Assembly (NCBI GenBank): GCA_001804805.1
Contig: MHBH01000073.1
Location: forward strand, 94,539-158,538
Reading direction: 5' to 3'
Length of the DNA stretch: 64,000 nucleotides
DNA from: Lentisphaerae bacterium GWF2_49_21
GTDB lineage: Bacteria > Verrucomicrobiota > Lentisphaeria > Victivallales > GWF2-50-93
Positions 1 to 64,000 of this stretch are shown here, one piece after another. Made by a program: the position numbers and the translations under genes. The notes beneath the pieces are model-generated. The model did not search any database, had not been told where the DNA came from, and was given only the letters and a program-made list of their open reading frames with translations. Within the stretch, counting starts at the first letter, position 1, and the number at the start of each line of letters is the position of its first letter.

Positions 1-1
1 T

Positions 2-247
2 GTAATATCCCATGGGGTAATGTTCATAAATGATCTTTTCAAGACAGGCAAACCCGCCTTCAGGGATAAAACCTTGTGGAAAGAGACAAGGATAGGATCA
101 AATGTCCTTATTGGATCTAATTCAACAATTCTGCCTGTAAATATTGTCGATGGCGTAGTGGTAGGGGCAGGTTCAGTCGTGACTAAAGATTTGACAGTCA
201 AGGGAATATACGCTGGTAATCCCGCAAAACTTTTAAGGAAAATATAG
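2..247 (+). CDS. Hexapeptide-repeat (LbH) sugar O-acetyltransferase, C-terminal fragment; the gene continues upstream of the window
   Basis: The frame is open to the window edge. It contains tandem [LIV]GxxxxI hexapeptide repeats (VLIGSNSTILPVNIVDGVVVGAGSVV) and ends ...YAGNPAKLL, as in WbbJ/NeuD-type acetyltransferases. Confidence 0.6.
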   Translation, partial: VISHGVMFINDLFKTGKPAFRDKTLWKETRIGSNVLIGSNSTILPVNIVDGVVVGAGSVVTKDLTVKGIYAGNPAKLLRKI

Positions 248-255
248 GTGATTCG

Positions 256-1371
256 ATGAAAGTCGCATTTGTTGACCTGAAAGCCCAATATCAGTCTCTG
301 AAAAATGAGATAGATACTGCCATAAGGAATGTGGTTGAAGAAACGGCTTTTATCAGAGGAAAATATGTCGAGAAATTTGAAAAGGAATATGAGTTACGCT
401 ATGGGGTAAAAAACTGCATAAGCATCGGGAATGGGACAGACGGCATATACATAGCCCTCAAAATGCTCGGTATTGGTTCAGGAGATGAAGTCATTACTTC
501 AGCCTGCAGTTGGATTGCTACAGCGGAGACAATAACCCAGGCGGGAGCCAAGGTAGTTTTTGCCGACATAGAACCGGATTATTACACGATAGATCCGGCA
601 GACATCGAAAAAAAGATTACAGAAAAAACCAGGGCGATAATTCCTGTCCATTTTTACGGACAGTCTGCCGAGATGGACAAGATTATGTCTATTGCAGGGA
701 AAAGAGGGCTTTATGTGATTGAAGACTGTGCCCAGGCTCATTTTGCGGAATACAAGGGCAAAAAGGCCGGCGTGATAGGCAATGCAGGCGTATTCAGCTT
801 CTATCCAAGCAAAAACCTTGGGGCATATGGTGATGCCGGATGTGTTATAACCAATGACAATGACTTTGCCAAAAAGATGCGTCTTTATGCCAACCATGGA
901 TCTATCGACAAAGTTGAACATCTCTTTGAAGGAGTTAATAGCAGAATGGATGGGTTGCAAGCTTCAATACTTTCCGCAAAACTGCCGCATGTACTTGAAT
1001 GGAACAGGAAAAGAAATGAAAAATCCGAATTGTACATGTCATTGCTTTCCGATGTAGATAAAATTATCCTGCCGAAAGTCCGCAAGGAATGTACACATGT
1101 GTTCCATCTGTTTGTTATAAGGTGCCAACGCAGAGATGAACTAAGGAATTTTCTTGCCTCCAAAGATATTCAGACAATGATACATTATCCAAAGGCACTG
1201 CCTTTTCTTCAGGCATACAAGTATCTTGATCATAAGAAGGAAGATTTTCCAACGGCATTCATATATCAGCCGGAAATACTGTCACTGCCTCTTTATCCTG
1301 AACTGACTTATGAGGAAATCCGCTATGTAGCAGATTCAATAAGGGAATTTTATAGGAATAAATCTTCTTGA
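256..1371 (+). CDS. DegT/DnrJ/EryC1/StrS-family PLP-dependent sugar aminotransferase
   Basis: 371 aa with an N-terminus (VAFVDLKAQY...IRNV) and central GSGDEVIT...F..DIEP motifs typical of DegT aminotransferases. It follows the acetyltransferase with a short gap. Confidence 0.8.
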   Translation: MKVAFVDLKAQYQSLKNEIDTAIRNVVEETAFIRGKYVEKFEKEYELRYGVKNCISIGNGTDGIYIALKMLGIGSGDEVITSACSWIATAETITQAGAKVVFADIEPDYYTIDPADIEKKITEKTRAIIPVHFYGQSAEMDKIMSIAGKRGLYVIEDCAQAHFAEYKGKKAGVIGNAGVFSFYPSKNLGAYGDAGCVITNDNDFAKKMRLYANHGSIDKVEHLFEGVNSRMDGLQASILSAKLPHVLEWNRKRNEKSELYMSLLSDVDKIILPKVRKECTHVFHLFVIRCQRRDELRNFLASKDIQTMIHYPKALPFLQAYKYLDHKKEDFPTAFIYQPEILSLPLYPELTYEEIRYVADSIREFYRNKSS

Positions 1372-3209
1372 ATCTCCTTCCGATGAACTCAAAAACACCT
1401 TATTTTATCCTCATTGTTTTAGCTGTGATGCTAATGTCCTTTGGGATATGGCATGCGCCTCTGCCTTTTGGAGATGAGGGAGGATACATAAACGATGCCA
1501 TAGTTCTCAACAATAGCCATCAACTTTCAATAAATCCGTATATTGATTTTTATAAGTTCATCCTCGCTTTCATAAATTCGGATCCTGTCCATGCCCATTA
1601 TATATCTAGGTTGATTGTCTCGCTTGTATCAGCGTTGGGAATGTGGCTCCTGTTGGACAGTTTTAACTTGCTGCGTTCGAACTGCGCGAAATTAATCACT
1701 ATTGCCTTCTGGATATCAAGTTATGCCGTAACTCCAAAAGCGCAGTTTGGCAATGTAAGCCTGTTTACATTCGATCTGATCCTCATAGGGATTATCCCTC
1801 TTCTTAGAAAACAGGATATATCCAGAATCCTATTCTTCCTAACAATGCTCCTGTGGGCATGCCAGATAAGGACGGAATATTATATATCTTTTACTTTGGC
1901 AATTTTATATTTCACAGGATGGGGTGTTTTTAATTGTTTAAAAACAAAGGAGGGCGGACCACTCCTTATGCGTGGTAAACATTCCTGCGTGCCTTGCCAT
2001 AGCCTCTTGGCGAAGGCAGGTCCGCCAAATCGCGGGTTGGAACCACAGCCATCCGGCGTGGCAAGAAACCCGCGCTCCGTTGAAAAGGAGCCTCAACGAG
2101 ATAATCATGAGATGATCAATAAGAATGGGTATAGAGAAGCCTTTTCATGGACTGCTGCCATTTCCGCGCTTCTTTTTGCGGTTTCCATATCCTTGATAGC
2201 GTATGACAGGAACAAGACTGAAAAATATATTGAACACGACTCCCTTCTGATATTTGGACAGCATTATGCAAGCTATTATGTAAGAGTGCACAAGGACGCC
2301 GGTGTTTCTGCAATGGCTGAATATAAGACGGTATTGAACAAGATGTTCAACACTCCGAAATCAGTTCCAGAAGCTTTGAAGAATAATCCAGCAGAAGCAA
2401 TACAATTCCTAGCAAATAATTTTGCAAGGAATTGTATAATAGTTGTTCCTGCCTTGCTAAGACACAGGCCCCTGTTCATACCGGAGAAATACGGCAAAAT
2501 GGGAGAAAGCGTTGAAATAGCGCTGATCCTGGCGATTCTTTCCATCGGAGCATTTATGGGTCTTAAAAGTACCGGTTTCAAGAGAACAGCTGATTATTTG
2601 GTTTCGTTGATGAAAAATTCTAAGTTGCATATCATGATACTTCTGAGTTTTTCGATGACAATAGCGCTGGTAATGCTTATACCTGATACCCGTTATTATC
2701 TGCCAATAGCTCCAATTATATTTATCGGGATTGCTTTTTTAGTCCAGATCTTGATTGAAAAATTAAGGTTTAAAATGAAAATAGCCGCTACTTCCATAAT
2801 ATTCCTGTGGCTTTGCCATCCTTATTTTATTGTTCAGGCAAATGACCATGAAATCGTTTTTAATATGAGGGAGCAGGCAAAAAAAATCCAGCATGAGCCT
2901 GTAATTGCAGGATTGACCCCGGCAAGCATATCGACATTCGCCTTCGGGATCAGTTTTAAGATTCTTCCTGAGAATGAATTCTCCATGCAGTCAATCAGGG
3001 ATGGAAGTTGCGATTTCATTGTCGTAAACAAGTATTTCAGGGAATCATCATTTTGGTTAAAGGACAAGGAAGGCTTTGTAAAGTTTGAGAAAAATCCTGA
3101 CGAATACGGATATGCATTGCTGGGTTCATCAAATGACAGGCATGAAATGAATGTCTATGTAAAGAGAAAGATAGACGACCCATTCGACAGGCTCAGGGCA
3201 GGCAGGTGA
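1368..3209 (+). CDS. Polytopic membrane protein, a putative glycosyltransferase or polymerase of the polysaccharide locus; carries a GC-rich in-frame insert
   Basis: 613 aa with many hydrophobic helices. Its start overlaps the upstream stop by 4 nt. An internal hydrophilic segment rich in Pro, Gly and Arg is encoded by an island of about 60% GC at 1945-2100. Confidence 0.55.
   Translation: MNLLPMNSKTPYFILIVLAVMLMSFGIWHAPLPFGDEGGYINDAIVLNNSHQLSINPYIDFYKFILAFINSDPVHAHYISRLIVSLVSALGMWLLLDSFNLLRSNCAKLITIAFWISSYAVTPKAQFGNVSLFTFDLILIGIIPLLRKQDISRILFFLTMLLWACQIRTEYYISFTLAILYFTGWGVFNCLKTKEGGPLLMRGKHSCVPCHSLLAKAGPPNRGLEPQPSGVARNPRSVEKEPQRDNHEMINKNGYREAFSWTAAISALLFAVSISLIAYDRNKTEKYIEHDSLLIFGQHYASYYVRVHKDAGVSAMAEYKTVLNKMFNTPKSVPEALKNNPAEAIQFLANNFARNCIIVVPALLRHRPLFIPEKYGKMGESVEIALILAILSIGAFMGLKSTGFKRTADYLVSLMKNSKLHIMILLSFSMTIALVMLIPDTRYYLPIAPIIFIGIAFLVQILIEKLRFKMKIAATSIIFLWLCHPYFIVQANDHEIVFNMREQAKKIQHEPVIAGLTPASISTFAFGISFKILPENEFSMQSIRDGSCDFIVVNKYFRESSFWLKDKEGFVKFEKNPDEYGYALLGSSNDRHEMNVYVKRKIDDPFDRLRAGR
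1945..2100 (+). repeat. GC-rich palindromic element inserted in frame in the membrane-protein gene; three consecutive stem-loops
   Basis: The island is about 60% GC inside roughly 35% GC coding sequence. Inverted repeats are gggcggacc (1952-1960) with ggtccgcc (2018-2025), a perfect 8-bp cgcgggtt (2030-2037) with aacccgcg (2069-2076), and gctcc (2076-2080) with ggagc (2089-2093). Confidence 0.5.
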
Positions 3210-3224
3210 CGGAAGACAGAGGAC

Positions 3225-3345
3225 AGATCATCAGATGACAGGGAACACATGGTCGGTAATCCGGGGTCAGTAATCACAGATGACGGAAGGCAGATAACAG
3301 GATTAGGACGAGGTCGGTAGTCCGAAGTCAGTAATCTGTGGTTAG
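3225..3345 (+). repeat. Two imperfect tandem units of about 60 bp (…cagatgac…ggtcggtaNtccgNNgtcagtaatc…)
   Basis: ggtcggtaatccggggtcagtaatc at about 3254-3278 and ggtcggtagtccgaagtcagtaatc at about 3313-3337. Each is preceded by a cagatgac(a/g)gg motif. Confidence 0.35.
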
Positions 3346-3466
3346 AGGTCTGAAATCCTTAAAATCCTGTTATCCTGTCAAAAAACTTTAGATTTCTGGA
3401 AATTTCTTGAAATTTATGGCGGTTGCGTTATGGTATCGATATGGAACCAATAAAAGGAGATTCAAC

Positions 3467-3706
3467 ATGTCTGCAATAACACTCAAAAACATCCCAAAAG
3501 GACTTCATGAAGTCTTAAGGCATAATGCCGATAATCATCGCAGAAGTCTTAATAATGAGATAATATTCTTTCTTGAAGAGGCTCTGGGTATTAAAAACCG
3601 GAATACACAGAATTTTCTTGAGGAAGCTAAAAATATGAGAAATAAGTTTAAATTCAGGATTAGCGAAAAGGATATTACAAATTTTAAAGCAGCGGGCAGG
3701 AAATGA
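3467..3706 (+). CDS. Ribbon-helix-helix (Arc/FitA-like) antitoxin
   Basis: The start MSAITLKNIPKGLHEVLR follows the RBS aaaaggaga (3452-3460). The N-terminus is RHH-like. Its stop overlaps the start of the downstream PIN gene (ATGA). Confidence 0.65.
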   Translation: MSAITLKNIPKGLHEVLRHNADNHRRSLNNEIIFFLEEALGIKNRNTQNFLEEAKNMRNKFKFRISEKDITNFKAAGRK

Positions 3707-4113
3707 TTGTTGCTGATGTAAATCTGATATCATATTTCTGGCTTCAGGGAGAATATTCTGAAATTGCCGAAAAAGTCTACCTGAAGGATCCGCGCTGGAT
3801 CTCAGTTCCTTTGTGGAAATCGGAATTCAGAAATGTCCTGGCTGGATATTTGAGAAAGAACTTGTTGTCGTTAGACCTAGCCTCAGATGTCATTCAAAAG
3901 GCTGAAAATCAATTAAGAAATAATGAATACGGAGTATCTTCCGTTGAAGTACTGAGGCTGGTAGGAAAATCGAAATGTTCGGCTTATGACTGCGAATACG
4001 TGGCTTTGGCAGACTATTTCGGAATAAAATGCATAACTTCAGATAAGATGATTTTAAACCAATTCCCTGGTAAGGCAGTATCAATTAGAGAATTTGCGGA
4101 ATCAAGCAATTGA
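3703..4113 (+). CDS. PIN-domain toxin (VapC-like)
   Basis: 136 aa beginning MIVADVNLISY (PIN start with conserved D), with acidic residues spaced as in VapC. Translationally coupled to the antitoxin by a 4-nt overlap. Confidence 0.65.
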   Translation: MIVADVNLISYFWLQGEYSEIAEKVYLKDPRWISVPLWKSEFRNVLAGYLRKNLLSLDLASDVIQKAENQLRNNEYGVSSVEVLRLVGKSKCSAYDCEYVALADYFGIKCITSDKMILNQFPGKAVSIREFAESSN

Positions 4114-4182
4114 CAAAAATCTTCACCATTAGTTGACACTAAATCAATTTCAGTCGGGAATATTCAAGTTTACTAATTTATA

Positions 4183-4229
4183 TTGCATCATGCTGCAATA
4201 TAACATAAATTTATTGCAATATGATGCAA
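4183..4229 (+). promoter_or_regulatory. Imperfect palindrome of about 47 bp (ttgcatcatgctgcaata…tattgcaatatgatgcaa), a candidate operator upstream of the radical SAM gene
   Basis: Outer 9-bp inverted repeat ttgcatcat (4183-4191) with atgatgcaa (4221-4229). The inner arms match at 7 of 9 positions. It lies 70 bp upstream of the ATG at 4302. Confidence 0.4.
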
Positions 4230-4301
4230 GTGCGTTATCTGTGGGAAAATGAGAGGTTGATAGTCGTCGATTTGAAGTCTGTGAAAGTCTGTGGCTGAAA
4301 T

Positions 4302-5699
4302 ATGAAAATATTCCTGATAAATCCCTCCCATGGAGAAGTATACGGCAAGCTTACGCCTCCGGATCACCCCCATCTCGGGCTGGCCTATCTTGGAGCTGTG
4401 CTGGAAGCTGAAAAACACCAAGTCAGGATAATTGATATAGACGCCGAACAGATGTCATTGGATGGGTTAGCTTGCATAATAAAGGATGAGAAACCGGACA
4501 TTGTTGGGATTACTGCTACTACTCCGGTCATATACAGCGCATTAAAGATTGCTGAAATAGTAAAGGTGAATTCCGATTCTAAAACAGTTATCGGGGGAAT
4601 GCATGCAACCTTGATGCCATTGGAATGCGCTGAGAATAAATCTATTGATTTTGTTGTTTTCGGAGAAGGAGAGGATACGATAGTAGAACTTCTGCACTGT
4701 ATCCAGAACAAAGGTGATTATTCGAAAGTCAAAGGGCTTGTCCATAAAAAGGATGATAAACCGGTACAGAATGAACCTCGTGAACCGATACAGGATCTTG
4801 ACAGCATTCCATTCCCTGCAAGATATCTGTTTAAGAATCAGAAGTATACGTATCCTGACGCGTTAAGATTTCCAGCTTTCCCAATTATTACGAGTAGGGG
4901 ATGTCCCGGCAACTGTACTTTCTGCACTGCTAAGTTCATGCATGGCAAAAGGTTCAGAAACAGAAGTGCGAGAAACATATTGGACGAAGTAGAATTTCTC
5001 ATAAAGGAGTATGGTGCCAGAGAGATACACATATGGGACGATAATTTCATAACAAACAGGAAAAGAGTCTTTGAATTCAGGGATGGAATAATCAAGAGGA
5101 AAATTAAGGTTCTATTCTCTTTCCCGAACGGCGTCCGGGCGGATTTTATAAACCGTGAAATATTGCAGGCTCTGAAGGACATGGGCACCTATAGCATCGC
5201 CATAGGTGTTGAATCTGGAAATCAGAGGATACTTGATAGCATTCAAAAGGGCATAAAGCTTGAACAGATTGAAAATGCATTTTCACTGGCAAAGGAATTG
5301 CATCTGGAAACCTGGGGATTCTTCCTTCTTGGTCTTCCGGAGGAGGATCTGAAAACAATTGAGGAAACAATTGAATTCGCCATCAAACTGGATCCTGATA
5401 TCGCCAAATTCCACATACTCAAGCCATATCCCAAAAGTATTGTTTATGAGCAGCTTAAACAGCAAGGGCTTATAATAGATGAGAACTACATCCATTATGG
5501 CATACACACCGGACCGGTTCACCGCCTTCCATCCGTTTCACAGGAACAGCTTCTCAACCTGCAGAAGCGGGCTTATCGAAGATTTTACATGAGGCCGGAG
5601 AAGATCATCAGGGAAATATCAAGGCTGAAATCCTTCAACAGGCTGAAGCTTAACTTTTCCGCTGGAATATCCATCCTCAGGAAAATATTCTTTTCATGA
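4302..5699 (+). CDS. B12-binding domain radical SAM enzyme
   Basis: An N-terminal Rossmann-like B12-binding domain (KIFLINP…LGLAYLGAVL) followed by CPGNCTFC (CxxxCxxC) and a radical SAM core. Confidence 0.75.
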   Translation: MKIFLINPSHGEVYGKLTPPDHPHLGLAYLGAVLEAEKHQVRIIDIDAEQMSLDGLACIIKDEKPDIVGITATTPVIYSALKIAEIVKVNSDSKTVIGGMHATLMPLECAENKSIDFVVFGEGEDTIVELLHCIQNKGDYSKVKGLVHKKDDKPVQNEPREPIQDLDSIPFPARYLFKNQKYTYPDALRFPAFPIITSRGCPGNCTFCTAKFMHGKRFRNRSARNILDEVEFLIKEYGAREIHIWDDNFITNRKRVFEFRDGIIKRKIKVLFSFPNGVRADFINREILQALKDMGTYSIAIGVESGNQRILDSIQKGIKLEQIENAFSLAKELHLETWGFFLLGLPEEDLKTIEETIEFAIKLDPDIAKFHILKPYPKSIVYEQLKQQGLIIDENYIHYGIHTGPVHRLPSVSQEQLLNLQKRAYRRFYMRPEKIIREISRLKSFNRLKLNFSAGISILRKIFFS

Positions 5700-6985
5700 A
5701 GAACATGAATTTCAGAGACAATACCAGGCTGCATATCCTGATCATAATAGTCCTCTCTTTTGCCATAAGGATTTCTGCAGCCTTCATTATTGGAGATAAC
5801 TTCAATCCGAAGGTAATGGAGTATGAAAAACTTGCAGGAAGCCTCCTTGATAAAGGAACGTTCTGCATGGAATACAGGGAGTATGGCGAATATAAGGCGT
5901 TGCTTGGCCCCGGATATCCGTTTCTGACATTTTTGGTCTACAAGACTGTCGGTATAAGCCATCCTGTAATGCTTTTTGTCCAGTTTCTGCTGATGACATT
6001 ATTTTCATTGGCAATCTACGGGATAGCATATTTCTTCTTTAAAAAAGCTGGAATTGCCTTTATTGCCGGCATCCTTTCCATATTGCATCCCGGACTTCTT
6101 TATTACAGTTCGGTGAATCTACATGAACTTAATCTTTATATGCCCTTATTCTACACCATGATTCTTTTGTCATGTCTGGCATACAGGGACAGCAAAACCA
6201 GATATTTCGTGGCAATAGGAATAATTGGAGGTCTTGCTGTCCTGACAAGATCGACAATCCTGCCCGTGATGATCCTGTGCCTGGCATTTTACTTTCTGGC
6301 AGATAAAAGAACCATTTTTAAAAGGAAACTGACGAATATCTCGATAGCCCTGGGGCTTGTCATCATTATCAATGTGCCATGGACGATAAGGAACTACATT
6401 CAATTCAATAGGATTATATTTTCACAGACCAATAAATGGGAGGCGTTCTGGATAGGGAATAATCCGAATGCATCAGGAGGACAGTACAAGGCCGATGGAA
6501 CTGCAGTCCTCTCATGCAAGGGGGTGGAAATGCAGGATAGGATAAATGCCAGCGTAAACGATGAAATTGCGATTGAAAACATCTTCAAGGATCATGCCTT
6601 CAAATATGTGAAGGAAAATCCGGGTAGCTTTATAAAGGGTCTTTTCCGGAAGTCCTTTTATTTCTGGTGGTTCTATCCCCAGACCGGCTTGTCTTATCCT
6701 AAATCTTTCCTAGTAGCATACAAGATCATCTATGTTGTATTGCTGGGATTTGTCGCAGCCGGCTTGTGGCTTTGCTGGAAGAGAAGGCTTTTCTGCTTGG
6801 AAATGATCTTCCCTGTCATTTTAATTTTTGGCATATGGGGCGTCCATACGGTGAATTTCATGGAGATGAGGCACAGGTGGACGGTCGAACCGGTACTCCT
6901 CATATTTGCGAGTGTCGCGATATATTTTCTTTTAGAAAATATATATCAATATTGGAATACCAGAAAACAAACATCCTCAAAATGA
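5696..6985 (+). CDS. Polytopic membrane glycosyltransferase (ArnT/PMT/GT39-like)
   Basis: 429 aa with at least 10 predicted TM helices. An extracytoplasmic loop after TM1 is followed by a membrane core. Translationally coupled to its neighbours (ATGA overlaps at both ends). Confidence 0.5.
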   Translation: MKNMNFRDNTRLHILIIIVLSFAIRISAAFIIGDNFNPKVMEYEKLAGSLLDKGTFCMEYREYGEYKALLGPGYPFLTFLVYKTVGISHPVMLFVQFLLMTLFSLAIYGIAYFFFKKAGIAFIAGILSILHPGLLYYSSVNLHELNLYMPLFYTMILLSCLAYRDSKTRYFVAIGIIGGLAVLTRSTILPVMILCLAFYFLADKRTIFKRKLTNISIALGLVIIINVPWTIRNYIQFNRIIFSQTNKWEAFWIGNNPNASGGQYKADGTAVLSCKGVEMQDRINASVNDEIAIENIFKDHAFKYVKENPGSFIKGLFRKSFYFWWFYPQTGLSYPKSFLVAYKIIYVVLLGFVAAGLWLCWKRRLFCLEMIFPVILIFGIWGVHTVNFMEMRHRWTVEPVLLIFASVAIYFLLENIYQYWNTRKQTSSK

Positions 6986-7701
6986 CATATTCCATAATCA
7001 CTGCATGCCTGAATTCCGCAAGGACTATCAGCCGTTCGATTGATTCCGTATTGTCTCAAAAAACTCTGCCTGACGAATACATTTTCGTGGATGGAGGATC
7101 TGCAGATGGGACTCTGCAGATAATAAAGGAGAGGGGTGGTGATTTTAAAACCAGTTTTAAAATTATTAATCAGACAGAAAAAACGGGAATAACAGGGGCC
7201 TGGAACCTCGGGCTTAAGGAAGTGAATTCTGATTTAGTATTCATCCTGAACAGCGATGATTGGTATGAGCCTGATGCCGTACCTGAAATTTTCAATGCCT
7301 TTGAAGCAAATCCAGATGCCGACATCGCATATGGGTCTATAGACTTCCATGAAGGGAACCGTAAATATACCAGGGACTGCCGACCTTTATGGATGTTTCC
7401 TGTCATGATGCCAATTGCCCATCCTGCATGTTTTGTCAGGAAAAGCGTCTATGACAAAATGGGCTGTTTTGATGAGAGATACAGGATTTCCGCAGATTAT
7501 GAATTCCTATACCGCTGTCATATAAAGGGTATAAAATTCTGCGAAATCCGCAAAGTACTGGTTAACATGGAGCTTGGTGGAACTGCCAACAGCAACAGAG
7601 CGGCCGCGCGTGCGGAGACACGTGAAATAGCGAAAAAGTACTGTCAAATACCATTTCTTCCGGACCTTGCATATTTTTCCAGGATATTGACCGGCCGCTA
7701 A
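6982..7701 (+). CDS. Family-2 glycosyltransferase
   Basis: Starts MTYSIITACLNSARTISRSIDSVLSQ…YIFVDGGSADGT, a GT2 signature. The track ORF's 5' extension (6766) overlaps the upstream gene, so I used the internal ATG at 6982, which overlaps the previous stop. Confidence 0.75.
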   Translation: MTYSIITACLNSARTISRSIDSVLSQKTLPDEYIFVDGGSADGTLQIIKERGGDFKTSFKIINQTEKTGITGAWNLGLKEVNSDLVFILNSDDWYEPDAVPEIFNAFEANPDADIAYGSIDFHEGNRKYTRDCRPLWMFPVMMPIAHPACFVRKSVYDKMGCFDERYRISADYEFLYRCHIKGIKFCEIRKVLVNMELGGTANSNRAAARAETREIAKKYCQIPFLPDLAYFSRILTGR

Positions 7702-7734
7702 TAAAATTATCCGGACGGAAAATTTTATAACTGA

Positions 7735-8343
7735 GTAATAGAAAGCCTGAAATCATTTCAAGATGTCGATGTAGATATAAAACGCCTGTCAATAGGTGAC
7801 TACCTTGTTGACAGGCGTTTTATTTTCGAGAGGAAGACATTGCAGGACTTTTCAGTGTCAATAGTACAAGGACGTCTTTTTACACAAGCTCAGAATCTTG
7901 CGAAATACGATTGTCATCCTGTAATGATTCTTGAAGGTACATCGAAGGATATTGCCGAATACGGAGTAAGCCGCGAAGCTGTCCAAGGAGCTATGATAAC
8001 GATAAGCATAACCTATGGGATTCCAATTCTACGGGCAAAAGACGGCGATGAGACAGCAAGGCTCATGATTATGACCGCCAGACAGGCCGTACGCATAGCT
8101 TCAGGAGGGATTCAAAGGCATGGATACCACCCTAAAGGCAAAAAGGCAAGGCAGTTGTTCATACTTCAGGGACTGCCTGGAATAGGCCGGAAAAGGGCGG
8201 AGCTTCTGATTGAAAAGTTTGGAACCATAGAGGCGGTTGTAAATGCGAAATCGGAAGATTTGGCCAGCGTTTACGGAATGGGCGACAAGACCATAGAGGA
8301 TATAAAAAATGTGCTTCATGAGGGAACTATCCCATATTTATAA
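7735..8343 (+). pseudogene. ERCC4-type nuclease (GDY…ERK…D) plus helix-hairpin-helix, truncated at the N-terminus with no ATG, GTG or TTG start before the motif
   Basis: The in-frame translation from the stop at 7732-7734 gives …VDVDIKRLSIGDYLVDRRFIFERKTLQDF. This matches the XPF/Hef spacing GDY-x8-ERK-x3-D, and an HhH2 follows (LQGLPGIGRKRAELLIEKFG). The only start codon in frame is TTG at 7840, which lies downstream of the catalytic motif. Confidence 0.45.
7779..7830 (+). terminator. Intrinsic terminator of the polysaccharide operon (14-bp perfect stem plus T-tract)
   Basis: aaaacgcctgtcaa (7779-7792), a 15-nt loop, then ttgacaggcgtttt (7808-7821), followed by attttc. It lies 78 nt after the GT2 stop. 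Confidence 0.6.
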
Positions 8344-8379
8344 AATTTCACCTTGTAAAATTTTATTATGAGTATAATA

Positions 8380-8403
8380 TGACTATAGGCATGACTATAG
8401 TCA
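8380..8403 (+). promoter_or_regulatory. Direct and inverted repeats (tgactatag ×2, with palindrome tgactatagtca), a candidate antitoxin operator; TATAAT at 8373-8378
   Basis: They sit immediately upstream of the Phd-like antitoxin start at 8416. Type II TA operons are classically autoregulated at such repeats. Confidence 0.4.
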
Positions 8404-8415
8404 CAAGGAGATGAT

Positions 8416-8649
8416 ATGATTACTGTTTCAAAGGGTGTTTTGAAAGCTAAGATGCTGGAGTATTTCCGCCGTGTCGAACGTACCGGGGAGGAGATTGTTG
8501 TTACAGATCATAGTATTCCTGTAATAAGAATTAACTCGATTAAGACAAAGAAAAAAACTGTTGACGAGGTTTTTAAGGATTTGCGTGGAAAGATCAAATA
8601 TTACGATGATATTATGAAGCCTGAAACAGAAGAATGGGGTGACGTATGA
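8416..8649 (+). CDS. Phd/YefM-type antitoxin
   Basis: 77 aa (KAKMLEYFRRVERTGEEIVVTDHSIPVIRINS) with a Phd-like fold pattern. Its stop overlaps the start of the PIN gene. Confidence 0.6.
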   Translation: MITVSKGVLKAKMLEYFRRVERTGEEIVVTDHSIPVIRINSIKTKKKTVDEVFKDLRGKIKYYDDIMKPETEEWGDV

Positions 8650-9038
8650 CTCCGGTTCTTCTTGATACATGCGCGCTGATATGGTGGACCTCCGATACAG
8701 GAAAGTTATCGGAAAAGGCCCTTGAAGCCTGTAACAGGATAAAAATCAGTGGGGCTGCGATTTCATCCATTTCCATATGGGAAATAGGGATGAAGATCAA
8801 GAACAAGAAAATTGACATGGGATGTTCAATTTCAGAACTTGTAAACAAACTTTATGAGATAGACAAGTTTGAGATTGTTCCTGTGGATGAAATAACGTGG
8901 TTGCAAAACCTCTCTCTTGAATGGGATCACAGGGATCCTGCGGACAGGACGATAGTGGCCACCGCAAAACTCAGGAATCTACCGATAATAACCAAGGATC
9001 CCCTGATCAGGAATTTCTATCCGAAGACCATCTGGTGA
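8646..9038 (+). CDS. PIN-domain toxin (VapC-like)
   Basis: Starts MTPVLLDTCALIWW (PIN N-terminal D), with a conserved …DPADR… acidic cluster. 4-nt overlap with the antitoxin. Confidence 0.65.
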   Translation: MTPVLLDTCALIWWTSDTGKLSEKALEACNRIKISGAAISSISIWEIGMKIKNKKIDMGCSISELVNKLYEIDKFEIVPVDEITWLQNLSLEWDHRDPADRTIVATAKLRNLPIITKDPLIRNFYPKTIW

Positions 9039-9039
9039 T

Positions 9040-9062
9040 AAATTTTCCCGTCGGGAAAATTT
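9040..9062. terminator. Bidirectional hairpin terminator between the convergent PIN and tkt genes
   Basis: aaattttcccg tc gggaaaattt is a perfect 10-bp palindrome with A/T runs on both sides. It sits between the stop at 9038 (+) and the stop at 9061 (-). Confidence 0.55.
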
Positions 9063-11058
9063 ATGACTGGAAATGGGCTTTAATACTTGAGACAACTTTT
9101 TCCGGAGTGAATCCGAACTTGTCCGCGAGCACCTTATACGGCGCGGACGCCCCGAAATGATCCAGCCCTATGCAGAGACCGTCGTCTCCTGCGAACGCCT
9201 TCCATCCAAATGTTGATCCCGCCTCAATGGTAACTCTCTTCCTGCATGAAGGAGGGAGTACCGAATCCCTGTATGATTTATCCTGCGCATTGAAAAGTTC
9301 GATGCACGGCATTGAAACTACCCTGACCCTCCTCCCTTCCTTCCTCAACAGATCTGCGGCCTTGAATGCAAGATTGACTTCAGAGCCAGTTGCAACCATG
9401 ACAAGGTCAAAACCCGCATCTTCACTGAGCACATAAGCTCCCTTTGAAACATCTATCTTCTTCACAAGTTCCGGAGGTATCGGCTCGAGATCCTGTCTTG
9501 TCAGAAGAAGAGCCACAGGTCCCTTCGCCTTCAATGCCACATTCCAGGCATGCGCCACTTCATTTGCCTCAGCCGGCCTTATCACTGTCATTCCGGGGAT
9601 AGTCCTTAGCATGACTATTTGTTCTATTGGCTCATGGGTCGGACCGTCTTCACCGACATAGAACGAATCATGGGTGAACACGTAAATTTCATGAAGGTTC
9701 TGGATGGCAGCGAGACGCAGGGCAGGCTTCATGTAGTCCGAGAATACGAAGAATGTCGCCGAATATGGTATGGAAGTGCCATAGAGAACCATTCCATTTG
9801 CCAGGAATCCCATTCCAAGTTCACGGACGCCAAAATGGAAATTCCTTCCGCTGCGGTCTGTAGCAGTGAAGCTTGTGGTGTTCTTGATATTGGTCTTGGT
9901 TGAAGGAGTAAGATCCGCGGCTCCTCCCATCAACGCAGGAACGAGATCAGCCACCTTGTTGAGCACCATTCCTCCGGAAACGCGGGTTGCAACAGGCTTG
10001 TCTACCGGAGCCGCCTTTATGAGTTCCTGAAGGATGTTTTCAGGAACGGTCTTGTTCATGAGGCTGGATATAAGCTTTGCGGAATCCTGGTTTTTCTCCA
10101 GGAATGACTGGAATTCCTTGTCCCATTTTGCCGCTTCAGAGGCAAGTTCCTGGCATCGCTTGGAGACAAAATCCTTTACTTCAGCCGGAACCGTGAAAGG
10201 AGGGTTGCTCAACATACCGAGTTTTGCCTTGGTTGCAGCGACTTCTTCTTCTCCTAGGGCTTCTCCATGGCATGAATGTTTTCCTGCCTTGTTTGGAGAA
10301 CCGAATCCTATGGTGGTCTTGCAGACGACAAAAGTGGGCCTCCCGTCGCTCTTCAATGCCTCTGCCAGCCCTTTATCGACTTTTGACAGGTCATTTGCAT
10401 TGTCAATCTTTATTACACGCCATCCGTAAGCCTCATATCTCATAGCGACATTTTCCGTGAAAGCCAGGGAAGTCGATCCTTCAATCGTAATGGAATTGTC
10501 GTCATAAAGGCAGATTATGTTGTCCAACTTAAGATGTCCGGCAAGTGATGCGGCCTCATGCGTAGTTCCCTCCATCATGCAACCATCGCTGGAAAGGATG
10601 TAAATTTTGTTGTTCATCAGGCTTGTCTTGTCCAGTTCGGTCCTAGCGGCGAAGTTTTTCGCGGCCATCGCCATTCCGACTCCTGTGGCGAATCCGCTGC
10701 CCAGAGGGCCAGTCGTGACTTCAACTCCCTCGGTATGGCCGAATTCAGGATGTCCGGGCGTCTTGCTGTCCCACTGGCGGAAGTTCTTGAGTTCTTCCAT
10801 GGGCATATTGTATTCGAAGAGATGGAGGAGGGTGTAGAGAAGAGGAGATCCATGTCCGGCGGAAAGGACGAACCGGTCGCGTCCGAGCCATTTGGGATTT
10901 TTCGGGTTGTGCTTCATGTATTTGTACCAGAGCAGGAATGCGAAATCCGCACATCCCATTGGCATTCCCGGATGACCCGACTTGGCCTTCTGCACGCCTT
11001 CTGCGGACAGCACTCTTATTGTATCAGCGGAAAGTTTTTCCAATCTGTAATCGCTCAT
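9061..11058 (-). CDS. tkt: Transketolase
   Basis: 665 aa. N-terminus …RVLSAEGVQKAKSGHPGMPMG…, then a TPP-binding GDG motif (SSDGCMMEG) and a C-terminal transketolase domain. Confidence 0.9.
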   Translation of the reverse strand: MSDYRLEKLSADTIRVLSAEGVQKAKSGHPGMPMGCADFAFLLWYKYMKHNPKNPKWLGRDRFVLSAGHGSPLLYTLLHLFEYNMPMEELKNFRQWDSKTPGHPEFGHTEGVEVTTGPLGSGFATGVGMAMAAKNFAARTELDKTSLMNNKIYILSSDGCMMEGTTHEAASLAGHLKLDNIICLYDDNSITIEGSTSLAFTENVAMRYEAYGWRVIKIDNANDLSKVDKGLAEALKSDGRPTFVVCKTTIGFGSPNKAGKHSCHGEALGEEEVAATKAKLGMLSNPPFTVPAEVKDFVSKRCQELASEAAKWDKEFQSFLEKNQDSAKLISSLMNKTVPENILQELIKAAPVDKPVATRVSGGMVLNKVADLVPALMGGAADLTPSTKTNIKNTTSFTATDRSGRNFHFGVRELGMGFLANGMVLYGTSIPYSATFFVFSDYMKPALRLAAIQNLHEIYVFTHDSFYVGEDGPTHEPIEQIVMLRTIPGMTVIRPAEANEVAHAWNVALKAKGPVALLLTRQDLEPIPPELVKKIDVSKGAYVLSEDAGFDLVMVATGSEVNLAFKAADLLRKEGRRVRVVSMPCIELFNAQDKSYRDSVLPPSCRKRVTIEAGSTFGWKAFAGDDGLCIGLDHFGASAPYKVLADKFGFTPEKVVSSIKAHFQS

Positions 11059-11178
11059 TTTTCAGAACCTTTCTTTAAAATGTGTCAAATATGCCTATTG
11101 TACTCAAGTTTACGTTATTTGAGAAACCAAGTACGATAATTTCCATTGCAGTTTTTGCAAATAGGAATCGGACCGATT

Positions 11179-12234
11179 ATGGACATAGAAAAAGAGAGAT
11201 TCATAACATCCTCGCTGAACAAGAAGGACGTGGAGTTCGACAACAGCCTGCGTCCGGCTGTGTTCAACTCGTTTCCCGGGCAGGTCAAGGTCAAGGAAAG
11301 GCTCCAGCTTTTCATAGATGCCGCGAACAAGCGCAAGGATCCTCTCGGGCATATTCTTCTCAGTGGTCCTCCCGGACTTGGCAAGACCACCCTGGCATAC
11401 ATAATAGCCAATGAGAAAGGCGCGAAAATAAAGACTTCCAGCGGGCCCGTGATCGAGAAGCCTGCGGATCTCGCAGGCCTCCTGAGCTCGCTTGAGGAAG
11501 GGGATGTCCTTTTCATTGATGAGATACACAGGCTGAATACGGTCGTGGAGGAGTTCCTATACAGTGCGATGGAGGATTTTTTCATCGACATAATGCTGGA
11601 CCAGGGACCGGGAGCGAGGGCAATAAGGCTGAACCTGCAGCGTTTCACCCTGATCGGGGCTACTACAAGGTCAGGACTCCTTTCATCCCCGTTGAGATCC
11701 CGTTTTGCCCTTTCCTGCAGGCTTGATTATTATTTCCCGGAGGATCTCAATAAGATAATCCACAGGTCCGCCAAGATCCTCAAGATCAAGATCGATGAGG
11801 AAGGGGCGATGGAGATCGCCCGGAGAAGCCGCGGAACCCCCAGGATCTCAAACCATCTTCTCTCATGGTCGAGAGATTACGCGCAGGTGAAGGCGAACAA
11901 CAAGATTGACAAGGAAGTGGCCTCGGCCGCTCTTGAAATGTTTGATATCGACAAGGACGGGCTCGATGAGATGGACAACAGGATCCTCGAGGCCCTGGTA
12001 CATAAGTTCGGAGGACGTCCGGTAGGAATAAAGAATCTTGCCGTGGCTGTCGGCGAAGAGGAAGGGACAATAGAGGAAGTCTATGAACCTTTCCTTATAC
12101 AGGAGGGGTACATACAGAGGACGCCCCAGGGGAGGATTGTGACTCCGAAGACTCTCGAGAGGCTTGGAATCGACAGCCTTCCGGAGATAAAACGCCGGAA
12201 ATCTGCTGATGACAAGCAGATGAAACTATTCTAA
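11179..12234 (+). CDS. ruvB: Holliday junction branch-migration helicase RuvB
   Basis: Walker A LSGPPGLGKTTLA, then DEIHRL and a RuvB C-terminal winged helix. The track ORF starts at a TTG (11146). I preferred the ATG at 11179, preceded by AGGAA. Confidence 0.85.
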   Translation: MDIEKERFITSSLNKKDVEFDNSLRPAVFNSFPGQVKVKERLQLFIDAANKRKDPLGHILLSGPPGLGKTTLAYIIANEKGAKIKTSSGPVIEKPADLAGLLSSLEEGDVLFIDEIHRLNTVVEEFLYSAMEDFFIDIMLDQGPGARAIRLNLQRFTLIGATTRSGLLSSPLRSRFALSCRLDYYFPEDLNKIIHRSAKILKIKIDEEGAMEIARRSRGTPRISNHLLSWSRDYAQVKANNKIDKEVASAALEMFDIDKDGLDEMDNRILEALVHKFGGRPVGIKNLAVAVGEEEGTIEEVYEPFLIQEGYIQRTPQGRIVTPKTLERLGIDSLPEIKRRKSADDKQMKLF

Positions 12235-12235
12235 A

Positions 12236-12260
12236 CGGGCTTCGGCCCGTTTTTTTTTTG
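12236..12260 (+). terminator. Rho-independent terminator after ruvB
   Basis: gggcttcggccc stem followed by T10. It starts 2 nt after the ruvB stop. Confidence 0.8.
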
Positions 12261-12278
12261 GGTTTGATTCAATAAAAA

Positions 12279-12296
12279 CCACAGAGGACTCAGAGG
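12279..12296 (+). repeat. Left arm of the 18-bp inverted repeat bracketing the GxxExxY gene
   Basis: ccacagaggactcagagg. The reverse complement of 12762-12779 is ccacagagagctcagagg, a 16 of 18 match. Confidence 0.55.
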
Positions 12297-12331
12297 GGAA
12301 ATGGAATTATTATATAGGGAGAGTTTTCTCT

Positions 12332-12721
12332 GTGAACTCATACGATGAAAAATATCCTTTAAAAGATATAACTGAGAAAATTATTTCAGCGGCGATTGAA
12401 GTCCATTCAACATTGGGACCAGGACTTCTTGAAAGCGTATACGAGGAAGCCTTGGCATATGAGTTTGATTTAAGAAAAATTAACTATGAACGACAGAAGC
12501 AAATAAATTTGAGATACAAAGGGAAGGCGATTGGAATTCATAGAATAGATTTTTTAATTGAAGATTCTGTAATATTAGAACTGAAAGCAGTTGAGAGCAT
12601 GAACAAGATTTTTGAAGCACAGGTGCTTACATATTTGAATGCAACAGATAAAAAAGTCGGTTTGCTGATTAATTTCAATGTTCAAAGACTGAAAGATGGA
12701 TTAAAGAGATTGGTAGTTTAG
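12332..12721 (+). CDS. GxxExxY-family protein (PD-(D/E)XK-like)
   Basis: 129 aa with the family hallmark …GPGLLESVYEEAL…. Compact gene flanked by inverted repeats. Confidence 0.75.
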   Translation: MNSYDEKYPLKDITEKIISAAIEVHSTLGPGLLESVYEEALAYEFDLRKINYERQKQINLRYKGKAIGIHRIDFLIEDSVILELKAVESMNKIFEAQVLTYLNATDKKVGLLINFNVQRLKDGLKRLVV

Positions 12722-12761
12722 AGGGCACAGAGAAGAGTTAATTCAAAAATAAATTAAATAT

Positions 12762-12779
12762 CCTCTGAGCTCTCTGTGG
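12762..12779 (+). repeat. Right arm of the inverted repeat bracketing the GxxExxY gene
   Basis: cctctgagctctctgtgg, the reverse complement of the left arm with 2 mismatches. Confidence 0.55.
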
Positions 12780-12817
12780 TGAATATTTCGGATTAAAACT
12801 AAAAAGGAGTACATATA

Positions 12818-13531
12818 ATGAAACAATGGATTACAGACCTGCTTGCCTTGCAGGAGGTTGATTTGAGGATTCGCGGGCTCAAGACAAGGCTTTCACTGGT
12901 TCCCGAGGAGATTGCGAAGATAGACAGGGAATTTGAAAACGAGAAGACCAAGGTCTCGCAGGCCAAGGAGGCAATGCTTGCGATCGAGCTCGAAATAAAG
13001 AAGAAGGAATCGGAGATAAAGGAACAGAACGAGCTGACGAAGAAATACCAGACGCAGTCGGCGATGATCAAGAAGAATGAAGAATACCGCGCAATGATGA
13101 ATGAGATCGAAGGTGTTAAGAAAAAGATAGGCGAAATTGAGACGGAGGAGCTTGTGCTCATGGAGAAGATCGAAGCTGCAAGAAATGTCTTCAGATCTGA
13201 GGAGAAGATATACAAGGACAGGGAAAAGGCCATTGTCGATGAGAAGAACGAGCTTAAGGAGCTCGAGGGGAAATTGAAGGCCGAAATTGAAAAACAGAAG
13301 TCCTCCAGGGCGGAAGTGGCGGCCAAAGTGACTCCGGATGTCATGTCTGTCTATACCAGGATGCTTGGAAAGAACAAGGGAACTCCTTTTGCCGAAGTCC
13401 ATCAGGGGATATGCGGCAACTGCCATTTGAAACTCACCCCCCAGACCATAAATTCCGTGAGGAAGGAAATGCAGGTATACTGCGACAATTGCGGTCATCT
13501 GGTCTACACAACAGAAACTGGTTCAGACTGA
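12818..13531 (+). CDS. COG1579-type coiled-coil protein with a C-terminal C4 zinc ribbon
   Basis: 237 aa. A long coiled coil rich in Glu and Lys, then CGNCHLKL…CDNCGHLVY. Confidence 0.7.
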   Translation: MKQWITDLLALQEVDLRIRGLKTRLSLVPEEIAKIDREFENEKTKVSQAKEAMLAIELEIKKKESEIKEQNELTKKYQTQSAMIKKNEEYRAMMNEIEGVKKKIGEIETEELVLMEKIEAARNVFRSEEKIYKDREKAIVDEKNELKELEGKLKAEIEKQKSSRAEVAAKVTPDVMSVYTRMLGKNKGTPFAEVHQGICGNCHLKLTPQTINSVRKEMQVYCDNCGHLVYTTETGSD

Positions 13532-13533
13532 AC

Positions 13534-14343
13534 ATGCCGGATACTCTGAAAGATATCTGCTGGTTCATGGAAGTTGCCTATGACGGCACGGATTTTTCCG
13601 GATGGCAGGTCCAGCCGGACAGCATCACCGTCCAGCAGGTGCTTGAGGAGAAACTCGGCATAATCTATGCAAACCAGCTGATACACACCGATTCGAGCGG
13701 AAGGACGGACGCCGGAGTCCATGCCATCGGACAGACGGTCACATTCCGGGCGCCGGGACGTCCTATCGTGCAGGACTGGAAGCTCTACAAGGCCCTGAAC
13801 AGGATGCTTCCACAGACCTTGAGGATCAGGGAGGTCATGGAAGTAGATGAAAAGTTCCACGCAAGATTCTCAGCCGTAGGCAAGGCCTATACCTACGTCA
13901 TCAACAGAGGACTGCCAAGCCCGTTTTCCGACAGATGGAGCTGGAACATCAGTGATTTTTCAGATCTCTGCGAACTTCGCAAGGCCGCAGACTGCCTGAC
14001 CGGGGTGCATGATTTTTCATCGTTTACCGTCGACAGGAAGGAAATAGACGATGCAGTGAGGACGATCTACCGGATAGAGATACATGAATTCGGTGATCTC
14101 GTTTGCATGACTTTTGTCGGAGACGGATTCCTCTACAAGATGATACGGAGCCTCATGGGTACTCTTGCTTTTGTCGGGACTGGGAAAGTCAAGGCCGTGG
14201 AAGTGAAGGATATTCTTGAAAGCAGGAAGAGGACTTCAGCTTATGACACCGCTCCTGCACAGGGGCTTTTCCTGATGAAAGTATTCTACGACGACAAATC
14301 GATGAAGAAATTCAAACTGGAAAAACCTCCGTTCTGGGCCTGA
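13534..14343 (+). CDS. truA: tRNA pseudouridine(38-40) synthase TruA
   Basis: MPDTLKDICWFMEVAYDGTDFSGWQVQPD…RTDAGVHA, the TruA catalytic-Asp motif. I used the internal ATG directly after the upstream stop. The track's 5' extension overlaps the previous gene. Confidence 0.85.
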   Translation: MPDTLKDICWFMEVAYDGTDFSGWQVQPDSITVQQVLEEKLGIIYANQLIHTDSSGRTDAGVHAIGQTVTFRAPGRPIVQDWKLYKALNRMLPQTLRIREVMEVDEKFHARFSAVGKAYTYVINRGLPSPFSDRWSWNISDFSDLCELRKAADCLTGVHDFSSFTVDRKEIDDAVRTIYRIEIHEFGDLVCMTFVGDGFLYKMIRSLMGTLAFVGTGKVKAVEVKDILESRKRTSAYDTAPAQGLFLMKVFYDDKSMKKFKLEKPPFWA

Positions 14344-14470
14344 GTAACTCGGGCATTCCTGCCCGAAGAGTTTGATAAATTCAGATTCGCCCCGTATTAC
14401 CCTTGCAAATCTGCGCATAAGGATGATATTAACCCTTGCATATGTTCAATTGATATAAAAGGGAACGCTG

Positions 14471-15838
14471 ATGAGACGCTTGGCAATGGAATATTTAGTG
14501 TCATGGAAAGATAATCCACGGCGCAAACCTTTAGTTCTAAGGGGAGCCCGCCAGGTGGGGAAATCCTATCTTGCCAGAAAATTCGCCGAATCTCACATGG
14601 CTGGAATAGCCGAAATTAATTTTGAAAAAAATCCGGAAGCCGGAGATTTATTTACCGACAAGTCACCCGTGAAGATATTACCGCGGCTGGAGATTCTTAC
14701 CGGAATTAAGATCATTCCTGGAGAAACACTTCTTTTTTTGGATGAAATACAGGCGGTGCCTGAAGTATTCGCGTCTCTCCGTTACTTCTATGAGAATCTG
14801 CCATCATTACACATAATTGCAGCCGGATCATTATTGGAGTTTGTCCTTCGCGAACATGAGTTCTTCATGCCGGTAGGAAGAATTGAATATCTGCATCTGG
14901 GGACAGTCACCTATGAAGAATATCTGGTCGCATCAGGCAGGGCGCATCTTGCCGAGTTTCTAGGTCAATATGAAATTGGGAATGAGCTTCCACTTCCTTT
15001 TCATGAACAGTTGATGGGGGCATTCCGCGAGTATCTGGTAATCGGAGGAATGCCTGAATCCATACAAGCGTTCTTGGATTCTTCATCCTTCCTTGAATCA
15101 GACAAGGTGAAACAGGCGATACTTTCCACATATCAGGATGATTTCAGAAAATATGGGGCAAGAGTCAATATACAAAGGCTACGCCATGTATTTCAAAAAC
15201 TTCCAATGCTTGTGGGAGGCAAATTCATGCACAGCCGTGTTGACAATGAAGCGCAGGCTAGGGACATAGGAGATGCATTGCGCATGCTCTGTCTTGCCCG
15301 TGTTGCATACAAGGTCTGCCATTCATCCTGCAATGGAATCCCTGTCTCTGCGGAAATCGACGACAAAAAATTCAAAGTATTATTCCTCGATGTCGGACTG
15401 CTTTGCCGCGCATGTGGACTAGGGCTGCTTGAATTTGAAAAAGCCCAGGACATAATGCTGGTGAATTCGGGATCAGTATGCGAACAGTTCATAGGACAGC
15501 ATCTCCTGTATTCGAAACAGTTCTTCGAGGAACCGGAACTGAATTACTGGAGCCGGGAAAAACGTCAATCCTCAGCTGAAGTGGATTATATTCTGTCGCA
15601 GGGGAACCATATTATTCCCGTAGAAGTAAAGGCCGGGAAGACAGGACGTTTAAAATCACTGCATGTTTTCCTGAAAGAGAAAAAACTCGGATTCGGGATC
15701 CGCTTCAATGCGGATTTGCCGTCATTGCTTGATACCACTGCGGTATTGCCGGATGAAAAATCCCTTGACTACCGTCTTTTGTCACTCCCACTTTATATGG
15801 TTGGACAAGTACGCCGTCTGATAAGGAGTTCGATATGA
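14471..15838 (+). CDS. AAA+ ATPase with a DUF4143 domain (AAA_14 family)
   Basis: P-loop GARQVGKSYLA, a Walker B LLFLDEIQ, and a C-terminal DUF4143-like region ending in the restriction-endonuclease-like EVDYIL…IPVEVK. Confidence 0.7.
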   Translation: MRRLAMEYLVSWKDNPRRKPLVLRGARQVGKSYLARKFAESHMAGIAEINFEKNPEAGDLFTDKSPVKILPRLEILTGIKIIPGETLLFLDEIQAVPEVFASLRYFYENLPSLHIIAAGSLLEFVLREHEFFMPVGRIEYLHLGTVTYEEYLVASGRAHLAEFLGQYEIGNELPLPFHEQLMGAFREYLVIGGMPESIQAFLDSSSFLESDKVKQAILSTYQDDFRKYGARVNIQRLRHVFQKLPMLVGGKFMHSRVDNEAQARDIGDALRMLCLARVAYKVCHSSCNGIPVSAEIDDKKFKVLFLDVGLLCRACGLGLLEFEKAQDIMLVNSGSVCEQFIGQHLLYSKQFFEEPELNYWSREKRQSSAEVDYILSQGNHIIPVEVKAGKTGRLKSLHVFLKEKKLGFGIRFNADLPSLLDTTAVLPDEKSLDYRLLSLPLYMVGQVRRLIRSSI

Positions 15839-17067
15839 AAATATCAATACTTAGCATTGGCGATGAGCTTCTCCGGGGGTCGACCACTAACACGAATCTT
15901 GCGGCAATAGGCAGGGAGCTTGGGGCGATCGCCCTGTTTCCCGTCATGGAAATGGCGGCGAAGGACGCCAAGGATGATATTCTCGATGCACTCGGTATTC
16001 TTTTCGAAAGATCTGACCTGATTATTTCGACCGGCGGCCTTGGTCCGACTTCAGATGACGTCACTAAGAACGTTGTTGCGGAATATTTCGGACTGAATCT
16101 CCATGAAGATGCGAAGATCGCAGACAGGATAAGGACTTTCTGGTCGGCGCGAAGATTTGGAAAAATGCCGGAGAACGTACTTAATCAGGCTCTTGTTCCT
16201 GACGGGGCGAAGGTTATTGAAAACAAGACAGGAACCGCACCGGGGCTTATCATTGAAAGTAGGAAACTGAAAAAGACGATAATCATGCTTCCAGGCCCTC
16301 CCCACGAGATGTATCCGATGCTGATGGAATCGGTGATCCCCTATCTGAGTTCGACATCAAAGGAAAAACTTTACACGGAGATCATCTATCTCTCGGGCAT
16401 TCCTGAGTCATGCGTCGAGCAGAAGGCTGCGCCGATTGCTTCTTCTGCGCCGGGGCTTTCAATAGCCTACTGCGCCTCCCCCGAATCCATAAAGGTATTC
16501 CTGAGCGGCAGGGACATGGCACTTGTAGCCAAAAAAATGAACCTGATCAAAAAAGAGCTCGGGGAATTCCTCCTTTCCGGCGATGCAAAGACGATAGCCG
16601 AGGAAATAATTTTTCTTTTGTCCAAAAGAAAAATTATGCTTGGGATTGCCGAATCCTGTACTGGAGGGATGATTGCCTCGGCCATCACTGATGTTCCAGG
16701 CTCATCGGATGTATTTTCAGGATCCGCCGTCGTATACAGCAATGCATGGAAGATGAAAATACTCGGAGTTAAAAAGGGAACCTTGGAGAAATACGGGGCG
16801 GTGAGCGGTCAATGTGCCAAGGAGATGGTTGAAGGTGCCTGTAAAAAGTTCAATACCGCTTCCGGGATATCAGTTACAGGTATAGCTGGTCCTGCGGGGG
16901 GGACTGTTGAAAAACCGGTCGGACTTGTGTTCATTGCCACAAGATATGAGGGGAAGACTGTTGTCGAACAATATAATTTCCCCGGCACCAGGGACATGGT
17001 CCGAAGAAGGGCTGTTTCTTCCGCCCTGAATCAGCTTCGGAAGCAGATAATTTCCTGTTCGGCATAA
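15835..17067 (+). CDS. cinA: CinA-family protein (MoCF-binding domain at the N-terminus, CinA/NMN deamidase domain at the C-terminus)
   Basis: MKISILSIGDELLRG…TGGLGPTSDD at the N-terminus, and …GIAESCTGGMIA…VSVTGIAGP at the C-terminus. Confidence 0.8.
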   Translation: MKISILSIGDELLRGSTTNTNLAAIGRELGAIALFPVMEMAAKDAKDDILDALGILFERSDLIISTGGLGPTSDDVTKNVVAEYFGLNLHEDAKIADRIRTFWSARRFGKMPENVLNQALVPDGAKVIENKTGTAPGLIIESRKLKKTIIMLPGPPHEMYPMLMESVIPYLSSTSKEKLYTEIIYLSGIPESCVEQKAAPIASSAPGLSIAYCASPESIKVFLSGRDMALVAKKMNLIKKELGEFLLSGDAKTIAEEIIFLLSKRKIMLGIAESCTGGMIASAITDVPGSSDVFSGSAVVYSNAWKMKILGVKKGTLEKYGAVSGQCAKEMVEGACKKFNTASGISVTGIAGPAGGTVEKPVGLVFIATRYEGKTVVEQYNFPGTRDMVRRRAVSSALNQLRKQIISCSA

Positions 17068-17214
17068 CATTATGCCTTTCCTGCAGTTATAACAGATTTG
17101 AATGGTAAACAAATCAAGGAGGTCTAAAATCTTGGCGAAAATTCAGTAAAGTGCACTTGACATATAATCCATCATATTGTAAAGTACAGTTGTCTAAATT
17201 AAGATATAGGAGGA

Positions 17215-18426
17215 GTGCACATGCTTGAGGAACTGTTCTACATCCATAGGAGAACTGTCGAGGATGTCCCCTTGAAATTCAAGAGGTATCTCCATGGCAG
17301 AATAGATTGGAATTCCTTACATGTCTGCATAACAGGATATCGTGGCACGGGCAAGACCACAATGCTTTTGCAGCATTATGCGGAAAAATACAAAGATGTT
17401 GAGAAATGTCTCTATGTGTCGGCGGACAATGTGGAGGTTTCGGCAATTGGTCTTTTCAGAATTGCCAGCGAATATTTCAAATTCGGCGGCGAAGCGATCA
17501 TAATTGATGAAATCCACAAGTATCCGGATTGGGAGATAGAGCTGAAAAACATAATAGACACTTTCAAGGGAAAGCGCGTCCTGGTGTCCGGAAGCTCATC
17601 CCTCCATCTCAAAATGGGGAAGGCCGATCTTTCAAGAAGGGTTGTGTATTACAATCTGCAGGAGCTTTCATTCAGGGAATATCTTGAACTCAAGGAGGGG
17701 TTGCTGTTCCCCGCGCTGTCACTCGATGATATCATCGGGCATCATGTGAAAATCTCGGGAGATCTTTCAAAGGGCAGGCCGATTCTGAAATATTTCAGGA
17801 ATTATTTGTCGACAGGAGCCTATCCTTTCATAATGGAGGGAGAGCCTACATATCTCTCAAGATTGCTGAATGTGATCGAAAAAGTAATATACGAGGACAT
17901 TGCCGTGGCCGGCGACATGAAACAGTCCAGCATCCCGGTCCTCAAGAAGATCCTGTGGCTTATAGCAAGCTCCGTCCCCTTCCAGGTTAACATAGACAAG
18001 ATGAGCAGGGAGATAGGGATATCAAAGGAATACCTGTATAACTATCTTGAGTATCTGGACAGGGCTGGAATGATAAATTCAATCGCCTCGGAGGGCAGGG
18101 GATACAGGCTGGTGCGCAAGCCTTCGAAAATCCTCATGGCGAACAGCAATATCCTGTTTGCGATAAACAGTTCAATGATGTCCGAGGCGGTAAAAGGGAC
18201 GGTAAGGGAGACCTTCTTTGTAAGCCAGACAGGGAACATCTGCAAGACGACACTCTCCGATGAAGGTGACTTCAGGGTCAATGACAGGTATGTCTTTGAA
18301 ATCGGAGGTCCGGGAAAAGGTGACGATCAAATCAAGGGGATTGACGATTCATATATTGCAGCCGATGGAATAGAAGTGGGATTCGGCAATAAAATCCCAT
18401 TATATCTTTTCGGATTCCTATATTGA
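17215..18426 (+). CDS. AAA+ ATPase with a DUF4143 domain, second paralogue
   Basis: P-loop GYRGTGKTTML, a Walker B IIIDEIHK, and a C-terminal DUF4143-like region. Strong SD aggagg 8 nt upstream. Confidence 0.7.
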   Translation: MHMLEELFYIHRRTVEDVPLKFKRYLHGRIDWNSLHVCITGYRGTGKTTMLLQHYAEKYKDVEKCLYVSADNVEVSAIGLFRIASEYFKFGGEAIIIDEIHKYPDWEIELKNIIDTFKGKRVLVSGSSSLHLKMGKADLSRRVVYYNLQELSFREYLELKEGLLFPALSLDDIIGHHVKISGDLSKGRPILKYFRNYLSTGAYPFIMEGEPTYLSRLLNVIEKVIYEDIAVAGDMKQSSIPVLKKILWLIASSVPFQVNIDKMSREIGISKEYLYNYLEYLDRAGMINSIASEGRGYRLVRKPSKILMANSNILFAINSSMMSEAVKGTVRETFFVSQTGNICKTTLSDEGDFRVNDRYVFEIGGPGKGDDQIKGIDDSYIAADGIEVGFGNKIPLYLFGFLY

Positions 18427-18432
18427 CAAGCC

Positions 18433-19083
18433 TCAGACCCCCTTTGTTTCCGGCTTCCATATGTACTTATGGATTTGAAGCTGGAGTCTGGCGGGGCTTT
18501 TATTCTTGATCATGAGCTTTGCCAGTGTCTCAGGAGTTATTTTACCGTAGACGGGACTGAAAAGGATGTTCCTGGTCTTCTTTAAGATCTGATATTTGCT
18601 GATCTTGTCCATGGCATAATTGAAATCCTTCTCGTCTGAAATTACGAACTTCACCTCGTCGTATGGCTTCAGCTTGTCGAAGTTCGAGATTAACATCTTG
18701 TCGGATTCCCCGCTTGAAGGGCATTTGCAGTCGACGATCCTTATCACGCCGTCGGGAAGGATGTCAATGGGCTGGCTGCCGTTGGTCTCGACCATCACGA
18801 TCAGTCCGGCTTCCTGGAGTTTCTCGCAAAGTGAAGAAACCTGGTGCTGGAGAAGCGGTTCTCCCCCGGTTATTTCAACTATTTGAACACCTTCCTTTTT
18901 TGCAAGTTCTACGAGTTTGAAGATGGACATTTCAGTCCCGAGATCAGGATTCCTGGCATATTTGGTGTCGCAGTATGAACAGTTGAGGTTGCATCCGGAG
19001 AGCCTAATGAAGTAGCAAATCTTCCCGGCATGGGTCGACTCCCCCTGGATGCTTGTGAAAGTCTCGACGATCTTAAGTTTCAT
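18433..19083 (-). CDS. queE: 7-carboxy-7-deazaguanine synthase (radical SAM)
   Basis: LSGCNLNCSYCDTKY (Cx3Cx2C) plus a QueE-like fold. Adjacent to queD. Confidence 0.8.
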   Translation of the reverse strand: MKLKIVETFTSIQGESTHAGKICYFIRLSGCNLNCSYCDTKYARNPDLGTEMSIFKLVELAKKEGVQIVEITGGEPLLQHQVSSLCEKLQEAGLIVMVETNGSQPIDILPDGVIRIVDCKCPSSGESDKMLISNFDKLKPYDEVKFVISDEKDFNYAMDKISKYQILKKTRNILFSPVYGKITPETLAKLMIKNKSPARLQLQIHKYIWKPETKGV

Positions 19084-19444
19084 AATACGTGGCTCCGGTA
19101 TCCTTTGATTCGGATATCCTGACCTTGGCGACCTTTACATGGCGGGCATTGATTTTAGCCGATAGCCTGTCATAAATGAATTTCGCCAGGCATTCGCTCG
19201 TGGGATTCGGCGAGCAGATGATATGGAGGTCATTGAGGTTTGAATGATCGAGTTTTGCGAGAACCGCATCAAGCTCGGTCTTCAGCTTCCTGAAATCCAC
19301 CGCAATTCCTATCTTGTCGAGTTTTTCGGATCTGACCGTCACCGTCACCGTCCAGTTATGTCCGTGGAGGGAAGCGCAGTTGCCCTTGTATCCCTTGAGC
19401 CTGTGTGCGGCGGAAAAATCCCTTCTGATGTCCACTTCAAACAT
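19073..19444 (-). CDS. queD: 6-carboxy-5,6,7,8-tetrahydropterin synthase
   Basis: 123 aa with CASLHGHNW…, the PTPS zinc-binding motif. Overlaps the queE start. Confidence 0.8.
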   Translation of the reverse strand: MFEVDIRRDFSAAHRLKGYKGNCASLHGHNWTVTVTVRSEKLDKIGIAVDFRKLKTELDAVLAKLDHSNLNDLHIICSPNPTSECLAKFIYDRLSAKINARHVKVAKVRISESKDTGATYYET

Positions 19445-19530
19445 AATTCAGTTCCATGATGTTTTTTAATTTCAAGATCACAGGAAGTATCCCGGTCATT
19501 CGACGGGACAAGTGCCTGTGGTACATTAAG

Positions 19531-20880
19531 TTATTTGAAAGTCACGAGGACCCTGATGCGTTTTACGGCATATGTGCCGGCGTTCTTCGCGAAAGTCCAG
19601 TCCGGCTTGCCCTTTTCCGGACTGTTTCCAATGCCAAGATCGGCATTGTTCCCTTCCGTCCAGTGGTTGAATGCAAAGATGGTCTCCCTGTCGTTGTAGT
19701 TATGTATTTGCATGGAGCCGTAGCCCTTTTCAGGTTCGAACATCTCATCTCCTGCATCGAACTCGCCGTCATAGGCATTCGGCACAGCCTTGGCGTTCTT
19801 TTCCCTGTAGTTGTTGGGCCAGAACTCGATGTTCCCCTTTAGATCCTTTCCGTTTGTAAGGCCTTTGACCTTGGAGATGACGGTCATTTTTTCGACGAGC
19901 TGCTGGAACTTGGCCTTCGATTCATAGGTGGGCACTCCGATCTTTGAGAGGTCGTCGGTGAAGGGATTCATTGAAACGAAAACCCACTGCAGATCACCGG
20001 TCTCGCCCTTGAGCTCCACATAATAGGCTACGCGGCTCAGTTTCTTGTTATATTTGGAGTGATCATCAACCTGATATTTGATCGCACCGTTGCTTTTGAC
20101 CAGATCCAGATCATAGATTAGGGTGTATTTCTTTGCATCAGGAACATTTACAGGAAGTGTATCCTTTGCAGGCTCTTCCTTCTTGGCGGTATCAGCAGGC
20201 TTTTTCTCCTCTTTCTTCTCCTCTTTCTTCTCTGGTTCAGCCTTGGCGGGTTCCGGCTCGGCGGGCTTGGGAGGTTCTGGAGGAGGGGGAGGTTCAGGAT
20301 CTATTCCTATGATGCCTTCCGGTGGAATCTTTGAAGGGGAAATGAAGTTTCTGGTTATCCTCACAAAGGGGATGAGGACATCTTCCGATTTGAGCTTGTT
20401 CAAGTTGTAGTGCAGGACGTATTCATTCTTTTCGTTGAAGGAAGGAAGCTGTACCTTGAAAAGCATGGTGTAAAGCTTGTCCGGTTTTGTGATGGCGAAC
20501 TCCCATTTGTCAGCTTCATAGCGGTTGTCTCCATCACTGATCCCCATGCATTTGAATTCATCCTTCTTCTTGTTCTGGAGGGAATAATCATAGACGCTCA
20601 GGGTCCTGCTTGGATCAAGCCTTACAGTAATTGTGGCAAAGGCCACATCCGTAGTGATCCTGGACGGAGGTTCAAACTTGCTGGCATTCAATACGATAGG
20701 GTTGAAAAAACCTTCAGGCATGAGTTCTGCGGCAAGAATGGTTCCCGAATGGAATCGTATGGAGGACGGCTTTTTCTTTTCCTTTTCAGCACCTTTCTTC
20801 TCAGCTTCCTGGCAGAATGACAGGCTCCCTGTTGCAAGGATCAGGGAAGCGGTTAAAATTGTTTTTAAAATGTTTCTCAT
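19531..20880 (-). CDS. Secreted hypothetical protein with a linker rich in Pro, Glu and Lys
   Basis: Signal peptide MRNILKTILTASLILATGSLSF, a central PEPPKPAEPEPAKAEPEKKEEKKEEKKP low-complexity linker, and globular N- and C-terminal domains with no recognisable motifs. Confidence 0.6.
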   Translation of the reverse strand: MRNILKTILTASLILATGSLSFCQEAEKKGAEKEKKKPSSIRFHSGTILAAELMPEGFFNPIVLNASKFEPPSRITTDVAFATITVRLDPSRTLSVYDYSLQNKKKDEFKCMGISDGDNRYEADKWEFAITKPDKLYTMLFKVQLPSFNEKNEYVLHYNLNKLKSEDVLIPFVRITRNFISPSKIPPEGIIGIDPEPPPPPEPPKPAEPEPAKAEPEKKEEKKEEKKPADTAKKEEPAKDTLPVNVPDAKKYTLIYDLDLVKSNGAIKYQVDDHSKYNKKLSRVAYYVELKGETGDLQWVFVSMNPFTDDLSKIGVPTYESKAKFQQLVEKMTVISKVKGLTNGKDLKGNIEFWPNNYREKNAKAVPNAYDGEFDAGDEMFEPEKGYGSMQIHNYNDRETIFAFNHWTEGNNADLGIGNSPEKGKPDWTFAKNAGTYAVKRIRVLVTFK

Positions 20881-20943
20881 GTCTTCTTTCCCGATAACTG
20901 AATAATATAAGCCTTTTTCTGCATAAAGACAAAAGATTTCAAA

Positions 20944-21606
20944 TTACTTTTTATCCGCGTCCAGAAGCCTCTGCATGGACATTCCGAATATTTCCAAGGT
21001 CCACTCGACGTCCGTGAAAGCGCGATGGGCCTGTCCGTCGCCGGTTCCAAGGCTGAAATGTCGCTGCAGATTCTGAAGGCTGTAGCTGGGCAGGCCGGGA
21101 TATGCATGCCTGATTATCGTGATGGAATCCATGGTCCTTCCGTTCCATAGGGCTATGCCGTGGCGGCTCAGGCTCTCCTGCAGGAATGCAAGATCGAACC
21201 TTCCATTGTGTGCGACGAGGATGCTGTCCTGCACGAATGCCATGAAATCTTTGCCGACGTTCGGGAAAGACGGGGATTTCCCGACCATCTCATTTGTTAT
21301 ACGGTGGATGCGTATGACTTCGTCAGGAATCCTGATTCCGGGTTTTACCAGCGAATGGAAGCGCGAATGAATGCCGTCGATGTCCACCCTGATCGCCGCG
21401 ATCTCCACGATCCTGTCGTTCACCGGAGACATGCCGGTGGTCTCCACGTCGAACACCGTGAACGGGCCCAGTTCATGCCATCTGGAAGGTTTTGAAGTCA
21501 ATTGTCCTCCTGAAAAAAATTCCAGATACTTTAGCGACCCAAAGCCGGAGTTAAACCTGAAAATAAAGGGAACCGATAAAATATTTCTTAGCCTGCGTTC
21601 AAGCAC
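20944..21606 (-). CDS. DEDDh 3'-5' exonuclease (DnaQ/PolIII-epsilon-like)
   Basis: Exo I FDVETTG, Exo II VAHNGRFD, and Exo III HRAFTDVEWT motifs. Confidence 0.8.
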   Translation of the reverse strand: MLERRLRNILSVPFIFRFNSGFGSLKYLEFFSGGQLTSKPSRWHELGPFTVFDVETTGMSPVNDRIVEIAAIRVDIDGIHSRFHSLVKPGIRIPDEVIRIHRITNEMVGKSPSFPNVGKDFMAFVQDSILVAHNGRFDLAFLQESLSRHGIALWNGRTMDSITIIRHAYPGLPSYSLQNLQRHFSLGTGDGQAHRAFTDVEWTLEIFGMSMQRLLDADKK

Positions 21607-21876
21607 TTACATGATTTTTAAACTTCAAGTCATCAAAAGAGTTTGATTTTATTGCTTTGAAAAGGAATAGTTCATAAATAGAGCCCGTCCACAAAAAGCT
21701 GTTTTTGTGGATTTGATTTCATCAAAGTCATCCGGGCTCTTAAAAAACTCCTCACTTTGGTGCGGTAAAATTATTTTTCTTTCTCGCGTTCGGATTTTTT
21801 TACTTTTGATTGATTTTGGGCGCAAGCACTCTTGCGGACTTCTGACCGCTTTGCCTCTTCAGTCTTTGAAACGGTT

Positions 21877-23358
21877 TTATCCGGTTTTCAAAAGTCCATC
21901 CTCTTCCGCTTCCGGAAGTCTTGCCAGTACCCAGAGGTTGTGGGAGAAAACAGCCCATGCCAGATCCCTCTCCCTCTGCTCAAAGCTTTTGCCGGATGCC
22001 GGATTCCCTACAAATCCATTTCTGACTATTGCTATTCTCCCCTCGGTCTGCGCCCTGCGCTTCTGCATCATTATGAACTTCTGTTCATCCTGGCGCTTCT
22101 TCAACTCTTCACGACTCCGCGGACAGATGGCGTTGTAGATTTTCTCCTTCATGAGTCGGTTCCTCGTGGTCGGTCCGTCGAACCCCCTGTCTCCGGCGAG
22201 CGCCTTTACTTCCAGATCCCTGGCTGAAAGACGGTCGAGACTTTCAGCAAGCTGCTTCACGTCTCCGGGTGCGGCATCCCTGTAGAGCTTGAAATCAACG
22301 ACAAGCCCGTCAGCCTGTTCAGCAAGATAGAGGACATTCCCGAACTCCACCTCGGAAGATTCCTTCCCGCGCGTGACAACACGGACCCCATCCTCATAGA
22401 GGCTCAATATCTTGTCCTTGTTCTCCGTTTTCCTCCCGCCGATGATCCTGTCATGCGCCTGCTTCACCGCCGCAGGCAGTTTTCCCAGGACGTTTTCCAT
22501 CCTGCCCATTATCTCCTGTGCACTGAGTTCGTCAAGATCGGTTTCAGCTTCCCAGTTTTCACGGAGCAGATCGCAATATCTCCTTCCGTGCTTCCTCACC
22601 ACCTCCGCAATCTTCTTCATTTCGCGCAGTACCCTCTTGCGTTCCTTCCTCGAATCCTTCCTCCTCCTCGAACTGGACATGTCCATGCAGCATTTGTTGA
22701 TCTGCGTCAGGAAGCTCCCGGGACTCGGGATCCGGTGGACCAGCCCATGCCTCCTTGTCGTGAGTATCGACTTTACAAGGGTTCTTACCGCATCCCGCAG
22801 AAGCAGCCAGTCCACGGGAAAATGTATGTTCGCCTCAAGGCAGCAGGCATCCACAAATATCTCGTCCGTGGCAAGTGCCGTCTCAAGCCCTATCCGCGCG
22901 TGGTTGTCCCGGGCGAGGACGACAACCTTGTCCACAAGCGAGGAAATCTTTTCCGCAGGAAGGAACTTCGAATACTTCTGGAGAAGGCTCTTGCAGGGGA
23001 CTTTCACTTCATCCATTGCCACTACGCCTATGAACCTCTGCAGTACGGGGCTTTCCGCGATCCTCCTGCTCAGGCCGATGAAGCTTTCATCGAGATAATG
23101 ACGCAGTATGTTGCATCTCATGGCTCTCACAGCGTATTTCGCAAGCCTCTTCCTCGCTGTGGGTTTCAGGCTTTGCCTGACATGATTCTCAACGTGCTCC
23201 CAGTATGCGGTGACCGCATCAAAGTCAACGCCTCCATCCCGTAAAATGTAATCAATCTTTTCAAGAAGAAGGCAGTACTCCCTGAATTCTTTGTTGTTTT
23301 TTACTACGGGAATTGCTGGACAAAGCTCGGCTTGGAATGATATTACGTCTCGGGACAT
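21877..23358 (-). mobile_element. DDE transposase gene (IS4/IS5/IS1182-like); the insertion-sequence boundaries are not resolved
   Basis: 493 aa. The C-terminal Q-x2-R-x3-E-x6-R pattern (QKRRAQTEGRIAIVRN) resembles the Y2R3E6K signature of IS4/IS5 transposases. It separates the DnaQ-like gene from dnaE. No convincing terminal inverted repeats were found by eye. Confidence 0.55.
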
Positions 23359-23533
23359 GCATGTGCCTTTCAGTTATAATTGCATTATTTTCGGACTTCT
23401 GGCGATTTTCGATTATAATGCAGTGTGCTGTGGTATATGCAAGTCCCTTTCTATTAATTATTTATGTTTTTATGGATAAGCTCTAAATATTTTCTTTGGG
23501 AGAGAAAATATTTATAAAGGGGAAAGATTTTCG

Positions 23534-26500
23534 ATGCCGACTGAATTCGTACATCTGCATGTTCATTCTGACTACAGCGTTCTCGACGGGGCATGTTCGA
23601 TATCGGGGCTCGCGGAACTTGCTGCGCAGAACGGGATGAGGGCCGTGGCGGTGACCGACCATGGATACATGGGAGGAGCCCTTGAAGCCTATAAGGAGAT
23701 GAACAAGAACAAGGTCAAGCCTATCATCGGCGTTGAAACCTATGTCTCACCGACTTTCATGTCCGACAAGGACAACAACCGCGAGGATATCCGAGGGTAC
23801 CACCTGATCCTTCTTGCCTCGGATTTTACCGGGTATCAGAATCTCTGCAAGCTTGCGACGGCATCGGTACTCGAAGGATTCTACTACAATCCGAGGATAG
23901 ACAAGAAGATACTGGCCGAGCACAGCAAGGGGCTGATCGGAATGAGCGCCTGCCTCAGCGGGGAGATTGCCAGGGCGATCCAGCATAACAAGATTAAGGA
24001 CGCCAAGAAGATACTTGCCCAGTACCTTGACATCTTCGGCAAGGGTAATTTCTACCTCGAAGTCATGGAACATGGGATTGCCGAACAGAAATTGGTGAAC
24101 AAGGAGCTTGTACTCCTGAGCCGTGAATTCGGAATTCCCCTTGTAGCCACTAACGATGTCCATTATCTGAAGAAGGAGCACGCCAAGTCCCATGAACTCA
24201 TGCTCTGCATCCAGACGCACTCCATCATAAGCGACGAGAAGAGGATGAAGATGCATGGGGACCAGTTCTATTTCAAGACCGGCGACGAGATGGCCGCAGC
24301 CTTCCCCGAACTTCCAGAAGCTCTTAAGAACACTCTTGAAGTGGCTGAAAGATGCAATGTCAGCATCCCTACCGGCACTGATGTCAACCATTATCCCGTC
24401 TACCAGGTGGGACCTGGAGAGACGCAGAAACAGGTGCTCAGGAAAATATGCATCGAGGGTATGAGGGAGAGATACGGTTTTGACGCTTCTGATGAATCAA
24501 AGCTCGATGAAGAACAGAAAAAGATACTCCAGCGCATGGATTATGAACTCGGTGTCATAGACAATTCCAAATATTCGAGCTATTTCCTGGTGGTCTGGGA
24601 TTTCATAAAATACGCACGTGACAACAAGATCCCCGTCGGACCGGGACGAGGCAGCGGTGCAGGAAGCATTGTCGCATATCTGAGCAAGATCACCGACGTG
24701 GATCCTCTAAGGTACAAGCTGCTGTTTGAAAGGTTCCTGAATCCTGAACGTGTAAGCCCGCCCGACTTCGATATAGACTTCTGCGAACTTCGCAGATACG
24801 AGGTCATTGAATATGTCCGCAGGAAATACGGCAAGGACAGCGTCGCCCAGCTTGGGACCTATGGAACACTTAAGCCCAAGGCGGTTGTGAAGGATATTGC
24901 AAGGGTAATAGGGAGGACATTCGCCGAGGGAAACCAGCTGACAAAGCTCATTCCCGAGAAGAAAGTGGTCGAAGGGGAAGGTGAAGATACGAAGATAACC
25001 CTCGACTCAGCAATAGAGCAGAGCAGGGAGCTCAGGGAGTTCATGGAGAAGGAGCCGTGGGTTCGTGAAGTCATAGAATATGCAAAACCTCTCGAGGACC
25101 TGATAAGGAACATGACGATACATGCGGCCGGAGTCATCATCGGCGACCAGCCTCTCAGCAATCTCGTTCCGCTTGCCGTCGGAGGCAAGGACGAAGTGAT
25201 TACCCAGTATGCGGCCAAGTACTGCGAGGATCTCGGTCTTCTGAAAATGGACTTCCTCGGGCTCAGTACTCTCACCATCATCGATGATGCTGTGAAAAGG
25301 ATCAAGGAACATAATGGCGATATTGACATAGAGAGAATTCCTTTAGATGATAAAAAGGCCTTCGAGCTCCTGAACAGGGGTGATACAATTGCCGTGTTCC
25401 AGCTTGAATCTACCGGTATGCAGGACCTCTGCAAGAAGTTCGGGGTCGACAAGATTGAAGACATCATAGCACTCATTGCGCTTTATCGTCCCGGCCCCAT
25501 GCAGTTCATTCCGGAGTTTATTTCCAGGAAGAGCGGCCAGACGAAAATTGAATATGATCATCCGGCAATGGAGAAGATCCTGAACGAAACATATGGAATC
25601 ATGCTCTACCAGGAGCAGGTGATGCAGGCCGTCCAGGAAGTCGCGGGTTTCTCGCTGGGCCAGGCTGACATCCTCAGGAGGGCGATTGGAAAGAAGAAGG
25701 TCAAGGAACTCGCCGCTCAGCACGAAAAATTCATACAGGGCTGCGCCGCGAACAAGATTTCAAAGGAGAGGGCGGAGCAGATATGGGAGAAGATTGCGAA
25801 GTTCGCAGGCTACGGTTTCAACAAGTCGCACAGCGCGGCTTACGGGATCATAGCCTACAGGACTGCCTATCTCAAGGCGAATTTTCCAGTGGAATTCATG
25901 GCGGCTGTCCTTTCAAATGTCATAGATAGCTCTGAAAAGGTCGCGTTCTTCATACAGGAATGCAAGGAGATGAATATTCCGGTGATGCCGCCGGATGTGA
26001 ACAGGAGCGATGCGAGCTTTACGGTCGACGGAAAAGGGGTGAGGTTCGGACTGGCCGCCATCAAGGGAGTTGGAACTGTCGCTGCGCAGGCGGTCATCGA
26101 TTCAAGGAGGAAGGAAGGTGAATTCAAGAGCCTGATAGAGTTCTGCGAGAGGGTGGGACCTTCCGTTAACATGAGGATGCTTGAAAATCTCGCAAGGGCC
26201 GGGGCCTTCGGAGGTTTCGGTCTCAAGCGTTCGCAGCTTGTGAAGATGTTCGAGCCGGCGATGGCTCTCTCAGCGAAGAAGGTCGCCGACAAGAAGAGCG
26301 GACAAGGCTCGCTATTCGACATGTTCGCAGGCGATGAGAAGAATGAAATGACCACCGTCCAGGTGCCGGACATTCCGGAATTCCATGAACAGGAGATCCT
26401 GAAGGATGAAAAGGAGCTTCTGGGATTCTATGTGACCGGACATCCGCTCGGTGAATATGAGAACATAATAAAGACATATTCGACTTCCTCAATCTCCAAG

Positions 26501-27121
26501 GTCAGCGAGCTTCCTATGGATTCGGGAGTGAGGATAGGCGGAATTATTAATACTATTTCGGTCAAGATATCGAAGAAGAAAACTCCCTTCGCCTTTCTCC
26601 AGGTGGAGGATCTGGAAGGTGCGATTGAATGCATAGCCTGGCCGGATATCTATGAAAAGCTGGACAAGGAGATCCTGAAGGAAAACGTACCTGTCTTCAT
26701 AGAGGGGCATGTTGATATCAGCGGAGAAGGGGATGCCAGGAAGGCCAAGATAATAATAACCAGTGTTTATCCTATGTCTTCAGTCCAGGAGAAATACACG
26801 AAGGAAGTCCATATCCGGATATACGAAGCGAGCACCGGCAGGGACAAGCTCGATGAGATACAAAAAATATGCGGGAAATATCCGGGCGAGAGCAGGACAA
26901 TCTTCTGCATAACATGCGCATCCGGGGAAATCGCCTTCATAGAGACGTCGAAGAAGTTCAATATCAGGGTGAACAATGAATTCGTAAATGATGTAAGGAA
27001 TCTGCTTGGCGAACATGCCCTCCATTTCAAGGCCGACCTAACCCCCATTCCGCAGAAGAAGAGATGGAAAGACAACGGCAACGGCAATGGAAGGCGGTTC
27101 AATAACGGCGGGGATGAATAG
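23534..27121 (+). CDS. dnaE: DNA polymerase III alpha subunit
   Basis: 1195 aa. PHP domain FVHLHVHSDYSVLDG, a polymerase core, and an OB fold. Confidence 0.9.
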   Translation: MPTEFVHLHVHSDYSVLDGACSISGLAELAAQNGMRAVAVTDHGYMGGALEAYKEMNKNKVKPIIGVETYVSPTFMSDKDNNREDIRGYHLILLASDFTGYQNLCKLATASVLEGFYYNPRIDKKILAEHSKGLIGMSACLSGEIARAIQHNKIKDAKKILAQYLDIFGKGNFYLEVMEHGIAEQKLVNKELVLLSREFGIPLVATNDVHYLKKEHAKSHELMLCIQTHSIISDEKRMKMHGDQFYFKTGDEMAAAFPELPEALKNTLEVAERCNVSIPTGTDVNHYPVYQVGPGETQKQVLRKICIEGMRERYGFDASDESKLDEEQKKILQRMDYELGVIDNSKYSSYFLVVWDFIKYARDNKIPVGPGRGSGAGSIVAYLSKITDVDPLRYKLLFERFLNPERVSPPDFDIDFCELRRYEVIEYVRRKYGKDSVAQLGTYGTLKPKAVVKDIARVIGRTFAEGNQLTKLIPEKKVVEGEGEDTKITLDSAIEQSRELREFMEKEPWVREVIEYAKPLEDLIRNMTIHAAGVIIGDQPLSNLVPLAVGGKDEVITQYAAKYCEDLGLLKMDFLGLSTLTIIDDAVKRIKEHNGDIDIERIPLDDKKAFELLNRGDTIAVFQLESTGMQDLCKKFGVDKIEDIIALIALYRPGPMQFIPEFISRKSGQTKIEYDHPAMEKILNETYGIMLYQEQVMQAVQEVAGFSLGQADILRRAIGKKKVKELAAQHEKFIQGCAANKISKERAEQIWEKIAKFAGYGFNKSHSAAYGIIAYRTAYLKANFPVEFMAAVLSNVIDSSEKVAFFIQECKEMNIPVMPPDVNRSDASFTVDGKGVRFGLAAIKGVGTVAAQAVIDSRRKEGEFKSLIEFCERVGPSVNMRMLENLARAGAFGGFGLKRSQLVKMFEPAMALSAKKVADKKSGQGSLFDMFAGDEKNEMTTVQVPDIPEFHEQEILKDEKELLGFYVTGHPLGEYENIIKTYSTSSISKVSELPMDSGVRIGGIINTISVKISKKKTPFAFLQVEDLEGAIECIAWPDIYEKLDKEILKENVPVFIEGHVDISGEGDARKAKIIITSVYPMSSVQEKYTKEVHIRIYEASTGRDKLDEIQKICGKYPGESRTIFCITCASGEIAFIETSKKFNIRVNNEFVNDVRNLLGEHALHFKADLTPIPQKKRWKDNGNGNGRRFNNGGDE

Positions 27122-27321
27122 GGACGAATCGGAGAAACGGCGTATCGGCGATTTAAAACCATGACACGTAATTTGATAATGGTTTTAAGTTTTAGGTGGT
27201 AAGTTTTAAGTAGGGGATTTTATTCATGGGTTCTTTTAATTCTCTTTGCTGCTTAGAACCTAAAACTTAACACTTAAAACCATGACGACTGACGACTAAC
27301 AACGGACGACTGACGACTATC
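27122..27321 (+). repeat. Structured repeat-rich leader with hairpin, direct and inverted repeats, and (gacgact)2…(gacgact)2
   Basis: Hairpin aaaaccat…atggtttt (27158-27189). aagtttta appears twice, and its inverse cctaaaactt follows. aaaaccatgac appears twice (27158 and 27279). gacgactgacgacta…gacgactgacgacta ends at the start codon. Confidence 0.45.
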
Positions 27322-28128
27322 ATGCTGATCACCAGTTTACAGAATGAACGTATCAAATATGCGGTAAAGCTCTGGAACCGGCGTTCCAGGGAAGAGGAGA
27401 AACGTACTCTCCTTGAAGGATACCGGGCAATAACCCGGGCGAACCAGTGCAGGATGAAGATAGAGGAATGCTTCTACTGTCCATCGATGTTCCTCGGCGA
27501 GAATGAAAATGAGCTTCTTGCGAAACTCGCGGAATCCGGAACCGTCACAACCGAAACCACCGACCGTGTGTTTGCGAAACTCGCATACCGGGACCGCCCC
27601 GAAGGTCTCATTGCAATAGCGGAAGCCAGGGAACACCGGCTTGACGATCTGCCGTTCGTGAAAAACGGTCTTTATCTCGTTGCGGAAAGAATCGAAAAAC
27701 CCGGCAATCTGGGTGCAATTTTGAGGTCGGCGGATGCCGCCGGAGCAAGCGGTATAATTGTCTGCGACAAATGTACCGACATCTACAATCCGAATGTGAT
27801 AACAGCCAGCACAGGTACGCTTTTCTCTGTTCCTCTTGCGGAGACTTCATCGCAGGAGGCTGCCTTGTGGCTGAAGAAGAATGGGATCAGGACTCTTGCC
27901 GCGACTCCGCACACTGACAAGAACTACACCGATATCGACATGACCGCCGGGATTGCAATAGTCGTCGGAGCCGAACAATACGGGCTCAGCGAATTCTGGC
28001 TGAAGAACTCGGACATCAGCGTGAAGATATCCATGCTCGGTCTCGCCGACTCACTGAATGTCTCCACTGCGACCACCATCCTCCTCTATGAAGCCGCCCG
28101 CCAGAGGGGCTGGCGGAAGAGCACTTGA
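27322..28128 (+). CDS. SpoU/TrmH-family RNA 2'-O-methyltransferase
   Basis: LVAERIEKPGNLGAILRSADAAGASGII (SpoU motif 1), then a C-terminal …LNVSTATTILLYE knot motif. Confidence 0.8.
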   Translation: MLITSLQNERIKYAVKLWNRRSREEEKRTLLEGYRAITRANQCRMKIEECFYCPSMFLGENENELLAKLAESGTVTTETTDRVFAKLAYRDRPEGLIAIAEAREHRLDDLPFVKNGLYLVAERIEKPGNLGAILRSADAAGASGIIVCDKCTDIYNPNVITASTGTLFSVPLAETSSQEAALWLKKNGIRTLAATPHTDKNYTDIDMTAGIAIVVGAEQYGLSEFWLKNSDISVKISMLGLADSLNVSTATTILLYEAARQRGWRKST

Positions 28129-28184
28129 TAAATCGCCTGCAGCATGTTACCTTACTTTAAAATAATAAGTAAGGAAGCAAGCCC

Positions 28185-28448
28185 ATGATAAGTACAATCA
28201 AGATTACAAGCAAACGTCAGGCCACTCTTCCTGTCGCATTGTGCAACCAGCTTGGAATAAAGCCTGGAGACAGGCTGCTTTTGGACAGCCGCCAGATTGA
28301 AGGGAAAAGGATGTGGATTGTCAGTATTCCGGAGAAAGCAAAGACCAAGTGGTTTGGAAGCCTGCGCAAGTACTCAAAAGGGAAAAAACACGGTATGGAT
28401 TCCATTAGGAAAAGCATAGCTGTGAAGCTTGCGAAGGAAAGGGATTGA
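28185..28448 (+). CDS. AbrB/SpoVT-type antitoxin
   Basis: 87 aa. N-terminal swapped-hairpin motif KITSKRQATLPVALCNQLGIKPGD. Lies upstream of a PIN gene. Confidence 0.55.
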   Translation: MISTIKITSKRQATLPVALCNQLGIKPGDRLLLDSRQIEGKRMWIVSIPEKAKTKWFGSLRKYSKGKKHGMDSIRKSIAVKLAKERD

Positions 28449-28451
28449 GCC

Positions 28452-28844
28452 TTGAAATCATTTGGACTTGATACGACGGTTGTCCTCAGGCTGCTTGTCG
28501 GAGAGCCGGAGGAACAGGCGAAAAGGGCATTCGATTTCCTTGATAAATGCCATTCCGATGGAATTGACCTCCATGTAAGCGACTTGGTAGTCGTTGAGAC
28601 TTACCATGCGCTGGTCTATCATTATGAAGCACCTAAGGCTGAAGCTGTTAAGGTCCTTTGTGAATTCATATCTTCGCCAATGATAAAGGCTTCTGGCCAT
28701 GCGAAAGAGGTTCTTTCGGAATACAGGGGTACCGGTGCCGGACTTGCCGACAGGATGATAAGGGCCGATTATCTGAAACATACTGGGAAAGTAGTGACAT
28801 TTGATGCGGATTTCGCAAAACTCGAAAATGTCAGCAGGATATGA
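28452..28844 (+). CDS. PIN-domain toxin (VapC-like); TTG start
   Basis: 130 aa beginning (TTG) KSFGLDTTVVL, with conserved D, E and D positions (…VVVETYHAL…TFDADFAK). It starts 4 nt after the antitoxin stop. Confidence 0.55.
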   Translation: MKSFGLDTTVVLRLLVGEPEEQAKRAFDFLDKCHSDGIDLHVSDLVVVETYHALVYHYEAPKAEAVKVLCEFISSPMIKASGHAKEVLSEYRGTGAGLADRMIRADYLKHTGKVVTFDADFAKLENVSRI

Positions 28845-28868
28845 ACTTATTTTTCAAGAAAGGATCTG

Positions 28869-29636
28869 ATGCCTGCATTTTCCAATATTGACAGTCCGCA
28901 GTTGTTCTGGATACTTGCATTCATATCAGCTTTCTTCATTGGTTTCTCCAAGAGCGGGATAAGCGGGGCGGGGATACTGGCGATTCCTCTCATGGCGTGC
29001 ATTTTTCCGCCCAAGGAATCGACAGGAATACTTCTTCCCATGCTCATCATGGGTGACATCATTGGAGTCTATTTCTACCGTCAGCATACACAGTGGAAGC
29101 ACATCCTGAGGGCATTGCCATGGGCTTTTGTTGGAATTATCGCGGGCTGGCTTTTCATGAAATATTCTGATATAAGCCAGGCTGATTTCAAGAAATATAT
29201 CGGGGTGGTTGTCATTGTAATGCTCATCGTTGGTGAGTGGTTCAACAGGACCAGCGACGAAAAGACCCGGCATATCCCCCATAGCTGGTATTTTGCAGCC
29301 ATTATCGGTGTGACCGGAGGGATAACGACGATGACAGCCAACGCTGCCGGGCCGGTTTTTGCGATCTATCTGCTGTCACTCGGTCTTCCAAAGGAAAATT
29401 TCATAGGCACTACGGCCTGGATATTTTTCATACTCAACACAAGCAAGGTTCTTTTCAGCTGGGAACTGGGATTCATAACCGAGGAAACCCTGGTATTCAA
29501 CGCCGGAATGATCCCAGCTCTTATAATCGGTTCCCTTGTGGGGGTGAAGACTGTGAAATACATTAAAAACAATACGTTCTCAATACTCGTGAAGATATTT
29601 GCGATTCTCGCAGCCGGATATCTGATCTTCAAGTAG
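28869..29636 (+). CDS. TauE/SafE-family membrane exporter
   Basis: 255 aa with 8 TM helices. N-terminal …GFSKSGISGAGILAIPLM… matches TauE/SafE. Confidence 0.7.
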   Translation: MPAFSNIDSPQLFWILAFISAFFIGFSKSGISGAGILAIPLMACIFPPKESTGILLPMLIMGDIIGVYFYRQHTQWKHILRALPWAFVGIIAGWLFMKYSDISQADFKKYIGVVVIVMLIVGEWFNRTSDEKTRHIPHSWYFAAIIGVTGGITTMTANAAGPVFAIYLLSLGLPKENFIGTTAWIFFILNTSKVLFSWELGFITEETLVFNAGMIPALIIGSLVGVKTVKYIKNNTFSILVKIFAILAAGYLIFK

Positions 29637-29670
29637 CACAGGCATCTTGACTTTATTTGATATTACATAA

Positions 29671-29817
29671 CTACTTCGGCTTCTTTTCTTCCGCCTTCTT
29701 GGGTGCTCCTACCTTGCTTTTCTTCTCGGCGTCCTTCAAGAGGTTTTCAAAATCCTTTTCCTCTCCCGGCCCGGTTCTTGAGGTGAGCTGATTGCCTTCT
29801 GAATCCGTGATGACCAC
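29671..29817 (-). CDS. Possible small hydrophilic protein (48 aa, GTG start), not in the ORF track
   Basis: Minus-strand frame VVITDSEGNQLTSRTGPGEEKDFENLLKDAEKKSKVGAPKKAEEKKPK*. It has no low-complexity mirror artefact and lies in a 240-bp gap between annotated genes. Confidence 0.25.
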   Translation of the reverse strand: MVITDSEGNQLTSRTGPGEEKDFENLLKDAEKKSKVGAPKKAEEKKPK

Positions 29818-29878
29818 AAACAATTGATATTCTCCTCATAAAAATCTCCTATGATATAAAATCAGCTCGCTGATTTTA

Positions 29879-31162
29879 TTACTTCTCATTCTTTATCAGG
29901 GGTTTTCCTGACAGAAGTTCATCGATTTCCTTTTTAATCTTATCTTTAGTGTCATTATCAAATCCTATATGAACTGACTGGATAACGCCATCTTTTCCAA
30001 TAATAAAGCTTGTAGGAAAAGCCTCGATCAGATAAGATTTGGCCGTTTCCGTGTCCTTGTCGAGGGCTACAGGCGATTTAAACTTCAAGCTGGCCATAAA
30101 TTCACTGGTCTTGTCCTTCTCGTCTCCGACATTGACTGCATAAAAAACGACATCCTTGCCGGCATATGAAGTACCGATCTCGTCCATTATTGGAAGAGTT
30201 ATCTCGCAGGCGGGACACCAGACGGCCCAGAAATCAAGAACAACTATCTTCTTGCCCTTCAGGACAGCAAGGTCGACTTTGCCTCCGTCTAGGAGATCGA
30301 GCTTTAAGGCTGGAGCATTTTTGCCCAATAAAGAATGTCTGGCTTCTTCCTTTGGAACTGGTTTTTCAGCCTGTTTCCCCTTTGTGGGAGGATCAATTTT
30401 CTTTGCATCTGCAGGAGGCGCGATCTTGAACGTGTCCGCAGGGAGAGTTGAATCCACGGACCAGTTGTCAAGGAGCACGGTCATATTGTACTGCATGTCC
30501 TTCGTGCCAGACATCTCCATCGTCTTTTCGATCTGTTTTTTCATGTCCGGGACAATTTTCCTTATGAATGGCCTGTCCCCTGTCTCAAACCATGCGTCCC
30601 AGATGAAATTTGGCTTCTGGAAGTTCAGGTGATGGCATTCCTTGTCGCCCAGTTTTTCCACACCAAGATACTTTACGTCCGTAATACCCTCCATTATTTT
30701 TTCATAGGGCTTGGGAGATACGATGGGATCTATGACGGGAAATCCGCTGGATTTGCTTACGAATTCCATGCATGCCATGGACTCATAATCTTCAGGTGCC
30801 GGTTCAATGCTATATCTGTTGATGGAAGGAGCATGCATTATGACATTTTTACCGTCGGAAACAACTTTCAAAGGAGACATCCCATTCTTTATGTTGTAGA
30901 AAATCTTATTCGGCCTTTCAATGACATACTCGGAATCAGTCAATGATTCCTGGTTCATTCCCTTGGACTTCATTTTAATAGTCATGATCATGTCGAATCT
31001 GATGTTCTTCGATTTCAATATGAGGTCGCTGTATTTCCTTACTACTTCAGCCGCCTTGGGATCAATCTTGTCCGCAATGGGACCGGCAGGATCCTGGGAG
31101 AAGAGAGGGGAAATCAAGGACAGGGAAAACAATGTAAATAAAAGGCAAATGAGTTTTTTCAT
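29879..31162 (-). CDS. Secreted lipoprotein with a C-terminal TlpA/thioredoxin-like domain
   Basis: Signal peptide MKKLICLLFTLFSLSLISPLFSQ. C-terminal LDFWAVWCPACEITLP contains a CxxC redoxin motif. A Lys/Pro linker precedes it. Confidence 0.75.
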   Translation of the reverse strand: MKKLICLLFTLFSLSLISPLFSQDPAGPIADKIDPKAAEVVRKYSDLILKSKNIRFDMIMTIKMKSKGMNQESLTDSEYVIERPNKIFYNIKNGMSPLKVVSDGKNVIMHAPSINRYSIEPAPEDYESMACMEFVSKSSGFPVIDPIVSPKPYEKIMEGITDVKYLGVEKLGDKECHHLNFQKPNFIWDAWFETGDRPFIRKIVPDMKKQIEKTMEMSGTKDMQYNMTVLLDNWSVDSTLPADTFKIAPPADAKKIDPPTKGKQAEKPVPKEEARHSLLGKNAPALKLDLLDGGKVDLAVLKGKKIVVLDFWAVWCPACEITLPIMDEIGTSYAGKDVVFYAVNVGDEKDKTSEFMASLKFKSPVALDKDTETAKSYLIEAFPTSFIIGKDGVIQSVHIGFDNDTKDKIKKEIDELLSGKPLIKNEK

Positions 31163-31199
31163 GGGAAAACCCTTGGTTGTTATTAAAGTCCGAATGACC

Positions 31200-31244
31200 G
31201 GTCTGACGTGTCAGACTTTCCAATCCTGGAGCAGTCCAGGATTG
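31200..31244 (-). terminator. Two stacked hairpins downstream of the flotillin gene (minus strand)
   Basis: gtctgacgtgtcagac (31200-31215) and a perfect 11-bp stem ccaatcctgga gcag tccaggattgg (31219-31244). Confidence 0.5.
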
Positions 31245-31271
31245 GAATCAGTCTGATATTCATAAAATGTC

Positions 31272-32729
31272 TTACTTCTTCTTCGGTTCCTGTACCTGGG
31301 ATTCATTGTCATATTTGACTTTCCCGAGGTAGCCCGGAAGATCTATCCCCGCCATGTTCGCAACGTCATGCAGTGGAGGGAGGCTCTGCATCATTCCGCT
31401 TAGAAAATTTGCGGTCGAGGTCTTTCCACCGGCGCCTTGTCCGCCTTCCCATACGGTGACCTTGTCGATCTTGATGTTCTTGATGGCCTCTGTCTGGAGG
31501 CTGACGATCGTCTCGAGTTTTTCGATGAGGAGCATCTTGGCGGCGGCGTCGGAATCACTGTTGCATGACTTGACGATTTCCTGGAAACCGGCGGCCTTCG
31601 CCTTGAGGATCTCGTAGTTACCACGGCCTTCGGCCTGGAGTTTTGCAAATGTCGCATCGGCCTGACCTTTGGCCTCACGGCGCAGTTTCTCGGCCTGTGC
31701 TTCGGCACCTATCTCGATCTGCTGCTTGGCTATTTCGGCTGGGACGATGATCTCGGCCCTCTGTTTCTCACGTTCCATGTTGGCGCGTGACATCTGGGCC
31801 TGCTGTTCAGCCTCGAAATGGGCTTTTTCGATCTGGGCCTCTGCTACGCGCTTGGCGGATTCGGCTTTCCTGAACGCTTCGGCTTCCTGTTCGGAACGGA
31901 CAGCATTGGATTTTGCGATTTCGATTGACGAGATATTTTCACCGTTGACGGCTTCAGATTCGGCCTGTTTTACGGCGATACGGCGGTCTCTGGCGGCGTT
32001 TGCTTCACCGGACTGTGCATCTGCATCAGCCTTTGAAACAGATATCCTCTGTATCTTGCTGGCATCGGCTTCACCGATTGAACCGAGTTTCACCTGTTCT
32101 GCGACATCGATCTTGGCTCTGTTGATGGCTTCAGACGCGGCCTTCTTACCGATAGCTTCGATATATCCGCTTTCATCAGTGATGTCGGTGATATTGACGT
32201 TCAGGAGTTCAAGACCGACCTTGTTAAGTTCCTGTGCGACGTTGTCCTCTACCTTGTTCAGGAATTTTTCACGGTCCGCATTGATTTCCTCGATGGTCAT
32301 TGAGGCGATGACAAGACGGAGCTGTCCGAAGATGATATCCCTTGAAAGTTCGATGATGGCATCCGGAGTCAATCCGAAAAGACGTTGTGCGGCATTACCC
32401 ATTATCGCCAGATCCGTGCTGATACCGACAGTGAACACAGAGGGGACGTTGATTCGGATGTTCTGTTTGCAGAGGGCGTTGCCGAGGTTGACTTCGATCT
32501 GCAGCGGGCGCAGGGAAAGGAAACCGTAATCCTGGACTACGGGCCAGATGAACTTTGCGCCGCCATGAATGCACATCGAGGCTTCCTTGCCTTTTGTCTT
32601 ACCGTAGATCACCATGATCCTGTCGGAAGGGCATTTCTTGTACCTGCTCGCCCAGATGAGGAGAAGGACAAATGCAAAGAATGCCGCAAAAAGCATCAAG
32701 CCAATAAGTGAACCAATTCCGCTACCCAT
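31272..32729 (-). CDS. Flotillin / SPFH (band-7) family protein (YqiK-like)
   Basis: N-terminal TM segment, an SPFH domain, then a long coiled coil rich in Ala, Glu and Gln (AEQQAQMSRANMEREKQRAE…). Confidence 0.8.
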   Translation of the reverse strand: MGSGIGSLIGLMLFAAFFAFVLLLIWASRYKKCPSDRIMVIYGKTKGKEASMCIHGGAKFIWPVVQDYGFLSLRPLQIEVNLGNALCKQNIRINVPSVFTVGISTDLAIMGNAAQRLFGLTPDAIIELSRDIIFGQLRLVIASMTIEEINADREKFLNKVEDNVAQELNKVGLELLNVNITDITDESGYIEAIGKKAASEAINRAKIDVAEQVKLGSIGEADASKIQRISVSKADADAQSGEANAARDRRIAVKQAESEAVNGENISSIEIAKSNAVRSEQEAEAFRKAESAKRVAEAQIEKAHFEAEQQAQMSRANMEREKQRAEIIVPAEIAKQQIEIGAEAQAEKLRREAKGQADATFAKLQAEGRGNYEILKAKAAGFQEIVKSCNSDSDAAAKMLLIEKLETIVSLQTEAIKNIKIDKVTVWEGGQGAGGKTSTANFLSGMMQSLPPLHDVANMAGIDLPGYLGKVKYDNESQVQEPKKK

Positions 32730-32762
32730 AATCGACTCCTTGGATTAGTTTATTTTAAAGTT

Positions 32763-33356
32763 TTATATTTTCTTGACGAGAAAACGCCGTCCGTCGATCT
32801 GCTGGGCGATAGTCACCGCCGTTCCCGTGGGAAGTTCATCGTCAGCTACTGCCGTTATCTCCCTTGTACAGCCCTTGAAATTGACAGTTACCTTGCCGCT
32901 CTGTGTCCTGCCTGCGGGAATGTTCATATAGACGGTGCCGGAACATCCGATGAAATCGTTGGCTTCGATGTTGCCGCTCTGCTGGAGCTTCATGAGATAG
33001 TAAAGGATGAAAGATGTGGCGAACATCATGAACAGACCGCACGCGAGGGCCGCAAAGAATCCGGTCAGTCCGTTCTTTCCCCATATTACACCGCCCCATC
33101 CGAAAAAGGTGATGAATGCGACGACGGACTGGACTGAGAAAAGCTTGAATATTGAAAATCCGGCGTCGGCATGGCCTGTTGCATCGACATCGTGTCCGCC
33201 TGCGGCGGACGTATCGACATCATGTCCGGCTCCGAATCCAAACATCGCCATGACAAGCTGGATAAGGAATATAAATGATCCAAAAAGGGCCAATGCCCAG
33301 TAGAATTTCATATCACCGGAAAGTTCACTGAAAAATCCATTCCAAATAGCATCCAT
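32763..33356 (-). CDS. NfeD-like membrane protein (YqiJ-like), upstream partner of flotillin
   Basis: Several TM helices, a Gly/His/Asp-rich loop, and a C-terminal OB-fold segment …GKVTVNFKG…. The NfeD-flotillin operon arrangement is well known. Confidence 0.65.
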   Translation of the reverse strand: MDAIWNGFFSELSGDMKFYWALALFGSFIFLIQLVMAMFGFGAGHDVDTSAAGGHDVDATGHADAGFSIFKLFSVQSVVAFITFFGWGGVIWGKNGLTGFFAALACGLFMMFATSFILYYLMKLQQSGNIEANDFIGCSGTVYMNIPAGRTQSGKVTVNFKGCTREITAVADDELPTGTAVTIAQQIDGRRFLVKKI

Positions 33357-33465
33357 AATGCCCCCTCTTTAGGGAATCGCCATGTTTTATAAGTTCCCTT
33401 TAGTTACAAACTTAAAAATATATTCATCCGAGGGCAATCTTCAAGCAGGGAAAGAGGGATTTTAC

Positions 33466-33606
33466 ATGTTTGTAGTAGGCGAATTCATTCGCCGTTCTTC
33501 AAGTAGGTACGTGCTTCAGCATGTACCATCTTTAATTTTAAACATGGGACAGGTTAAAACCCGTCCCTACTTCAAGAACGTGCAATAAATTGCACTACTA
33601 CGAACA
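33466..33606 (+). repeat. Structured repeat element, copy 1 (about 140 bp; TIRs gttTgtagtag / ctactacGaac; four internal hairpins)
   Basis: Shares the core …aagtaggtacgtgcttcagcatgtaccatctt…gggacagg…cccgtccctac…agaacg(t/c)gcaataaattgc(a/g)c…ctactac with 55176-55312 and 60876-60990. Confidence 0.75.
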
Positions 33607-35100
33607 GAGGGATTGAATCTCAATCTTTTCAAACCTGACAACACCATTTTGACAGGCAAGGAAAAGAGAGTTTCCTTTCAGTTCGTGGCAGCGGTTTATG
33701 ATGCACTGCCTGTTGTCAATGCAGATGTCTATGATGTCGTCCTTAAGTATGATCTCCAGCTTGAAGGGACGACCTAGGTCGACTGTAGACAAAATCGTCT
33801 CCTTGCCGAGTGAAATACTGTTCCTGTGGCAGTCGAAATTAAAATCAAACTTACTTTCATAATTGCCCGATCCTCGCAGGCCAAACCCGAAGAAATATGA
33901 ATTTTTCTTCGGTCGGACAACGCAGTTCAAATTATAATTCATCGGAAGATTTTCAAAAGCGGCAACTTCCAGTTTTTCCGCTGCATTTAATTCAACGGAG
34001 GCGATTTCAAAATTGCCGAATTCAAGGTAGGGATGGCTCTCCGAGCCGTCCGTATTGAAGCGGCGGTTTCGGAGAAACCGCCCTACCTTAGGTAATTTTG
34101 AAATCAGCTCAACGGATTTTCCTTTACACTTTGCTCCTGAAGTCAGTCGTCTCAAGGAGGTCTTGACGGCTTTTCCAGAAGGGATCATTTCCTTGAGGAA
34201 TCTTACTCCAAGCGTGCCATCTCTGTTCTGGATGATTTCGCGGAATACAGTCTGCCCTCCCCATAACATCCATTCGGAATCCTTGTTGTCCTTGCGCGGA
34301 CCTATCCAGCCGACGCCGATCCGCCTGTTTTTGCCGAATGGGGCAGTCTTCATGACCGCATTCAGATGGCTGTCAAGGACATCCACCTGCGGACGCTGCC
34401 AGGGGCCGAAAGGCTTTTTCGACATCCTGTAGAATGTCTGAAGTCCGATTCCGAAAAGCAGATAGTACCAGCCCTTCCAGAAAAAATGGTCCGGACATTC
34501 CGGTATGCCTCCCCATCCGGTTCCACCGACGGGAATGAGAAAAATACCTTCAAATTTCCATGTGCTCAGGTCTTTGGATGTATATCTTAAAAGACATCCT
34601 CCCCGATCATGCAGGGGATATTGTTCAATTTTGGACGTGACCAGCATATTGTACCTGCCGGTTTCGTCCTTGAATATAAAGGGATCCCGGCAGTCCTTTG
34701 GGGAAAATCCGGGCAGGGATGAGGCAAATGGATTCGGAGTCAATTTCCTGAACTTTATGCAGTCATCACTGACAGCATGGCTAAGGTGCTGGGTATGATC
34801 CGGCTTCCGTGTGGCATAAAACGCATGGTACTGTCCCTTGTCATAGAAAGTGGAGCCGGTGCAGATCGAGCCTTCCCAGTCCTCTTCCAGTGGAACTGCC
34901 AGGGGATGATGTTTCCAATGGACAAGATCCCTGCTTGAGCAGTGGGCCCACTGATGCCCGCCCAATCCTCCTTTTCCCTGATGATGCCCTTCGTCGAGAA
35001 GATAGAAAAGATGGAAAATTCCGTCGTGGTAAAACGGCATGCAGTCGCCGACGTAATATCCCGGTTTTGGCTGGAAATATTGCATATAGGCCCTTTCCAT
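33598..35100 (-). CDS. Glycoside hydrolase family 32 (beta-fructofuranosidase/levanase-like)
   Basis: N-terminal block YVGDCMPFYHDGIFHLFY (equivalent to the WMNDPNG…YHLFYQ nucleophile block), an RDP motif (CRDPFIF), and an EC motif (GIPECPDHF). Confidence 0.7.
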   Translation of the reverse strand: MERAYMQYFQPKPGYYVGDCMPFYHDGIFHLFYLLDEGHHQGKGGLGGHQWAHCSSRDLVHWKHHPLAVPLEEDWEGSICTGSTFYDKGQYHAFYATRKPDHTQHLSHAVSDDCIKFRKLTPNPFASSLPGFSPKDCRDPFIFKDETGRYNMLVTSKIEQYPLHDRGGCLLRYTSKDLSTWKFEGIFLIPVGGTGWGGIPECPDHFFWKGWYYLLFGIGLQTFYRMSKKPFGPWQRPQVDVLDSHLNAVMKTAPFGKNRRIGVGWIGPRKDNKDSEWMLWGGQTVFREIIQNRDGTLGVRFLKEMIPSGKAVKTSLRRLTSGAKCKGKSVELISKLPKVGRFLRNRRFNTDGSESHPYLEFGNFEIASVELNAAEKLEVAAFENLPMNYNLNCVVRPKKNSYFFGFGLRGSGNYESKFDFNFDCHRNSISLGKETILSTVDLGRPFKLEIILKDDIIDICIDNRQCIINRCHELKGNSLFLACQNGVVRFEKIEIQSLCS

Positions 35101-35205
35101 AGGAATATAAGCTTAGTTTGTGTTTGCCTCCTCCAGGGATGTCCCCATTCGACACTGCCTTGGGAAAGGGCCTATGATTATAAAGGAAAAATCCGTTAAG
35201 GATTT

Positions 35206-36312
35206 TTACTTTATCGCGACTTCTTTTCCACCGTTTGCGGCGGATTCATAGACTGCGTCGAGCATCTTCTGGACCATCAGCCCGTCTTCCGCAGGGGAAA
35301 GAGTCGGCTTGTCATAGAGGCAGTGCTCGACGAAATTGCGCATTTTCGGAGGCCATATCCCCGTCCATCCGTTGTTGGGCAGATATGTGGGAGACATGTT
35401 GACCATGTGGTCGTTCTGGTCTGTGAAGATCATGGCAGGATCCCATTGTCCACCGGCCTTGGTTCCCATGAGGCCGAAGTTCCAGACATCCTTTTCGATG
35501 TGGCCTGCAAAGGAGGCTTCGATATTCAACATGGCGCCGGTATCAAAGCGGATCATGCCGACGGCGAGATCCTCGACGGTATAGTTTTTCCAGTCCCAGT
35601 TCGGCCAGGAGCTCTTGGTCATGCTTGGCTTATTTCCAAGGTATGTGAAACAATTGCCGACTGCGGAGACCGGTTTCGGGGATCCCATCACGAAGTGGCA
35701 CATTTCAAGGCAATGGACGCCGATATCGATCATGGGGCCACCACCTTGGAGATCCTTGCGTCCGAAGACTCCCCAGTTCGGAATTCCGCGGCGGCGCAGG
35801 GCCTGGACTCGGGCATAAAGGATATCCCCGAAAGTTCCGTTCTTTACGGCTTCGCGCAGGAAAGCACTCCGTCCATCATAGCGGAACTGGAACCCGATCA
35901 CAAGCTTGCGTTTGACACGCCTGGCGATATCGATCATCTTCTGGGATTCTTTTGCGTTCATCGCCATGGGCTTTTCAACAAGCACATGTGCTCCAGACTC
36001 AAGTGCGGCGATGGTGTTGGCCTCATGTGCGCCGTTGGGTGAACAGACGCTGACAGCGTCCGGCTTGATCTTCTTCAGCATTTCATTGTAGTCGGTAAAA
36101 CAGTTGGAAAGAGGAATCTTGAACTGTTCGGCCTTTTTGACCATTGAATCCATTATCGGATCAGCAAGTCCGACCAGTTCGACATCTTTCATCTTGGCGT
36201 ATTCGGTCAGGTGCGCTCCGGCTATGCCGCCGGCTCCTATGCATGCGACTCTGAGTTTTTTCTCTGTGGATTTTACGGATTCTTTTTCGGCGGGACTTAT
36301 CTTCTTGGCCAT
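35206..36312 (-). CDS. Gfo/Idh/MocA-family NAD(P)-dependent oxidoreductase
   Basis: Rossmann motif LRVACIGAGGIAGAHL plus a C-terminal Gfo/Idh/MocA alpha/beta domain. Confidence 0.8.
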   Translation of the reverse strand: MAKKISPAEKESVKSTEKKLRVACIGAGGIAGAHLTEYAKMKDVELVGLADPIMDSMVKKAEQFKIPLSNCFTDYNEMLKKIKPDAVSVCSPNGAHEANTIAALESGAHVLVEKPMAMNAKESQKMIDIARRVKRKLVIGFQFRYDGRSAFLREAVKNGTFGDILYARVQALRRRGIPNWGVFGRKDLQGGGPMIDIGVHCLEMCHFVMGSPKPVSAVGNCFTYLGNKPSMTKSSWPNWDWKNYTVEDLAVGMIRFDTGAMLNIEASFAGHIEKDVWNFGLMGTKAGGQWDPAMIFTDQNDHMVNMSPTYLPNNGWTGIWPPKMRNFVEHCLYDKPTLSPAEDGLMVQKMLDAVYESAANGGKEVAIK

Positions 36313-36419
36313 TGAATATTCCTCCTTAAAGGTTTAGGGAACATAAAATAAGCGGGTAAAGATAGTTTTGAATGCGGTTCTTTCAAATAGTTTAGAAGAT
36401 TAAAGCATGGAAAATCACA

Positions 36420-36515
36420 CCACGAAGAATACCCGAAGCCCACGAGGTTAATTTATTTGCCCACGAATCACTCAGATATGAAATACAGATAAGAGATTTT
36501 CGCACAAAGCCACGG
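36420..36515 (+). promoter_or_regulatory. Four spaced ccacg(a/g)(a/g)g direct repeats in the sulfatase upstream region
   Basis: accacgaag, cccacgagg, cccacgaat and gccacggagg, spaced at 20-40 bp between divergent or adjacent genes. Confidence 0.25.
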
Positions 36516-36611
36516 AGGCACAAAGTTAAGATTACACCATTTCCATATCACAGGACGAACATGTTCGCCTGAGCCGATTCATTCAATAATAAATTTTTCA
36601 GAATGAAAAAA

Positions 36612-38126
36612 TTATCTGTTGTCCGTGTTCCTCGGGACCACGTCGCAGGTCTCCATGTACCATTTGAGCATGCGTTCCTTCATAGCGGAAAGAATTTTGG
36701 CATATTTAGGATCTTTGACGAGGTTCCTAGTCTCCCCCGGATCTTTCTTCAGATCGTAAAGTTCGTCGGACTCGTAGAGACGGCGTACGTACTTATATTT
36801 TTTCGTCCGGCACATTGTCGCCTTGGTATGGTAGGGAATCTTCCAATCGTCACCCTGGAGCTTCATTCTCGGATAATAAAGGCCGAATTCTTTCCCGTTG
36901 TAGGACTTGCTCTGCCTTTCCATTGCCTGCACCTCACCGATAAGACGTCCGCCTTCACAGAAAACTGCATCCCTGTGATTGTCAGTTTTTCCTGACATTA
37001 CAGGCAGTAGGCTTTTGCCAAAATGGTCGTATCCGGGCTCAATGCCAGTCAGTTCATAGACAGTTGCCGAGAAGTCGACGAGTTCGGCAAGTGCGTTGCT
37101 GACACGTGGTTTCACCGGAATCCCCTTTGGAGGCTTGATTATGAACGGTACGCGGGAAAGGCAGTCCTCGAAGGTGTTCTGTGTTTTTTCAACGATCCCG
37201 TAGTCGCCGGTATAGTCGCCATGGTCTGAAAAGAGGAACACTGCGGAATCATCGTAGATCCCGCTTGTCTTCAGCGCGTCCATCAGCATCTTGAACTGGT
37301 GGTCCAGACGCGAACACATCCCATAATATGTAGCCCTGAGCTCGGTCCAGCGCTCCTCGGTCCATCCATGAAGTCCCTGTTCTTCGGCAATACCCTTGAG
37401 GATTGATGCTTTCCCTTTGTAATTTTTCGGCGGACGGATGCGCTGCGGGATTTTCTTCCGGTCTGTAATGCTGTACCATGGTTCCTCGACGGCGTATGGA
37501 GGGTGCGGATATTCGATAGGAAGATAGATGCACAAAGGCTTGTCGCCGTCATAATTCTTTATTTTATCTATTGATCCGAGCACCATCGCCCAGTCGCCGT
37601 CGCAGTAGATCTCATCGCTCTTCTTGTCGAGCCTGCCCTTGAAGAAGCTGAAATAGTTGTCGTCTCCATGCTTCCCGCGCCACGACATGTCCCCGCCATG
37701 GTTGTTTTTTTGAGGTTCACAACCCCAGCGCCTATAGTCTGCCTCCGTCGGCCTGAAACGCTCATTGCAGTACTGTTCTACGGGCTGTTGTCCAGGAGTA
37801 AGATCATTCTTGCCTCCCCACCAGACATGATAGCCGTTGTCCTTGAGAATCTTCAGGAGGTTGGGCTCATTCCATTCGGGATGCAGCATGTGATACATGG
37901 TACGGTGCCCGCGGACATGCGGATACCAGCCGGTCATGAAGCTGCAGCGAGACGGCGTGCAGACCGTATTCTGGCAGAAGGCGTTCCGGAATGAGACTCC
38001 GTCCGTTTTTACAAAGCTGTCGAGGTTTGGAGTGACTGCGGCGGGATTTCCCATGTGTCCGAGGACATCGCCCCTCCACTGGTCGGGATTGAAAATTATT
38101 ATGTTTGGTCGTTTCTTGGATTTCAT
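36612..38126 (-). CDS. Sulfatase (formylglycine-dependent arylsulfatase family)
   Basis: CTPSRCSFMTG, the C-x-P-x-R sulfatase signature, plus a GKNDL… second motif. Confidence 0.85.
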   Translation of the reverse strand: MKSKKRPNIIIFNPDQWRGDVLGHMGNPAAVTPNLDSFVKTDGVSFRNAFCQNTVCTPSRCSFMTGWYPHVRGHRTMYHMLHPEWNEPNLLKILKDNGYHVWWGGKNDLTPGQQPVEQYCNERFRPTEADYRRWGCEPQKNNHGGDMSWRGKHGDDNYFSFFKGRLDKKSDEIYCDGDWAMVLGSIDKIKNYDGDKPLCIYLPIEYPHPPYAVEEPWYSITDRKKIPQRIRPPKNYKGKASILKGIAEEQGLHGWTEERWTELRATYYGMCSRLDHQFKMLMDALKTSGIYDDSAVFLFSDHGDYTGDYGIVEKTQNTFEDCLSRVPFIIKPPKGIPVKPRVSNALAELVDFSATVYELTGIEPGYDHFGKSLLPVMSGKTDNHRDAVFCEGGRLIGEVQAMERQSKSYNGKEFGLYYPRMKLQGDDWKIPYHTKATMCRTKKYKYVRRLYESDELYDLKKDPGETRNLVKDPKYAKILSAMKERMLKWYMETCDVVPRNTDNR

Positions 38127-38435
38127 GTCGATAAACCATTCTTAGAAAGTCAGAAAATAAATCAAATCAACTTAGTTGCCCCGGCAGGAATTTCAAGAAA
38201 GCTGGCATAAATCCGGAAACGCAATGAAGAATCTCCTGACGGCCATCCTGTCCCATCCGCATCCGGCTTTGCAAGACGACGCCGTGACAAGAGCAACTGG
38301 GTATTACGGATGTCATCCCTCGCTTCACGGCGGGCCGGAGATTCTTTATAACAAAAGAAAATCAAAGCCGTCCCAGGGGGAGGGGAATTAGCACCAACCA
38401 AGATTAAAAAGCGTCCCGGATTCATGTCACTTTGA

Positions 38436-41400
38436 TCATTTCACCGTGATGGTCGTGCTTTCCGAGTTCGCGTGATTGGCCTGGTTGTAATATTCATAGA
38501 TCTTTGCGGAAGGAGCTTTGACCTTCAAAGGATATTTAGCCTTCAGGAAATATGAGAAACGCAAGGGAGACTGCGGCTGAAGCTCGCGGAAATAGATGAT
38601 GATCTGGCTGCCAGTGATCTCATATTTTGCGATCATTCCCAGTTCCAGGAGCTTTTCAAAGGAATCTTTCTCTACGCTGAATCCGGCAGGAATACCGAGA
38701 TCGACAATCACCATCATGATCTGTTTATCCGTATTGTTGCATACGGAGACCTTCGCCTCGAGCGTGTCGTTGACCGCCAGATCGCGCCTGTCGAAATCCA
38801 CATTGATGGACATCTCCTGTTTCATGGCGGAAGGGGACTGTTTCAAATCATCCGGCATCCAGTAGGAACCTGCAATCTGATAGGCAAGATCTCCTTCCGG
38901 TTCCTGCTGCAGTTCCACCTGGTTTGCGCCCTGGCGAAGATATTTGCCCAGATCAAGGAGGCGCATAACATCATTGTTCTCCTTTGTTATATCCAGCTTT
39001 TTCACATCGAGTCCATTTACCTTTACGGTTACTGCCGCTGCATAATTGTTCCTTGCGCTTCCACTGCCGTCGAGCAGTGCCCGCAATGCCAGGATCGTCG
39101 CCTGTGTCGAATCCCATCCTCCTCCGGAACATTTCTGCGCCGAGATCCACCTGAGCGCGTCCGCGACCTTCGTTGGGAAACGTCCGTCCTTGATGAGCGC
39201 GAGGGTGGTCAGCGCCGTGGTTTCAACATCATACCCGCTTCCGCGGGAATATGTCATGCTGCGGCCTGATGAGTTCCAGCAGATGCCTTTTCCGGCCGGC
39301 ACTGCGGAATTCGCAAGTTCTTCAGCATAAATCCTGCCTGCAGGATCGTTCGCATTGCAGGCGAGAAGCGCATTCGCGATCAATGCCTTGCCATAATTGT
39401 TGGTCCTTCCTTTTTCAGCCCTGAGATATTCAAGCGCCTTTTCGAGCTGGGATGATCTTTCTCCGGATTCCGCCAGCGCCCAGGCGATATATGCGGTGAT
39501 GGATTGGATATTCCCCCAGGTATATGCAGGTCTTTCCTCATTCCATGAGCCGTCGCTCTTCTGTTTGCTGTACAACCAGTCCTTTGTACGTTTGATGATC
39601 AAAGGATCAACGTAACGGACCTGCGCCATGTCGTTGAACTCCAGGATCGCATACGCCGAAAGGCTGATGTTTGCGGGGGCGTGCCCATACCAGTCGAATC
39701 CGCCGCCGCTGACTTCGAAGGTGAGCAGACGCTGATAGCCGGTGTCTATGAATTTCCTGGCCTTCATCTCGGTCTCAGGAGAGATCCGCTTGCTTTCCTT
39801 CATGTAGCGGAGGGCGAGTACGTTCGGGTATGTGACCGATGAAGTCTGTTCAAAACAGCCGTATGGCATCCTAAATATTGAATTCATCCCCTCGACAACT
39901 TCGCTGAAACGGCTCGGATAGAGCTTCAGGACAAGTCCCTCGGATCCCTGGATTATGTTTTCGGGGATCTGCAGGCTGAATGAGGAATTGCCGCGCAGCA
40001 CGTCGTTGCTTGCCTCCTCGATCCTGCGCCCTGTTGGAAGTATCCTGATCTCCCTTTCTATTGCGTCGGACTCCTTCTGCCCGATGGCGCGTAGAAGAAG
40101 TTTCCTATTGCCGATCTTCATGACCTTTATCGGAAATCCGACCGCCTTGACTTCGTTGGGCTGGAGGACGACTGTCCGAGTGAGTCCGGCATCATCTGCG
40201 GCTTCAAACCAGTCCGCGGCTTCCAGCTCAAGACGGATTGTCTGCGGGGAGTCCAGATAGTTGTAGCAAACGACAGGTGTAGATATGCGATCGCCGAGAG
40301 CAAGGCTGACCGGCAGATCAAGATCCGCGAAGAAGTCCTGGAAGACTTTTATGGGAATTCCGGCTCCTCCGAGTTTTCCATCGGATCCTATCGCATCGAA
40401 ATCCACACGCCAGGTCGTTATTGAATCTGCGAGAGGCATTTCTATTTCAGCCCTTCCCCTGGCATCCGTGATGATCTCCGGATTCCAGAAAAGCGTTTCG
40501 GGGAACCAACTCCTCACCCTTGCCGGAGCTCCGGAGGAACCTGTCTTGTCCGACGGGAACTTCATGCCTTCCTGTTCGGCCATGTTCATTGCGAGTCCGA
40601 TCTGCTTGAGATCGCTGGACAGGCTTATCCTCCTCGACTTTTCCCTGGCCTGGCTCAACGCAGGAAGCATCATCCCGGCAAGTATTGCCAATACTGCTAT
40701 GACGACGAGCACTTGCAGCAATAAACTGACTCCGCTCGTTTCCTCTTTTGCCGGAAATCCAAGCATTGTGGACAGTTCAGACTTGCCTTTGTCTATGAAG
40801 GACATGACGATTAACGGTGCGACAAAAGAGCCTATTAACAGGAAAAAGCTGAAATAAAAGTTGTTTGCCGGAAGGATTTCAAGGACTATCAGTACCAGGA
40901 GGATCTGGAAGACGGCGAACTGGATGATATATGCGATTGCGCAGGTTATGAGTTCATTGCGGCAGTCCATGAACCTTGCTTCGATTTTCAAGGCGGAGAC
41001 AATGTTGATGATTGGAATCGACAAAGCTGCCAGGACAAAAGCATTGAAGGCTGAAATTACGACTATGATCAATTTGCCGTCAAGATTTATCTGGGACAGG
41101 GCAATCCCAAGGAACGGGTAGGAAAGCATGCACAGGATAAATTGGATTGTAAGATTCCATTTGAGCTTTTCATAGAGATCAATCAGAAGCCTTGCCTCCT
41201 CTGAAATTATCCTGCCATGACTTGGTCCTATTGCCTTTCTTTTCATCTTTTTAGAATTGTAGATTGCAATACCTACAAATACCAGGAACGGAGAAACGGC
41301 CAGGCATACACCGAGGATATTCATGAGAGCGTCCTTGCGTTTCTTCTCGAGAACCTCCTTTATCGGAGCGGTATTGATCTTGTATTTGCTGTTTTTCCCC

Positions 41401-43502
41401 TCGAGGATCTCCAGCATCCTGAGCTGGTCCGGATCCGATATGAAAGTTCTTGGATCTGCGGTCAAGCTGTTTTTCAAATCCTTGCTTCTTTTTATGAAAT
41501 CTTCTGAGATATATCCCTGCTCGACCAGCTTCTCGAGAGTTCCATTTATATTGTTGTTCTGGCTGGAGGCAGCCATAAGCAGGCAGGTGCTTGCCATGTC
41601 CTGGTCTGCTTTTGGATTTGAAAGCAGTTTCAGAGGAGATGCGAAAATCTTTATCTGGTATCTCGGTTCAAGGAGGCTTTTGTTGAGCTCGAAGATCTGT
41701 TTCAGGAAACCCGGCTCCCCGTCCTCCACATGGAATACGCTTTCATCAACTGCGGCAGCGCCCAGCGCAGCCTGGACGGCCTTTCCGTCCGGATCAGTGA
41801 CCTCCACCTGGATCTTCGCAGTTCCTCCGGGCGTATAGATCTTGCTGTCCGGTACTGCGCTGATGCGAAGTCCGGATGCAGCGTTCACATAGAGCATGCG
41901 GCTCAGTCCGCGGTCTTCGCCTTTTAAACCAATGACATATGCGTCGACCTGGAGCAGTCCGCTGAAGTCGGCGGATACAGGGATTAACTGTTCCCCGCGG
42001 CCGTTCCTGATCTCGACCGAACGTGTCAGCAGAGTCTGCCCGTTCTTTACAACGTCGATGAATACCTCCCTCACCGTCGGTTCCGCGAGTATGGACAGCC
42101 TGGCAGTCTCCCCTACGCGGTATGATGCCTTGTCCGGACGGAATATGAACGATGGCGACATGAAGCCAGGCGCTGCAAGAGACAGTTTTCCCCGGAGCCC
42201 TTTTTTGTCGGAGGCGATGATCTCAAAGCCTGAATCTTCATTTTTTGGAGTCAGCTTTATTACAGCAAATCCGTTTTCACCGGTCTTGAATCTATTCCCA
42301 TTGATGCGAAGTTCGCAGTCGGCAGGCGAACCGTCAGGATAGGCTGTTGCGACATAGACCTGGTTTTCAAGTCCCTTGACAAGGGTTCCGCCTTCCGGAA
42401 ATGCGATGACTTCGATCTCGTTTTCACTGACTGTCAGGGACAGGGTCCTTTTTTCAGTATGTGAGGCGGTGTCCGTAACGGAGATCTCAAGTTCAAGGAA
42501 TGCATTTCCCTGTTTGACAGGCATTCCGGTGAAATTTCCGGGCAATTGAATCTGGAAGGAAAGGCGGCCGGAGGAATCGGTCATGCCCTTGGCTTTTCCT
42601 ATATCAACTGGTTTTTCCTGGAGAGTCCGTGCTATTGCTGCTACCTGCGCACCTCCTGCAGGCTTTCCGAAGAAATACACCGCTTCGATGTCGCAATTGA
42701 CCTTTTCACCCGGCCGGTAATAATTCTTGTCGGAACTGGCGGTAATTTTAAATTTTGGAAGGACATAGTGTTTGACCTCGACTGTTTTTTCCGACGTGGA
42801 ACCATTGCACTCGGCCTTCAGCTTGTAACGTCCAGTGTTGACAAGGGAGGCAAGCTCGAACTCCCCGGCGGTGATACCGAACTTTGAACTGTTTAATTCC
42901 TTCCTGTAGACCTTGTTCCCCTTCGGATCTGATATTTCAAACGTAATCTTTTCACCGGGCAGAGGCTTCAGATTCTGGCTGTTGCAGATCAACGACTTGA
43001 ACAGGATCACCTGTCCAGGTTGGTATATCGGCTTGTCGCTGCTCAGGAATATCCTGGCTGGAGCACCCATATGTACTTTGTTTGCAACTCTGTCATATCC
43101 GAGCCAGGAGCTTGTTTCGACGACAAGTTCATAATCTCCGGGCTTGATGGCCGGGATCCGGATTCTTCCATCGACGGATCCCCTGGCATCAGTTTTGAAT
43201 TTCCCCAGTTCCGTCTCATCATTTTTCCTTGTCAGCGAAATCCGCACTTCTGCGTTTTCAAGCGCATTGCCAGTTTTCCTGTCCCTTACAACAATCCTGA
43301 CAGCCGAATCAGAATCGGGGGACATTTCTGTATCGAGGTAGACTATCGTCTGCTGCATGTCCTGGCATATGAACGTCCTGTAGGCACACCAGAGACAGAG
43401 AAGGACAAGGATGACAGCAAATGACAGTTTCCATTTAAATCCGACCTTTTTTATGTCTGTTTTTCCGGCAGATTCCGCCTCAATATTGGTACCTTTTTCC
43501 AT
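38436..43502 (-). CDS. Giant (1688 aa) alpha-2-macroglobulin-like protein with an internal polytopic membrane block and an embedded pilin-like helix
   Basis: N-terminal TM anchor. About 700 aa of beta-rich MG-like domains. At about aa 720-960 there are at least 5 hydrophobic helices. The segment SLLLQVLVVIAVLAILAGMMLPALSQAREKSRRISLSSDLKQIGLA is homologous to the N-terminus of the DUF1559 proteins in this window. The C-terminus holds a thioester-type motif, GCFEQTSS, in an alpha/alpha-toroid-like TED region. Confidence 0.7.
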   Translation of the reverse strand: MEKGTNIEAESAGKTDIKKVGFKWKLSFAVILVLLCLWCAYRTFICQDMQQTIVYLDTEMSPDSDSAVRIVVRDRKTGNALENAEVRISLTRKNDETELGKFKTDARGSVDGRIRIPAIKPGDYELVVETSSWLGYDRVANKVHMGAPARIFLSSDKPIYQPGQVILFKSLICNSQNLKPLPGEKITFEISDPKGNKVYRKELNSSKFGITAGEFELASLVNTGRYKLKAECNGSTSEKTVEVKHYVLPKFKITASSDKNYYRPGEKVNCDIEAVYFFGKPAGGAQVAAIARTLQEKPVDIGKAKGMTDSSGRLSFQIQLPGNFTGMPVKQGNAFLELEISVTDTASHTEKRTLSLTVSENEIEVIAFPEGGTLVKGLENQVYVATAYPDGSPADCELRINGNRFKTGENGFAVIKLTPKNEDSGFEIIASDKKGLRGKLSLAAPGFMSPSFIFRPDKASYRVGETARLSILAEPTVREVFIDVVKNGQTLLTRSVEIRNGRGEQLIPVSADFSGLLQVDAYVIGLKGEDRGLSRMLYVNAASGLRISAVPDSKIYTPGGTAKIQVEVTDPDGKAVQAALGAAAVDESVFHVEDGEPGFLKQIFELNKSLLEPRYQIKIFASPLKLLSNPKADQDMASTCLLMAASSQNNNINGTLEKLVEQGYISEDFIKRSKDLKNSLTADPRTFISDPDQLRMLEILEGKNSKYKINTAPIKEVLEKKRKDALMNILGVCLAVSPFLVFVGIAIYNSKKMKRKAIGPSHGRIISEEARLLIDLYEKLKWNLTIQFILCMLSYPFLGIALSQINLDGKLIIVVISAFNAFVLAALSIPIINIVSALKIEARFMDCRNELITCAIAYIIQFAVFQILLVLIVLEILPANNFYFSFFLLIGSFVAPLIVMSFIDKGKSELSTMLGFPAKEETSGVSLLLQVLVVIAVLAILAGMMLPALSQAREKSRRISLSSDLKQIGLAMNMAEQEGMKFPSDKTGSSGAPARVRSWFPETLFWNPEIITDARGRAEIEMPLADSITTWRVDFDAIGSDGKLGGAGIPIKVFQDFFADLDLPVSLALGDRISTPVVCYNYLDSPQTIRLELEAADWFEAADDAGLTRTVVLQPNEVKAVGFPIKVMKIGNRKLLLRAIGQKESDAIEREIRILPTGRRIEEASNDVLRGNSSFSLQIPENIIQGSEGLVLKLYPSRFSEVVEGMNSIFRMPYGCFEQTSSVTYPNVLALRYMKESKRISPETEMKARKFIDTGYQRLLTFEVSGGGFDWYGHAPANISLSAYAILEFNDMAQVRYVDPLIIKRTKDWLYSKQKSDGSWNEERPAYTWGNIQSITAYIAWALAESGERSSQLEKALEYLRAEKGRTNNYGKALIANALLACNANDPAGRIYAEELANSAVPAGKGICWNSSGRSMTYSRGSGYDVETTALTTLALIKDGRFPTKVADALRWISAQKCSGGGWDSTQATILALRALLDGSGSARNNYAAAVTVKVNGLDVKKLDITKENNDVMRLLDLGKYLRQGANQVELQQEPEGDLAYQIAGSYWMPDDLKQSPSAMKQEMSINVDFDRRDLAVNDTLEAKVSVCNNTDKQIMMVIVDLGIPAGFSVEKDSFEKLLELGMIAKYEITGSQIIIYFRELQPQSPLRFSYFLKAKYPLKVKAPSAKIYEYYNQANHANSESTTITVK

Positions 43503-43746
43503 TTTGACACCCCTCTTTTAGATAAATTATCAAATACTATCATATACTATTATACAATATCATATATCCATTTCAAGTATCATTCGCTAATTTTATTCAA
43601 AATCTTCTTGTTTGGGGTACTTTAGCCTCAAATAACTGAGCTGTTCAACATTAAATACCCCGGTAAGTCTTGAGATTGTCTTGATAATTGATTCCTTGTG
43701 GATTCTCTTAAAAAACGCTCAAAATTTAAAGACGATGACGAATCAT

Positions 43747-44193
43747 ATGAATATGAAGAAGGCAGGACAAATAAAGATCCGCAAAATGATCATCAGCGAC
43801 TATTCCGGAGTATTCGTACTCTGGAAGAACATGCCCGGAATCGGACTAGATAAAGACTGTGATTCGAAAAAGGGGATAAAGGACTATCTCAAGAGAAATC
43901 CAGGACTGAGCTTTGTCGCCTGCGATGGGAAGAAGATCGTCGGGACAGTGCTTTCCGGACACGACGGCAGGCGTGGCTACCTGCATCATCTTGCAATGGT
44001 AGCCTCGTATCGTAAACTTGGCATTGGAAAGGAATTGGTCGAATGCTGCCTGAAAGGACTGGCCCGTCAGAATATCCCGAAATGCAACATTTTCCTGTTC
44101 AAAAGCAATGCCAGCGGAAGATCTTTCTGGAAGCATAACGGTTGGAATTTGAGGCAGGATCTATCCATAATGCAGAAGGAGACAAGGAGATAA
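43747..44193 (+). CDS. GNAT-family N-acetyltransferase
   Basis: Starts MNMKKAGQIKIRKM… with the acetyl-CoA motif RRGYLHHLAV…RKLGIGKEL. Confidence 0.75.
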   Translation: MNMKKAGQIKIRKMIISDYSGVFVLWKNMPGIGLDKDCDSKKGIKDYLKRNPGLSFVACDGKKIVGTVLSGHDGRRGYLHHLAMVASYRKLGIGKELVECCLKGLARQNIPKCNIFLFKSNASGRSFWKHNGWNLRQDLSIMQKETRR

Positions 44194-44652
44194 ATGCAGA
44201 TACTCGTAGATGCCGACGCTTTTCCGAAAGACATCCAGGAAATTGTATTCCGGGCGGTGGAACGTGTCCGCATACCAATGATCCTGGTTTCCAACAAGCG
44301 TGTGAAGCATCCCCATTCCGAACTAATATCTAGGATCATGGTGGGGGAGGGACCAGATGTGGCGGACGACAAAATCGTCGAGTTGGTCCAAGATGGAGAT
44401 CTGGTGATTACCGCCGACATACCGCTTGCCTCACGTGTGATAGACAAGGGTGCGTTTGCGATTGATCCGCGAGGGGAACTCTATACAAAATCAAATGTGA
44501 AGCACCGGCTGGCAATGCGGGATCTGATGAAGGAACTCCGCCAGGAGGGAGAGATCACCGGCGGACCATCGGCATTCAGCAGGCGGAACGTCCAGTCATT
44601 CGCGAACGAATTTGACAAGTTCCTGACGAAGCATATTTTTAAACGAGTTTAA
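44194..44652 (+). CDS. YaiI/YqgV (UPF0178, DUF188) family protein
   Basis: MQILVDADAFPKDIQEIV…LVSN…ITAD matches the UPF0178 pattern. Confidence 0.7.
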   Translation: MQILVDADAFPKDIQEIVFRAVERVRIPMILVSNKRVKHPHSELISRIMVGEGPDVADDKIVELVQDGDLVITADIPLASRVIDKGAFAIDPRGELYTKSNVKHRLAMRDLMKELRQEGEITGGPSAFSRRNVQSFANEFDKFLTKHIFKRV

Positions 44653-44673
44653 AAATATAAATGGAGGTTTTTT

Positions 44674-45465
44674 ATGGAATATGCACAGATGGGGAAGCTA
44701 AAAGTGAGCAGGTACATTCTCGGAACTAACCAGTTCAGCGGATTTTCGCATTGGAGTCTGGAGAAGGATCTTGAGATGAAACGCTATTACACCATGGAAA
44801 AGATCAAGCAGACTCTCCATGAGGCTGAAGCACTAGGTATCAACACAATGATCGGGCGTACGGACAACTTCGTCATGAGGGTACTTCTCGAATACTGGGA
44901 CCAGGGAGGGAAGATCCAGTGGTTCGGTCAGACCTGCTCGGAATTTGCCACTCACGCGACAAGCATCAACAATGCCGCTTCCGGCGGTGCGAAGGCCTGC
45001 CAGATCCATGGTGGTGTGATGGACTATCTACTCGCCCAGAAAAAGACTGACGAGGTCCAGCCGGCTATCGACCTGATCCGCAAGAAAGGTATGCTTGCCG
45101 GAATTGCCGGACACAACCCCAAGGTTTTCGAATGGGCGGAGAAGAACTTGGATGTCGACTATTACATGTGCTGCTACTATGATGCATCCAACCGCAGCAA
45201 CAATGCAGGACATGTCCACGGTTCGGAGGAGGTATTCGACAACAAGGACCGCGACATCATGACCAAGCTGATAAAGACCCTTTCAAAGCCGGTCATCCAT
45301 TACAAGATCATGGGTGCCGGAAGGAACGATCCGAAGGAGGCATTCCAGTTCGCCGCCAAATGCATGCGCAAGAACGACACCGCCTGCGTCGGTGTCTACA
45401 CCAAGGATGATCCGGACATGATCAAGAAAGGCGTGGATCTGCTGTTGTCGAATCTCAAGAAATAA
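44674..45465 (+). CDS. Hypothetical protein; the N-terminus weakly resembles an aldo/keto reductase
   Basis: MGKLKVSRYILGTNQFSGFSH resembles the AKR N-terminal LGKTGLxVSxLGLGTWQFGG pattern. The rest could not be assigned. Confidence 0.35.
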   Translation: MEYAQMGKLKVSRYILGTNQFSGFSHWSLEKDLEMKRYYTMEKIKQTLHEAEALGINTMIGRTDNFVMRVLLEYWDQGGKIQWFGQTCSEFATHATSINNAASGGAKACQIHGGVMDYLLAQKKTDEVQPAIDLIRKKGMLAGIAGHNPKVFEWAEKNLDVDYYMCCYYDASNRSNNAGHVHGSEEVFDNKDRDIMTKLIKTLSKPVIHYKIMGAGRNDPKEAFQFAAKCMRKNDTACVGVYTKDDPDMIKKGVDLLLSNLKK

Positions 45466-45512
45466 TTGATTGTTCCGATATCAAATGATTTTATTATGAG
45501 AAAGGATAAGCC

Positions 45513-46085
45513 ATGAAAAGAATAATCTGCCTGATTGCTTTTGTGTCTTGTTTTCTTGCCTATTCCGAGTCAACCAATAAAATCGCAGCTGACGGATTTC
45601 CAGCAGGGCAAGGCACGCCTGAAGGGGTTGCCTGCGATGCCGTAAGATCTTATATAAATTCAGATCATGAATTATGGCTGTCGACACTGGCCCCTACTTT
45701 CTTATACGGAGATAAGAATAACGAGAAGGGCGCTGAAGCTCTTAAGAAATATGAAGATTTTAAAGAAGTTATGGTCGAGAAGAACAAGCAGAACGCAAAA
45801 GATCCCAAATTCCCCAAGATGAAGATCGTAAAAGTTTTCAAAGCGAGGAATTTCACAAAGAATGGCCCGGGATCGATGGCATATGCCTTGTTTGAATTCA
45901 CTGGAAACATGTTTGTTGATATCCTGGTGGATCAAGGTGGAGAAAAGCCATTCAGGGCCAGATATCATGTGATGCAGGACAAGGATAAGAAATGGTACTT
46001 TGAACCGCGTCCCGACATGATGCCTTTTCTATCAATGGGATTGAATGAGGAATCTGAATCCACCGAGGAATGGAAGAAGGAATGA
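45513..46085 (+). CDS. Secreted hypothetical protein
   Basis: Signal peptide MKRIICLIAFVSCFLAYS, then 170 aa of hydrophilic sequence. Confidence 0.5.
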   Translation: MKRIICLIAFVSCFLAYSESTNKIAADGFPAGQGTPEGVACDAVRSYINSDHELWLSTLAPTFLYGDKNNEKGAEALKKYEDFKEVMVEKNKQNAKDPKFPKMKIVKVFKARNFTKNGPGSMAYALFEFTGNMFVDILVDQGGEKPFRARYHVMQDKDKKWYFEPRPDMMPFLSMGLNEESESTEEWKKE

Positions 46086-46222
46086 GAAACAAGTATTGTT
46101 AGAATATCCACGAAATTATTGATTATAAAAAAGCGGCGCGTACACGCCGCACTCCGAAAGTCAGGCCGAAGAGCCTGACATAAAGACAATCCAGCCTAAA
46201 CGAGAAGACTTCTACATAGAAA

Positions 46223-46233
46223 TGTAAGTTACA
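46223..46233 (+). promoter_or_regulatory. LacI-type palindromic operator candidate tgtaaGttaca (site 1 upstream of the regulator gene)
   Basis: 11-bp odd palindrome. The same motif recurs at 46298, 56364 and 56453. Confidence 0.55.
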
Positions 46234-46297
46234 TAAGGAAAATGAGGAAATACTTCAATAGGCCAATTGACAAAGGAGGATGAAAGAATATAATAGC

Positions 46298-46308
46298 TGT
46301 AACTTACA
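46298..46308 (+). promoter_or_regulatory. LacI-type palindromic operator candidate tgtaaCttaca (site 2, 15 bp upstream of the regulator ATG)
   Basis: Reverse complement of site 1. Flanked as gctgtaacttacagtaa. Confidence 0.55.
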
Positions 46309-46322
46309 GTAATAAAAATGGG

Positions 46323-47450
46323 ATGCCTATGAAGAAAAGCATATATGACATCGCGAAGATGGCTGGCGTTTCCACCGCGACAGTGTCCCGCGTAATGAAC
46401 AACACCGACCAGATCAGCGAAGCCACCAGGACCTCAGTCCTGAAGGCCATCAGGGACGCGAACTATGTGCCCCGCGGAAGCGGCAATGCAAGAACAAGAA
46501 GGAAATCCCCTGACTCCTTTGGAAATTCAGGTGGCACCTTTGAACTGCTTTTCTGCTTCAGCCACGGAGGAGAACGCCTGCATGTCGACGAAAGTAAAAT
46601 CGAAGTGCAGGAATTCAAACACATACCCCCGGAGGAGTTCGTGTCAGGAAGCTCCTTCTACAGGCCGATCAGCGACGGTGCTATCGACGAGGCGAGGAAA
46701 TTCGGATTCAAGACCATAATGCACTGCATCCGGAAGGACGCTCTGAACAGCGCGGAACTCATCCAGTCGCTCTACGACGACAAAATATCAGGTCTTCTTC
46801 TTGCAGGAGAACAGCCTGACGGACTTGCAGAATTCCTGAAGAACTTCAAGCTGCCTGTCATTCTCGTGGACATGATGGCCGGCAACGGCGCCGTGGAAGT
46901 CACCACCGACAATCTGGAAGGCATATCGCAGGCTTTTGAGCATGTCTATTCCCTCGGACACAGGAAGATAGGGTTCATGATTGGAGACGACAGTGTTCCG
47001 GCCTACCGGGAGAGACATCTTTCATTCGTATATAAGATGGCGGAAAAGGGGCTGAAGGTGAAGGAGGAATGGGTATACAGGGGAACGAACCACATAACTG
47101 ATGCAGCCGAATGGGGCATGAAGTTCTTCAAGCGCCGGGATCTGCCCACCGCCTTTCTCTGTACGAACGACTATTGTGCGCTGGGATTGCTCCGGGCGGC
47201 GTTCAAGAATGGAGTCAGGATTCCTGAAGATCTGAGCATTGTCGGATTCGACGACATGGAGACTTCAAGCCTGGTTACCCCTACGCTTACGACTGTGAAT
47301 GTGGCGAAGTCGGAGATTGGACGCTTTTCCGCAAGGGAACTTATCGTCTCATTGAAAAACGGGAGAAGGCCTTCAAATGCCCCGCAATGCCGTGTTCATC
47401 TTAAACCCAGTCTTGTGAAACGTGAATCCACTGCAGCGGTGAAGAAGTAG
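46323..47450 (+). CDS. LacI-family transcriptional regulator
   Basis: N-terminal [24 protein letters not shown], then a periplasmic-binding-protein-like sugar-binding core. Candidate operators lie upstream. Confidence 0.8.
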
Positions 47451-47458
47451 AGGGCTAC

Positions 47459-48289
47459 ATGGAAAATTTGAAATTTAAAATCGGAAATCGGCAATCCCAC
47501 TTCGCCCGAGGAGCTTCGAGGGACAGGTCGGCAATTGGCAATGCATTCACCCTTATCGAGCTCCTGGTCGTCATTGCGATCATCGCAATTCTCTGTGCGC
47601 TGCTTCTTCCCGCCCTCGGCCGCGCGAAACTGGTCGCACGAAGCATTGCGTGCTTGAGCAACATCAAACAGCTTGGAGTCTGGGGTCTCTCATATGGTGC
47701 CGACTATGATGGATATCTTCCATATAACGGACAGAAATGGCCATGCTCCTTTGAAGGATACGATGATGGCAGTTCCGGCTGGAGCGATACATCCAAATGC
47801 TCCCTGACGATTTCAGGCAAGACCGACGACACTGTCATGCACTGCCCCCAGACCAGCACGGCAATCGGGAAAACTTTGACCGGCGGCAAAGGCTGCCATT
47901 ATAGTCTGAATGCAAGGCTCGGAGCCGTGGGTTCACCAAACGCGGTGACACACTGGCCATATCCGCACATATCAAAACTGACCGAGAAGAAATTCTGGTT
48001 CGCCGATGGAGCCCTGCGTTACCGCCCAAGTGCAAGTCCGAAGGAGATCGCAATACAGTCGGCTATGATGTTCGACTACTGGGACAGCAACCCCCTCTGG
48101 GACGGCATGAAGCTGCCGTGGATGTGGTACAACGAATACTATAAAGTGACCGGGGCCGGAGGCCCTGTCCCGTTTGTTACACATCCTGGAGGTGCGAATT
48201 TTGTCTTTGGAGACGGACATGCGGAGGCGGTAAGATATTTATCCTATTACAATATGTCGGCTGCTGAAAAAAATGCATTCTATAAGTAA
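47459..48289 (+). CDS. DUF1559 (H-X9-DG) protein with a type IV pilin-like N-terminal helix
   Basis: …[30 protein letters not shown]…, and a C-terminal [13 protein letters not shown] (H-X9-DG). Confidence 0.8.
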
Positions 48290-48357
48290 GGCGGCGTTTT
48301 AACCCGCCTATCAAATGCCGGGCTAAAGCCCAACATACATAAAAACAGGAGAAATGA

Positions 48358-49110
48358 ATGAGAAACTGGCTTAATAAAAACTTAGTCAACGGTCTGCTCT
48401 TTTCGTCTTTTATCTATGCAGGAATCTTTTTCACTGCGGAAGCGCAGAACGGGCCGACGCCATATCCGGCGAAGGACTCCGACTGGCCGGGCAAAGGCGT
48501 CATAAGGAAGTTCGGATGGATGGACGACAACCGCAAATGGTTCTGGACGCAGCGCGAGAAGGACCAGGGATCCGTGGTTTTTGTCGGAGATTCGCTGACC
48601 GGCGGCTGGAAAGATCTTGCCAAGGCGTTTCCAGGGCTGAAAGTGGCAAACCGCGGCATAGGAGGGGATGTCAGCCGCGGAGTCCTCTTCCGTTTCCAGG
48701 AGGACGTACTTGATCTCAATCCCAAGGCGATAGTCATCACGGTTGGAACTAATGATCTTACGGCAATGGAAAAGACAGATGACTACGCTTCCAACCTATC
48801 AGATATCCTTTCAATGATTGAAAAGAAAAATCCTGCATTGCCGGTAGTCCTGTGTACGACTCCCCCGAGCGCAAATCCAAAGGCGCCTGTGAAGCTTTCC
48901 GAACGGCAGTCCCTGAACGCAAAGATCCTAAAGTATGCAGAAGGAAGGAAGAATGTGGCGATATGCGATCTTTATGCAGTGATGGCGAATGAGGACGGGA
49001 CGCCTAAGCCTGAATTTTTCGGTGAAGACAAGCTTCATCTCGCAGTACCGGGGTATGAAAAATGGACTGAAATGATAAAACCTGTTTTTGAAAAGCTCGG
49101 GATAAAATAA
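48358..49110 (+). CDS. SGNH/GDSL-family esterase
   Basis: Block I VVFVGDSLTGGW, block II NRGIGGD, and block III TVGTNDL. Signal peptide present. Confidence 0.75.
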   Translation: MRNWLNKNLVNGLLFSSFIYAGIFFTAEAQNGPTPYPAKDSDWPGKGVIRKFGWMDDNRKWFWTQREKDQGSVVFVGDSLTGGWKDLAKAFPGLKVANRGIGGDVSRGVLFRFQEDVLDLNPKAIVITVGTNDLTAMEKTDDYASNLSDILSMIEKKNPALPVVLCTTPPSANPKAPVKLSERQSLNAKILKYAEGRKNVAICDLYAVMANEDGTPKPEFFGEDKLHLAVPGYEKWTEMIKPVFEKLGIK

Positions 49111-49155
49111 TTTCTAAGCTGTGGCTTGAAGATGCCATCAGGAAGATAAGGAAAA

Positions 49156-50601
49156 ATGAAGAACATTGTCGCATTTATAATTTCATCTGCGCTGATTTCT
49201 GTCATTTCCGCCGGCATTTCTGCGGAGGAATCGGCTGTGGCCGATCCTGTTCCTGGAGATCCGGTGGCCAAAAATGAAAAACCGCCTGCAGCAGTTCCAA
49301 AAAATCCTGTTGCGAGATTCAGTATTGTTCCCGCAAGCGGACTTGTGGCGACGAAATTCACTCTGGACGCATCGTCAAGCTATGCTGCCGAAGGGGAAAT
49401 TATAAAATATATGTGGGATGTTGGTGGCGATGGGAAGGACTATGCCGAAGGAAAAGGAACCTCCTGTGAGTTTAGACCTGGGAAGGCCGGAACATATGCC
49501 ATCAACCTTAAAGTTGTGGACGCCAATGGTGCCGAGGCCGTCGCCAGCCGGAAAGTAACTGTCGGCGAAAGCGTGACAGTCGGTGGTGGAACCCTTGCAG
49601 CACCTGCTATCGGGCCGGATCCGAGACTCAGCAATGACGGCGGAGGCGACTGGATCCTGGTCGCGAACTATACTTTCGGAGCAGATAAGAAAGGCACGCT
49701 GGACGATCCTACCATCACTGACCGCAAACAGCTTGTTCAGAATATGCACTGCTATAATCCATTTGGATCGCCGGACTGCAGCGGACAATACTGGGCGAAG
49801 ACATGGATTCCGCCGGAAGCCGTGGAGATAGGGGACAATCCATACAAGATGAACGTATATACGCACGAGGCGCCGAATCATGAGATCGTCGACAATGCTG
49901 TACGTTGCTGGGTACGTAGCCTTGACGGAGAGATGAAGCAGGGGCATTTCAGCTACGGATATCTGCGTACCAAGTTCAAATGGCCGAATCCGACCGTCTC
50001 CGGGCAGGACGTATATGCCGAGGTGAAGTTCCGGATGGTGCCCAATCCGAACCATCCTGACGACATGCGCTTCTTCTGGCTGGCGTTCTGGAGCAACGAC
50101 GTTCCCTATACAGGTGAAATGGACTGGTTTGAAGGTTTCGGATATGACAATGGTCCGGGCAACAACAACTTCAAGGCCGCAGGAAATGCAGTATATCATT
50201 CCGACTGGGCAAAAGGCAAAGGCGCCGTCGGTAAGATAAGTTCCAAGACTTGGACCACGCAGACGCCTCCGGGTTCGGATCTGAAACAGTGGACGATCTT
50301 TGGGGGGCTCCTCTGCAGCGACGGATATTGGTCGACTTATGCAAGCAGTCCTGGAAAGCCCGGCGTACAGTTCGTCCCCAACTTCGGAACCTACGGGAAG
50401 GAGACGTTCAAAGACAACTGGCAGTATTATCTTGAAGGGACGCATGGGAACCAGAAGGTGAAGAACTGCATGCCGCCGGGATTGAGCATGGAATCGAACA
50501 TAGATGCGACATGGTTCCCTTATTCGTATGAATGGCAGTACCTGCGCATCTACATGAGGGACAGGAAGGAAAAAATGAAGGGTGGTGGAGACGTCAAATA
50601 G
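49156..50601 (+). CDS. Secreted PKD-domain protein with a C-terminal GH16-like domain
   Basis: Signal peptide. PKD domain (FSIVPASGLVATKFTLDASSSYAAEG…YMWDVGGDG). GEMDWFEGF fits the GH16 E-x-D-x(x)-E catalytic motif. Confidence 0.65.
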   Translation: MKNIVAFIISSALISVISAGISAEESAVADPVPGDPVAKNEKPPAAVPKNPVARFSIVPASGLVATKFTLDASSSYAAEGEIIKYMWDVGGDGKDYAEGKGTSCEFRPGKAGTYAINLKVVDANGAEAVASRKVTVGESVTVGGGTLAAPAIGPDPRLSNDGGGDWILVANYTFGADKKGTLDDPTITDRKQLVQNMHCYNPFGSPDCSGQYWAKTWIPPEAVEIGDNPYKMNVYTHEAPNHEIVDNAVRCWVRSLDGEMKQGHFSYGYLRTKFKWPNPTVSGQDVYAEVKFRMVPNPNHPDDMRFFWLAFWSNDVPYTGEMDWFEGFGYDNGPGNNNFKAAGNAVYHSDWAKGKGAVGKISSKTWTTQTPPGSDLKQWTIFGGLLCSDGYWSTYASSPGKPGVQFVPNFGTYGKETFKDNWQYYLEGTHGNQKVKNCMPPGLSMESNIDATWFPYSYEWQYLRIYMRDRKEKMKGGGDVK

Positions 50602-50609
50602 GGATTATT

Positions 50610-52898
50610 ATGGAAATAAAAAGAGGGAAAAAGAAAGAAAAAATGAAAAAGAGAGGAACGAAGAAACCGGTTCTGAGCCCGATGGTGGCGCAGGCGGTGG
50701 AGTTCACGGAGACTTACAAGAAGCACATTGACGATCACATCGCGATCCGCGAGGCGGTGTGTTTGAAGACGCAGTATCCTGCGATCCTAAGGGATCTGCG
50801 TCCTGAAGATACTCTTGCCGGTCGTAGGCCGGAAGACATCATCGTCTATTTCGGGACGATATGGTGGCATTGGTACCCTGAATGGCGCAAAGGGATTGAG
50901 TCTGCTGGAAAACAGGGCGGATACTGCGTCAATTTTTCGGCAGCCAAGACCTGCGCGAAGAACGATGCTGAGAGGAAAGTCCTCGAGAAAGTTCTTGATT
51001 TTTGGGAGGAGGAATGCACACAATCTAAGATAAGGAAAATCTGGGACGACGAAGTGAAGAATAGCTTCCTTGGAGGAGCAAGTACAGGATTCTGCATGTC
51101 CATGGATTTCAACCGTCTTCTCAAGCGAGGAGTTCCCGGATTAATCGATGACATAAAGGCAAGAAAAAAGAAGATCAAGAAAATGGGAGGAGATGGAAAA
51201 TTCCTCGACGGGCTCCTCATAATGCTCGATGTCTTCAAGGACACCTGCCACCATTACCGGAAACAGGCCGAAGCATTAGCAGAAAATGCGAAATCCGCAA
51301 AGGACAGGAAGAGGCTTGAGGAGACCGCCAGGATTCTTGAAGCGATAACCATAAGAGCTCCGCAATCTTTCCGCGAAGCTGTCCAACTGCTCTGGCTCTA
51401 TCTCATAATGGGAAGCGGAAAGCATATCGAGCCCGGAAGATTAGACATATTCCTTGGTGATTTTTATGCAAACGACATAGAGAAGGGAGTGATTACCGAG
51501 GAAGAGGCGATGGAAACCATACTCGCGCTTTGGAATGTGATCGATGAGAACGGAGAACCTGCGGTGAGCCGCGTGGTCCTCGGCGGAAAAGGCAGGAGGA
51601 ACGAAAAGAACGCCGACAGGTTCGCAATGGCCGGACTTGAAGCGACAAGGCGATTTAAAAAAGTCAAGCCCCAGCTCACCTTCAGATTCTATGAGGGACA
51701 GGATCCGAAGCTGTTTACCAAGGCTTTGGACGTTGTCGGGGAAAACGGTGTCTTCCCGATGTTCTACAACGACGACACCAACGTTACCGGTGCATCGAAA
51801 AGCCTTGGGGTTTCCCTGGAAGAGGCTGTGCGCTACCATCCGCTCGGATGTGGGGAATACATGCTTGCCTGGTGCAGTCCGAGCCTGCTTGACAGCGCGT
51901 GGAGCGTTCCAAAATCGTTCCTTGCTGCGCTTCACGATGGATTCTACTGTGAAAGACGGAATATTGGTCCGCGCACAGGAACAGTTGAGAAATTTGATTC
52001 TTTCAACAAGCTTTATGAAGCCTACAAGAAACAGATAGATTATGCGATGGACATCTCCGCGCGTATCTACAAGGGGATATGCGATGGACATCCAAAACAG
52101 AACGCTTTCCTCTTCGCGAGTCTCCTGAGCGACGACTGCCTTGAACGCGGCAGGGCCATGTTCGACGGAGGCATCCGGTATCTGGGAGGATGCGAGATGG
52201 GGCATGGATACACTAATTCGTCAGATTCACTTACTGCCATTAAAAAAATCGTATATCAGGAAAAGAAGATTTCCATTTCTGAACTCGTAAAGATCCTCGA
52301 TAATAATTTTAAAGGGCGGGAAGATGTCAGGAAGATGCTCCTTGAGGCTCCGAAGTTCGGCAATGATGACAAGGATGCCGACGGAATGATGACTGACATG
52401 TGGAAATACATCCACAAATCTGCGAAACTCGCAGGAAAAAAAGAGGGTCTTGACTTCCTCGTTGTCAGCAGCGTAAATCCAGGCGGATATGGGATGGGCA
52501 AGGACTGTGGAGCAACTGCCGACGGGCGCAAAAAAGGTGAACCGTTTGCAATAGGAATGGCTCCGACGGCCGGATTCGACAAGAGAGGACTGACGGCGAT
52601 GTTCAATTCCATATCGAAAGTGGATCCTGCACACGGCGGGGCTACTACGAACATCAAGCTGTCTCGGGAATTCTTCACCAATGAACGAGCCAAAATGGAA
52701 ATGCTCTTCAAGGTCTATTTCAAGAAGGGTGGAATGCAGGCGAATGTAACCGTTGTCAACAAGAATGATCTCCAGGCCGCGCTGAAGGAACCGGAGAAGT
52801 ATTCGCATGTGATGGTCCGCCTCGGCGGATGGTCGGCACGATTCATCGATCTGGAGCCGATGATACAGGAGGAGATCTTAAGAAGGACGCTGTATTGA
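50610..52898 (+). CDS. Glycyl radical enzyme (PFL2/dehydratase-like clade) with an atypical radical-site motif
   Basis: C-terminus VMVRLGGWSARFIDLEPMIQEEILRRTLY matches RVSGYSAxFxxL…E(I/V)IxR, but with G-W instead of G-Y. Active-site loop YHPLGCGEY. Mid-protein GRLD…FY..D…G.IT.EEA.E motifs are typical of glycyl radical enzymes. I chose the ATG at 50610; the track ORF's 5' extension overlaps the upstream gene. Confidence 0.75.
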   Translation: MEIKRGKKKEKMKKRGTKKPVLSPMVAQAVEFTETYKKHIDDHIAIREAVCLKTQYPAILRDLRPEDTLAGRRPEDIIVYFGTIWWHWYPEWRKGIESAGKQGGYCVNFSAAKTCAKNDAERKVLEKVLDFWEEECTQSKIRKIWDDEVKNSFLGGASTGFCMSMDFNRLLKRGVPGLIDDIKARKKKIKKMGGDGKFLDGLLIMLDVFKDTCHHYRKQAEALAENAKSAKDRKRLEETARILEAITIRAPQSFREAVQLLWLYLIMGSGKHIEPGRLDIFLGDFYANDIEKGVITEEEAMETILALWNVIDENGEPAVSRVVLGGKGRRNEKNADRFAMAGLEATRRFKKVKPQLTFRFYEGQDPKLFTKALDVVGENGVFPMFYNDDTNVTGASKSLGVSLEEAVRYHPLGCGEYMLAWCSPSLLDSAWSVPKSFLAALHDGFYCERRNIGPRTGTVEKFDSFNKLYEAYKKQIDYAMDISARIYKGICDGHPKQNAFLFASLLSDDCLERGRAMFDGGIRYLGGCEMGHGYTNSSDSLTAIKKIVYQEKKISISELVKILDNNFKGREDVRKMLLEAPKFGNDDKDADGMMTDMWKYIHKSAKLAGKKEGLDFLVVSSVNPGGYGMGKDCGATADGRKKGEPFAIGMAPTAGFDKRGLTAMFNSISKVDPAHGGATTNIKLSREFFTNERAKMEMLFKVYFKKGGMQANVTVVNKNDLQAALKEPEKYSHVMVRLGGWSARFIDLEPMIQEEILRRTLY

Positions 52899-52905
52899 GA
52901 ATGTA

Positions 52906-52926
52906 GAACAGGCATCTTGCCTGTTC
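52906..52926 (+). terminator. Hairpin after the glycyl radical enzyme (gaacaggca tct tgcctgttc), first of three related 'caggc' hairpins
   Basis: Perfect 9-bp stem starting 8 nt after the stop. Related hairpins at 53001-53017 and 53072-53090. Confidence 0.4.
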
Positions 52927-53098
52927 ATTGAATTGAATATCCAATATCCAACAAGGAATTTCGAATGTCCAAGTGGAGATATTTTAAACAAGAGAAGACC
53001 ACAGGCGGGACGCCTGTTCCACATTGAAAGAATAAAAGAAAGTGGTACAGCCGTCTCGGCTGTAATTAGATCACAGGCAAGATGCCTGTGTTACATTT

Positions 53099-54007
53099 AT
53101 GGGAAAGCAAGGATTAATATTCGCAATCGAAAGATGCTCCCTGCACGATGGGCCGGGGCTGCGGACGACTGTCTTTTTGAAGGGCTGTCCGCTGCACTGC
53201 CATTGGTGTCACAATCCCGAATCACAGTCGTCATATCCTGAGCTCTATTTTCTCCGCGAGAAGTGCACCCTCTGCGGATCATGCGTCAAAGCGTGTCCGA
53301 ACAAATGCCACAGCCTGAGCGTGAGCAACCACGATATAAACCGTGTCCTATGCGCCAGATGCGGATGCTGTGTTTCAGCGTGTTCAAACTCTGCGCTTGA
53401 GATAAAAGGAAATCCCATGGGAGTTGAGGATGTTCTTGCGGAAGTCGAAAAGGACCATGACTTCTATGTTGAATCCGGAGGAGGCATGACGCTTTCCGGC
53501 GGTGAGCCTATGATGCAGTATGAATTCGCCGCAGAACTTCTTAAGCAGTCGAAGAAGAAAGGATTCCACAACTGCATTGAGACCAGCGGATTTGCACCTA
53601 AGGAAAGATATCTGAAGATCAGGAAGAACGTTGATATTTTCCTCTTTGACTTCAAGGAAAGCGATCCAGAGAGGCATCTGAAATACACCGGGGTGGATAA
53701 CAAGCAGATCCTGGAGAATCTTTTCGAACTGGACAGGAAAGGTTCGAAGATAATCCTGCGCTGTCCGATCATACCGGGATTGAACGACAGGAAATCTCAC
53801 CTTGAAGAAATTGCTAAACTCGCAGGGAAACTCAAGAATATAATCGAGATCAATGTCATGCCGTATCATCCGATGGGAAAATCGAAGAGCGGAAGAATCG
53901 GCAAGAAGCAACCGCATGACAGCGACAGTTTCACGGAGAATGAGAAAGTCGAGAAATGGATCAAGTTCATTGGAAGGAGAACTACTATTCCAGTGAAAAA
54001 GGGATAA
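53099..54007 (+). CDS. Glycyl-radical-enzyme activating protein (radical SAM with ferredoxin-like insert)
   Basis: GCPLHCHWCHNPES (Cx3Cx2C), two extra Cys clusters (CTLCGSCVKACP and CARCGCCVSACS), and GGMTLSGGEP. Confidence 0.85.
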   Translation: MGKQGLIFAIERCSLHDGPGLRTTVFLKGCPLHCHWCHNPESQSSYPELYFLREKCTLCGSCVKACPNKCHSLSVSNHDINRVLCARCGCCVSACSNSALEIKGNPMGVEDVLAEVEKDHDFYVESGGGMTLSGGEPMMQYEFAAELLKQSKKKGFHNCIETSGFAPKERYLKIRKNVDIFLFDFKESDPERHLKYTGVDNKQILENLFELDRKGSKIILRCPIIPGLNDRKSHLEEIAKLAGKLKNIIEINVMPYHPMGKSKSGRIGKKQPHDSDSFTENEKVEKWIKFIGRRTTIPVKKG

Positions 54008-54092
54008 ATAGAGGAGCGCCACCATCTTGGTGGCATAATAATAATTGCCGGCAGGATGCCGGCGCTCCATTTATACAAAAAGGGGAGAAGAT

Positions 54093-55175
54093 ATGAAAAG
54101 CGCGATGATTTTCGGATTATGCCTGGCGGCTTCGGTGTTTGCGGCGGCGGCTGATGCGCCCAAGCCATTCGACCACGGCGATGATGCTGACGTAAATAAA
54201 TTGAAACAGGCAGAGAAAAGCGATGTCGTCAATCCCATGCCTGACAGGCCGCTGGCCAAATGCGAGCTGAAGGACAAGATATACCACGGCGTCCTGATAT
54301 GGACAGATAAGAAGGATGGCTTCACGAAGATATACGACCAATATGTGAAGGTTGCCGGGAAGAAGCCGTCGATGATCGGCACATTCGACTGTATCTGGTC
54401 GAACAGCGTGAAACAGCCGGACGATTCATTTGAACAAAGACTTAAGATCATCGACGAGATTCCGAATGTCATTCCATTCATGAAGGTCTATACGGGCGAC
54501 TGGAAGCCGGGGTGTCCTTTCCTAAGCGCCGATGAGATCCTCGCCGGAAAACACGACCAGTATTTCAAGAACATGGCAGGATACTGCAAAAAATATGCGA
54601 AACCGATGATGGTCAGCTTCAACCATGAGATGAATGGTGATTGGTTCTTCTATTCGGAGCTATACAAGAAGGAGAAGACAGACTGGACTGCCGAGAAATA
54701 TATAAAGATATGGCGCAAGATACATGGAATATTCAAGGATGAAGGGGTGACGAATGTCGCATTCGTATGGTGTCCGCAGATGACTGGCCGTCCCTACAAG
54801 GAACTCAACGCCCAGAACAGTTTCAAGGCGTATTATCCGGGTGACGAATATGTCGACTGGATCGGACCGAGCTTCTACAATGACGTCAACCACATGTACA
54901 TGGACAATCTTGTAAAGACTTATCCGAGCAAGCCAATCGTTCTCGCCGAGTGGGGCACGGAACCCAACCGCGGACAGTGGTATGTGCCAAAGCCTTATCC
55001 GGGTGATGCAAAGCACATGGAAATGACATTGAACCTGTTCCCGAAGAAATATCCGAACATCAAGGCGATGACTTATTTCTACTGGGGGAAGGATGTCAAT
55101 ATCGAGAGGCTTCCGGAGCAGGTCGAGATCTACCAGAAGGGAATTTCAGGGGAGAAATTCCTGAGCAACGAATAA
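54093..55175 (+). CDS. Glycoside hydrolase family 26-like (mannanase/lichenase clade)
   Basis: Signal peptide MKSAMIFGLCLAASVFAAAA after the RBS aaaggggag. FNHEMNGDWFFY matches the GH26 HEMNGxWFWWG block. Confidence 0.6.
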   Translation: MKSAMIFGLCLAASVFAAAADAPKPFDHGDDADVNKLKQAEKSDVVNPMPDRPLAKCELKDKIYHGVLIWTDKKDGFTKIYDQYVKVAGKKPSMIGTFDCIWSNSVKQPDDSFEQRLKIIDEIPNVIPFMKVYTGDWKPGCPFLSADEILAGKHDQYFKNMAGYCKKYAKPMMVSFNHEMNGDWFFYSELYKKEKTDWTAEKYIKIWRKIHGIFKDEGVTNVAFVWCPQMTGRPYKELNAQNSFKAYYPGDEYVDWIGPSFYNDVNHMYMDNLVKTYPSKPIVLAEWGTEPNRGQWYVPKPYPGDAKHMEMTLNLFPKKYPNIKAMTYFYWGKDVNIERLPEQVEIYQKGISGEKFLSNE

Positions 55176-55312
55176 TGTTTGTAGTAGGCGTATTTATACG
55201 CCGTTAAGTAGGTACGTGCTTCAGCATGTACCATCTTAATCAGTAAGAAGGGGACAGGCTAAAGCCCGTCCCTACCTTATAGAACGCGCAATAAATTGCG
55301 CTACTACCAACG
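55176..55312 (+). repeat. Structured repeat element, copy 2; starts 1 nt after the GH26 stop codon
   Basis: TIRs gtttgtagtag / ctactacCaac. Hairpins ggcgtat-tt-atacgcc, ggtacgtgc-ttca-gcatgtacc, gggacaggc-taaa-gcccgtccc and gcgcaat-aa-attgcgc. Confidence 0.75.
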
Positions 55313-55334
55313 GAATAATAACAAAGGAGAGTTC

Positions 55335-56312
55335 ATGAAAAAAGCTATTATTGTCGCACTGGCCGCAGTGGCTCTGATGTCAGGCGCCCAGGAAAAGAAG
55401 GAGGCGAACATGTCAGATGCCGAGATACTCAAATGGAAGGATGGGAAGAAGGCCGTGTTCATGCTGGAATTCGACGACAGCTGCGTGACTCATGTGACCA
55501 ATGCAATTCCTGAACTTAAGAAGAGGGGAATGGTCGGAACGTTCTACATCAATGCCGGTAACGGTCCGTTCAAGAACAAACAGAACGACTGGGAGAAGGA
55601 AATTCCGAAGATGGGGATGGAATATGGCAATCACACCTTCACGCACAAGGGCGCGCCGACGCTTGAGGAGGTGGACAAGGACATCGCGCTTGCCAACGAC
55701 GAAATCAACAAGTGTTTCCCCGACCGCAAGACTCCACGCCTTATCTCCTTCGGTCAGCCCGGAGGAGTTCCATGGAAGATCACCAAGGAGGAATTTGAAA
55801 AGCTGCTGGCAAAATACAATCTCGTCAACAGGCCTTCCTTCTTCGGATATCCCTTCCATGCGAAGACGAAGGAGGATGTGCTGAAGCTGGTGGACAATGC
55901 GATTGCCAAGGGAGAGATGGGGCATCATGACTTCCATGGGGTAGGAGGAGACTGGCTCGTCACCCCGATGGACATCTTCACTGCGCTCCTCGACAAGCTT
56001 GAGGCGAACAAGGATCTTGTCTGGGTGACTGATCCGGTTTCATATCACAAATATCTTACTGAACGCAAGGGAGCTGAACTGAAAGTTGTCCAGAAGGATG
56101 CCGCCCAAATCAAGCTCCAGCTCACATGTAAGACGGACGCGGCTCTTTATGATCTTCCGCTGACACTTCACACGAAAGTTCCAGCTGACTGGAAGGAATG
56201 TTCGGTGGAGCAGGGGAAATCCAAGACAAGCGCAAAGGTTGAAGCTGGAGCAATTCGCTACTCGGCGGAACCTGTCAGCGGTGAAATTGTGATAAAGCCT
56301 GCTAAAAAATAA
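55335..56312 (+). CDS. Polysaccharide deacetylase (carbohydrate esterase family 4, NodB domain)
   Basis: Signal peptide MKKAIIVALAAVALMSGA after aaaggagag. NodB motifs EFDDS and YGNHTFTH. The track's 5' extension runs into the repeat element. Confidence 0.65.
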   Translation: MKKAIIVALAAVALMSGAQEKKEANMSDAEILKWKDGKKAVFMLEFDDSCVTHVTNAIPELKKRGMVGTFYINAGNGPFKNKQNDWEKEIPKMGMEYGNHTFTHKGAPTLEEVDKDIALANDEINKCFPDRKTPRLISFGQPGGVPWKITKEEFEKLLAKYNLVNRPSFFGYPFHAKTKEDVLKLVDNAIAKGEMGHHDFHGVGGDWLVTPMDIFTALLDKLEANKDLVWVTDPVSYHKYLTERKGAELKVVQKDAAQIKLQLTCKTDAALYDLPLTLHTKVPADWKECSVEQGKSKTSAKVEAGAIRYSAEPVSGEIVIKPAKK

Positions 56313-56363
56313 AAGTTAAATATTTCCTGTTCTCACGTCATAGGCGGAAAAAGTGCAGGCCGC

Positions 56364-56374
56364 TGTAAGTTACA
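56364..56374 (+). promoter_or_regulatory. LacI-type operator candidate tgtaaGttaca (site 3, upstream of the DUF1559 gene)
   Basis: Identical to site 1 at 46223. It lies 110 bp upstream of the TTG/ATG of the 56484 gene. Confidence 0.5.
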
Positions 56375-56452
56375 TGGCGATAAATGTAAATATTTTATCA
56401 TCCCCCATTGACATAAGAGGATAAAAAGCATAAACTGAAGGTATGCAGGCAA

Positions 56453-56463
56453 TGTAACTTACA
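56453..56463 (+). promoter_or_regulatory. LacI-type operator candidate tgtaaCttaca (site 4)
   Basis: Identical to site 2 at 46298, and in the same order, spaced 89 bp after site 3 (the pair at the regulator is 75 bp apart). It lies 21 bp upstream of the start codon. Confidence 0.5.
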
Positions 56464-56483
56464 GTGATAATGGCTGGAGGCTT

Positions 56484-57212
56484 ATGAAAAACTCGAAACT
56501 TGCAATCCGAAGTTCGAAAGACGGGAGAGGGAAAAGAGGTTATTTTACGCTCATTGAGTTGCTCGTGGTCATCGCCATCATCGCGATTCTGGCGGCATTG
56601 TTGCTTCCGGCGCTGAACAATGCCAAGTTGACGGCAAAAAGCGTAGTGTGTCTGAGCAATCTCAAACAAAATGTTTTAGCTGCCTACTCATATGGTTCCG
56701 AAAATGACATGTATGTGCCAATTATAGGAAAGCTCGCAGGGGGATGGAGAGATTATTCGTATTTGTTGACGCAAGAAAAATATATGGATAATAGCAATGC
56801 CCGAGCTTGTCCTCGCGGCCAACCCTACAAAAGCTGTTATGGCTATGGAACACAAAGTGGAACAGCCAGTTCTGGCCCCAGATTTGAAGCCCCTTATCCG
56901 GCTTTCAACATATCATATGGGGGAGGAGACTATATGAAATTTCGAGCACTAAATCAAATATCTCAGCCAAATAATTATACATATATTTGTGATGTAAGCA
57001 ATTGGGAAGCCAAACAATACTTCGACGTTACACCAACAAACGCCTGGGCTTCTTTGGGGCTGCGTCATTTTCGGAAGGCCAACGCTGCTCTATGGGATGG
57101 TCACGCAGAAGGGCGCACAGGGAAAAACTGGTACAACTCTGGATTCACCTCAGGATTTATTGTCCTCAGCGAGGCCATTGCCTCCAGCAGTGCTGCTCCG
57201 GTTAATTTTTAA
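56484..57212 (+). CDS. DUF1559 (H-X9-DG) protein with a type IV pilin-like N-terminus
   Basis: …[31 protein letters not shown]…, and a C-terminal [13 protein letters not shown]. Confidence 0.8.
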
Positions 57213-57258
57213 GGTTGATTGTTCTCGCAGCTCTGTTTTCGGGAACATCGTTTTATAA

Positions 57259-58020
57259 GTGAAAGGTCTTGTTATGAAAATCAAAATCCCTGACAGTCTG
57301 CTGAAAAAATACTATGTTGATTGGGGTTGTAGATGGGGACTCACCCGCGAGCGTCTTATGCAAGTGATTTATTACATGTATGCAGACAGTCCCAACATCC
57401 ATATTGGCAAGCGGGTCTATATGAGAAGTCTTCAGACAATAGGGAGTGTCCATCCCGATTCATCTCTGTCCATTGGAGACGAATCCGTCTTCTGGGGGAA
57501 ATCGAATATTTGCGCAAGTTATGGCGGGCAAATCAGCATTGGAAGCCGCTCTTTGATCGGAGATAACAACAACACCTTGTGTCGCAACCGAGTTTCCATC
57601 GGCAATTATGTGCTGACTGCTCAAAACCTGAGCATTCGTGATTATGAAGATCATCCGATTCCTCCACGCGAACGGAAGGCGCAGGTCAGCTACTGTATAC
57701 GTCAATACAATCCATTTCATGATCCTTCCAACATAGGGCTTTCGCCGGAAGAAATAGAGTATTTCGACACCTACTGGAACGATAAAAGATATTTTGTTTC
57801 TGCACCGGTTGAAATAGGCGACAACTGCTGGATCGGGCACGACGTTACCATTATGAAAGGTGTTAACATCAGCGAAAACTCCATTATCGCCGCCCGTTCC
57901 GTGGTGACCAAATCCGTACCTCCCAACTGTATCGCCGGCGGTGTGCCAGCTCGGGTGCTAAGGGAAAATCTCGACCAAGATGATCCGGAGGAATTCTGGA
58001 AAAACAGGCCGCAAACATGA
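57259..58020 (+). CDS. Hexapeptide-repeat (LbH) acetyltransferase
   Basis: C-terminal left-handed beta-helix repeats CWIGHDVTIMKGVNISENSIIAARSVVTKSV…GGVPARVL. Confidence 0.7.
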   Translation: MKGLVMKIKIPDSLLKKYYVDWGCRWGLTRERLMQVIYYMYADSPNIHIGKRVYMRSLQTIGSVHPDSSLSIGDESVFWGKSNICASYGGQISIGSRSLIGDNNNTLCRNRVSIGNYVLTAQNLSIRDYEDHPIPPRERKAQVSYCIRQYNPFHDPSNIGLSPEEIEYFDTYWNDKRYFVSAPVEIGDNCWIGHDVTIMKGVNISENSIIAARSVVTKSVPPNCIAGGVPARVLRENLDQDDPEEFWKNRPQT

Positions 58021-58088
58021 TTGACACTTTTCAATAAAGGTGCCGTTCCGGAAAAACTGTTAGATGGACAAAATAATATAAGGAGATT

Positions 58089-60878
58089 ATGAAAATCAAA
58101 GTTCTTATGGCAATCTTTGCTGTGGCGCTATTCCTTGTTATGGACGCCGTATCCGCCGCCGACGTTTCCCTGAACGACAATGGCATAGCTGTTACGGTCA
58201 AGGGAATGGGCGGATTCAACCTTGGTTATCCGGTACTTCAGCCTGGTGATTTGAAACCTTTGCAGAAGAAGGTTTCCGGCAAACAGGCAGATGTCACCTA
58301 CGCCAAAGACATAAAAGTCCACCTTGAAGTGGTTGATGGCGGAAAAGTCAACATGAAATTCAGCAATGCCTCTGCGGTCAAGAACTTCAGGCTCGATATC
58401 GGATTTGGTGCGCAGTTAGCGGATGGCGGCACCTGGACCATCGGCAAAGGCCAGCCGCAAACCTTCCCGGTCGAGAAACCGGCGAAACCTCACCTCTATC
58501 AGGGCAACTCGGGAGGCTTTACATTGATCGATGCGGCCGGACACATATTGTCTGTCACAGGTTTTCCCGACTACGCCTATCAGGAACTGACCGATCTTCG
58601 CGAATGGGGCAACAAGGCATACGCTTGGAAAGTGACTGTCCCCTACAATCCAGGATGGGAAGTTCACAGCATAGTAGTCAGCGAGAAACCACATGGCGCC
58701 GCTGCCACTGCTGCTCCAACGACCGTGAAAGTTCAGGTCGACCGCTTTGGACAGACCACACGCAAGGACTTTCCGGGCAAAGTGAAGGACGAGGCTGACC
58801 TGAAGGCTGATGTAGCAAACGAAGCGGCATACTGGGCCAGCTATAAGCCGATACCAGTTGACAAATGGGGAGGACTTCCCGGCAGCAAGGAAAAGCTCGG
58901 ATTGAATTCGACTGGATTCTTCCGGGTTGAAAAGAAGAATGATCGCTGGCTGCTCATCAATCCTGACGGCAACGTCACGTTCCACCTTGGAATCTGCGTT
59001 TTCAGCTATAATCCGGGTGATGAGGCGACATACATCAAGGACCGCCGCGACATCTACGAGTGGCTTCCTCCGCTAGATGGAGAATTCGCCGACGCCTGGC
59101 ACCCAGACAAGTGGTGGCATGATCAGGTTTTCTCATTCTATTCTGCAAACGTCATCCGCAAATATGGCAAGGAGACAACCAAGGACCAGCAGATAGCGCG
59201 TCTGATTGACCGCGTGCGCGCAGTGGGATTTAATGCCATAGGCGCGTTCTCAGGTTCATCCCGGGCATTCGTTGACAAGCATATCCCGCGCATGTCCGGT
59301 GTCGGGTTCAATCCAGAACTGCCCGGCATCCGCGGAGTAGCTGATCCATTTGATGAGGAAACGCGTAAGAAGACAGAGGAAATCTGGGCGGAAAAATTGC
59401 CCAAACAGGCGGACGATCCTCTGATCATCGGATTCTTCTTTGCAAACGAGCAGGGATTCGAGGATATTCCGCGGGCCGTTCCGCAGTTGCCAGGGAAACA
59501 TGCGGCAAAGAAAAAACTTGTCGAAATGCTGCAGAAGAAGTATCCGACCATCGCCGAATTCAACACCGCCTGGAACCTGCAGGTTGCGGATTTCGCAGCT
59601 CTTGCCGACAAGGGACTGCCAGTGTCAACCAAGGCCGCCTACGCCGACATGCAGGAATATACCGAACTGTTCCTCGACACATACTTTAAATTCCTCACCG
59701 AGACTTTCCGCAAATATGACAAGAACCATCTGATGGTGTCCAACCGCTGGCAGCCAGGCACCGCAAACAACGAGGCCCTCTGCCGCATCGCCGGCAAGTA
59801 TATGGACGTCATCAGCATCAACTATTATACCTGGGGTGTAGACAAGAACTTCATCGAGCGACTCTATAAATGGACTGGTGGTAAACCGCAGATGTGGAGT
59901 GAGTTCTACTACACCAGCGGTATCGAGAGCAACGTTGCGGCTGGCGGCTTGGACATGAAGTCGCAGCAGGCTCGTGGTGAGGCTTACCGCCAATACGTCG
60001 AGCAGGCTGCTGCCCTCGGGTTCGTGGTTGGTGTCGAATGGTTCACATTGATTGACCAGGCGGTGACCGGACGCTGGTTCTCAAAGCTTAACGGCGAACG
60101 CGCCAACAGCGGACTATTCAACACCTGCGACCGTCCATACGACACCTGTCTGCGTGAGATGGCGAAGTCGCATGAGGTCTTATACGACGTTCTGTTGAAC
60201 GGGAAGAAACCCTTTACCCTTGAAGACCCTCGCTTTGCAGGTGGTGCAGGCAAGACCCGCAAGCAGGTGCAGGCTGGCAGTGTGCCTGCCGGTAGCATTA
60301 AGATCGACGGAATGGCCGATGGATGGCCGGGCCGCCCCCCGGAGCGTGTCACAAACGATCGTCTGGTCGAGGGCAAGGACGGCAAGGGGCTTGAAGGATC
60401 CTTCAAGGTAGCCTGGGACACTGACAATCTCTATCTGCTAATCAATGTCACCGATCCGACGCCTCTCAATAACACTGCTCAGGGTGATAAACTGTGGAAC
60501 GGCGACGGAGTTGAGCTGTTCATCGGCAGCGAAAAGCTGGACCAGCCCGGAACATTGCTGTTCAGCGATCGTCAGGTGCTGCTTGCAGGCCGGACGGATA
60601 TCAAACCGGGAAGCACTCATATTGTGAACGCCGCAAAACAGCCTGAGATCCGCCTGATCAACGTGCCGTCGGTCGACGGCAGCGGTTATACCATGGAGGC
60701 GGCTATTCCGTGGGCCGCGCTCGATGTGAAGCCAGTCGAAGGGATGGATCTTATCTTTGACATGGCGATAGATGACGCTCCACAAGGTGGCAGCCGTACC
60801 CGCCAGATCATGTGGAATGGCGGCGAAAAGAACAGTAGTGATCGCTCATATTGGGGCCGCCTGAAACTGGTGCGATAA
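58089..60878 (+). CDS. Secreted large glycoside hydrolase-like protein with a C-terminal CBM9/DOMON-like carbohydrate-binding domain
   Basis: Signal peptide. Central TIM-barrel-like region with an NEQ acid/base-like motif (FFANEQGFED) and ISINYYTWG. C-terminal …IKIDGMADGWPG…FKVAWDTDNLYLLINVTD…GDGVELFIG is CBM9-like. Confidence 0.55.
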   Translation: MKIKVLMAIFAVALFLVMDAVSAADVSLNDNGIAVTVKGMGGFNLGYPVLQPGDLKPLQKKVSGKQADVTYAKDIKVHLEVVDGGKVNMKFSNASAVKNFRLDIGFGAQLADGGTWTIGKGQPQTFPVEKPAKPHLYQGNSGGFTLIDAAGHILSVTGFPDYAYQELTDLREWGNKAYAWKVTVPYNPGWEVHSIVVSEKPHGAAATAAPTTVKVQVDRFGQTTRKDFPGKVKDEADLKADVANEAAYWASYKPIPVDKWGGLPGSKEKLGLNSTGFFRVEKKNDRWLLINPDGNVTFHLGICVFSYNPGDEATYIKDRRDIYEWLPPLDGEFADAWHPDKWWHDQVFSFYSANVIRKYGKETTKDQQIARLIDRVRAVGFNAIGAFSGSSRAFVDKHIPRMSGVGFNPELPGIRGVADPFDEETRKKTEEIWAEKLPKQADDPLIIGFFFANEQGFEDIPRAVPQLPGKHAAKKKLVEMLQKKYPTIAEFNTAWNLQVADFAALADKGLPVSTKAAYADMQEYTELFLDTYFKFLTETFRKYDKNHLMVSNRWQPGTANNEALCRIAGKYMDVISINYYTWGVDKNFIERLYKWTGGKPQMWSEFYYTSGIESNVAAGGLDMKSQQARGEAYRQYVEQAAALGFVVGVEWFTLIDQAVTGRWFSKLNGERANSGLFNTCDRPYDTCLREMAKSHEVLYDVLLNGKKPFTLEDPRFAGGAGKTRKQVQAGSVPAGSIKIDGMADGWPGRPPERVTNDRLVEGKDGKGLEGSFKVAWDTDNLYLLINVTDPTPLNNTAQGDKLWNGDGVELFIGSEKLDQPGTLLFSDRQVLLAGRTDIKPGSTHIVNAAKQPEIRLINVPSVDGSGYTMEAAIPWAALDVKPVEGMDLIFDMAIDDAPQGGSRTRQIMWNGGEKNSSDRSYWGRLKLVR

Positions 60879-60990
60879 GTAGGTACGTGCTTCAGCATGT
60901 ACCATCTTAATTTCTAAGAAAGGGACAGGCTTCCGACTTCGCCCAATGGGCTACGCCGGACACAGAAAGCCCGTCCCTACTTTTAGAACG
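60876..60990 (+). repeat. Structured repeat element, copy 3 (5'- and 3'-truncated, with a 36-bp palindromic insertion in the loop of hairpin 3); overlaps the stop codon of the 58089 gene
   Basis: taagtaggtacgtgcttcagcatgtaccatcttaatt…gggacaggc[ttccgacttcgcccaatgggctacgccggacacagaa]agcccgtccctac…agaacg. It lacks the gtttgtagtag and ctactac termini. Confidence 0.65.
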
Positions 60991-61061
60991 ATCAAACACG
61001 AACTGTCCATCAACTCTAGGGTTGAATAAGAAATGATTAGTACAGCAAGAGAAAGATAAAA

Positions 61062-61730
61062 TTGAAAATTGAAAATAAATTTACCCTTATCGAACTGCTG
61101 ATCGTGATTGCGATCATCGCAATTCTCATCGCCCTTCTGCTGCCTGCCCTTAAGAATGCAAAGCTGTCTGCAAAAAGCGTGGTGTGCCTGAGCAATCTCA
61201 GGCAGAATGCCGTAGCGGCCCTGGCGTATTCCGCGGACAATGATCTGCGGGTTCCGCTTTTCACAATCAGTGGCAGCCATGATTATTCAAGGTTCCTGAC
61301 TGATGGCAAGTACCTTGAAGCAACACCTGCCAGAGGCTGTCCCTGGGCTCCGCCGTATGGCACAAAATACGGACCGGGCAACATATCTACATCTCGCGGC
61401 TATGGTGTCTTTGCTTCAGGTGCCAGTACAGAGAGCTTTGGAACGACCACGGTGTATATCCTTTCATTGTCGAAATTAACAAATCCTGCCAACAAGGTAT
61501 ATATCATTGATTCAAGCACAGGGCAGGGGGCCCAGTATCCCGATCTTGCCTGGGGTTTTCCTTCCTGGGCTGTTGGATTTGTGGGGCTTCGCCATTTCCG
61601 CAAGGCCAATGCGGCGCTCTTTGATGGACGTGCCGAGGGACGCGAAGGAAAAGCCTGGGGGCTTACTGGCGCCTATCTTGTCCTGAAAGATACGATTAGT
61701 TCAAACAGCGCGGTTCAGTTGAATTTCTAA
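61062..61730 (+). CDS. DUF1559 (H-X9-DG) protein with a type IV pilin-like N-terminus; TTG start
   Basis: (TTG) [34 protein letters not shown]…, and a C-terminal [13 protein letters not shown]. Confidence 0.75.
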
Positions 61731-61764
61731 TAAAGATTTACTTAATTATGAAAGGTTCAAGAAA

Positions 61765-62742
61765 ATGATGAGGCAAAAAGAAGTTATCCATGTAGTATTT
61801 GCGGCGATATTGCTTGTGTCACTCTCTGTGATCTGCAGCGGTGAGGAACCAGCTACAGCCACGACGTCAGTCATTAAAGACAGTCCCTACGTCCCTGCTG
61901 GCTACAAGAAGGTGTTCGGGGACGAATTTGACGGCGCAAGCCTTTCACTTACCAACTGGTGGACCCGTTACATCTACAACAACGGCATGCTCGACACACT
62001 CAACGACGAGAAACAGCTCTTCCGTGAAAACAACAACCATGTCATGACCGGTACGACCCTGCAGCTGACAGCCCGCAAGGTGTCGAACTCTAATCCGCGC
62101 TTCCAATATGAATCGGGAATGATCCGGTCGAAGATGACATTCAAGTATGGCTATTACGAGTCACGGCTCAAGGTGCCGGGCGGTCTCGGTGTCTGGCCCG
62201 CGTTCTGGCTAAACAGCGATTCCGACGCTAATGGAAAAACCTCCTGGCCGCCGGAGATAGATATACTTGAATTTGTCAATAATGGCAAGGATGACCGGCC
62301 CGACATGGTGCACATGACTGCGCAGGTGAAGAATAAGAAAGGTGAACCGAATCCCTGGGGAGGAGAGGAACTGTTCCGGGATCCGGACTTCAAGAAGCGC
62401 AACTATTATGCGCCATTCAAGTTCCCTGATGACTTCCATGTTTTCGGCCTGCTCTGGGATACGGATGATACCGTGACCTGGTTCGTGGACGGGAAGAAGC
62501 TTTTCACTGTATCCTACAAGTGGGTTTATGCGAACGGCAAGGATGCACCAAACGCCCATGTCCTGCTCAACCTGTCGATAGGAGGACAATGGGCTGGCCG
62601 GTACGGCGTCGACGACAAGGCTTTCCCACAGGCGCTCGATGTCGACTACGTCCGCGTCTACCAGAAGCCCGATCAAATCAAGACTGGCCAGAGCACCATC
62701 GGAAAAGATTTGCTTAAGGATCCGAACGAGGAGAAAAAATGA
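61765..62742 (+). CDS. Glycoside hydrolase family 16 (laminarinase/beta-glucanase-like)
   Basis: Signal peptide. Canonical GH16 catalytic motif EIDILE (E-x-D-x-x-E) in the context WPAFWL…WPPEIDILEF. Confidence 0.75.
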   Translation: MMRQKEVIHVVFAAILLVSLSVICSGEEPATATTSVIKDSPYVPAGYKKVFGDEFDGASLSLTNWWTRYIYNNGMLDTLNDEKQLFRENNNHVMTGTTLQLTARKVSNSNPRFQYESGMIRSKMTFKYGYYESRLKVPGGLGVWPAFWLNSDSDANGKTSWPPEIDILEFVNNGKDDRPDMVHMTAQVKNKKGEPNPWGGEELFRDPDFKKRNYYAPFKFPDDFHVFGLLWDTDDTVTWFVDGKKLFTVSYKWVYANGKDAPNAHVLLNLSIGGQWAGRYGVDDKAFPQALDVDYVRVYQKPDQIKTGQSTIGKDLLKDPNEEKK

Positions 62743-62884
62743 TCCGTCTTGCAAGGATGGGACTTGTTTCTCCCCTTCAGGGAGAATCAAATTTTCTGAA
62801 TTCTATACCTATGGTTGAAACCATAGGCTATATTATTTAACGCATTTCATGCGTAAAGAGAATAATAAACAATAGGATTCATAT

Positions 62885-63961
62885 ATGACAGGCAAAGAAA
62901 GAACATTGCTGGCGATCAATTTTGAACCGACAGACCGGATTCCGGTCGTAGGCGGATTTGTGCGGCATCCGCAGTTTCTGGCGGAGATGGCAGGTGTTTC
63001 CGTTGAAGAATTCTGGACTGATCCAAGGAAGACGGCCATCCGGGCCTTCCATTCTCTGGGAGTTGATGTCATCATCGGCCTGATCCTGCCAAATCGGGAT
63101 TCCTCCAGCGGGGCACAACACGACATACACAAGCAGACGCGTTTTGATTCTCCGGAAGCAATGCTTGACGACATCGCCAAATTACCGAGCCTGTCTGACC
63201 TGCATAAGAATTTTGTTTTCCAGAAGCATTATGACGATTATCTTAAGCGGTATAAGGATGGACAGACGGAAATTGGAGAAGAGATCCTCTGGATTCCAAA
63301 CACCTTCGACTGTGTCGCCCAGTTCCAGAACGAAGGCTATTTCGGCGCTGAAAATTACTACATGGCATTGTCATTGTTCCCCGAGGCAATGAACAGGTTT
63401 TTTGAACACTCAGGAGAGACCGCATTCCTGCGTAACACCGCAGTCGCCAAGGCGATTGTCGAGAACGATTTGCCGAGGGTGATGTGGCTCGGACAGGATT
63501 CCTGTGACAACCGCGGACCGTATATCGCCCCAGAGATCATGAACGATATCTACATTCGGCATGTCAAGCGCTCGCTCGAGCCTCTCAAGGATATAGGTGT
63601 AAAGATCATCTGGCACTCGGACGGCAATATCATGCCTATCGTCCCATATCTGCTTGATGCAGGCATTGACGGATTCCAAGGCATGCAGGAGACCATCGAG
63701 ACAAAGGTCGACGTTGAAAAGCTGGGAGGAGTGACCACCCGTGCCGGCAAGAAACCCATTATTGTGGGCAGTCTCTCCAGTATCACCATAATGCCCTTCG
63801 GCACACCGGATGATGTACGTGCAGACGTTGTCCGCTGTCAGGAACTGGCCCGGAAACGCGATGGTGGATGGCTGTTGAATTTTTCCTCGTCAATTGGTCC
63901 GGAAGTTCCGGCAGCGAACATACAGGCTTTTTTCGACCAGGCCTCCAGAAAGCCGAAATGA
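62885..63961 (+). CDS. Uroporphyrinogen-decarboxylase-like (URO-D/MtaA-like) family protein
   Basis: N-terminus MTGKERTLLAINFEPTDRIPVVGG…, as in URO-D-like proteins. (beta/alpha)8 pattern. Confidence 0.5.
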   Translation: MTGKERTLLAINFEPTDRIPVVGGFVRHPQFLAEMAGVSVEEFWTDPRKTAIRAFHSLGVDVIIGLILPNRDSSSGAQHDIHKQTRFDSPEAMLDDIAKLPSLSDLHKNFVFQKHYDDYLKRYKDGQTEIGEEILWIPNTFDCVAQFQNEGYFGAENYYMALSLFPEAMNRFFEHSGETAFLRNTAVAKAIVENDLPRVMWLGQDSCDNRGPYIAPEIMNDIYIRHVKRSLEPLKDIGVKIIWHSDGNIMPIVPYLLDAGIDGFQGMQETIETKVDVEKLGGVTTRAGKKPIIVGSLSSITIMPFGTPDDVRADVVRCQELARKRDGGWLLNFSSSIGPEVPAANIQAFFDQASRKPK

Positions 63962-64000
63962 GATTGACCATGTCACAGATTTCTTGACTTTTCTCCATTT

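Follow-up and report, generated by a model that had tools for sequence, protein, structure and literature searches.

Within the window, a stretch of 64,000 nucleotides from Lentisphaerae bacterium GWF2_49_21, a gene for a glycyl radical enzyme (GRE) lies among genes for glycan degradation, which raises the questions of what reaction the enzyme catalyses there and how unusual it is. The GRE gene (50643..52898, plus strand, 751 aa) is intact, and its open reading frame is unbroken up to the stop codon at position 52898. The product contains the Pfam domains PFL-like (PF02901, E 1e-103) and Gly_radical (PF01228, E 1e-20). Its AF2 model has a pLDDT of 91.3 and a pTM of 0.91, and Foldseek matched the model to about 50 GRE chains with TM scores of 0.83–0.87; all PFL2-type GREs superpose. 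A GRE-activating radical SAM enzyme of 302 aa is encoded 200 nt 3′ of the GRE gene on the same strand (53099..54007) and scores 337.8 bits against the model TIGR02494 (PFLE_PFLC), the cutoff of which is 174.35. The domains, the motifs, the score of the activase, and the operon genes agree with the sequence-only reading of the locus, according to which a GRE and its own activase are embedded in a glycan-degradation locus.

The sequence-only reading placed the start of the GRE at ATG 50610, which results in a protein of 762 aa with a Lys-rich N-terminus. The purine-rich leader ATGGAAATAAAAAGAGGGAAAAAGAAAGAAAAA (50610..50642, plus strand) was translated as MEIKRGKKKEK. However, in the 91%-identical homologue from Victivallis (L010), the equivalent of this ATG is an ACG in another frame. 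The same purine-rich stretch is untranslated there, and the called start, MKKSGTKK, corresponds to ATG 50643 of the window. The N-terminal extension was found in none of the 120 homologues inspected. The segment 50610..50642 is most likely a 5′ untranslated region with a ribosome-binding site and not coding, and the Lys-rich N-terminus is probably an artefact of the choice of start codon.

The catalytic residues, numbered from ATG 50643, are positioned in two loops. The Cys loop PLGCGEY includes Cys403-Gly-Glu405 (51849..51857, plus strand), which provides the putative thiyl-radical Cys and the Glu of the CxE motif. Cys403 and Glu405 align with Cys433 and Glu435 of glycerol dehydratase (GDH); in YbiW and PflD, the aligned loops read GC[IV]E. 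Cys403 is located in a predicted hairpin of the AF2 model (residues 398–408), and the sequence GCGE is kept in 119 of 120 homologues. The mid-protein stretch GRLD...FY.ND...G.ITEEEA is also present. The glycyl radical fingerprint VRLGGWSARFIDLEPMIQEEILRRT (52815..52889, plus strand) contains the radical Gly729 (codon 52827-52829), which aligns with the catalytic Gly of GDH, YbiW, and PflD. The active-site alignment that had been suggested as a check recovers the catalytic Cys, the CxE Glu, and the radical Gly; the lack of the Cys or the Gly, named beforehand as an argument against a GRE, is not observed.

The sequence RLGGWSARF was previously regarded as a departure from a near-universal RVSGYSA. 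However, the published GRE fingerprint, RVxG[FWY]x6-8[FL]x4Qx2[IV]x2R, already permits Trp and any residue at the x position. The fingerprint of the window protein, R-L-G-G-W-SARFID-L-EPMI-Q-EE-I-LR-R, fits with the sole deviation of Val to Leu at position 2, and Val occupies this position in many members of the clade. GG-W is common to the whole subclade of the window protein, and GG-F is found in the sister subclade. In these alignments, GG-W is a conservative variant at the level of the clade. It had also been considered that G-W might prove common in a characterised clade; the motif is common, but the clade is uncharacterised.

The motif scan of the activase identified a CX3CX2C motif (C30/C34/C37, 53186-53209) and two ferredoxin-like CX2CX2CX3C motifs (C56/59/62/66, 53264-53299, and C85/88/91/95, 53351-53383), all on the plus strand. 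The latter two were initially described as extra clusters. However, a ferredoxin-like domain containing eight additional Cys residues is the norm in the 'vast majority' of GRE activases, and two such motifs are standard in most of them. The spacer between the two genes (52899..53098, plus strand) is structured, with four hairpin units of the form ACAGSC-N5-GSCTGT at 52908, 53001, 53047, and 53073. These four are all the matches to the pattern, for which none are expected by chance, and units 1 and 4 are complementary to each other over 25 nt. The RNA fold of the spacer has a predicted energy of -77.3 kcal/mol (z = -7.1). The spacer sequence is not conserved in the related loci L010 and L016.

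No solved GRE is more than 25% identical to the window GRE, and YbiW and PflD from E. coli are 25–26% identical to it. NCBIfam subfamily and enzyme-specific GRE models score 185–310 bits against cutoffs of 678–1150, approximately 20–45% of the cutoff, and the window GRE reaches none of the curated family cutoffs. The model of glycerol dehydratase/PFL2 (TIGR01774) gives 309.6 bits against a cutoff of 678.2, and that of YbiW/PflD (NF007437) 209 bits against 1109. The models of HypD, CutC, HpsG/HpfG, and the indoleacetate and HPA decarboxylases give 267, 207, 245/247, 198, and 185 bits, respectively, against cutoffs of 1000–1150. Pyruvate formate-lyases have two adjacent Cys residues on the Cys loop (review PMC13450708); the window protein has a single one (G-C-G-E) and scores 78.6 bits against the TIGR01255 cutoff of 994 (8%), and this assignment was rejected. 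The earlier view of the GRE as divergent is borne out by these values, which place the predicted enzyme outside all characterised GRE families, in a separate, widespread clade. At least 472 species genomes from many phyla carry a relative. Identities within the family range from 38 to 91%, with a value of only about 40% between the window protein and the GG-F sister subclade. The window GRE is one of a widespread uncharacterised clade; the features that had been flagged as odd are ordinary or artefacts, and its divergence is real.

The GRE and activase genes belong to a 16-kb co-directional glycan operon, headed by a LacI gene, in a Victivallis-like genome. The promoter-like sequence TTGACA-16-TATAAT (46267..46294, plus strand), recognised solely as a consensus match (12/12), lies upstream of the LacI gene and is probably the promoter of the operon. 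The first gene encodes a LacI-family sugar-responsive regulator (46323..47450; Pfam LacI and Peripla_BP_1/3). It is followed, on the plus strand like all genes of the operon, by those for a prepilin-type N-terminal methylation/HX9DG-CTERM protein (47459..48289), which has the same position in L005 and L010, a GDSL/SGNH esterase (48358..49110; Pfam Lipase_GDSL_2, E 2e-22), and a PKD-domain protein (49156..50601; Pfam PKD_4). The genes after the activase encode a secreted GH26-like glycanase (54045..55175; Pfam GH26, 3e-10; probable start at ATG 54093 with a signal peptide), a CE4 polysaccharide deacetylase (55296..56312; Pfam Polysacc_deac_1, 1.4e-11), a second prepilin-type protein (56484..57212) and a LacA/Maa-like hexapeptide-repeat sugar O-acetyltransferase (57259..58020), both from a domain profile search, a 929-aa protein with a C-terminal CBM9 (58089..60878; Pfam CBM9_1, 1.6e-24) that is conserved in L005 and L010, and a secreted, laminarinase-like GH16 (61765..62742; Pfam GH16). 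The GH16, GH26, and CE4 genes, among which the GRE had been reported to lie, are indeed all 3′ of it on the same strand.

The best solved relative of the GH26-like protein is a chain of C. thermocellum named 'Endoglucanase H' (1.7e-10), ahead of mannanases, and the predicted protein is closest to a lichenase. The best solved relatives of the GH16 are beta-1,3(4)-glucanases and laminarinases (3e-26). The vicinity of sulfatases, which had also been noted, amounts to one gene on the opposite strand (36612-38126), about 8 kb away, past a 5-kb alpha-2-macroglobulin gene and outside the operon. A homologue of the sulfite exporter TauE is encoded elsewhere in the window; it and the sulfatase belong to other transcription units, 8–21 kb away. 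The annotated parts of the window do not contain genes for an aldehyde dehydrogenase or PTS/aldolase proteins, and no GH130 gene is located within 10 kb of the GRE in the window. BMC domains were found in none of the annotated ORFs of the operon, the other annotated ORFs of the window (which include most of those of at least 200 aa), or the recurrent neighbours of the clade, and the annotated ORFs are not those of a GRE-associated microcompartment (GRM) locus with BMC shell genes.

The neighbourhoods of relatives were compared in 165 non-redundant loci, 48 of which belong to the GG-W subclade. An activase is located near the GRE in 130 of the 165 loci. The nearby regulators include AraC (42/165) and LacI (26/165, and 15/48 in the GG-W clade). 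A cytoplasmic GH130, often directly 5′ of the GRE, is encoded in 32 of the 165 loci and in 7 of the 48 GG-W loci; one representative matches the solved beta-1,4-mannoside phosphorylases UhgbMP, TM1225, and RaMP2 with an E of 1e-120. GFO/IDH/MocA dehydrogenases (23/165), SSF sugar symporters (19/165), GH92 (17/165), and sulfatases (15/165) recur as well, and GH16 is present in 9 of the 48 GG-W loci. A GH94 phosphorylase adjoins the GRE in some related loci and is within 10 kb of it in another. The neighbourhoods are heterogeneous: the strongest links, to GH130, SSF, GH92, and GFO, come mainly from the GG-F sister subclade, and around some members, for example in the Paenibacillaceae locus L003, CAZyme genes are lacking altogether. 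Members of the clade are usually found in sugar-utilisation loci.

Every characterised eliminase of C-O, C-N, or C-S bonds retains the CxE motif, as do the three GRE isomerases, and the Glu of the motif is hydrogen-bonded to a hydroxyl of the substrate in those enzymes (PMC13450708). The window protein, with GCGE, has this mark of the GRE 1,2-eliminase/isomerase class; CxE is a marker of the class of chemistry, not of the substrate. Our best explanation as a whole, with a probability of about 0.55, is that the genes 50643-52898 and 53099-54007 form a two-component glycyl radical system, predicted to be functional, in which the GRE, presumably oxygen-sensitive, is a CxE-type radical C-O eliminase/isomerase whose substrate is a glycan-derived sugar in the cytoplasm. 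The analyses establish the integrity of the genes, the fold, the catalytic motifs, the pairing with an activase, and the distribution and neighbourhoods of the clade. The reaction type is suggested by the CxE motif, by analogy to the characterised enzymes, whereas the substrate class is suggested solely by genomic context. The activase would hold one SAM-binding [4Fe-4S] cluster and, in its ferredoxin-like domain, up to two others. It would reductively cleave S-adenosylmethionine and remove a hydrogen from Gly729, which is part of the RLGGWSARF loop, creating a stable protein radical. In each turnover, the radical would move from Gly729 to Cys403 of the GCGE loop, and the thiyl radical would take hydrogen from a substrate carbon that bears a hydroxyl group. 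Glu405 would accept the proton of this hydroxyl, the ketyl radical would expel the neighbouring C-O substituent (OH or OR), and the product radical would regain hydrogen from Cys403. Because the clade occupies sugar-regulated carbohydrate-utilisation loci, the likeliest substrate may be a cytoplasmic product of beta-glycan breakdown at the mono- or disaccharide level, of the beta-glucan or beta-mannoside type. The window operon provides LacI at its head, the laminarinase-like GH16, the lichenase-like GH26, CE4, the GDSL esterase, and the CBM9 protein as its context. The previously suggested sulfo-sugar and 3,6-anhydrogalactose substrates find no support next to a laminarinase-like GH16 and a lichenase-like GH26. 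The earlier caution that the sequence does not allow the substrate to be deduced is still correct.

Two positions of the putative active site differ from those of characterised enzymes. Arg310 (51570..51572, plus strand), a candidate substrate-binding residue, is invariant in an alignment of 27 family sequences and has no counterpart in the aligned YbiW, PflD, and GDH. It aligns two residues past the position of GDH Tyr339 and belongs to a predicted strand (310–314) of the AF2 model. It would lie in the active site, on a barrel strand. The invariant Arg could indicate an anionic rather than a neutral substrate. His164 of GDH is the acid that protonates the leaving hydroxyl (review PMC13450708). 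The window protein has Cys at this position, the family has C/A/S/I in the column, and GG-F members diverge in this region. Because the equivalent of His164 is Cys and variable in the family, a simple dehydratase mechanism would be left without an identified acid.

This loss bears on the possibility that the enzyme is a functional equivalent of B12-independent GDH or 1,2-propanediol dehydratase and dehydrates a small diol or polyol from glycan fermentation (glycerol, 1,2-propanediol from deoxy-sugars, or a different polyol, for example mannitol). GDH is the best match by sequence (E 2e-82) and fold (TM 0.86), followed by propanediol dehydratase; CxE is present, as is an Asp at the position of GDH residue 447, although this position is D/N/T/S in the family. 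The reading is nevertheless unlikely, given the identity of 25%, 310 bits against the TIGR01774 cutoff of 678, the Cys in place of His164, and the lack of shell, aldehyde dehydrogenase, 1,3-propanediol dehydrogenase, and fucose/rhamnose genes in the operon and among the recurrent neighbours. It is quite improbable that the enzyme is a YbiW/PflD-like isomerase opening the ring of a 1,5-anhydro-hexitol (phosphate) in an 'anhydroglycolysis'-type route. YbiW and PflD share the CxE logic, a divergent class II aldolase gene lies next to the GRE gene of one relative (L094), and the neighbourhoods of the GG-F subclade repeatedly contain GFO/IDH/MocA and aldo-keto reductases. The 1,5-anhydrofructose reductases are members of families of these types. 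However, the identity to YbiW and PflD and the NF007437 score are low, the window operon lacks the PTS and Fsa-type aldolase genes that neighbour ybiW and pflD, and the His common to YbiW, PflD, and GDH at the position of GDH residue 164 is lost. Furthermore, loci with GH16, GH26, and GH130 are not tied to any known source of anhydro-hexitols. The diol and anhydro-sugar ideas had both been raised before; microcompartment, aldehyde dehydrogenase, and PTS/aldolase genes are missing from the annotated parts of the window.

A radical glycoside or ether lyase, although doubtful, is conceivable. Such an enzyme would abstract hydrogen beside a substituted carbon and expel OR, phosphate, or sulfate, as an alternative to hydrolysis or phosphorolysis, and a disaccharide, an O-methyl sugar, a sugar-1-phosphate, or a sulfated sugar could tentatively be its substrate. 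The absence of the general-acid His of GDH fits a leaving group that does not need protonation, and the family-invariant Arg310 could hold an anionic group. GRE genes repeatedly adjoin those of cytoplasmic beta-glycoside phosphorylases (GH130 and, in some loci, GH94) and of SSF and ABC sugar importers, which would bring in oligosaccharides. However, phosphorylases cleave their own substrates unaided, and the neighbouring sulfatases, which recur in the clade, have signal peptides and therefore act in a compartment other than that of the GRE. The proposal is purely inferential, and no GRE with such an activity is known. It is very improbable that the enzyme is an IslA/HpsG-type or CutC-type lyase that breaks a C-S or C-N bond in an amino compound or a compound derived from a sulfo-sugar. 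The HpsG and HpfG models match with E 1e-72 to 1e-73 and that of CutC with 7e-61, and the window encodes a sulfatase and a TauE homologue, but the scores reach about 20–25% of the curated cutoffs, the two genes belong to separate, distant transcription units, and no sulfoquinovose, taurine, or choline genes are among the recurrent neighbours. C-S lyases have an Arg/Gln/Arg sulfonate triad (PMC13450708), which was not identified in the window GRE by indirect comparison.

The window GRE shares features with each of the closest known systems and differs from them in others. HypD, HplG, CutC, IslA, and HpsG share the fold, CxE, and an activase with auxiliary clusters; however, identities are 20–24%, curated scores are 18–25% of the cutoffs, they act on amino acids, choline, and sulfonates, and their gene contexts are unrelated. 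The 1,2-propanediol dehydratase of Roseburia inulinivorans (5I2A; also 9RCO), a CxE eliminase, is the second-best match in sequence and fold. Its identity to the window GRE is 23–25%. Genes for microcompartments and for the use of fucose/rhamnose accompany that of propanediol dehydratase; none of them are among the window genes annotated. The best match, GDH of Clostridium butyricum (DhaB1, PDB 1R8W/1R9D), has the same two-gene architecture, GCxE Cys loop, RVxG-aromatic Gly loop, and activase with a ferredoxin-like insert. In contrast to GDH, the window protein has changes at the positions of His164, Tyr339, and Ser282, its clade possesses an additional N-terminal beta-hairpin region (model residues 68–96), and its gene is part of a CAZyme operon without a dha/1,3-propanediol context. 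YbiW and PflD, which are 1,5-anhydroglucitol-6-P and 1,5-anhydromannitol-6-P isomerases (8ID7/8ID0), are unique among characterised GREs in acting on sugars, and they cleave a C-O bond adjacent to a carbinol radical (PMC13450708). They resemble the window GRE in CxE, length, and fold (TM 0.85–0.86). However, their Gly loop contains AGY instead of GGW, and their genes neighbour those of PTS and Fsa-aldolase, whereas members of the window clade are accompanied by glycoside hydrolases, phosphorylases, and LacI/AraC regulators.

The gene at window positions 50643-52898 (+) encodes a 751-residue glycyl radical enzyme (GRE). Its product matches the Pfam families PFL-like (E 1e-103) and Gly_radical (E 1e-20), and contains both the Cys loop PLGCGEY and the C-terminal loop VRLGGWSARFIDLEPMIQEEILRRT. 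The catalytic residues, numbered from the ATG at 50643, are Cys403, Glu405, and Gly729. The AlphaFold2 model of the enzyme, calculated from a family alignment of 27 sequences, has a pLDDT of 91.3 and a pTM of 0.91, with disorder limited to residues 1-8. The model superimposes on all solved PFL2-type GREs with TM values of 0.83-0.87 (Foldseek). The gene positioned 200 nt 3' of the GRE gene (53099-54007, +) encodes a 302-residue radical SAM protein, which scores 338 bits against the GRE-activase model TIGR02494 (cutoff 174). Because of the domains, the catalytic motifs, the TIGR02494 score, the confident model, and its superposition, the identification of the GRE and its activase, which had been proposed in a sequence-only reading, is solid. 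The two proteins are predicted with high confidence to form a working enzyme-activase pair belonging to an uncharacterised clade. An exact-sequence look-up of the two proteins matched no record. The activase contains a CX3CX2C motif at residues 30-37 and two CX2CX2CX3C clusters at residues 56-66 and 85-95. The clusters had been regarded as extra; however, they are typical of GRE activases, in which a ferredoxin-like domain is the norm and is missing solely from the activases of PFL and class III RNR.

The start of the GRE had been placed at ATG 50610, which gives the protein a Lys-rich N-terminus (MEIKRGKKKEKMKKRGTKK), whereas the closest homologues begin at or near the equivalent of position 50643. 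The N-terminus of the closest homologue (P0001, from an uncultured Victivallis MAG, 91% identical), MKKSGTKKPVLSP, corresponds to the window ATG 50643. At L010, the locus encoding P0001, the window ATG 50610 is replaced by ACG in a different frame. A homologue with 88% identity starts three codons upstream of the 50643 equivalent and lacks the Lys-rich stretch, which is present in none of 120 homologues. The purine-rich (A/G) leader directly 5' of the GRE start is kept in the window (50610-50642) and at L010 (9956-9988). Based on the homologue starts, the out-of-frame ACG, and the absence from the 120 homologues, the Lys-rich stretch is best interpreted as an A/G-rich 5' leader read as protein, which would make the Lys/Glu/Arg-rich "extension" spurious. 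Judged from the homologues, the stretch is not a conserved feature, whichever start is used. The sequence AGGGA, located 5 nt upstream of ATG 50610, leaves a small chance that this ATG is used; from comparison with L010 and a further related locus, L016, it is an unlikely start. The mechanical ORF start at 50532 is rejected, as it overlaps the end of the upstream gene (50601) and has no homologue support.

The glycyl radical loop of the window GRE matches the whole accepted fingerprint RVxG[FWY]x6-8[FL]x4Qx2[IV]x2R (2026 Drennan-lab review; 2024 AARE paper), its one deviation being Leu at position 2, where the fingerprint has Val. The Trp of the loop, previously considered an oddity, is allowed by the fingerprint, and the best 120 homologues include 71 with GG-W, 46 with GG-F, and one each with GG-Y and SG-Y. 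In a neighbour-joining tree of the family, rooted on E. coli YbiW and PflD, one subclade has GG-F in 45 of 45 sequences. The other lineage has Tyr in its two earliest-branching sequences, and the rest are GG-W save for two with GG-F. On this tree the loop aromatic is a conservative, clade-level character, and the G-W motif is no singular anomaly of the window GRE. Of the sequence-only reading, the finding of a GRE is real; its three supposed peculiarities (motif, N-terminus, activase clusters) are either ordinary or artefacts.

The spacer between the two genes (52899-53098) contains four copies of the hairpin unit ACAGSC-N5-GSCTGT, which is absent from the rest of the 64-kb window. Copies 1 and 4 are complementary over 25 nt, so that the whole spacer can fold into a single closed structure whose end coincides with the activase start (fold z = -7.1). 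The spacer sequence is not conserved in close relatives, and no Rfam family matched anywhere in the window. The structure may set the GRE-to-activase expression ratio or stabilise the GRE transcript.

The earlier placement of the GRE in a glycan-degradation locus is borne out by a co-directional cluster spanning 46.3-62.7 kb, which includes GH26-like, CE4, and GH16 genes. The cluster starts with a LacI regulator, preceded by a perfect consensus match to a sigma-70-like site, and continues with a prepilin-type HX9DG protein (47459-48289), a GDSL esterase, and a PKD protein. The GRE and activase follow as genes five and six. Downstream are a secreted GH26-like enzyme, a CE4 deacetylase, a second prepilin-type protein (56484-57212), a hexapeptide acetyltransferase, a CBM9 protein, a 222-residue ORF with no Pfam match, and a secreted laminarinase-like GH16 enzyme. 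The best solved relative of the GH26-like enzyme, ahead of mannanases, is a C. thermocellum "Endoglucanase H" chain, which we take to be the lichenase domain. The gene order is repeated in two further Victivallales genomes. Both prepilin-type proteins within the glycan operon carry the N-methylation motif; the first has the HX9DG domain at its C-terminus, and its position is conserved in related Victivallales loci. A URO-D-family protein (62885-63961) follows the GH16 gene at the end of the operon, near the window edge. The URO-D fold includes methylcobamide-type methyltransferases.

The sulfatase previously listed as a neighbour (36612-38126) is outside the GRE unit; the opposite strand and an intervening alpha-2-macroglobulin gene rule it out as an operon member. 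It belongs to a separate group (33598-38126, -) together with a GH32/GH43-like enzyme and a GFO/IDH/MocA oxidoreductase, a family that recurs beside GREs of the GG-F subclade but in the window is part of a different transcription unit from the GRE. The gene separating this group from the GRE operon (38436-43502, -) encodes a 1688-residue bacterial alpha-2-macroglobulin homologue with MG2, bait-region, TED, and receptor-binding domains, and a weak internal DUF1559 match. Where annotated, the window outside the GRE operon is housekeeping. Its region 256-6985 contains a DegT/DnrJ/EryC1 sugar aminotransferase, a 613-residue ORF without annotation, a B12-binding radical SAM enzyme (4302-5699), and a PMT_2-type glycosyltransferase (5696-6985), and looks like a surface-glycan modification cluster unrelated to the GRE. 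The housekeeping half of the window also contains mobile or defence-like elements: a DDE transposase (21877-23358, -) adjoining the gene for DNA polymerase III alpha, and a pair of AAA_14 ATPases (14471-15838 and 17215-18426), of which one carries DUF4143 and the other an Rrf2-like region.

Relatives of the GRE are present in at least 472 genomes (pattern scan, one genome per GTDB species), and a metagenome scan identified at least 351 further stretches. Carriers belong to Lentisphaerota, where the window is closest to Victivallis, and to Kiritimatiellae (Pontiella sulfatireligans), Verrucomicrobiota, Planctomycetota, and Sumerlaeota. Also represented are Bacillota (Anaerotaenia torta, Paenibacillus, Ruminiclostridium cellobioparum, Clostridium lacusfryxellense), Ignavibacteria (Melioribacter, Rosettibacter), many Bacteroidales, and Flavobacterium. 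The homologues are annotated at source as "pyruvate formate lyase family" at most. No characterised clade member was found in the June 2026 review or in the full-text literature searched, which excludes most subscription journals. The point of interest is a large, cross-phylum GRE clade in glycan-utilisation loci without an assigned substrate.

We surveyed the neighbourhoods of 165 non-redundant related loci by calling ORFs, clustering the neighbours, and labelling the clusters by Pfam. An activase is present at 130 of the loci. Regulators of the AraC (42) and LacI (26) types recur, as do GH130 (32), GFO/IDH/MocA dehydrogenases (23), SSF symporters (19), GH92 (17), PhyH (16), sulfatases (15), aldo-keto reductases (14), and IU-nucleoside-hydrolase-like proteins (14). 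A representative GH130 neighbour has no signal peptide and matches the beta-1,4-mannoside phosphorylases UhgbMP, TM1225, and RaMP2 with E 1e-120. In Bacteroidales the operon SSF-GH130-GRE-activase is recurrent. GH94 phosphorylases are immediate neighbours of the GRE in Anaerotaenia and one metagenomic relative, and one is located within 10 kb of the GRE in a Lentisphaerae genome. The signal is uneven: most recurrent partners come chiefly from the GG-F subclade (111 loci), and a few related loci have no CAZymes at all. Recurrent partners in the GG-W subclade (48 loci), to which the window GRE belongs, are LacI (15), GH16 (9), ABC sugar permeases (7), GH130 (7), and two-component AraC systems (5).

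Secreted T9SS proteins recur in GG-F Bacteroidales loci (L060-L064, L068, L073, L076, L077, L085, L087). These are a fusion of a calcineurin-like phosphoesterase with CBM35/CBM6 and a protein combining DUF5010 with CBM35. Periplasmic sulfatases are also repeated in the GG-F Bacteroidales operons. Together, the phosphoesterase-CBM proteins and sulfatases suggest a phosphodiester- or sulfate-decorated glycan as the target of these operons. At L092, the locus of a 57% identical homologue, a LacI gene separates the GRE from the activase; the surroundings of the pair (RuBisCO-like protein, FGGY kinase, amidohydrolase, GH29 fucosidase) differ from those of all other loci.

The CxE motif is kept in all characterised GRE eliminases, cleaving C-O, C-N, or C-S bonds, and in the three GRE isomerases, with the Cys positioned beside the carbon that loses hydrogen and the Glu forming a hydrogen bond to a hydroxyl of the substrate (PMC13450708). 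The presence of CxE therefore places the window GRE in the eliminase/isomerase mechanistic group. The activase would install the radical on Gly729, Cys403 would relay it, and a carbinol C-H of the substrate would be abstracted. Deprotonation of the hydroxyl by Glu405 would be followed by departure of a vicinal C-O substituent, and the hydrogen would then be given back. The substrate suggested by the sugar-regulated genomic context, rich in CAZymes, is a cytoplasmic, sugar-level compound released when beta-glucans or beta-mannosides are broken down. Taken together, motif and genomic context favour CxE-type radical C-O chemistry on such a sugar, with a probability of roughly 0.55.

More tentatively, the clade may contribute to anaerobic glycan catabolism a radical step not described before, whose direct substrate would be a sugar or glycoside derived from polysaccharide and not phosphorylated. 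Such a step could, for example, cleave a C-O bond in, or rearrange, a beta-linked disaccharide or hexose that is handled alongside GH130/GH94 phosphorylases. The clade would then be the first of the GREs to form part of polysaccharide-utilisation loci, in Bacteroidota, Bacillota, Lentisphaerota, Verrucomicrobiota, Planctomycetota, and Ignavibacteria. We also considered C1-H abstraction yielding a 2-deoxy-aldonolactone, opened by a neighbouring SMP-30/gluconolactonase; this was dropped because the latter has a signal peptide and occurs in the GG-F subclade only.

The reactions catalysed by GREs are anaerobic and chemically difficult, and every clade to which a function was newly assigned has brought a new pathway to light (choline, hydroxyproline, sulfonates, anhydro-sugars). 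The present clade is large, crosses phyla, and is found in sugar-regulated CAZyme operons, often adjoining beta-mannoside phosphorylases. If its substrate is a glycan-derived sugar, the anaerobic degradation of polysaccharides in guts, sediments, and digesters would gain a radical reaction, and the unannotated "pyruvate formate-lyase" gene of many such loci would be accounted for. The cultured carriers Anaerotaenia torta, Ruminiclostridium cellobioparum, Flavobacterium nackdongense, Pontiella sulfatireligans, Rosettibacter primus, and Clostridium lacusfryxellense make this role testable.

The GRE was placed against characterised enzymes using curated HMM cutoffs, Foldseek identities, and the YbiW/PflD-rooted tree. 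The divergence claimed earlier is confirmed: identities to known GREs are 20-26%, those inside its own family are 38-91%, and the GRE scores far under the curated cutoff of every NCBIfam GRE subfamily and enzyme-specific model. The scores are 267 bits for HypD (cutoff 1100), 247 and 245 for HpfG and HpsG (1000), 207 for CutC (1050), and 79 for PFL (994). A sulfonate or amine lyase, compatible with the CxE motif, is very improbable alongside these values. E. coli YbiW and PflD are 25-26% identical to the window GRE, and an anhydro-sugar isomerase of their kind would share its CxE group; with 209 bits against the PflD-type model NF007437 (cutoff 1109), we regard this function as decidedly unlikely. 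The best solved relative is the B12-independent glycerol dehydratase (GDH) of Clostridium butyricum (phmmer E 2e-82, 25% identity by structural alignment); all other solved GREs have 20-25% identity. A dehydratase of glycerol or a propanediol-type diol is nevertheless unlikely, given 310 bits against the PFL2/GDH subfamily model TIGR01774 (cutoff 678) and the differences in the active site.

His164 of GDH is the acid protonating the leaving hydroxyl (PMC13450708). Its equivalent is kept in YbiW and PflD, whereas the window GRE has Cys in a column that is variable across the family. The family-invariant signature in the alignment comprises GCGE, GxGRRNExNADRF, YNDD, ATADGR, and Arg310. Arg310 is located two residues after the equivalent of GDH Tyr339, on a predicted barrel strand, and may face the pocket. 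With the GDH acid lost and Arg310 invariant, the substrate could be anionic or carry a better leaving group, as would that of a radical lyase acting on glycosides, ethers, phosphates, or sulfates; we consider such a lyase unlikely. The equivalents of GDH Ser282, Tyr339, and Asp447 likewise differ in the window GRE or vary across its family.

Follow-up and report, generated by a model that had tools for sequence, protein, structure and literature searches.

The hairpin cluster that separates a GH26 gene from a polysaccharide deacetylase gene raises the question of what the compensatory base changes of an intergenic element can reveal: do they mark a structured RNA of the host, or a repeat whose hairpins are recognized for its own propagation? 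The cluster (c2) is one of three copies of an element in the 64,000-nt stretch of DNA that was analysed (the window), the others being a second full copy (c1) and a truncated one (c3). The original prediction described four hairpins at c2 (H1 to H4), with compensatory changes in H1, H3 and H4 between copies and an H2 that is identical in all three, and took them as the signature of a functional RNA or DNA cruciform rather than of MITE copies. When the copies were read and aligned, the hairpins and their differences were found as described (Table 1). The element is nevertheless not a unique structured RNA, and we regard it as rather likely to be a copy of a dispersed REP/REPIN-like family of the Victivallales (Lentisphaerota).

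Table 1. Coordinates of repeat elements in the window and of Y1 genes in related loci (positions are those of the window unless a locus is given).
Feature	Position	Strand	Remarks
c1, full element	33466..33606	+	between two minus-strand genes, hence antisense to local transcription
c1, H1	33478..33493		GGCGAAT-TC-ATTCGCC
c1, H3	33546..33567		GGGACAGGT-TAAA-ACCCGTCCC
c1, H4	33580..33595		GTGCAAT-AA-ATTGCAC
c2, full four-hairpin element	55176..55312	+	GH26 stop codon 55173-55175 upstream; polysaccharide deacetylase start 55335 downstream
c2, GTAGTAG head + H1	55181..55202	+	REP-B type; hairpin 55187-55202, GGCGTAT-TT-ATACGCC
c2, GTAG head + H2	55208..55232	+	REP-A, GGTACGTGC-TTCA-GCATGTACC; G·T at stem position 6
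c2, spacer	55233..55250		variable; separates two inverted REP-A units
c2, H3 + CTAC	55251..55275	-	inverted REP-A unit; hairpin 55251-55272, GGGACAGGC-TAAA-GCCCGTCCC
c2, H4 + CTACTAC	55286..55307	-	inverted REP-B type unit; hairpin 55286-55301, GCGCAAT-AA-ATTGCGC
c3, truncated element	60876..60995	+	H2 60882-60903; H3 arms 60922-60930 / 60969-60977
REP-C	34027..34086		inverted doublet GTAG-GGATGGCTC-TCC-GAGCCGTCC / GTAG-GGCGGTTTC-TCC-GAAACCGCC; inside GH32-like ORF
REP-D	52903..53094		four ACAGGCn...nGCCTGT hairpins; intergenic; outer two inverted, GTAG/GTAA-headed
Syntenic Y1 gene	L116 1501-1914		window's ENA sample
Syntenic Y1 gene	L117 1501-1953		
Syntenic Y1 gene	L052 7168-7659		
P0122-lineage Y1 gene	L105 3001-3444		intact
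P0122-lineage Y1 gene	L009 4592-4728		decayed
P0122-lineage Y1 gene	L083 759-1020		decayed
P0122-lineage Y1 gene	L103 ~13329-13593		decayed

Between c1 and c2, an A-T pair of H1 has become T-A and a T-A pair of H4 has become C-G, and H3 carries C-G in c2 versus T-A in c1. All 6 differences among the 64 stem positions fall within these three compensated pairs; outside the stems, 14 of the 72 aligned positions differ, and the alignment contains 5 indel columns. In simulations, 20 substitutions placed at random kept all pairs with P ~2e-4, and six substitutions confined to the stems did so with P ~8e-4. The H2 sequence is the same at 33506, 55211 and 60882, a recurrence for which the chance expectation is none.

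The stems of H2 and H3 are 9 bp long with 4-nt loops, and those of H1 and H4 are 5-7 bp. H3 has on the + strand an A·C mismatch at stem position 6, where H2 has G·U, a feature that the original prediction had not recorded. Because H3 is an inverted variant of H2, the wobble pair of H2 appears in H3 as A·C; when H3 is read on the - strand as GTAG-GGGACGGGC-TTTA-GCCTGTCCC, position 6 is again G·T. The element is closed by terminal inverted repeats of 11-15 bp, GTTyGTAGTAG / CTACTACrAAC, and in the commonest variant H4 is the exact reverse complement of H1, lying in H1's inverted position; the modular whole is itself one large imperfect palindrome. Its predicted fold is a cloverleaf, in which a terminal stem made by the inverted ends TGTTTGTAGTAG / CTACTACCAACG closes the four hairpins. 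For c2 as RNA, the + strand gave -62.3 kcal/mol (z = -8.65 against shuffled sequence) and the - strand z = -7.87; z was -6.58 for c2 as DNA and -10.5 for c1. Both strands are thus predicted to fold equally well, and DNA, like RNA, to fold far better than shuffles.

An exact-match scan with the H2 sequence, taking one genome per species, recovered 55 copies in four Victivallales genomes, of which 42 are in one MAG (GWF2_50_93) and 8, 3 and 2 in the others; about 0.75 Mb of related sequence, mostly from MAGs, was examined. The commonest form is TTCGTAGTAG-CGCATGTTTGCGCG-TTAAGTAG-GTACGTGCTTCAGCATGTACC-ATCTTAATCTAAGAAT-GGGACAGGCTAAAGCCCGTCCC-TACTTTAAGAAC-GCGCAAACATGCGC-TACTACGAAC, with a fixed order B-A-spacer-A'-B' and the conserved linkers TTAAGTAG and TACTTTAAGAAC. 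An inverted H3 follows H2 after 10-27 nt in at least 39 of 58 copies, and further copies have insertions in the loop, as does c3, in which 38 nt are inserted within the H3 loop and H1 and H4 are missing. The outer hairpins are wholly missing in many other copies as well. Where present, the outer slots (REP-B) are occupied by at least four alternative hairpin types, some of them with GNRA-like or UUCG-like loops of the C(GNRA)G and C(UUCG)G type. REP-B units also occur alone and as doublets of their own, and tandem REP-A units are found, for example, at locus L027. In the sequence examined, about 37 of 52 GTAGTAG sites are followed by a REP-B-type hairpin in a conserved flanking context.

Every hairpin of the element is preceded 5' by GTAG on the hairpin's own strand. 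In a census of about 116 H2/H3-type units, about 125 own-orientation readings of the REP-A head gave GTAG 122 times. At REP-A stem position 6 the G·T pair is almost invariant, and its polarity tracks the GTAG head, not the direction of transcription.

The claim that the substitutions are non-random with respect to pairing could be examined in alignments from the four genomes. The H3 slot was aligned from H2-anchored copies; since H3 was not used in retrieval, this alignment is free of H2-anchor bias. In it, 90.3% of the cells were paired and 4 of 8 pairs had changed on both sides (12 cells), and the covariation score was 0.266 versus 0.093 for shuffled alignments, with none of 500 shuffles, which ignore relatedness, scoring as high. 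When the register was slid, just 24-55% of the cells were paired. The REP-B units, anchored on GTAGTAG only, gave 96.3% paired cells, 4 of 5 pairs doubly changed (17 cells), and a score of 0.715 versus 0.186, again with 0 of 500 such shuffles as high. The comparison with slid registers leads to the same conclusion, as does the count of distinct pair types. REP-A stem variants found across the genomes are all complementary (GGTACGTGC/GCATGTACC, GGGACGGGC/GCCTGTCCC, GGTACGGGC/GCCTGTACC, GGTACGCCC/GGGTGTACC, GGTACGTCC/GGATGTACC), and the pairing-preserving variation spans more than 100 units. The substitutions therefore did not scatter at random with respect to pairing as the sample grew; pairing was kept, and this claim held.

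Selection is not the only process that could couple the two arms of a hairpin. Intrastrand template switching or hairpin-templated repair could copy a mutation from one arm to the other mechanically, with no selection needed, and the observation that every change leads to a perfect Watson-Crick partner would agree with such a process. Rare intermediates with a mismatch do exist: an H1 of the form GGCGAAT-TT-ATACGCC, with an A·A mismatch and intermediate between the c1 and c2 forms, was found at loci L031 and L043, and there are single-sided changes. Templating should, however, erase the G·T at position 6, yet this pair is near-invariant with fixed polarity, and it leaves unexplained the GTAG heads, the conserved loops and the 96% identity of an orthologous copy together with its spacer (see below). 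We consider this mechanical origin very improbable.

If pairing is under selection, the question becomes what reads it. A REP is a short imperfect hairpin that has a conserved GTAG on the 5' side of its foot and, in its stem, a mismatch required for binding by the Y1 protein TnpA_REP (PMC3479197). In a REPIN, two REPs in inverted orientation flank a spacer; hairpins are predicted for it as ssDNA or mRNA, and compensatory changes are common (PMC3116915). The Victivallales element has the sequence features of both, namely an imperfect stem-loop, a 5' GTAG, a polar mismatch, many extragenic copies and inverted doublets, and it shares with BIMEs the arrangement of different REP types in a regular mosaic with linkers. 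Because compensatory changes had already been documented in REPINs (PMC3116915), they provide no contrast with mobile repeats, and they cannot discriminate between an RNA function for the host and recognition of the hairpins for the element's own propagation. Thus, selection on pairing, as asserted in the original prediction, is supported, whereas the contrast that it drew with mobile repeats is not: the family is dispersed, modular and GTAG-headed, with copies in both orientations and copies missing from a relative.

The element can be described as a nested inverted doublet of two palindrome kinds, in the order REP-B (H1), REP-A (H2), spacer, inverted REP-A (H3) and inverted REP-B (H4), a single strand of which, either DNA at a replication fork or transcribed RNA, would fold into the four-hairpin cloverleaf. 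From this anatomy we infer mobilization by a Y1 enzyme: the hairpin with its 5' GTAG on one DNA strand would be the substrate of a Y1 HUH protein of the RAYT type, which would propagate or maintain the repeats, as in E. coli and Pseudomonas, and the hairpins would be kept for that reason. Copies at gene 3' ends may additionally act on mRNA ends. Dyad symmetry, intergenic location and independence of orientation could also be expected of binding sites for a host protein, such as a nucleoid or topology factor of the kind proposed for E. coli BIMEs, in which case the dyad would be kept for a dimer on dsDNA. A sequence-specific dimer site, however, should conserve its sequence and not let the stem pairs covary freely, and the asymmetry of the GTAG head, like the G·T mismatch, suggests that a single strand is read; we give such sites hardly any credence.

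The genomic placement of the copies bears on whether RNA or DNA is the recognized form. According to an ORF heuristic applied to 58 copies, 53 are intergenic. Convergent genes enclose 18 copies, tandem genes 25 and divergent genes 3. Most copies adjoin gene 3' ends, often 0-50 nt from the stop codon, and several provide the stop of the upstream gene, which is then the TAG within GTAG or the TAA within TAAGTAG. Two cases belong to the window: the GTAGTAG head of the inverted H4 of c1 is the source of the TAG stop (33598-33600) of a GH32-like gene, and the TAAGTAGG head of c3 contains the TAA stop of a CBM9 gene. This proximity to gene ends, the very stable RNA folds and the C(GNRA)G and C(UUCG)G type loops in alternative outer modules would be in keeping with selection at the RNA level, by which the hairpins protect mRNA from 3'-exonucleases or serve as terminators or insulators at gene ends or in operons, and have spread through their benefit to the host. 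The copies in tandem contexts show no orientation preference with respect to transcription, however (13 sense, 12 antisense), and the G·T polarity follows the GTAG head, so that an A·C mismatch would be present in half of the transcripts. The + strand of c2 lacks a U-tract, and the search for intrinsic terminators found none on this strand. One weak terminator-like site on the - strand, at H3, speaks for the RNA level, though it is within shuffle expectation. No match in the window reached the Rfam gathering score, hits in the region being at chance level (E >= 0.08), and a scan of the window detected no tRNA or tmRNA. The two-way orientation, the missing + strand U-tract and the missing Rfam match, together with the equal folding of both strands, argue against the RNA function favored in the original prediction. 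Because the G·T/GTAG polarity follows the element and the two orientations are equally frequent, we favor a model in which one DNA strand is recognized over one in which the RNA functions strand-specifically, and judge selection at the RNA level to be unlikely.

A comparison with a close relative addresses how stable the copies are. The window genome is also represented in ENA sample ERZ27254744, and the relative CAZRKP010000012.1 (locus L109) encodes a deacetylase protein 93% identical to that of the window. L109 retains the GH26-deacetylase gene pair and a CBM9 homologue; the two genes that lie between the deacetylase and CBM9 genes in the window are missing from it, and the gene after CBM9 is different. 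At the c2 site L109 has an unrelated 94-bp spacer, and at the c3 site an ordinary TGA stop followed by 32 bp. Since both c2 and c3 are missing there, copies are, judging by these sequences, gained or lost between close relatives. The absence of the element beside the same neighboring genes is a further point against selection at the RNA level.

Evidence of the opposite kind came from an all-against-all comparison of flanks for orthologous copies shared between species, which yielded one clear pair, L026 and L043. The two copies are identical at 76 of 79 positions (96%), the locus-specific spacer included, whereas the third codon positions of the adjoining gene are identical at 44 of 73 (60%; p = 4e-8 versus the copy) and the downstream spacer is not alignable. 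Conservation above that of synonymous sites shows real constraint on a resident copy, at this one orthologous locus; it speaks for selection at the RNA level, and selfish propagation explains it no better than a host-level function does.

Copies that come and go, carry terminal inverted repeats of 11-15 bp and share their genomes with an IS4-family insertion sequence that has true MITE derivatives could be conventional MITEs, that is, deletion derivatives of an insertion sequence with a DDE transposase, moved by means of their terminal repeats, the inner hairpins being incidental. The 9-bp direct repeat AGAGGGATT on both sides of c1 (33446-33454 / 33606-33614) could hint at cut-and-paste insertion. 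Between the left repeat and the inverted end there are 6 extra bases, and the repeat is not present at other copies: no regular target duplication was seen in 10 other full-length copies, and an apparent repeat at c2 is native sequence that is also found in the relative. No insertion sequence with matching ends was detected in about 0.75 Mb of loci. In addition, the ends of the element are REP-B units that also exist alone and as doublets, H1 and H4 are missing in many copies, and incidental hairpins would not give the observed covariation. An origin as a conventional MITE is accordingly quite improbable in our view.

The IS4-family insertion sequence (L061 297-2209; also L064 and L092) carries a 98-aa ORF and the gene for a 510-aa DDE_Tnp_1 transposase that contains a YREK-like motif. 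It terminates in CTrTCTACTATACGCAT, a sequence similar to the Tn5 mosaic end and different from the ends of the repeat element. MITE derivatives with about 290 bp between the end repeats are present at L002 4861-5306, L049 6120-6545, L037, L052, L009 and in many Ga0209417 contigs. The insertion sequence and its MITEs sit in the loops of H3-type REP hairpins and are flanked by the 10-bp duplication GGCTAAAGCC; therefore, the REP loop appears to be their target. A different insertion of about 37 nt, TTCCGACTTCGCCCAAnGGGCTACGCCGGACACAGAA, recurs in H3 loops (window 60931-60968, L027, L032 and L015) and has a GTAG-headed mini-hairpin of its own on the opposite strand; other H3 loops, at L030 and L035, contain different insertions.

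The favored reading, a REP/REPIN-like family, gains from the presence of Y1 transposase genes in these genomes, one of them in the window's ENA sample, and all loci were searched for Y1/HUH proteins by regular expression, by phmmer and with an HMM built from 120 homologues. Only L052 and L083, and fragments in L009, L103 and L071, were detected in the loci. No Y1 (RAYT-type) gene flanked by REP-A/REP-B inverted repeats was found in about 0.75 Mb, which covers part of each genome. The Y1 genes fall into two lineages (Table 1). The first is a gene for a protein of 137-150 aa that is syntenic (LigT, HAD hydrolase, Y1) in three genomes. In all three its flanks bear conserved hairpins, CCTAGGGTTGAAACCCTAGG, TCCGTCCCTTCAGGACGA and ATCCTTTCAGGAT, that are its own and differ from REP-A and REP-B. 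The L052 member is typed as IS200/IS605 by NCBIfam, and the single-copy, apparently vertically inherited character of this gene resembles that of domesticated RAYTs. The second lineage (P0122, 147 aa, PF01797) lies inside units bounded by Tn5-like inverted repeats, within which GTAG-headed hairpins in inverted orientation, GATAGTAG-CCGGAGGTC...GACCTCCGG, lie on either side of the Y1 gene; several copies have decayed through different internal deletions. Locus L009 was considered as a dead RAYT gene with inverted REP-A flanks, and this was rejected: the flanking CTGTCTACTATACGCAT is a Tn5-like terminal inverted repeat, the apparent two REPs are a single H3 hairpin split by an insertion with the GGCTAAAGCC duplication, and the intact IS4-family insertion sequence shares the same ends and target.

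The nearest known counterparts are the REPs and BIMEs of E. coli with TnpA_REP (RayT). These are likewise imperfect palindromes of ~25-35 nt in which the hairpin foot has a conserved 5' GTAG and the stem a mismatch whose polarity is fixed; they are extragenic near gene 3' ends in both orientations, combine several REP types with linkers as mosaics, and are targets of insertion sequences, among them IS1397 and ISKpn1. Unlike the E. coli repeats, those of the Victivallales, which belong to another phylum (Lentisphaerota), are unrelated in sequence and modest in copy number (42 exact-H2 copies in one MAG), and the Y1 genes are IS200-like by NCBIfam (L052) or database labels, with no repeat-flanked RAYT found. 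Among RAYTs, an association with REPs is known for groups 2 and 3 only (PMC5581495). The REPINs of Pseudomonas fluorescens are similar in being inverted REP doublets with a short, less conserved spacer and a hairpin or cloverleaf predicted in ssDNA or mRNA, in their common compensatory changes, and in occurring as singlets and ordered clusters (PMC3116915), with which the tandem REP-A units at L027 can be compared. Here, in contrast, the nesting of two REP types (B-A-A'-B') produces four local hairpins, any of at least four hairpin types can occupy the outer slots, and no proximity to a RAYT was found. MITEs such as the Correia elements of Neisseria are also ~100-150 bp long, intergenic and bounded by terminal inverted repeats, are often co-transcribed, and are present or absent between strains; they differ from the Victivallales element, for which neither a consistent target-site duplication nor a matching autonomous insertion sequence was found, and whose ends are independent GTAG-headed hairpin units. 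The BOX elements of Streptococcus pneumoniae are likewise short boxes in variable combinations that form stable predicted intergenic hairpins; BOX modules, however, lack GTAG-headed palindromes in inverted doublets and have no sequence similarity to the Victivallales repeats.

No earlier description of such repeats in Lentisphaerota was found in the searchable literature. The REP signature of GTAG head, imperfect hairpin and inverted doublets thus extends to this phylum, which gives annotators a reason against calling such intergenic hairpins novel regulatory RNAs and provides a small system in which to ask the open question whether usefulness to the host explains the persistence of REPINs. 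The insertion sequence that may target REP loops, the further GTAG-headed families, one of them in a gene, and the conserved orthologous copy deserve more work. All of these might be joined into a single reading, in which the Victivallales harbor a REPIN-type system new to the phylum, with several co-resident GTAG-headed families under purifying selection at orthologous sites, served by the syntenic single-copy IS200-like Y1 of a group new to REPINs, with an IS4-family insertion sequence and MITEs landing in the REP loop and repeats even in frame inside a gene; as a whole, this combination is speculative, and we would not expect all of it to hold.

The further families include REP-C and REP-D. 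The REP-C doublet lies within a GH32-like ORF (33598-35100, - strand) that continues uninterrupted across it, and between the two domains of the encoded protein there are about 33 residues that a solved GH32 structure lacks; the doublet may be an in-frame repeat insertion. A PDB sequence search gave no alignment across that region. REP-C is dispersed, with covarying stems at at least eight other loci. The REP-D stems show compensated differences; REP-D also occurs at window position 29633 and has relatives in L004, L012, L030, L033 and L095.

Two other recurrent sequences of the window are of a different kind. The palindromic motif TGTAACTTACAGT has 8 matches versus 0.7 expected; pairs of it (46221-46233, 46296-46310, 56362-56374 and 56451-56465) precede a gene for a LacI-family regulator (46323-47450) and the gene at 56484, and the motif is probably a LacI-type operator. 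A 164-nt stretch is repeated at gene 5' ends (47546-47709, 56544-56707 and 61080-61243) and encodes prepilin-type N-terminal methylation motifs in at least two genes (56484 and 61062); this is ordinary gene-family similarity, separate from the repeat element.
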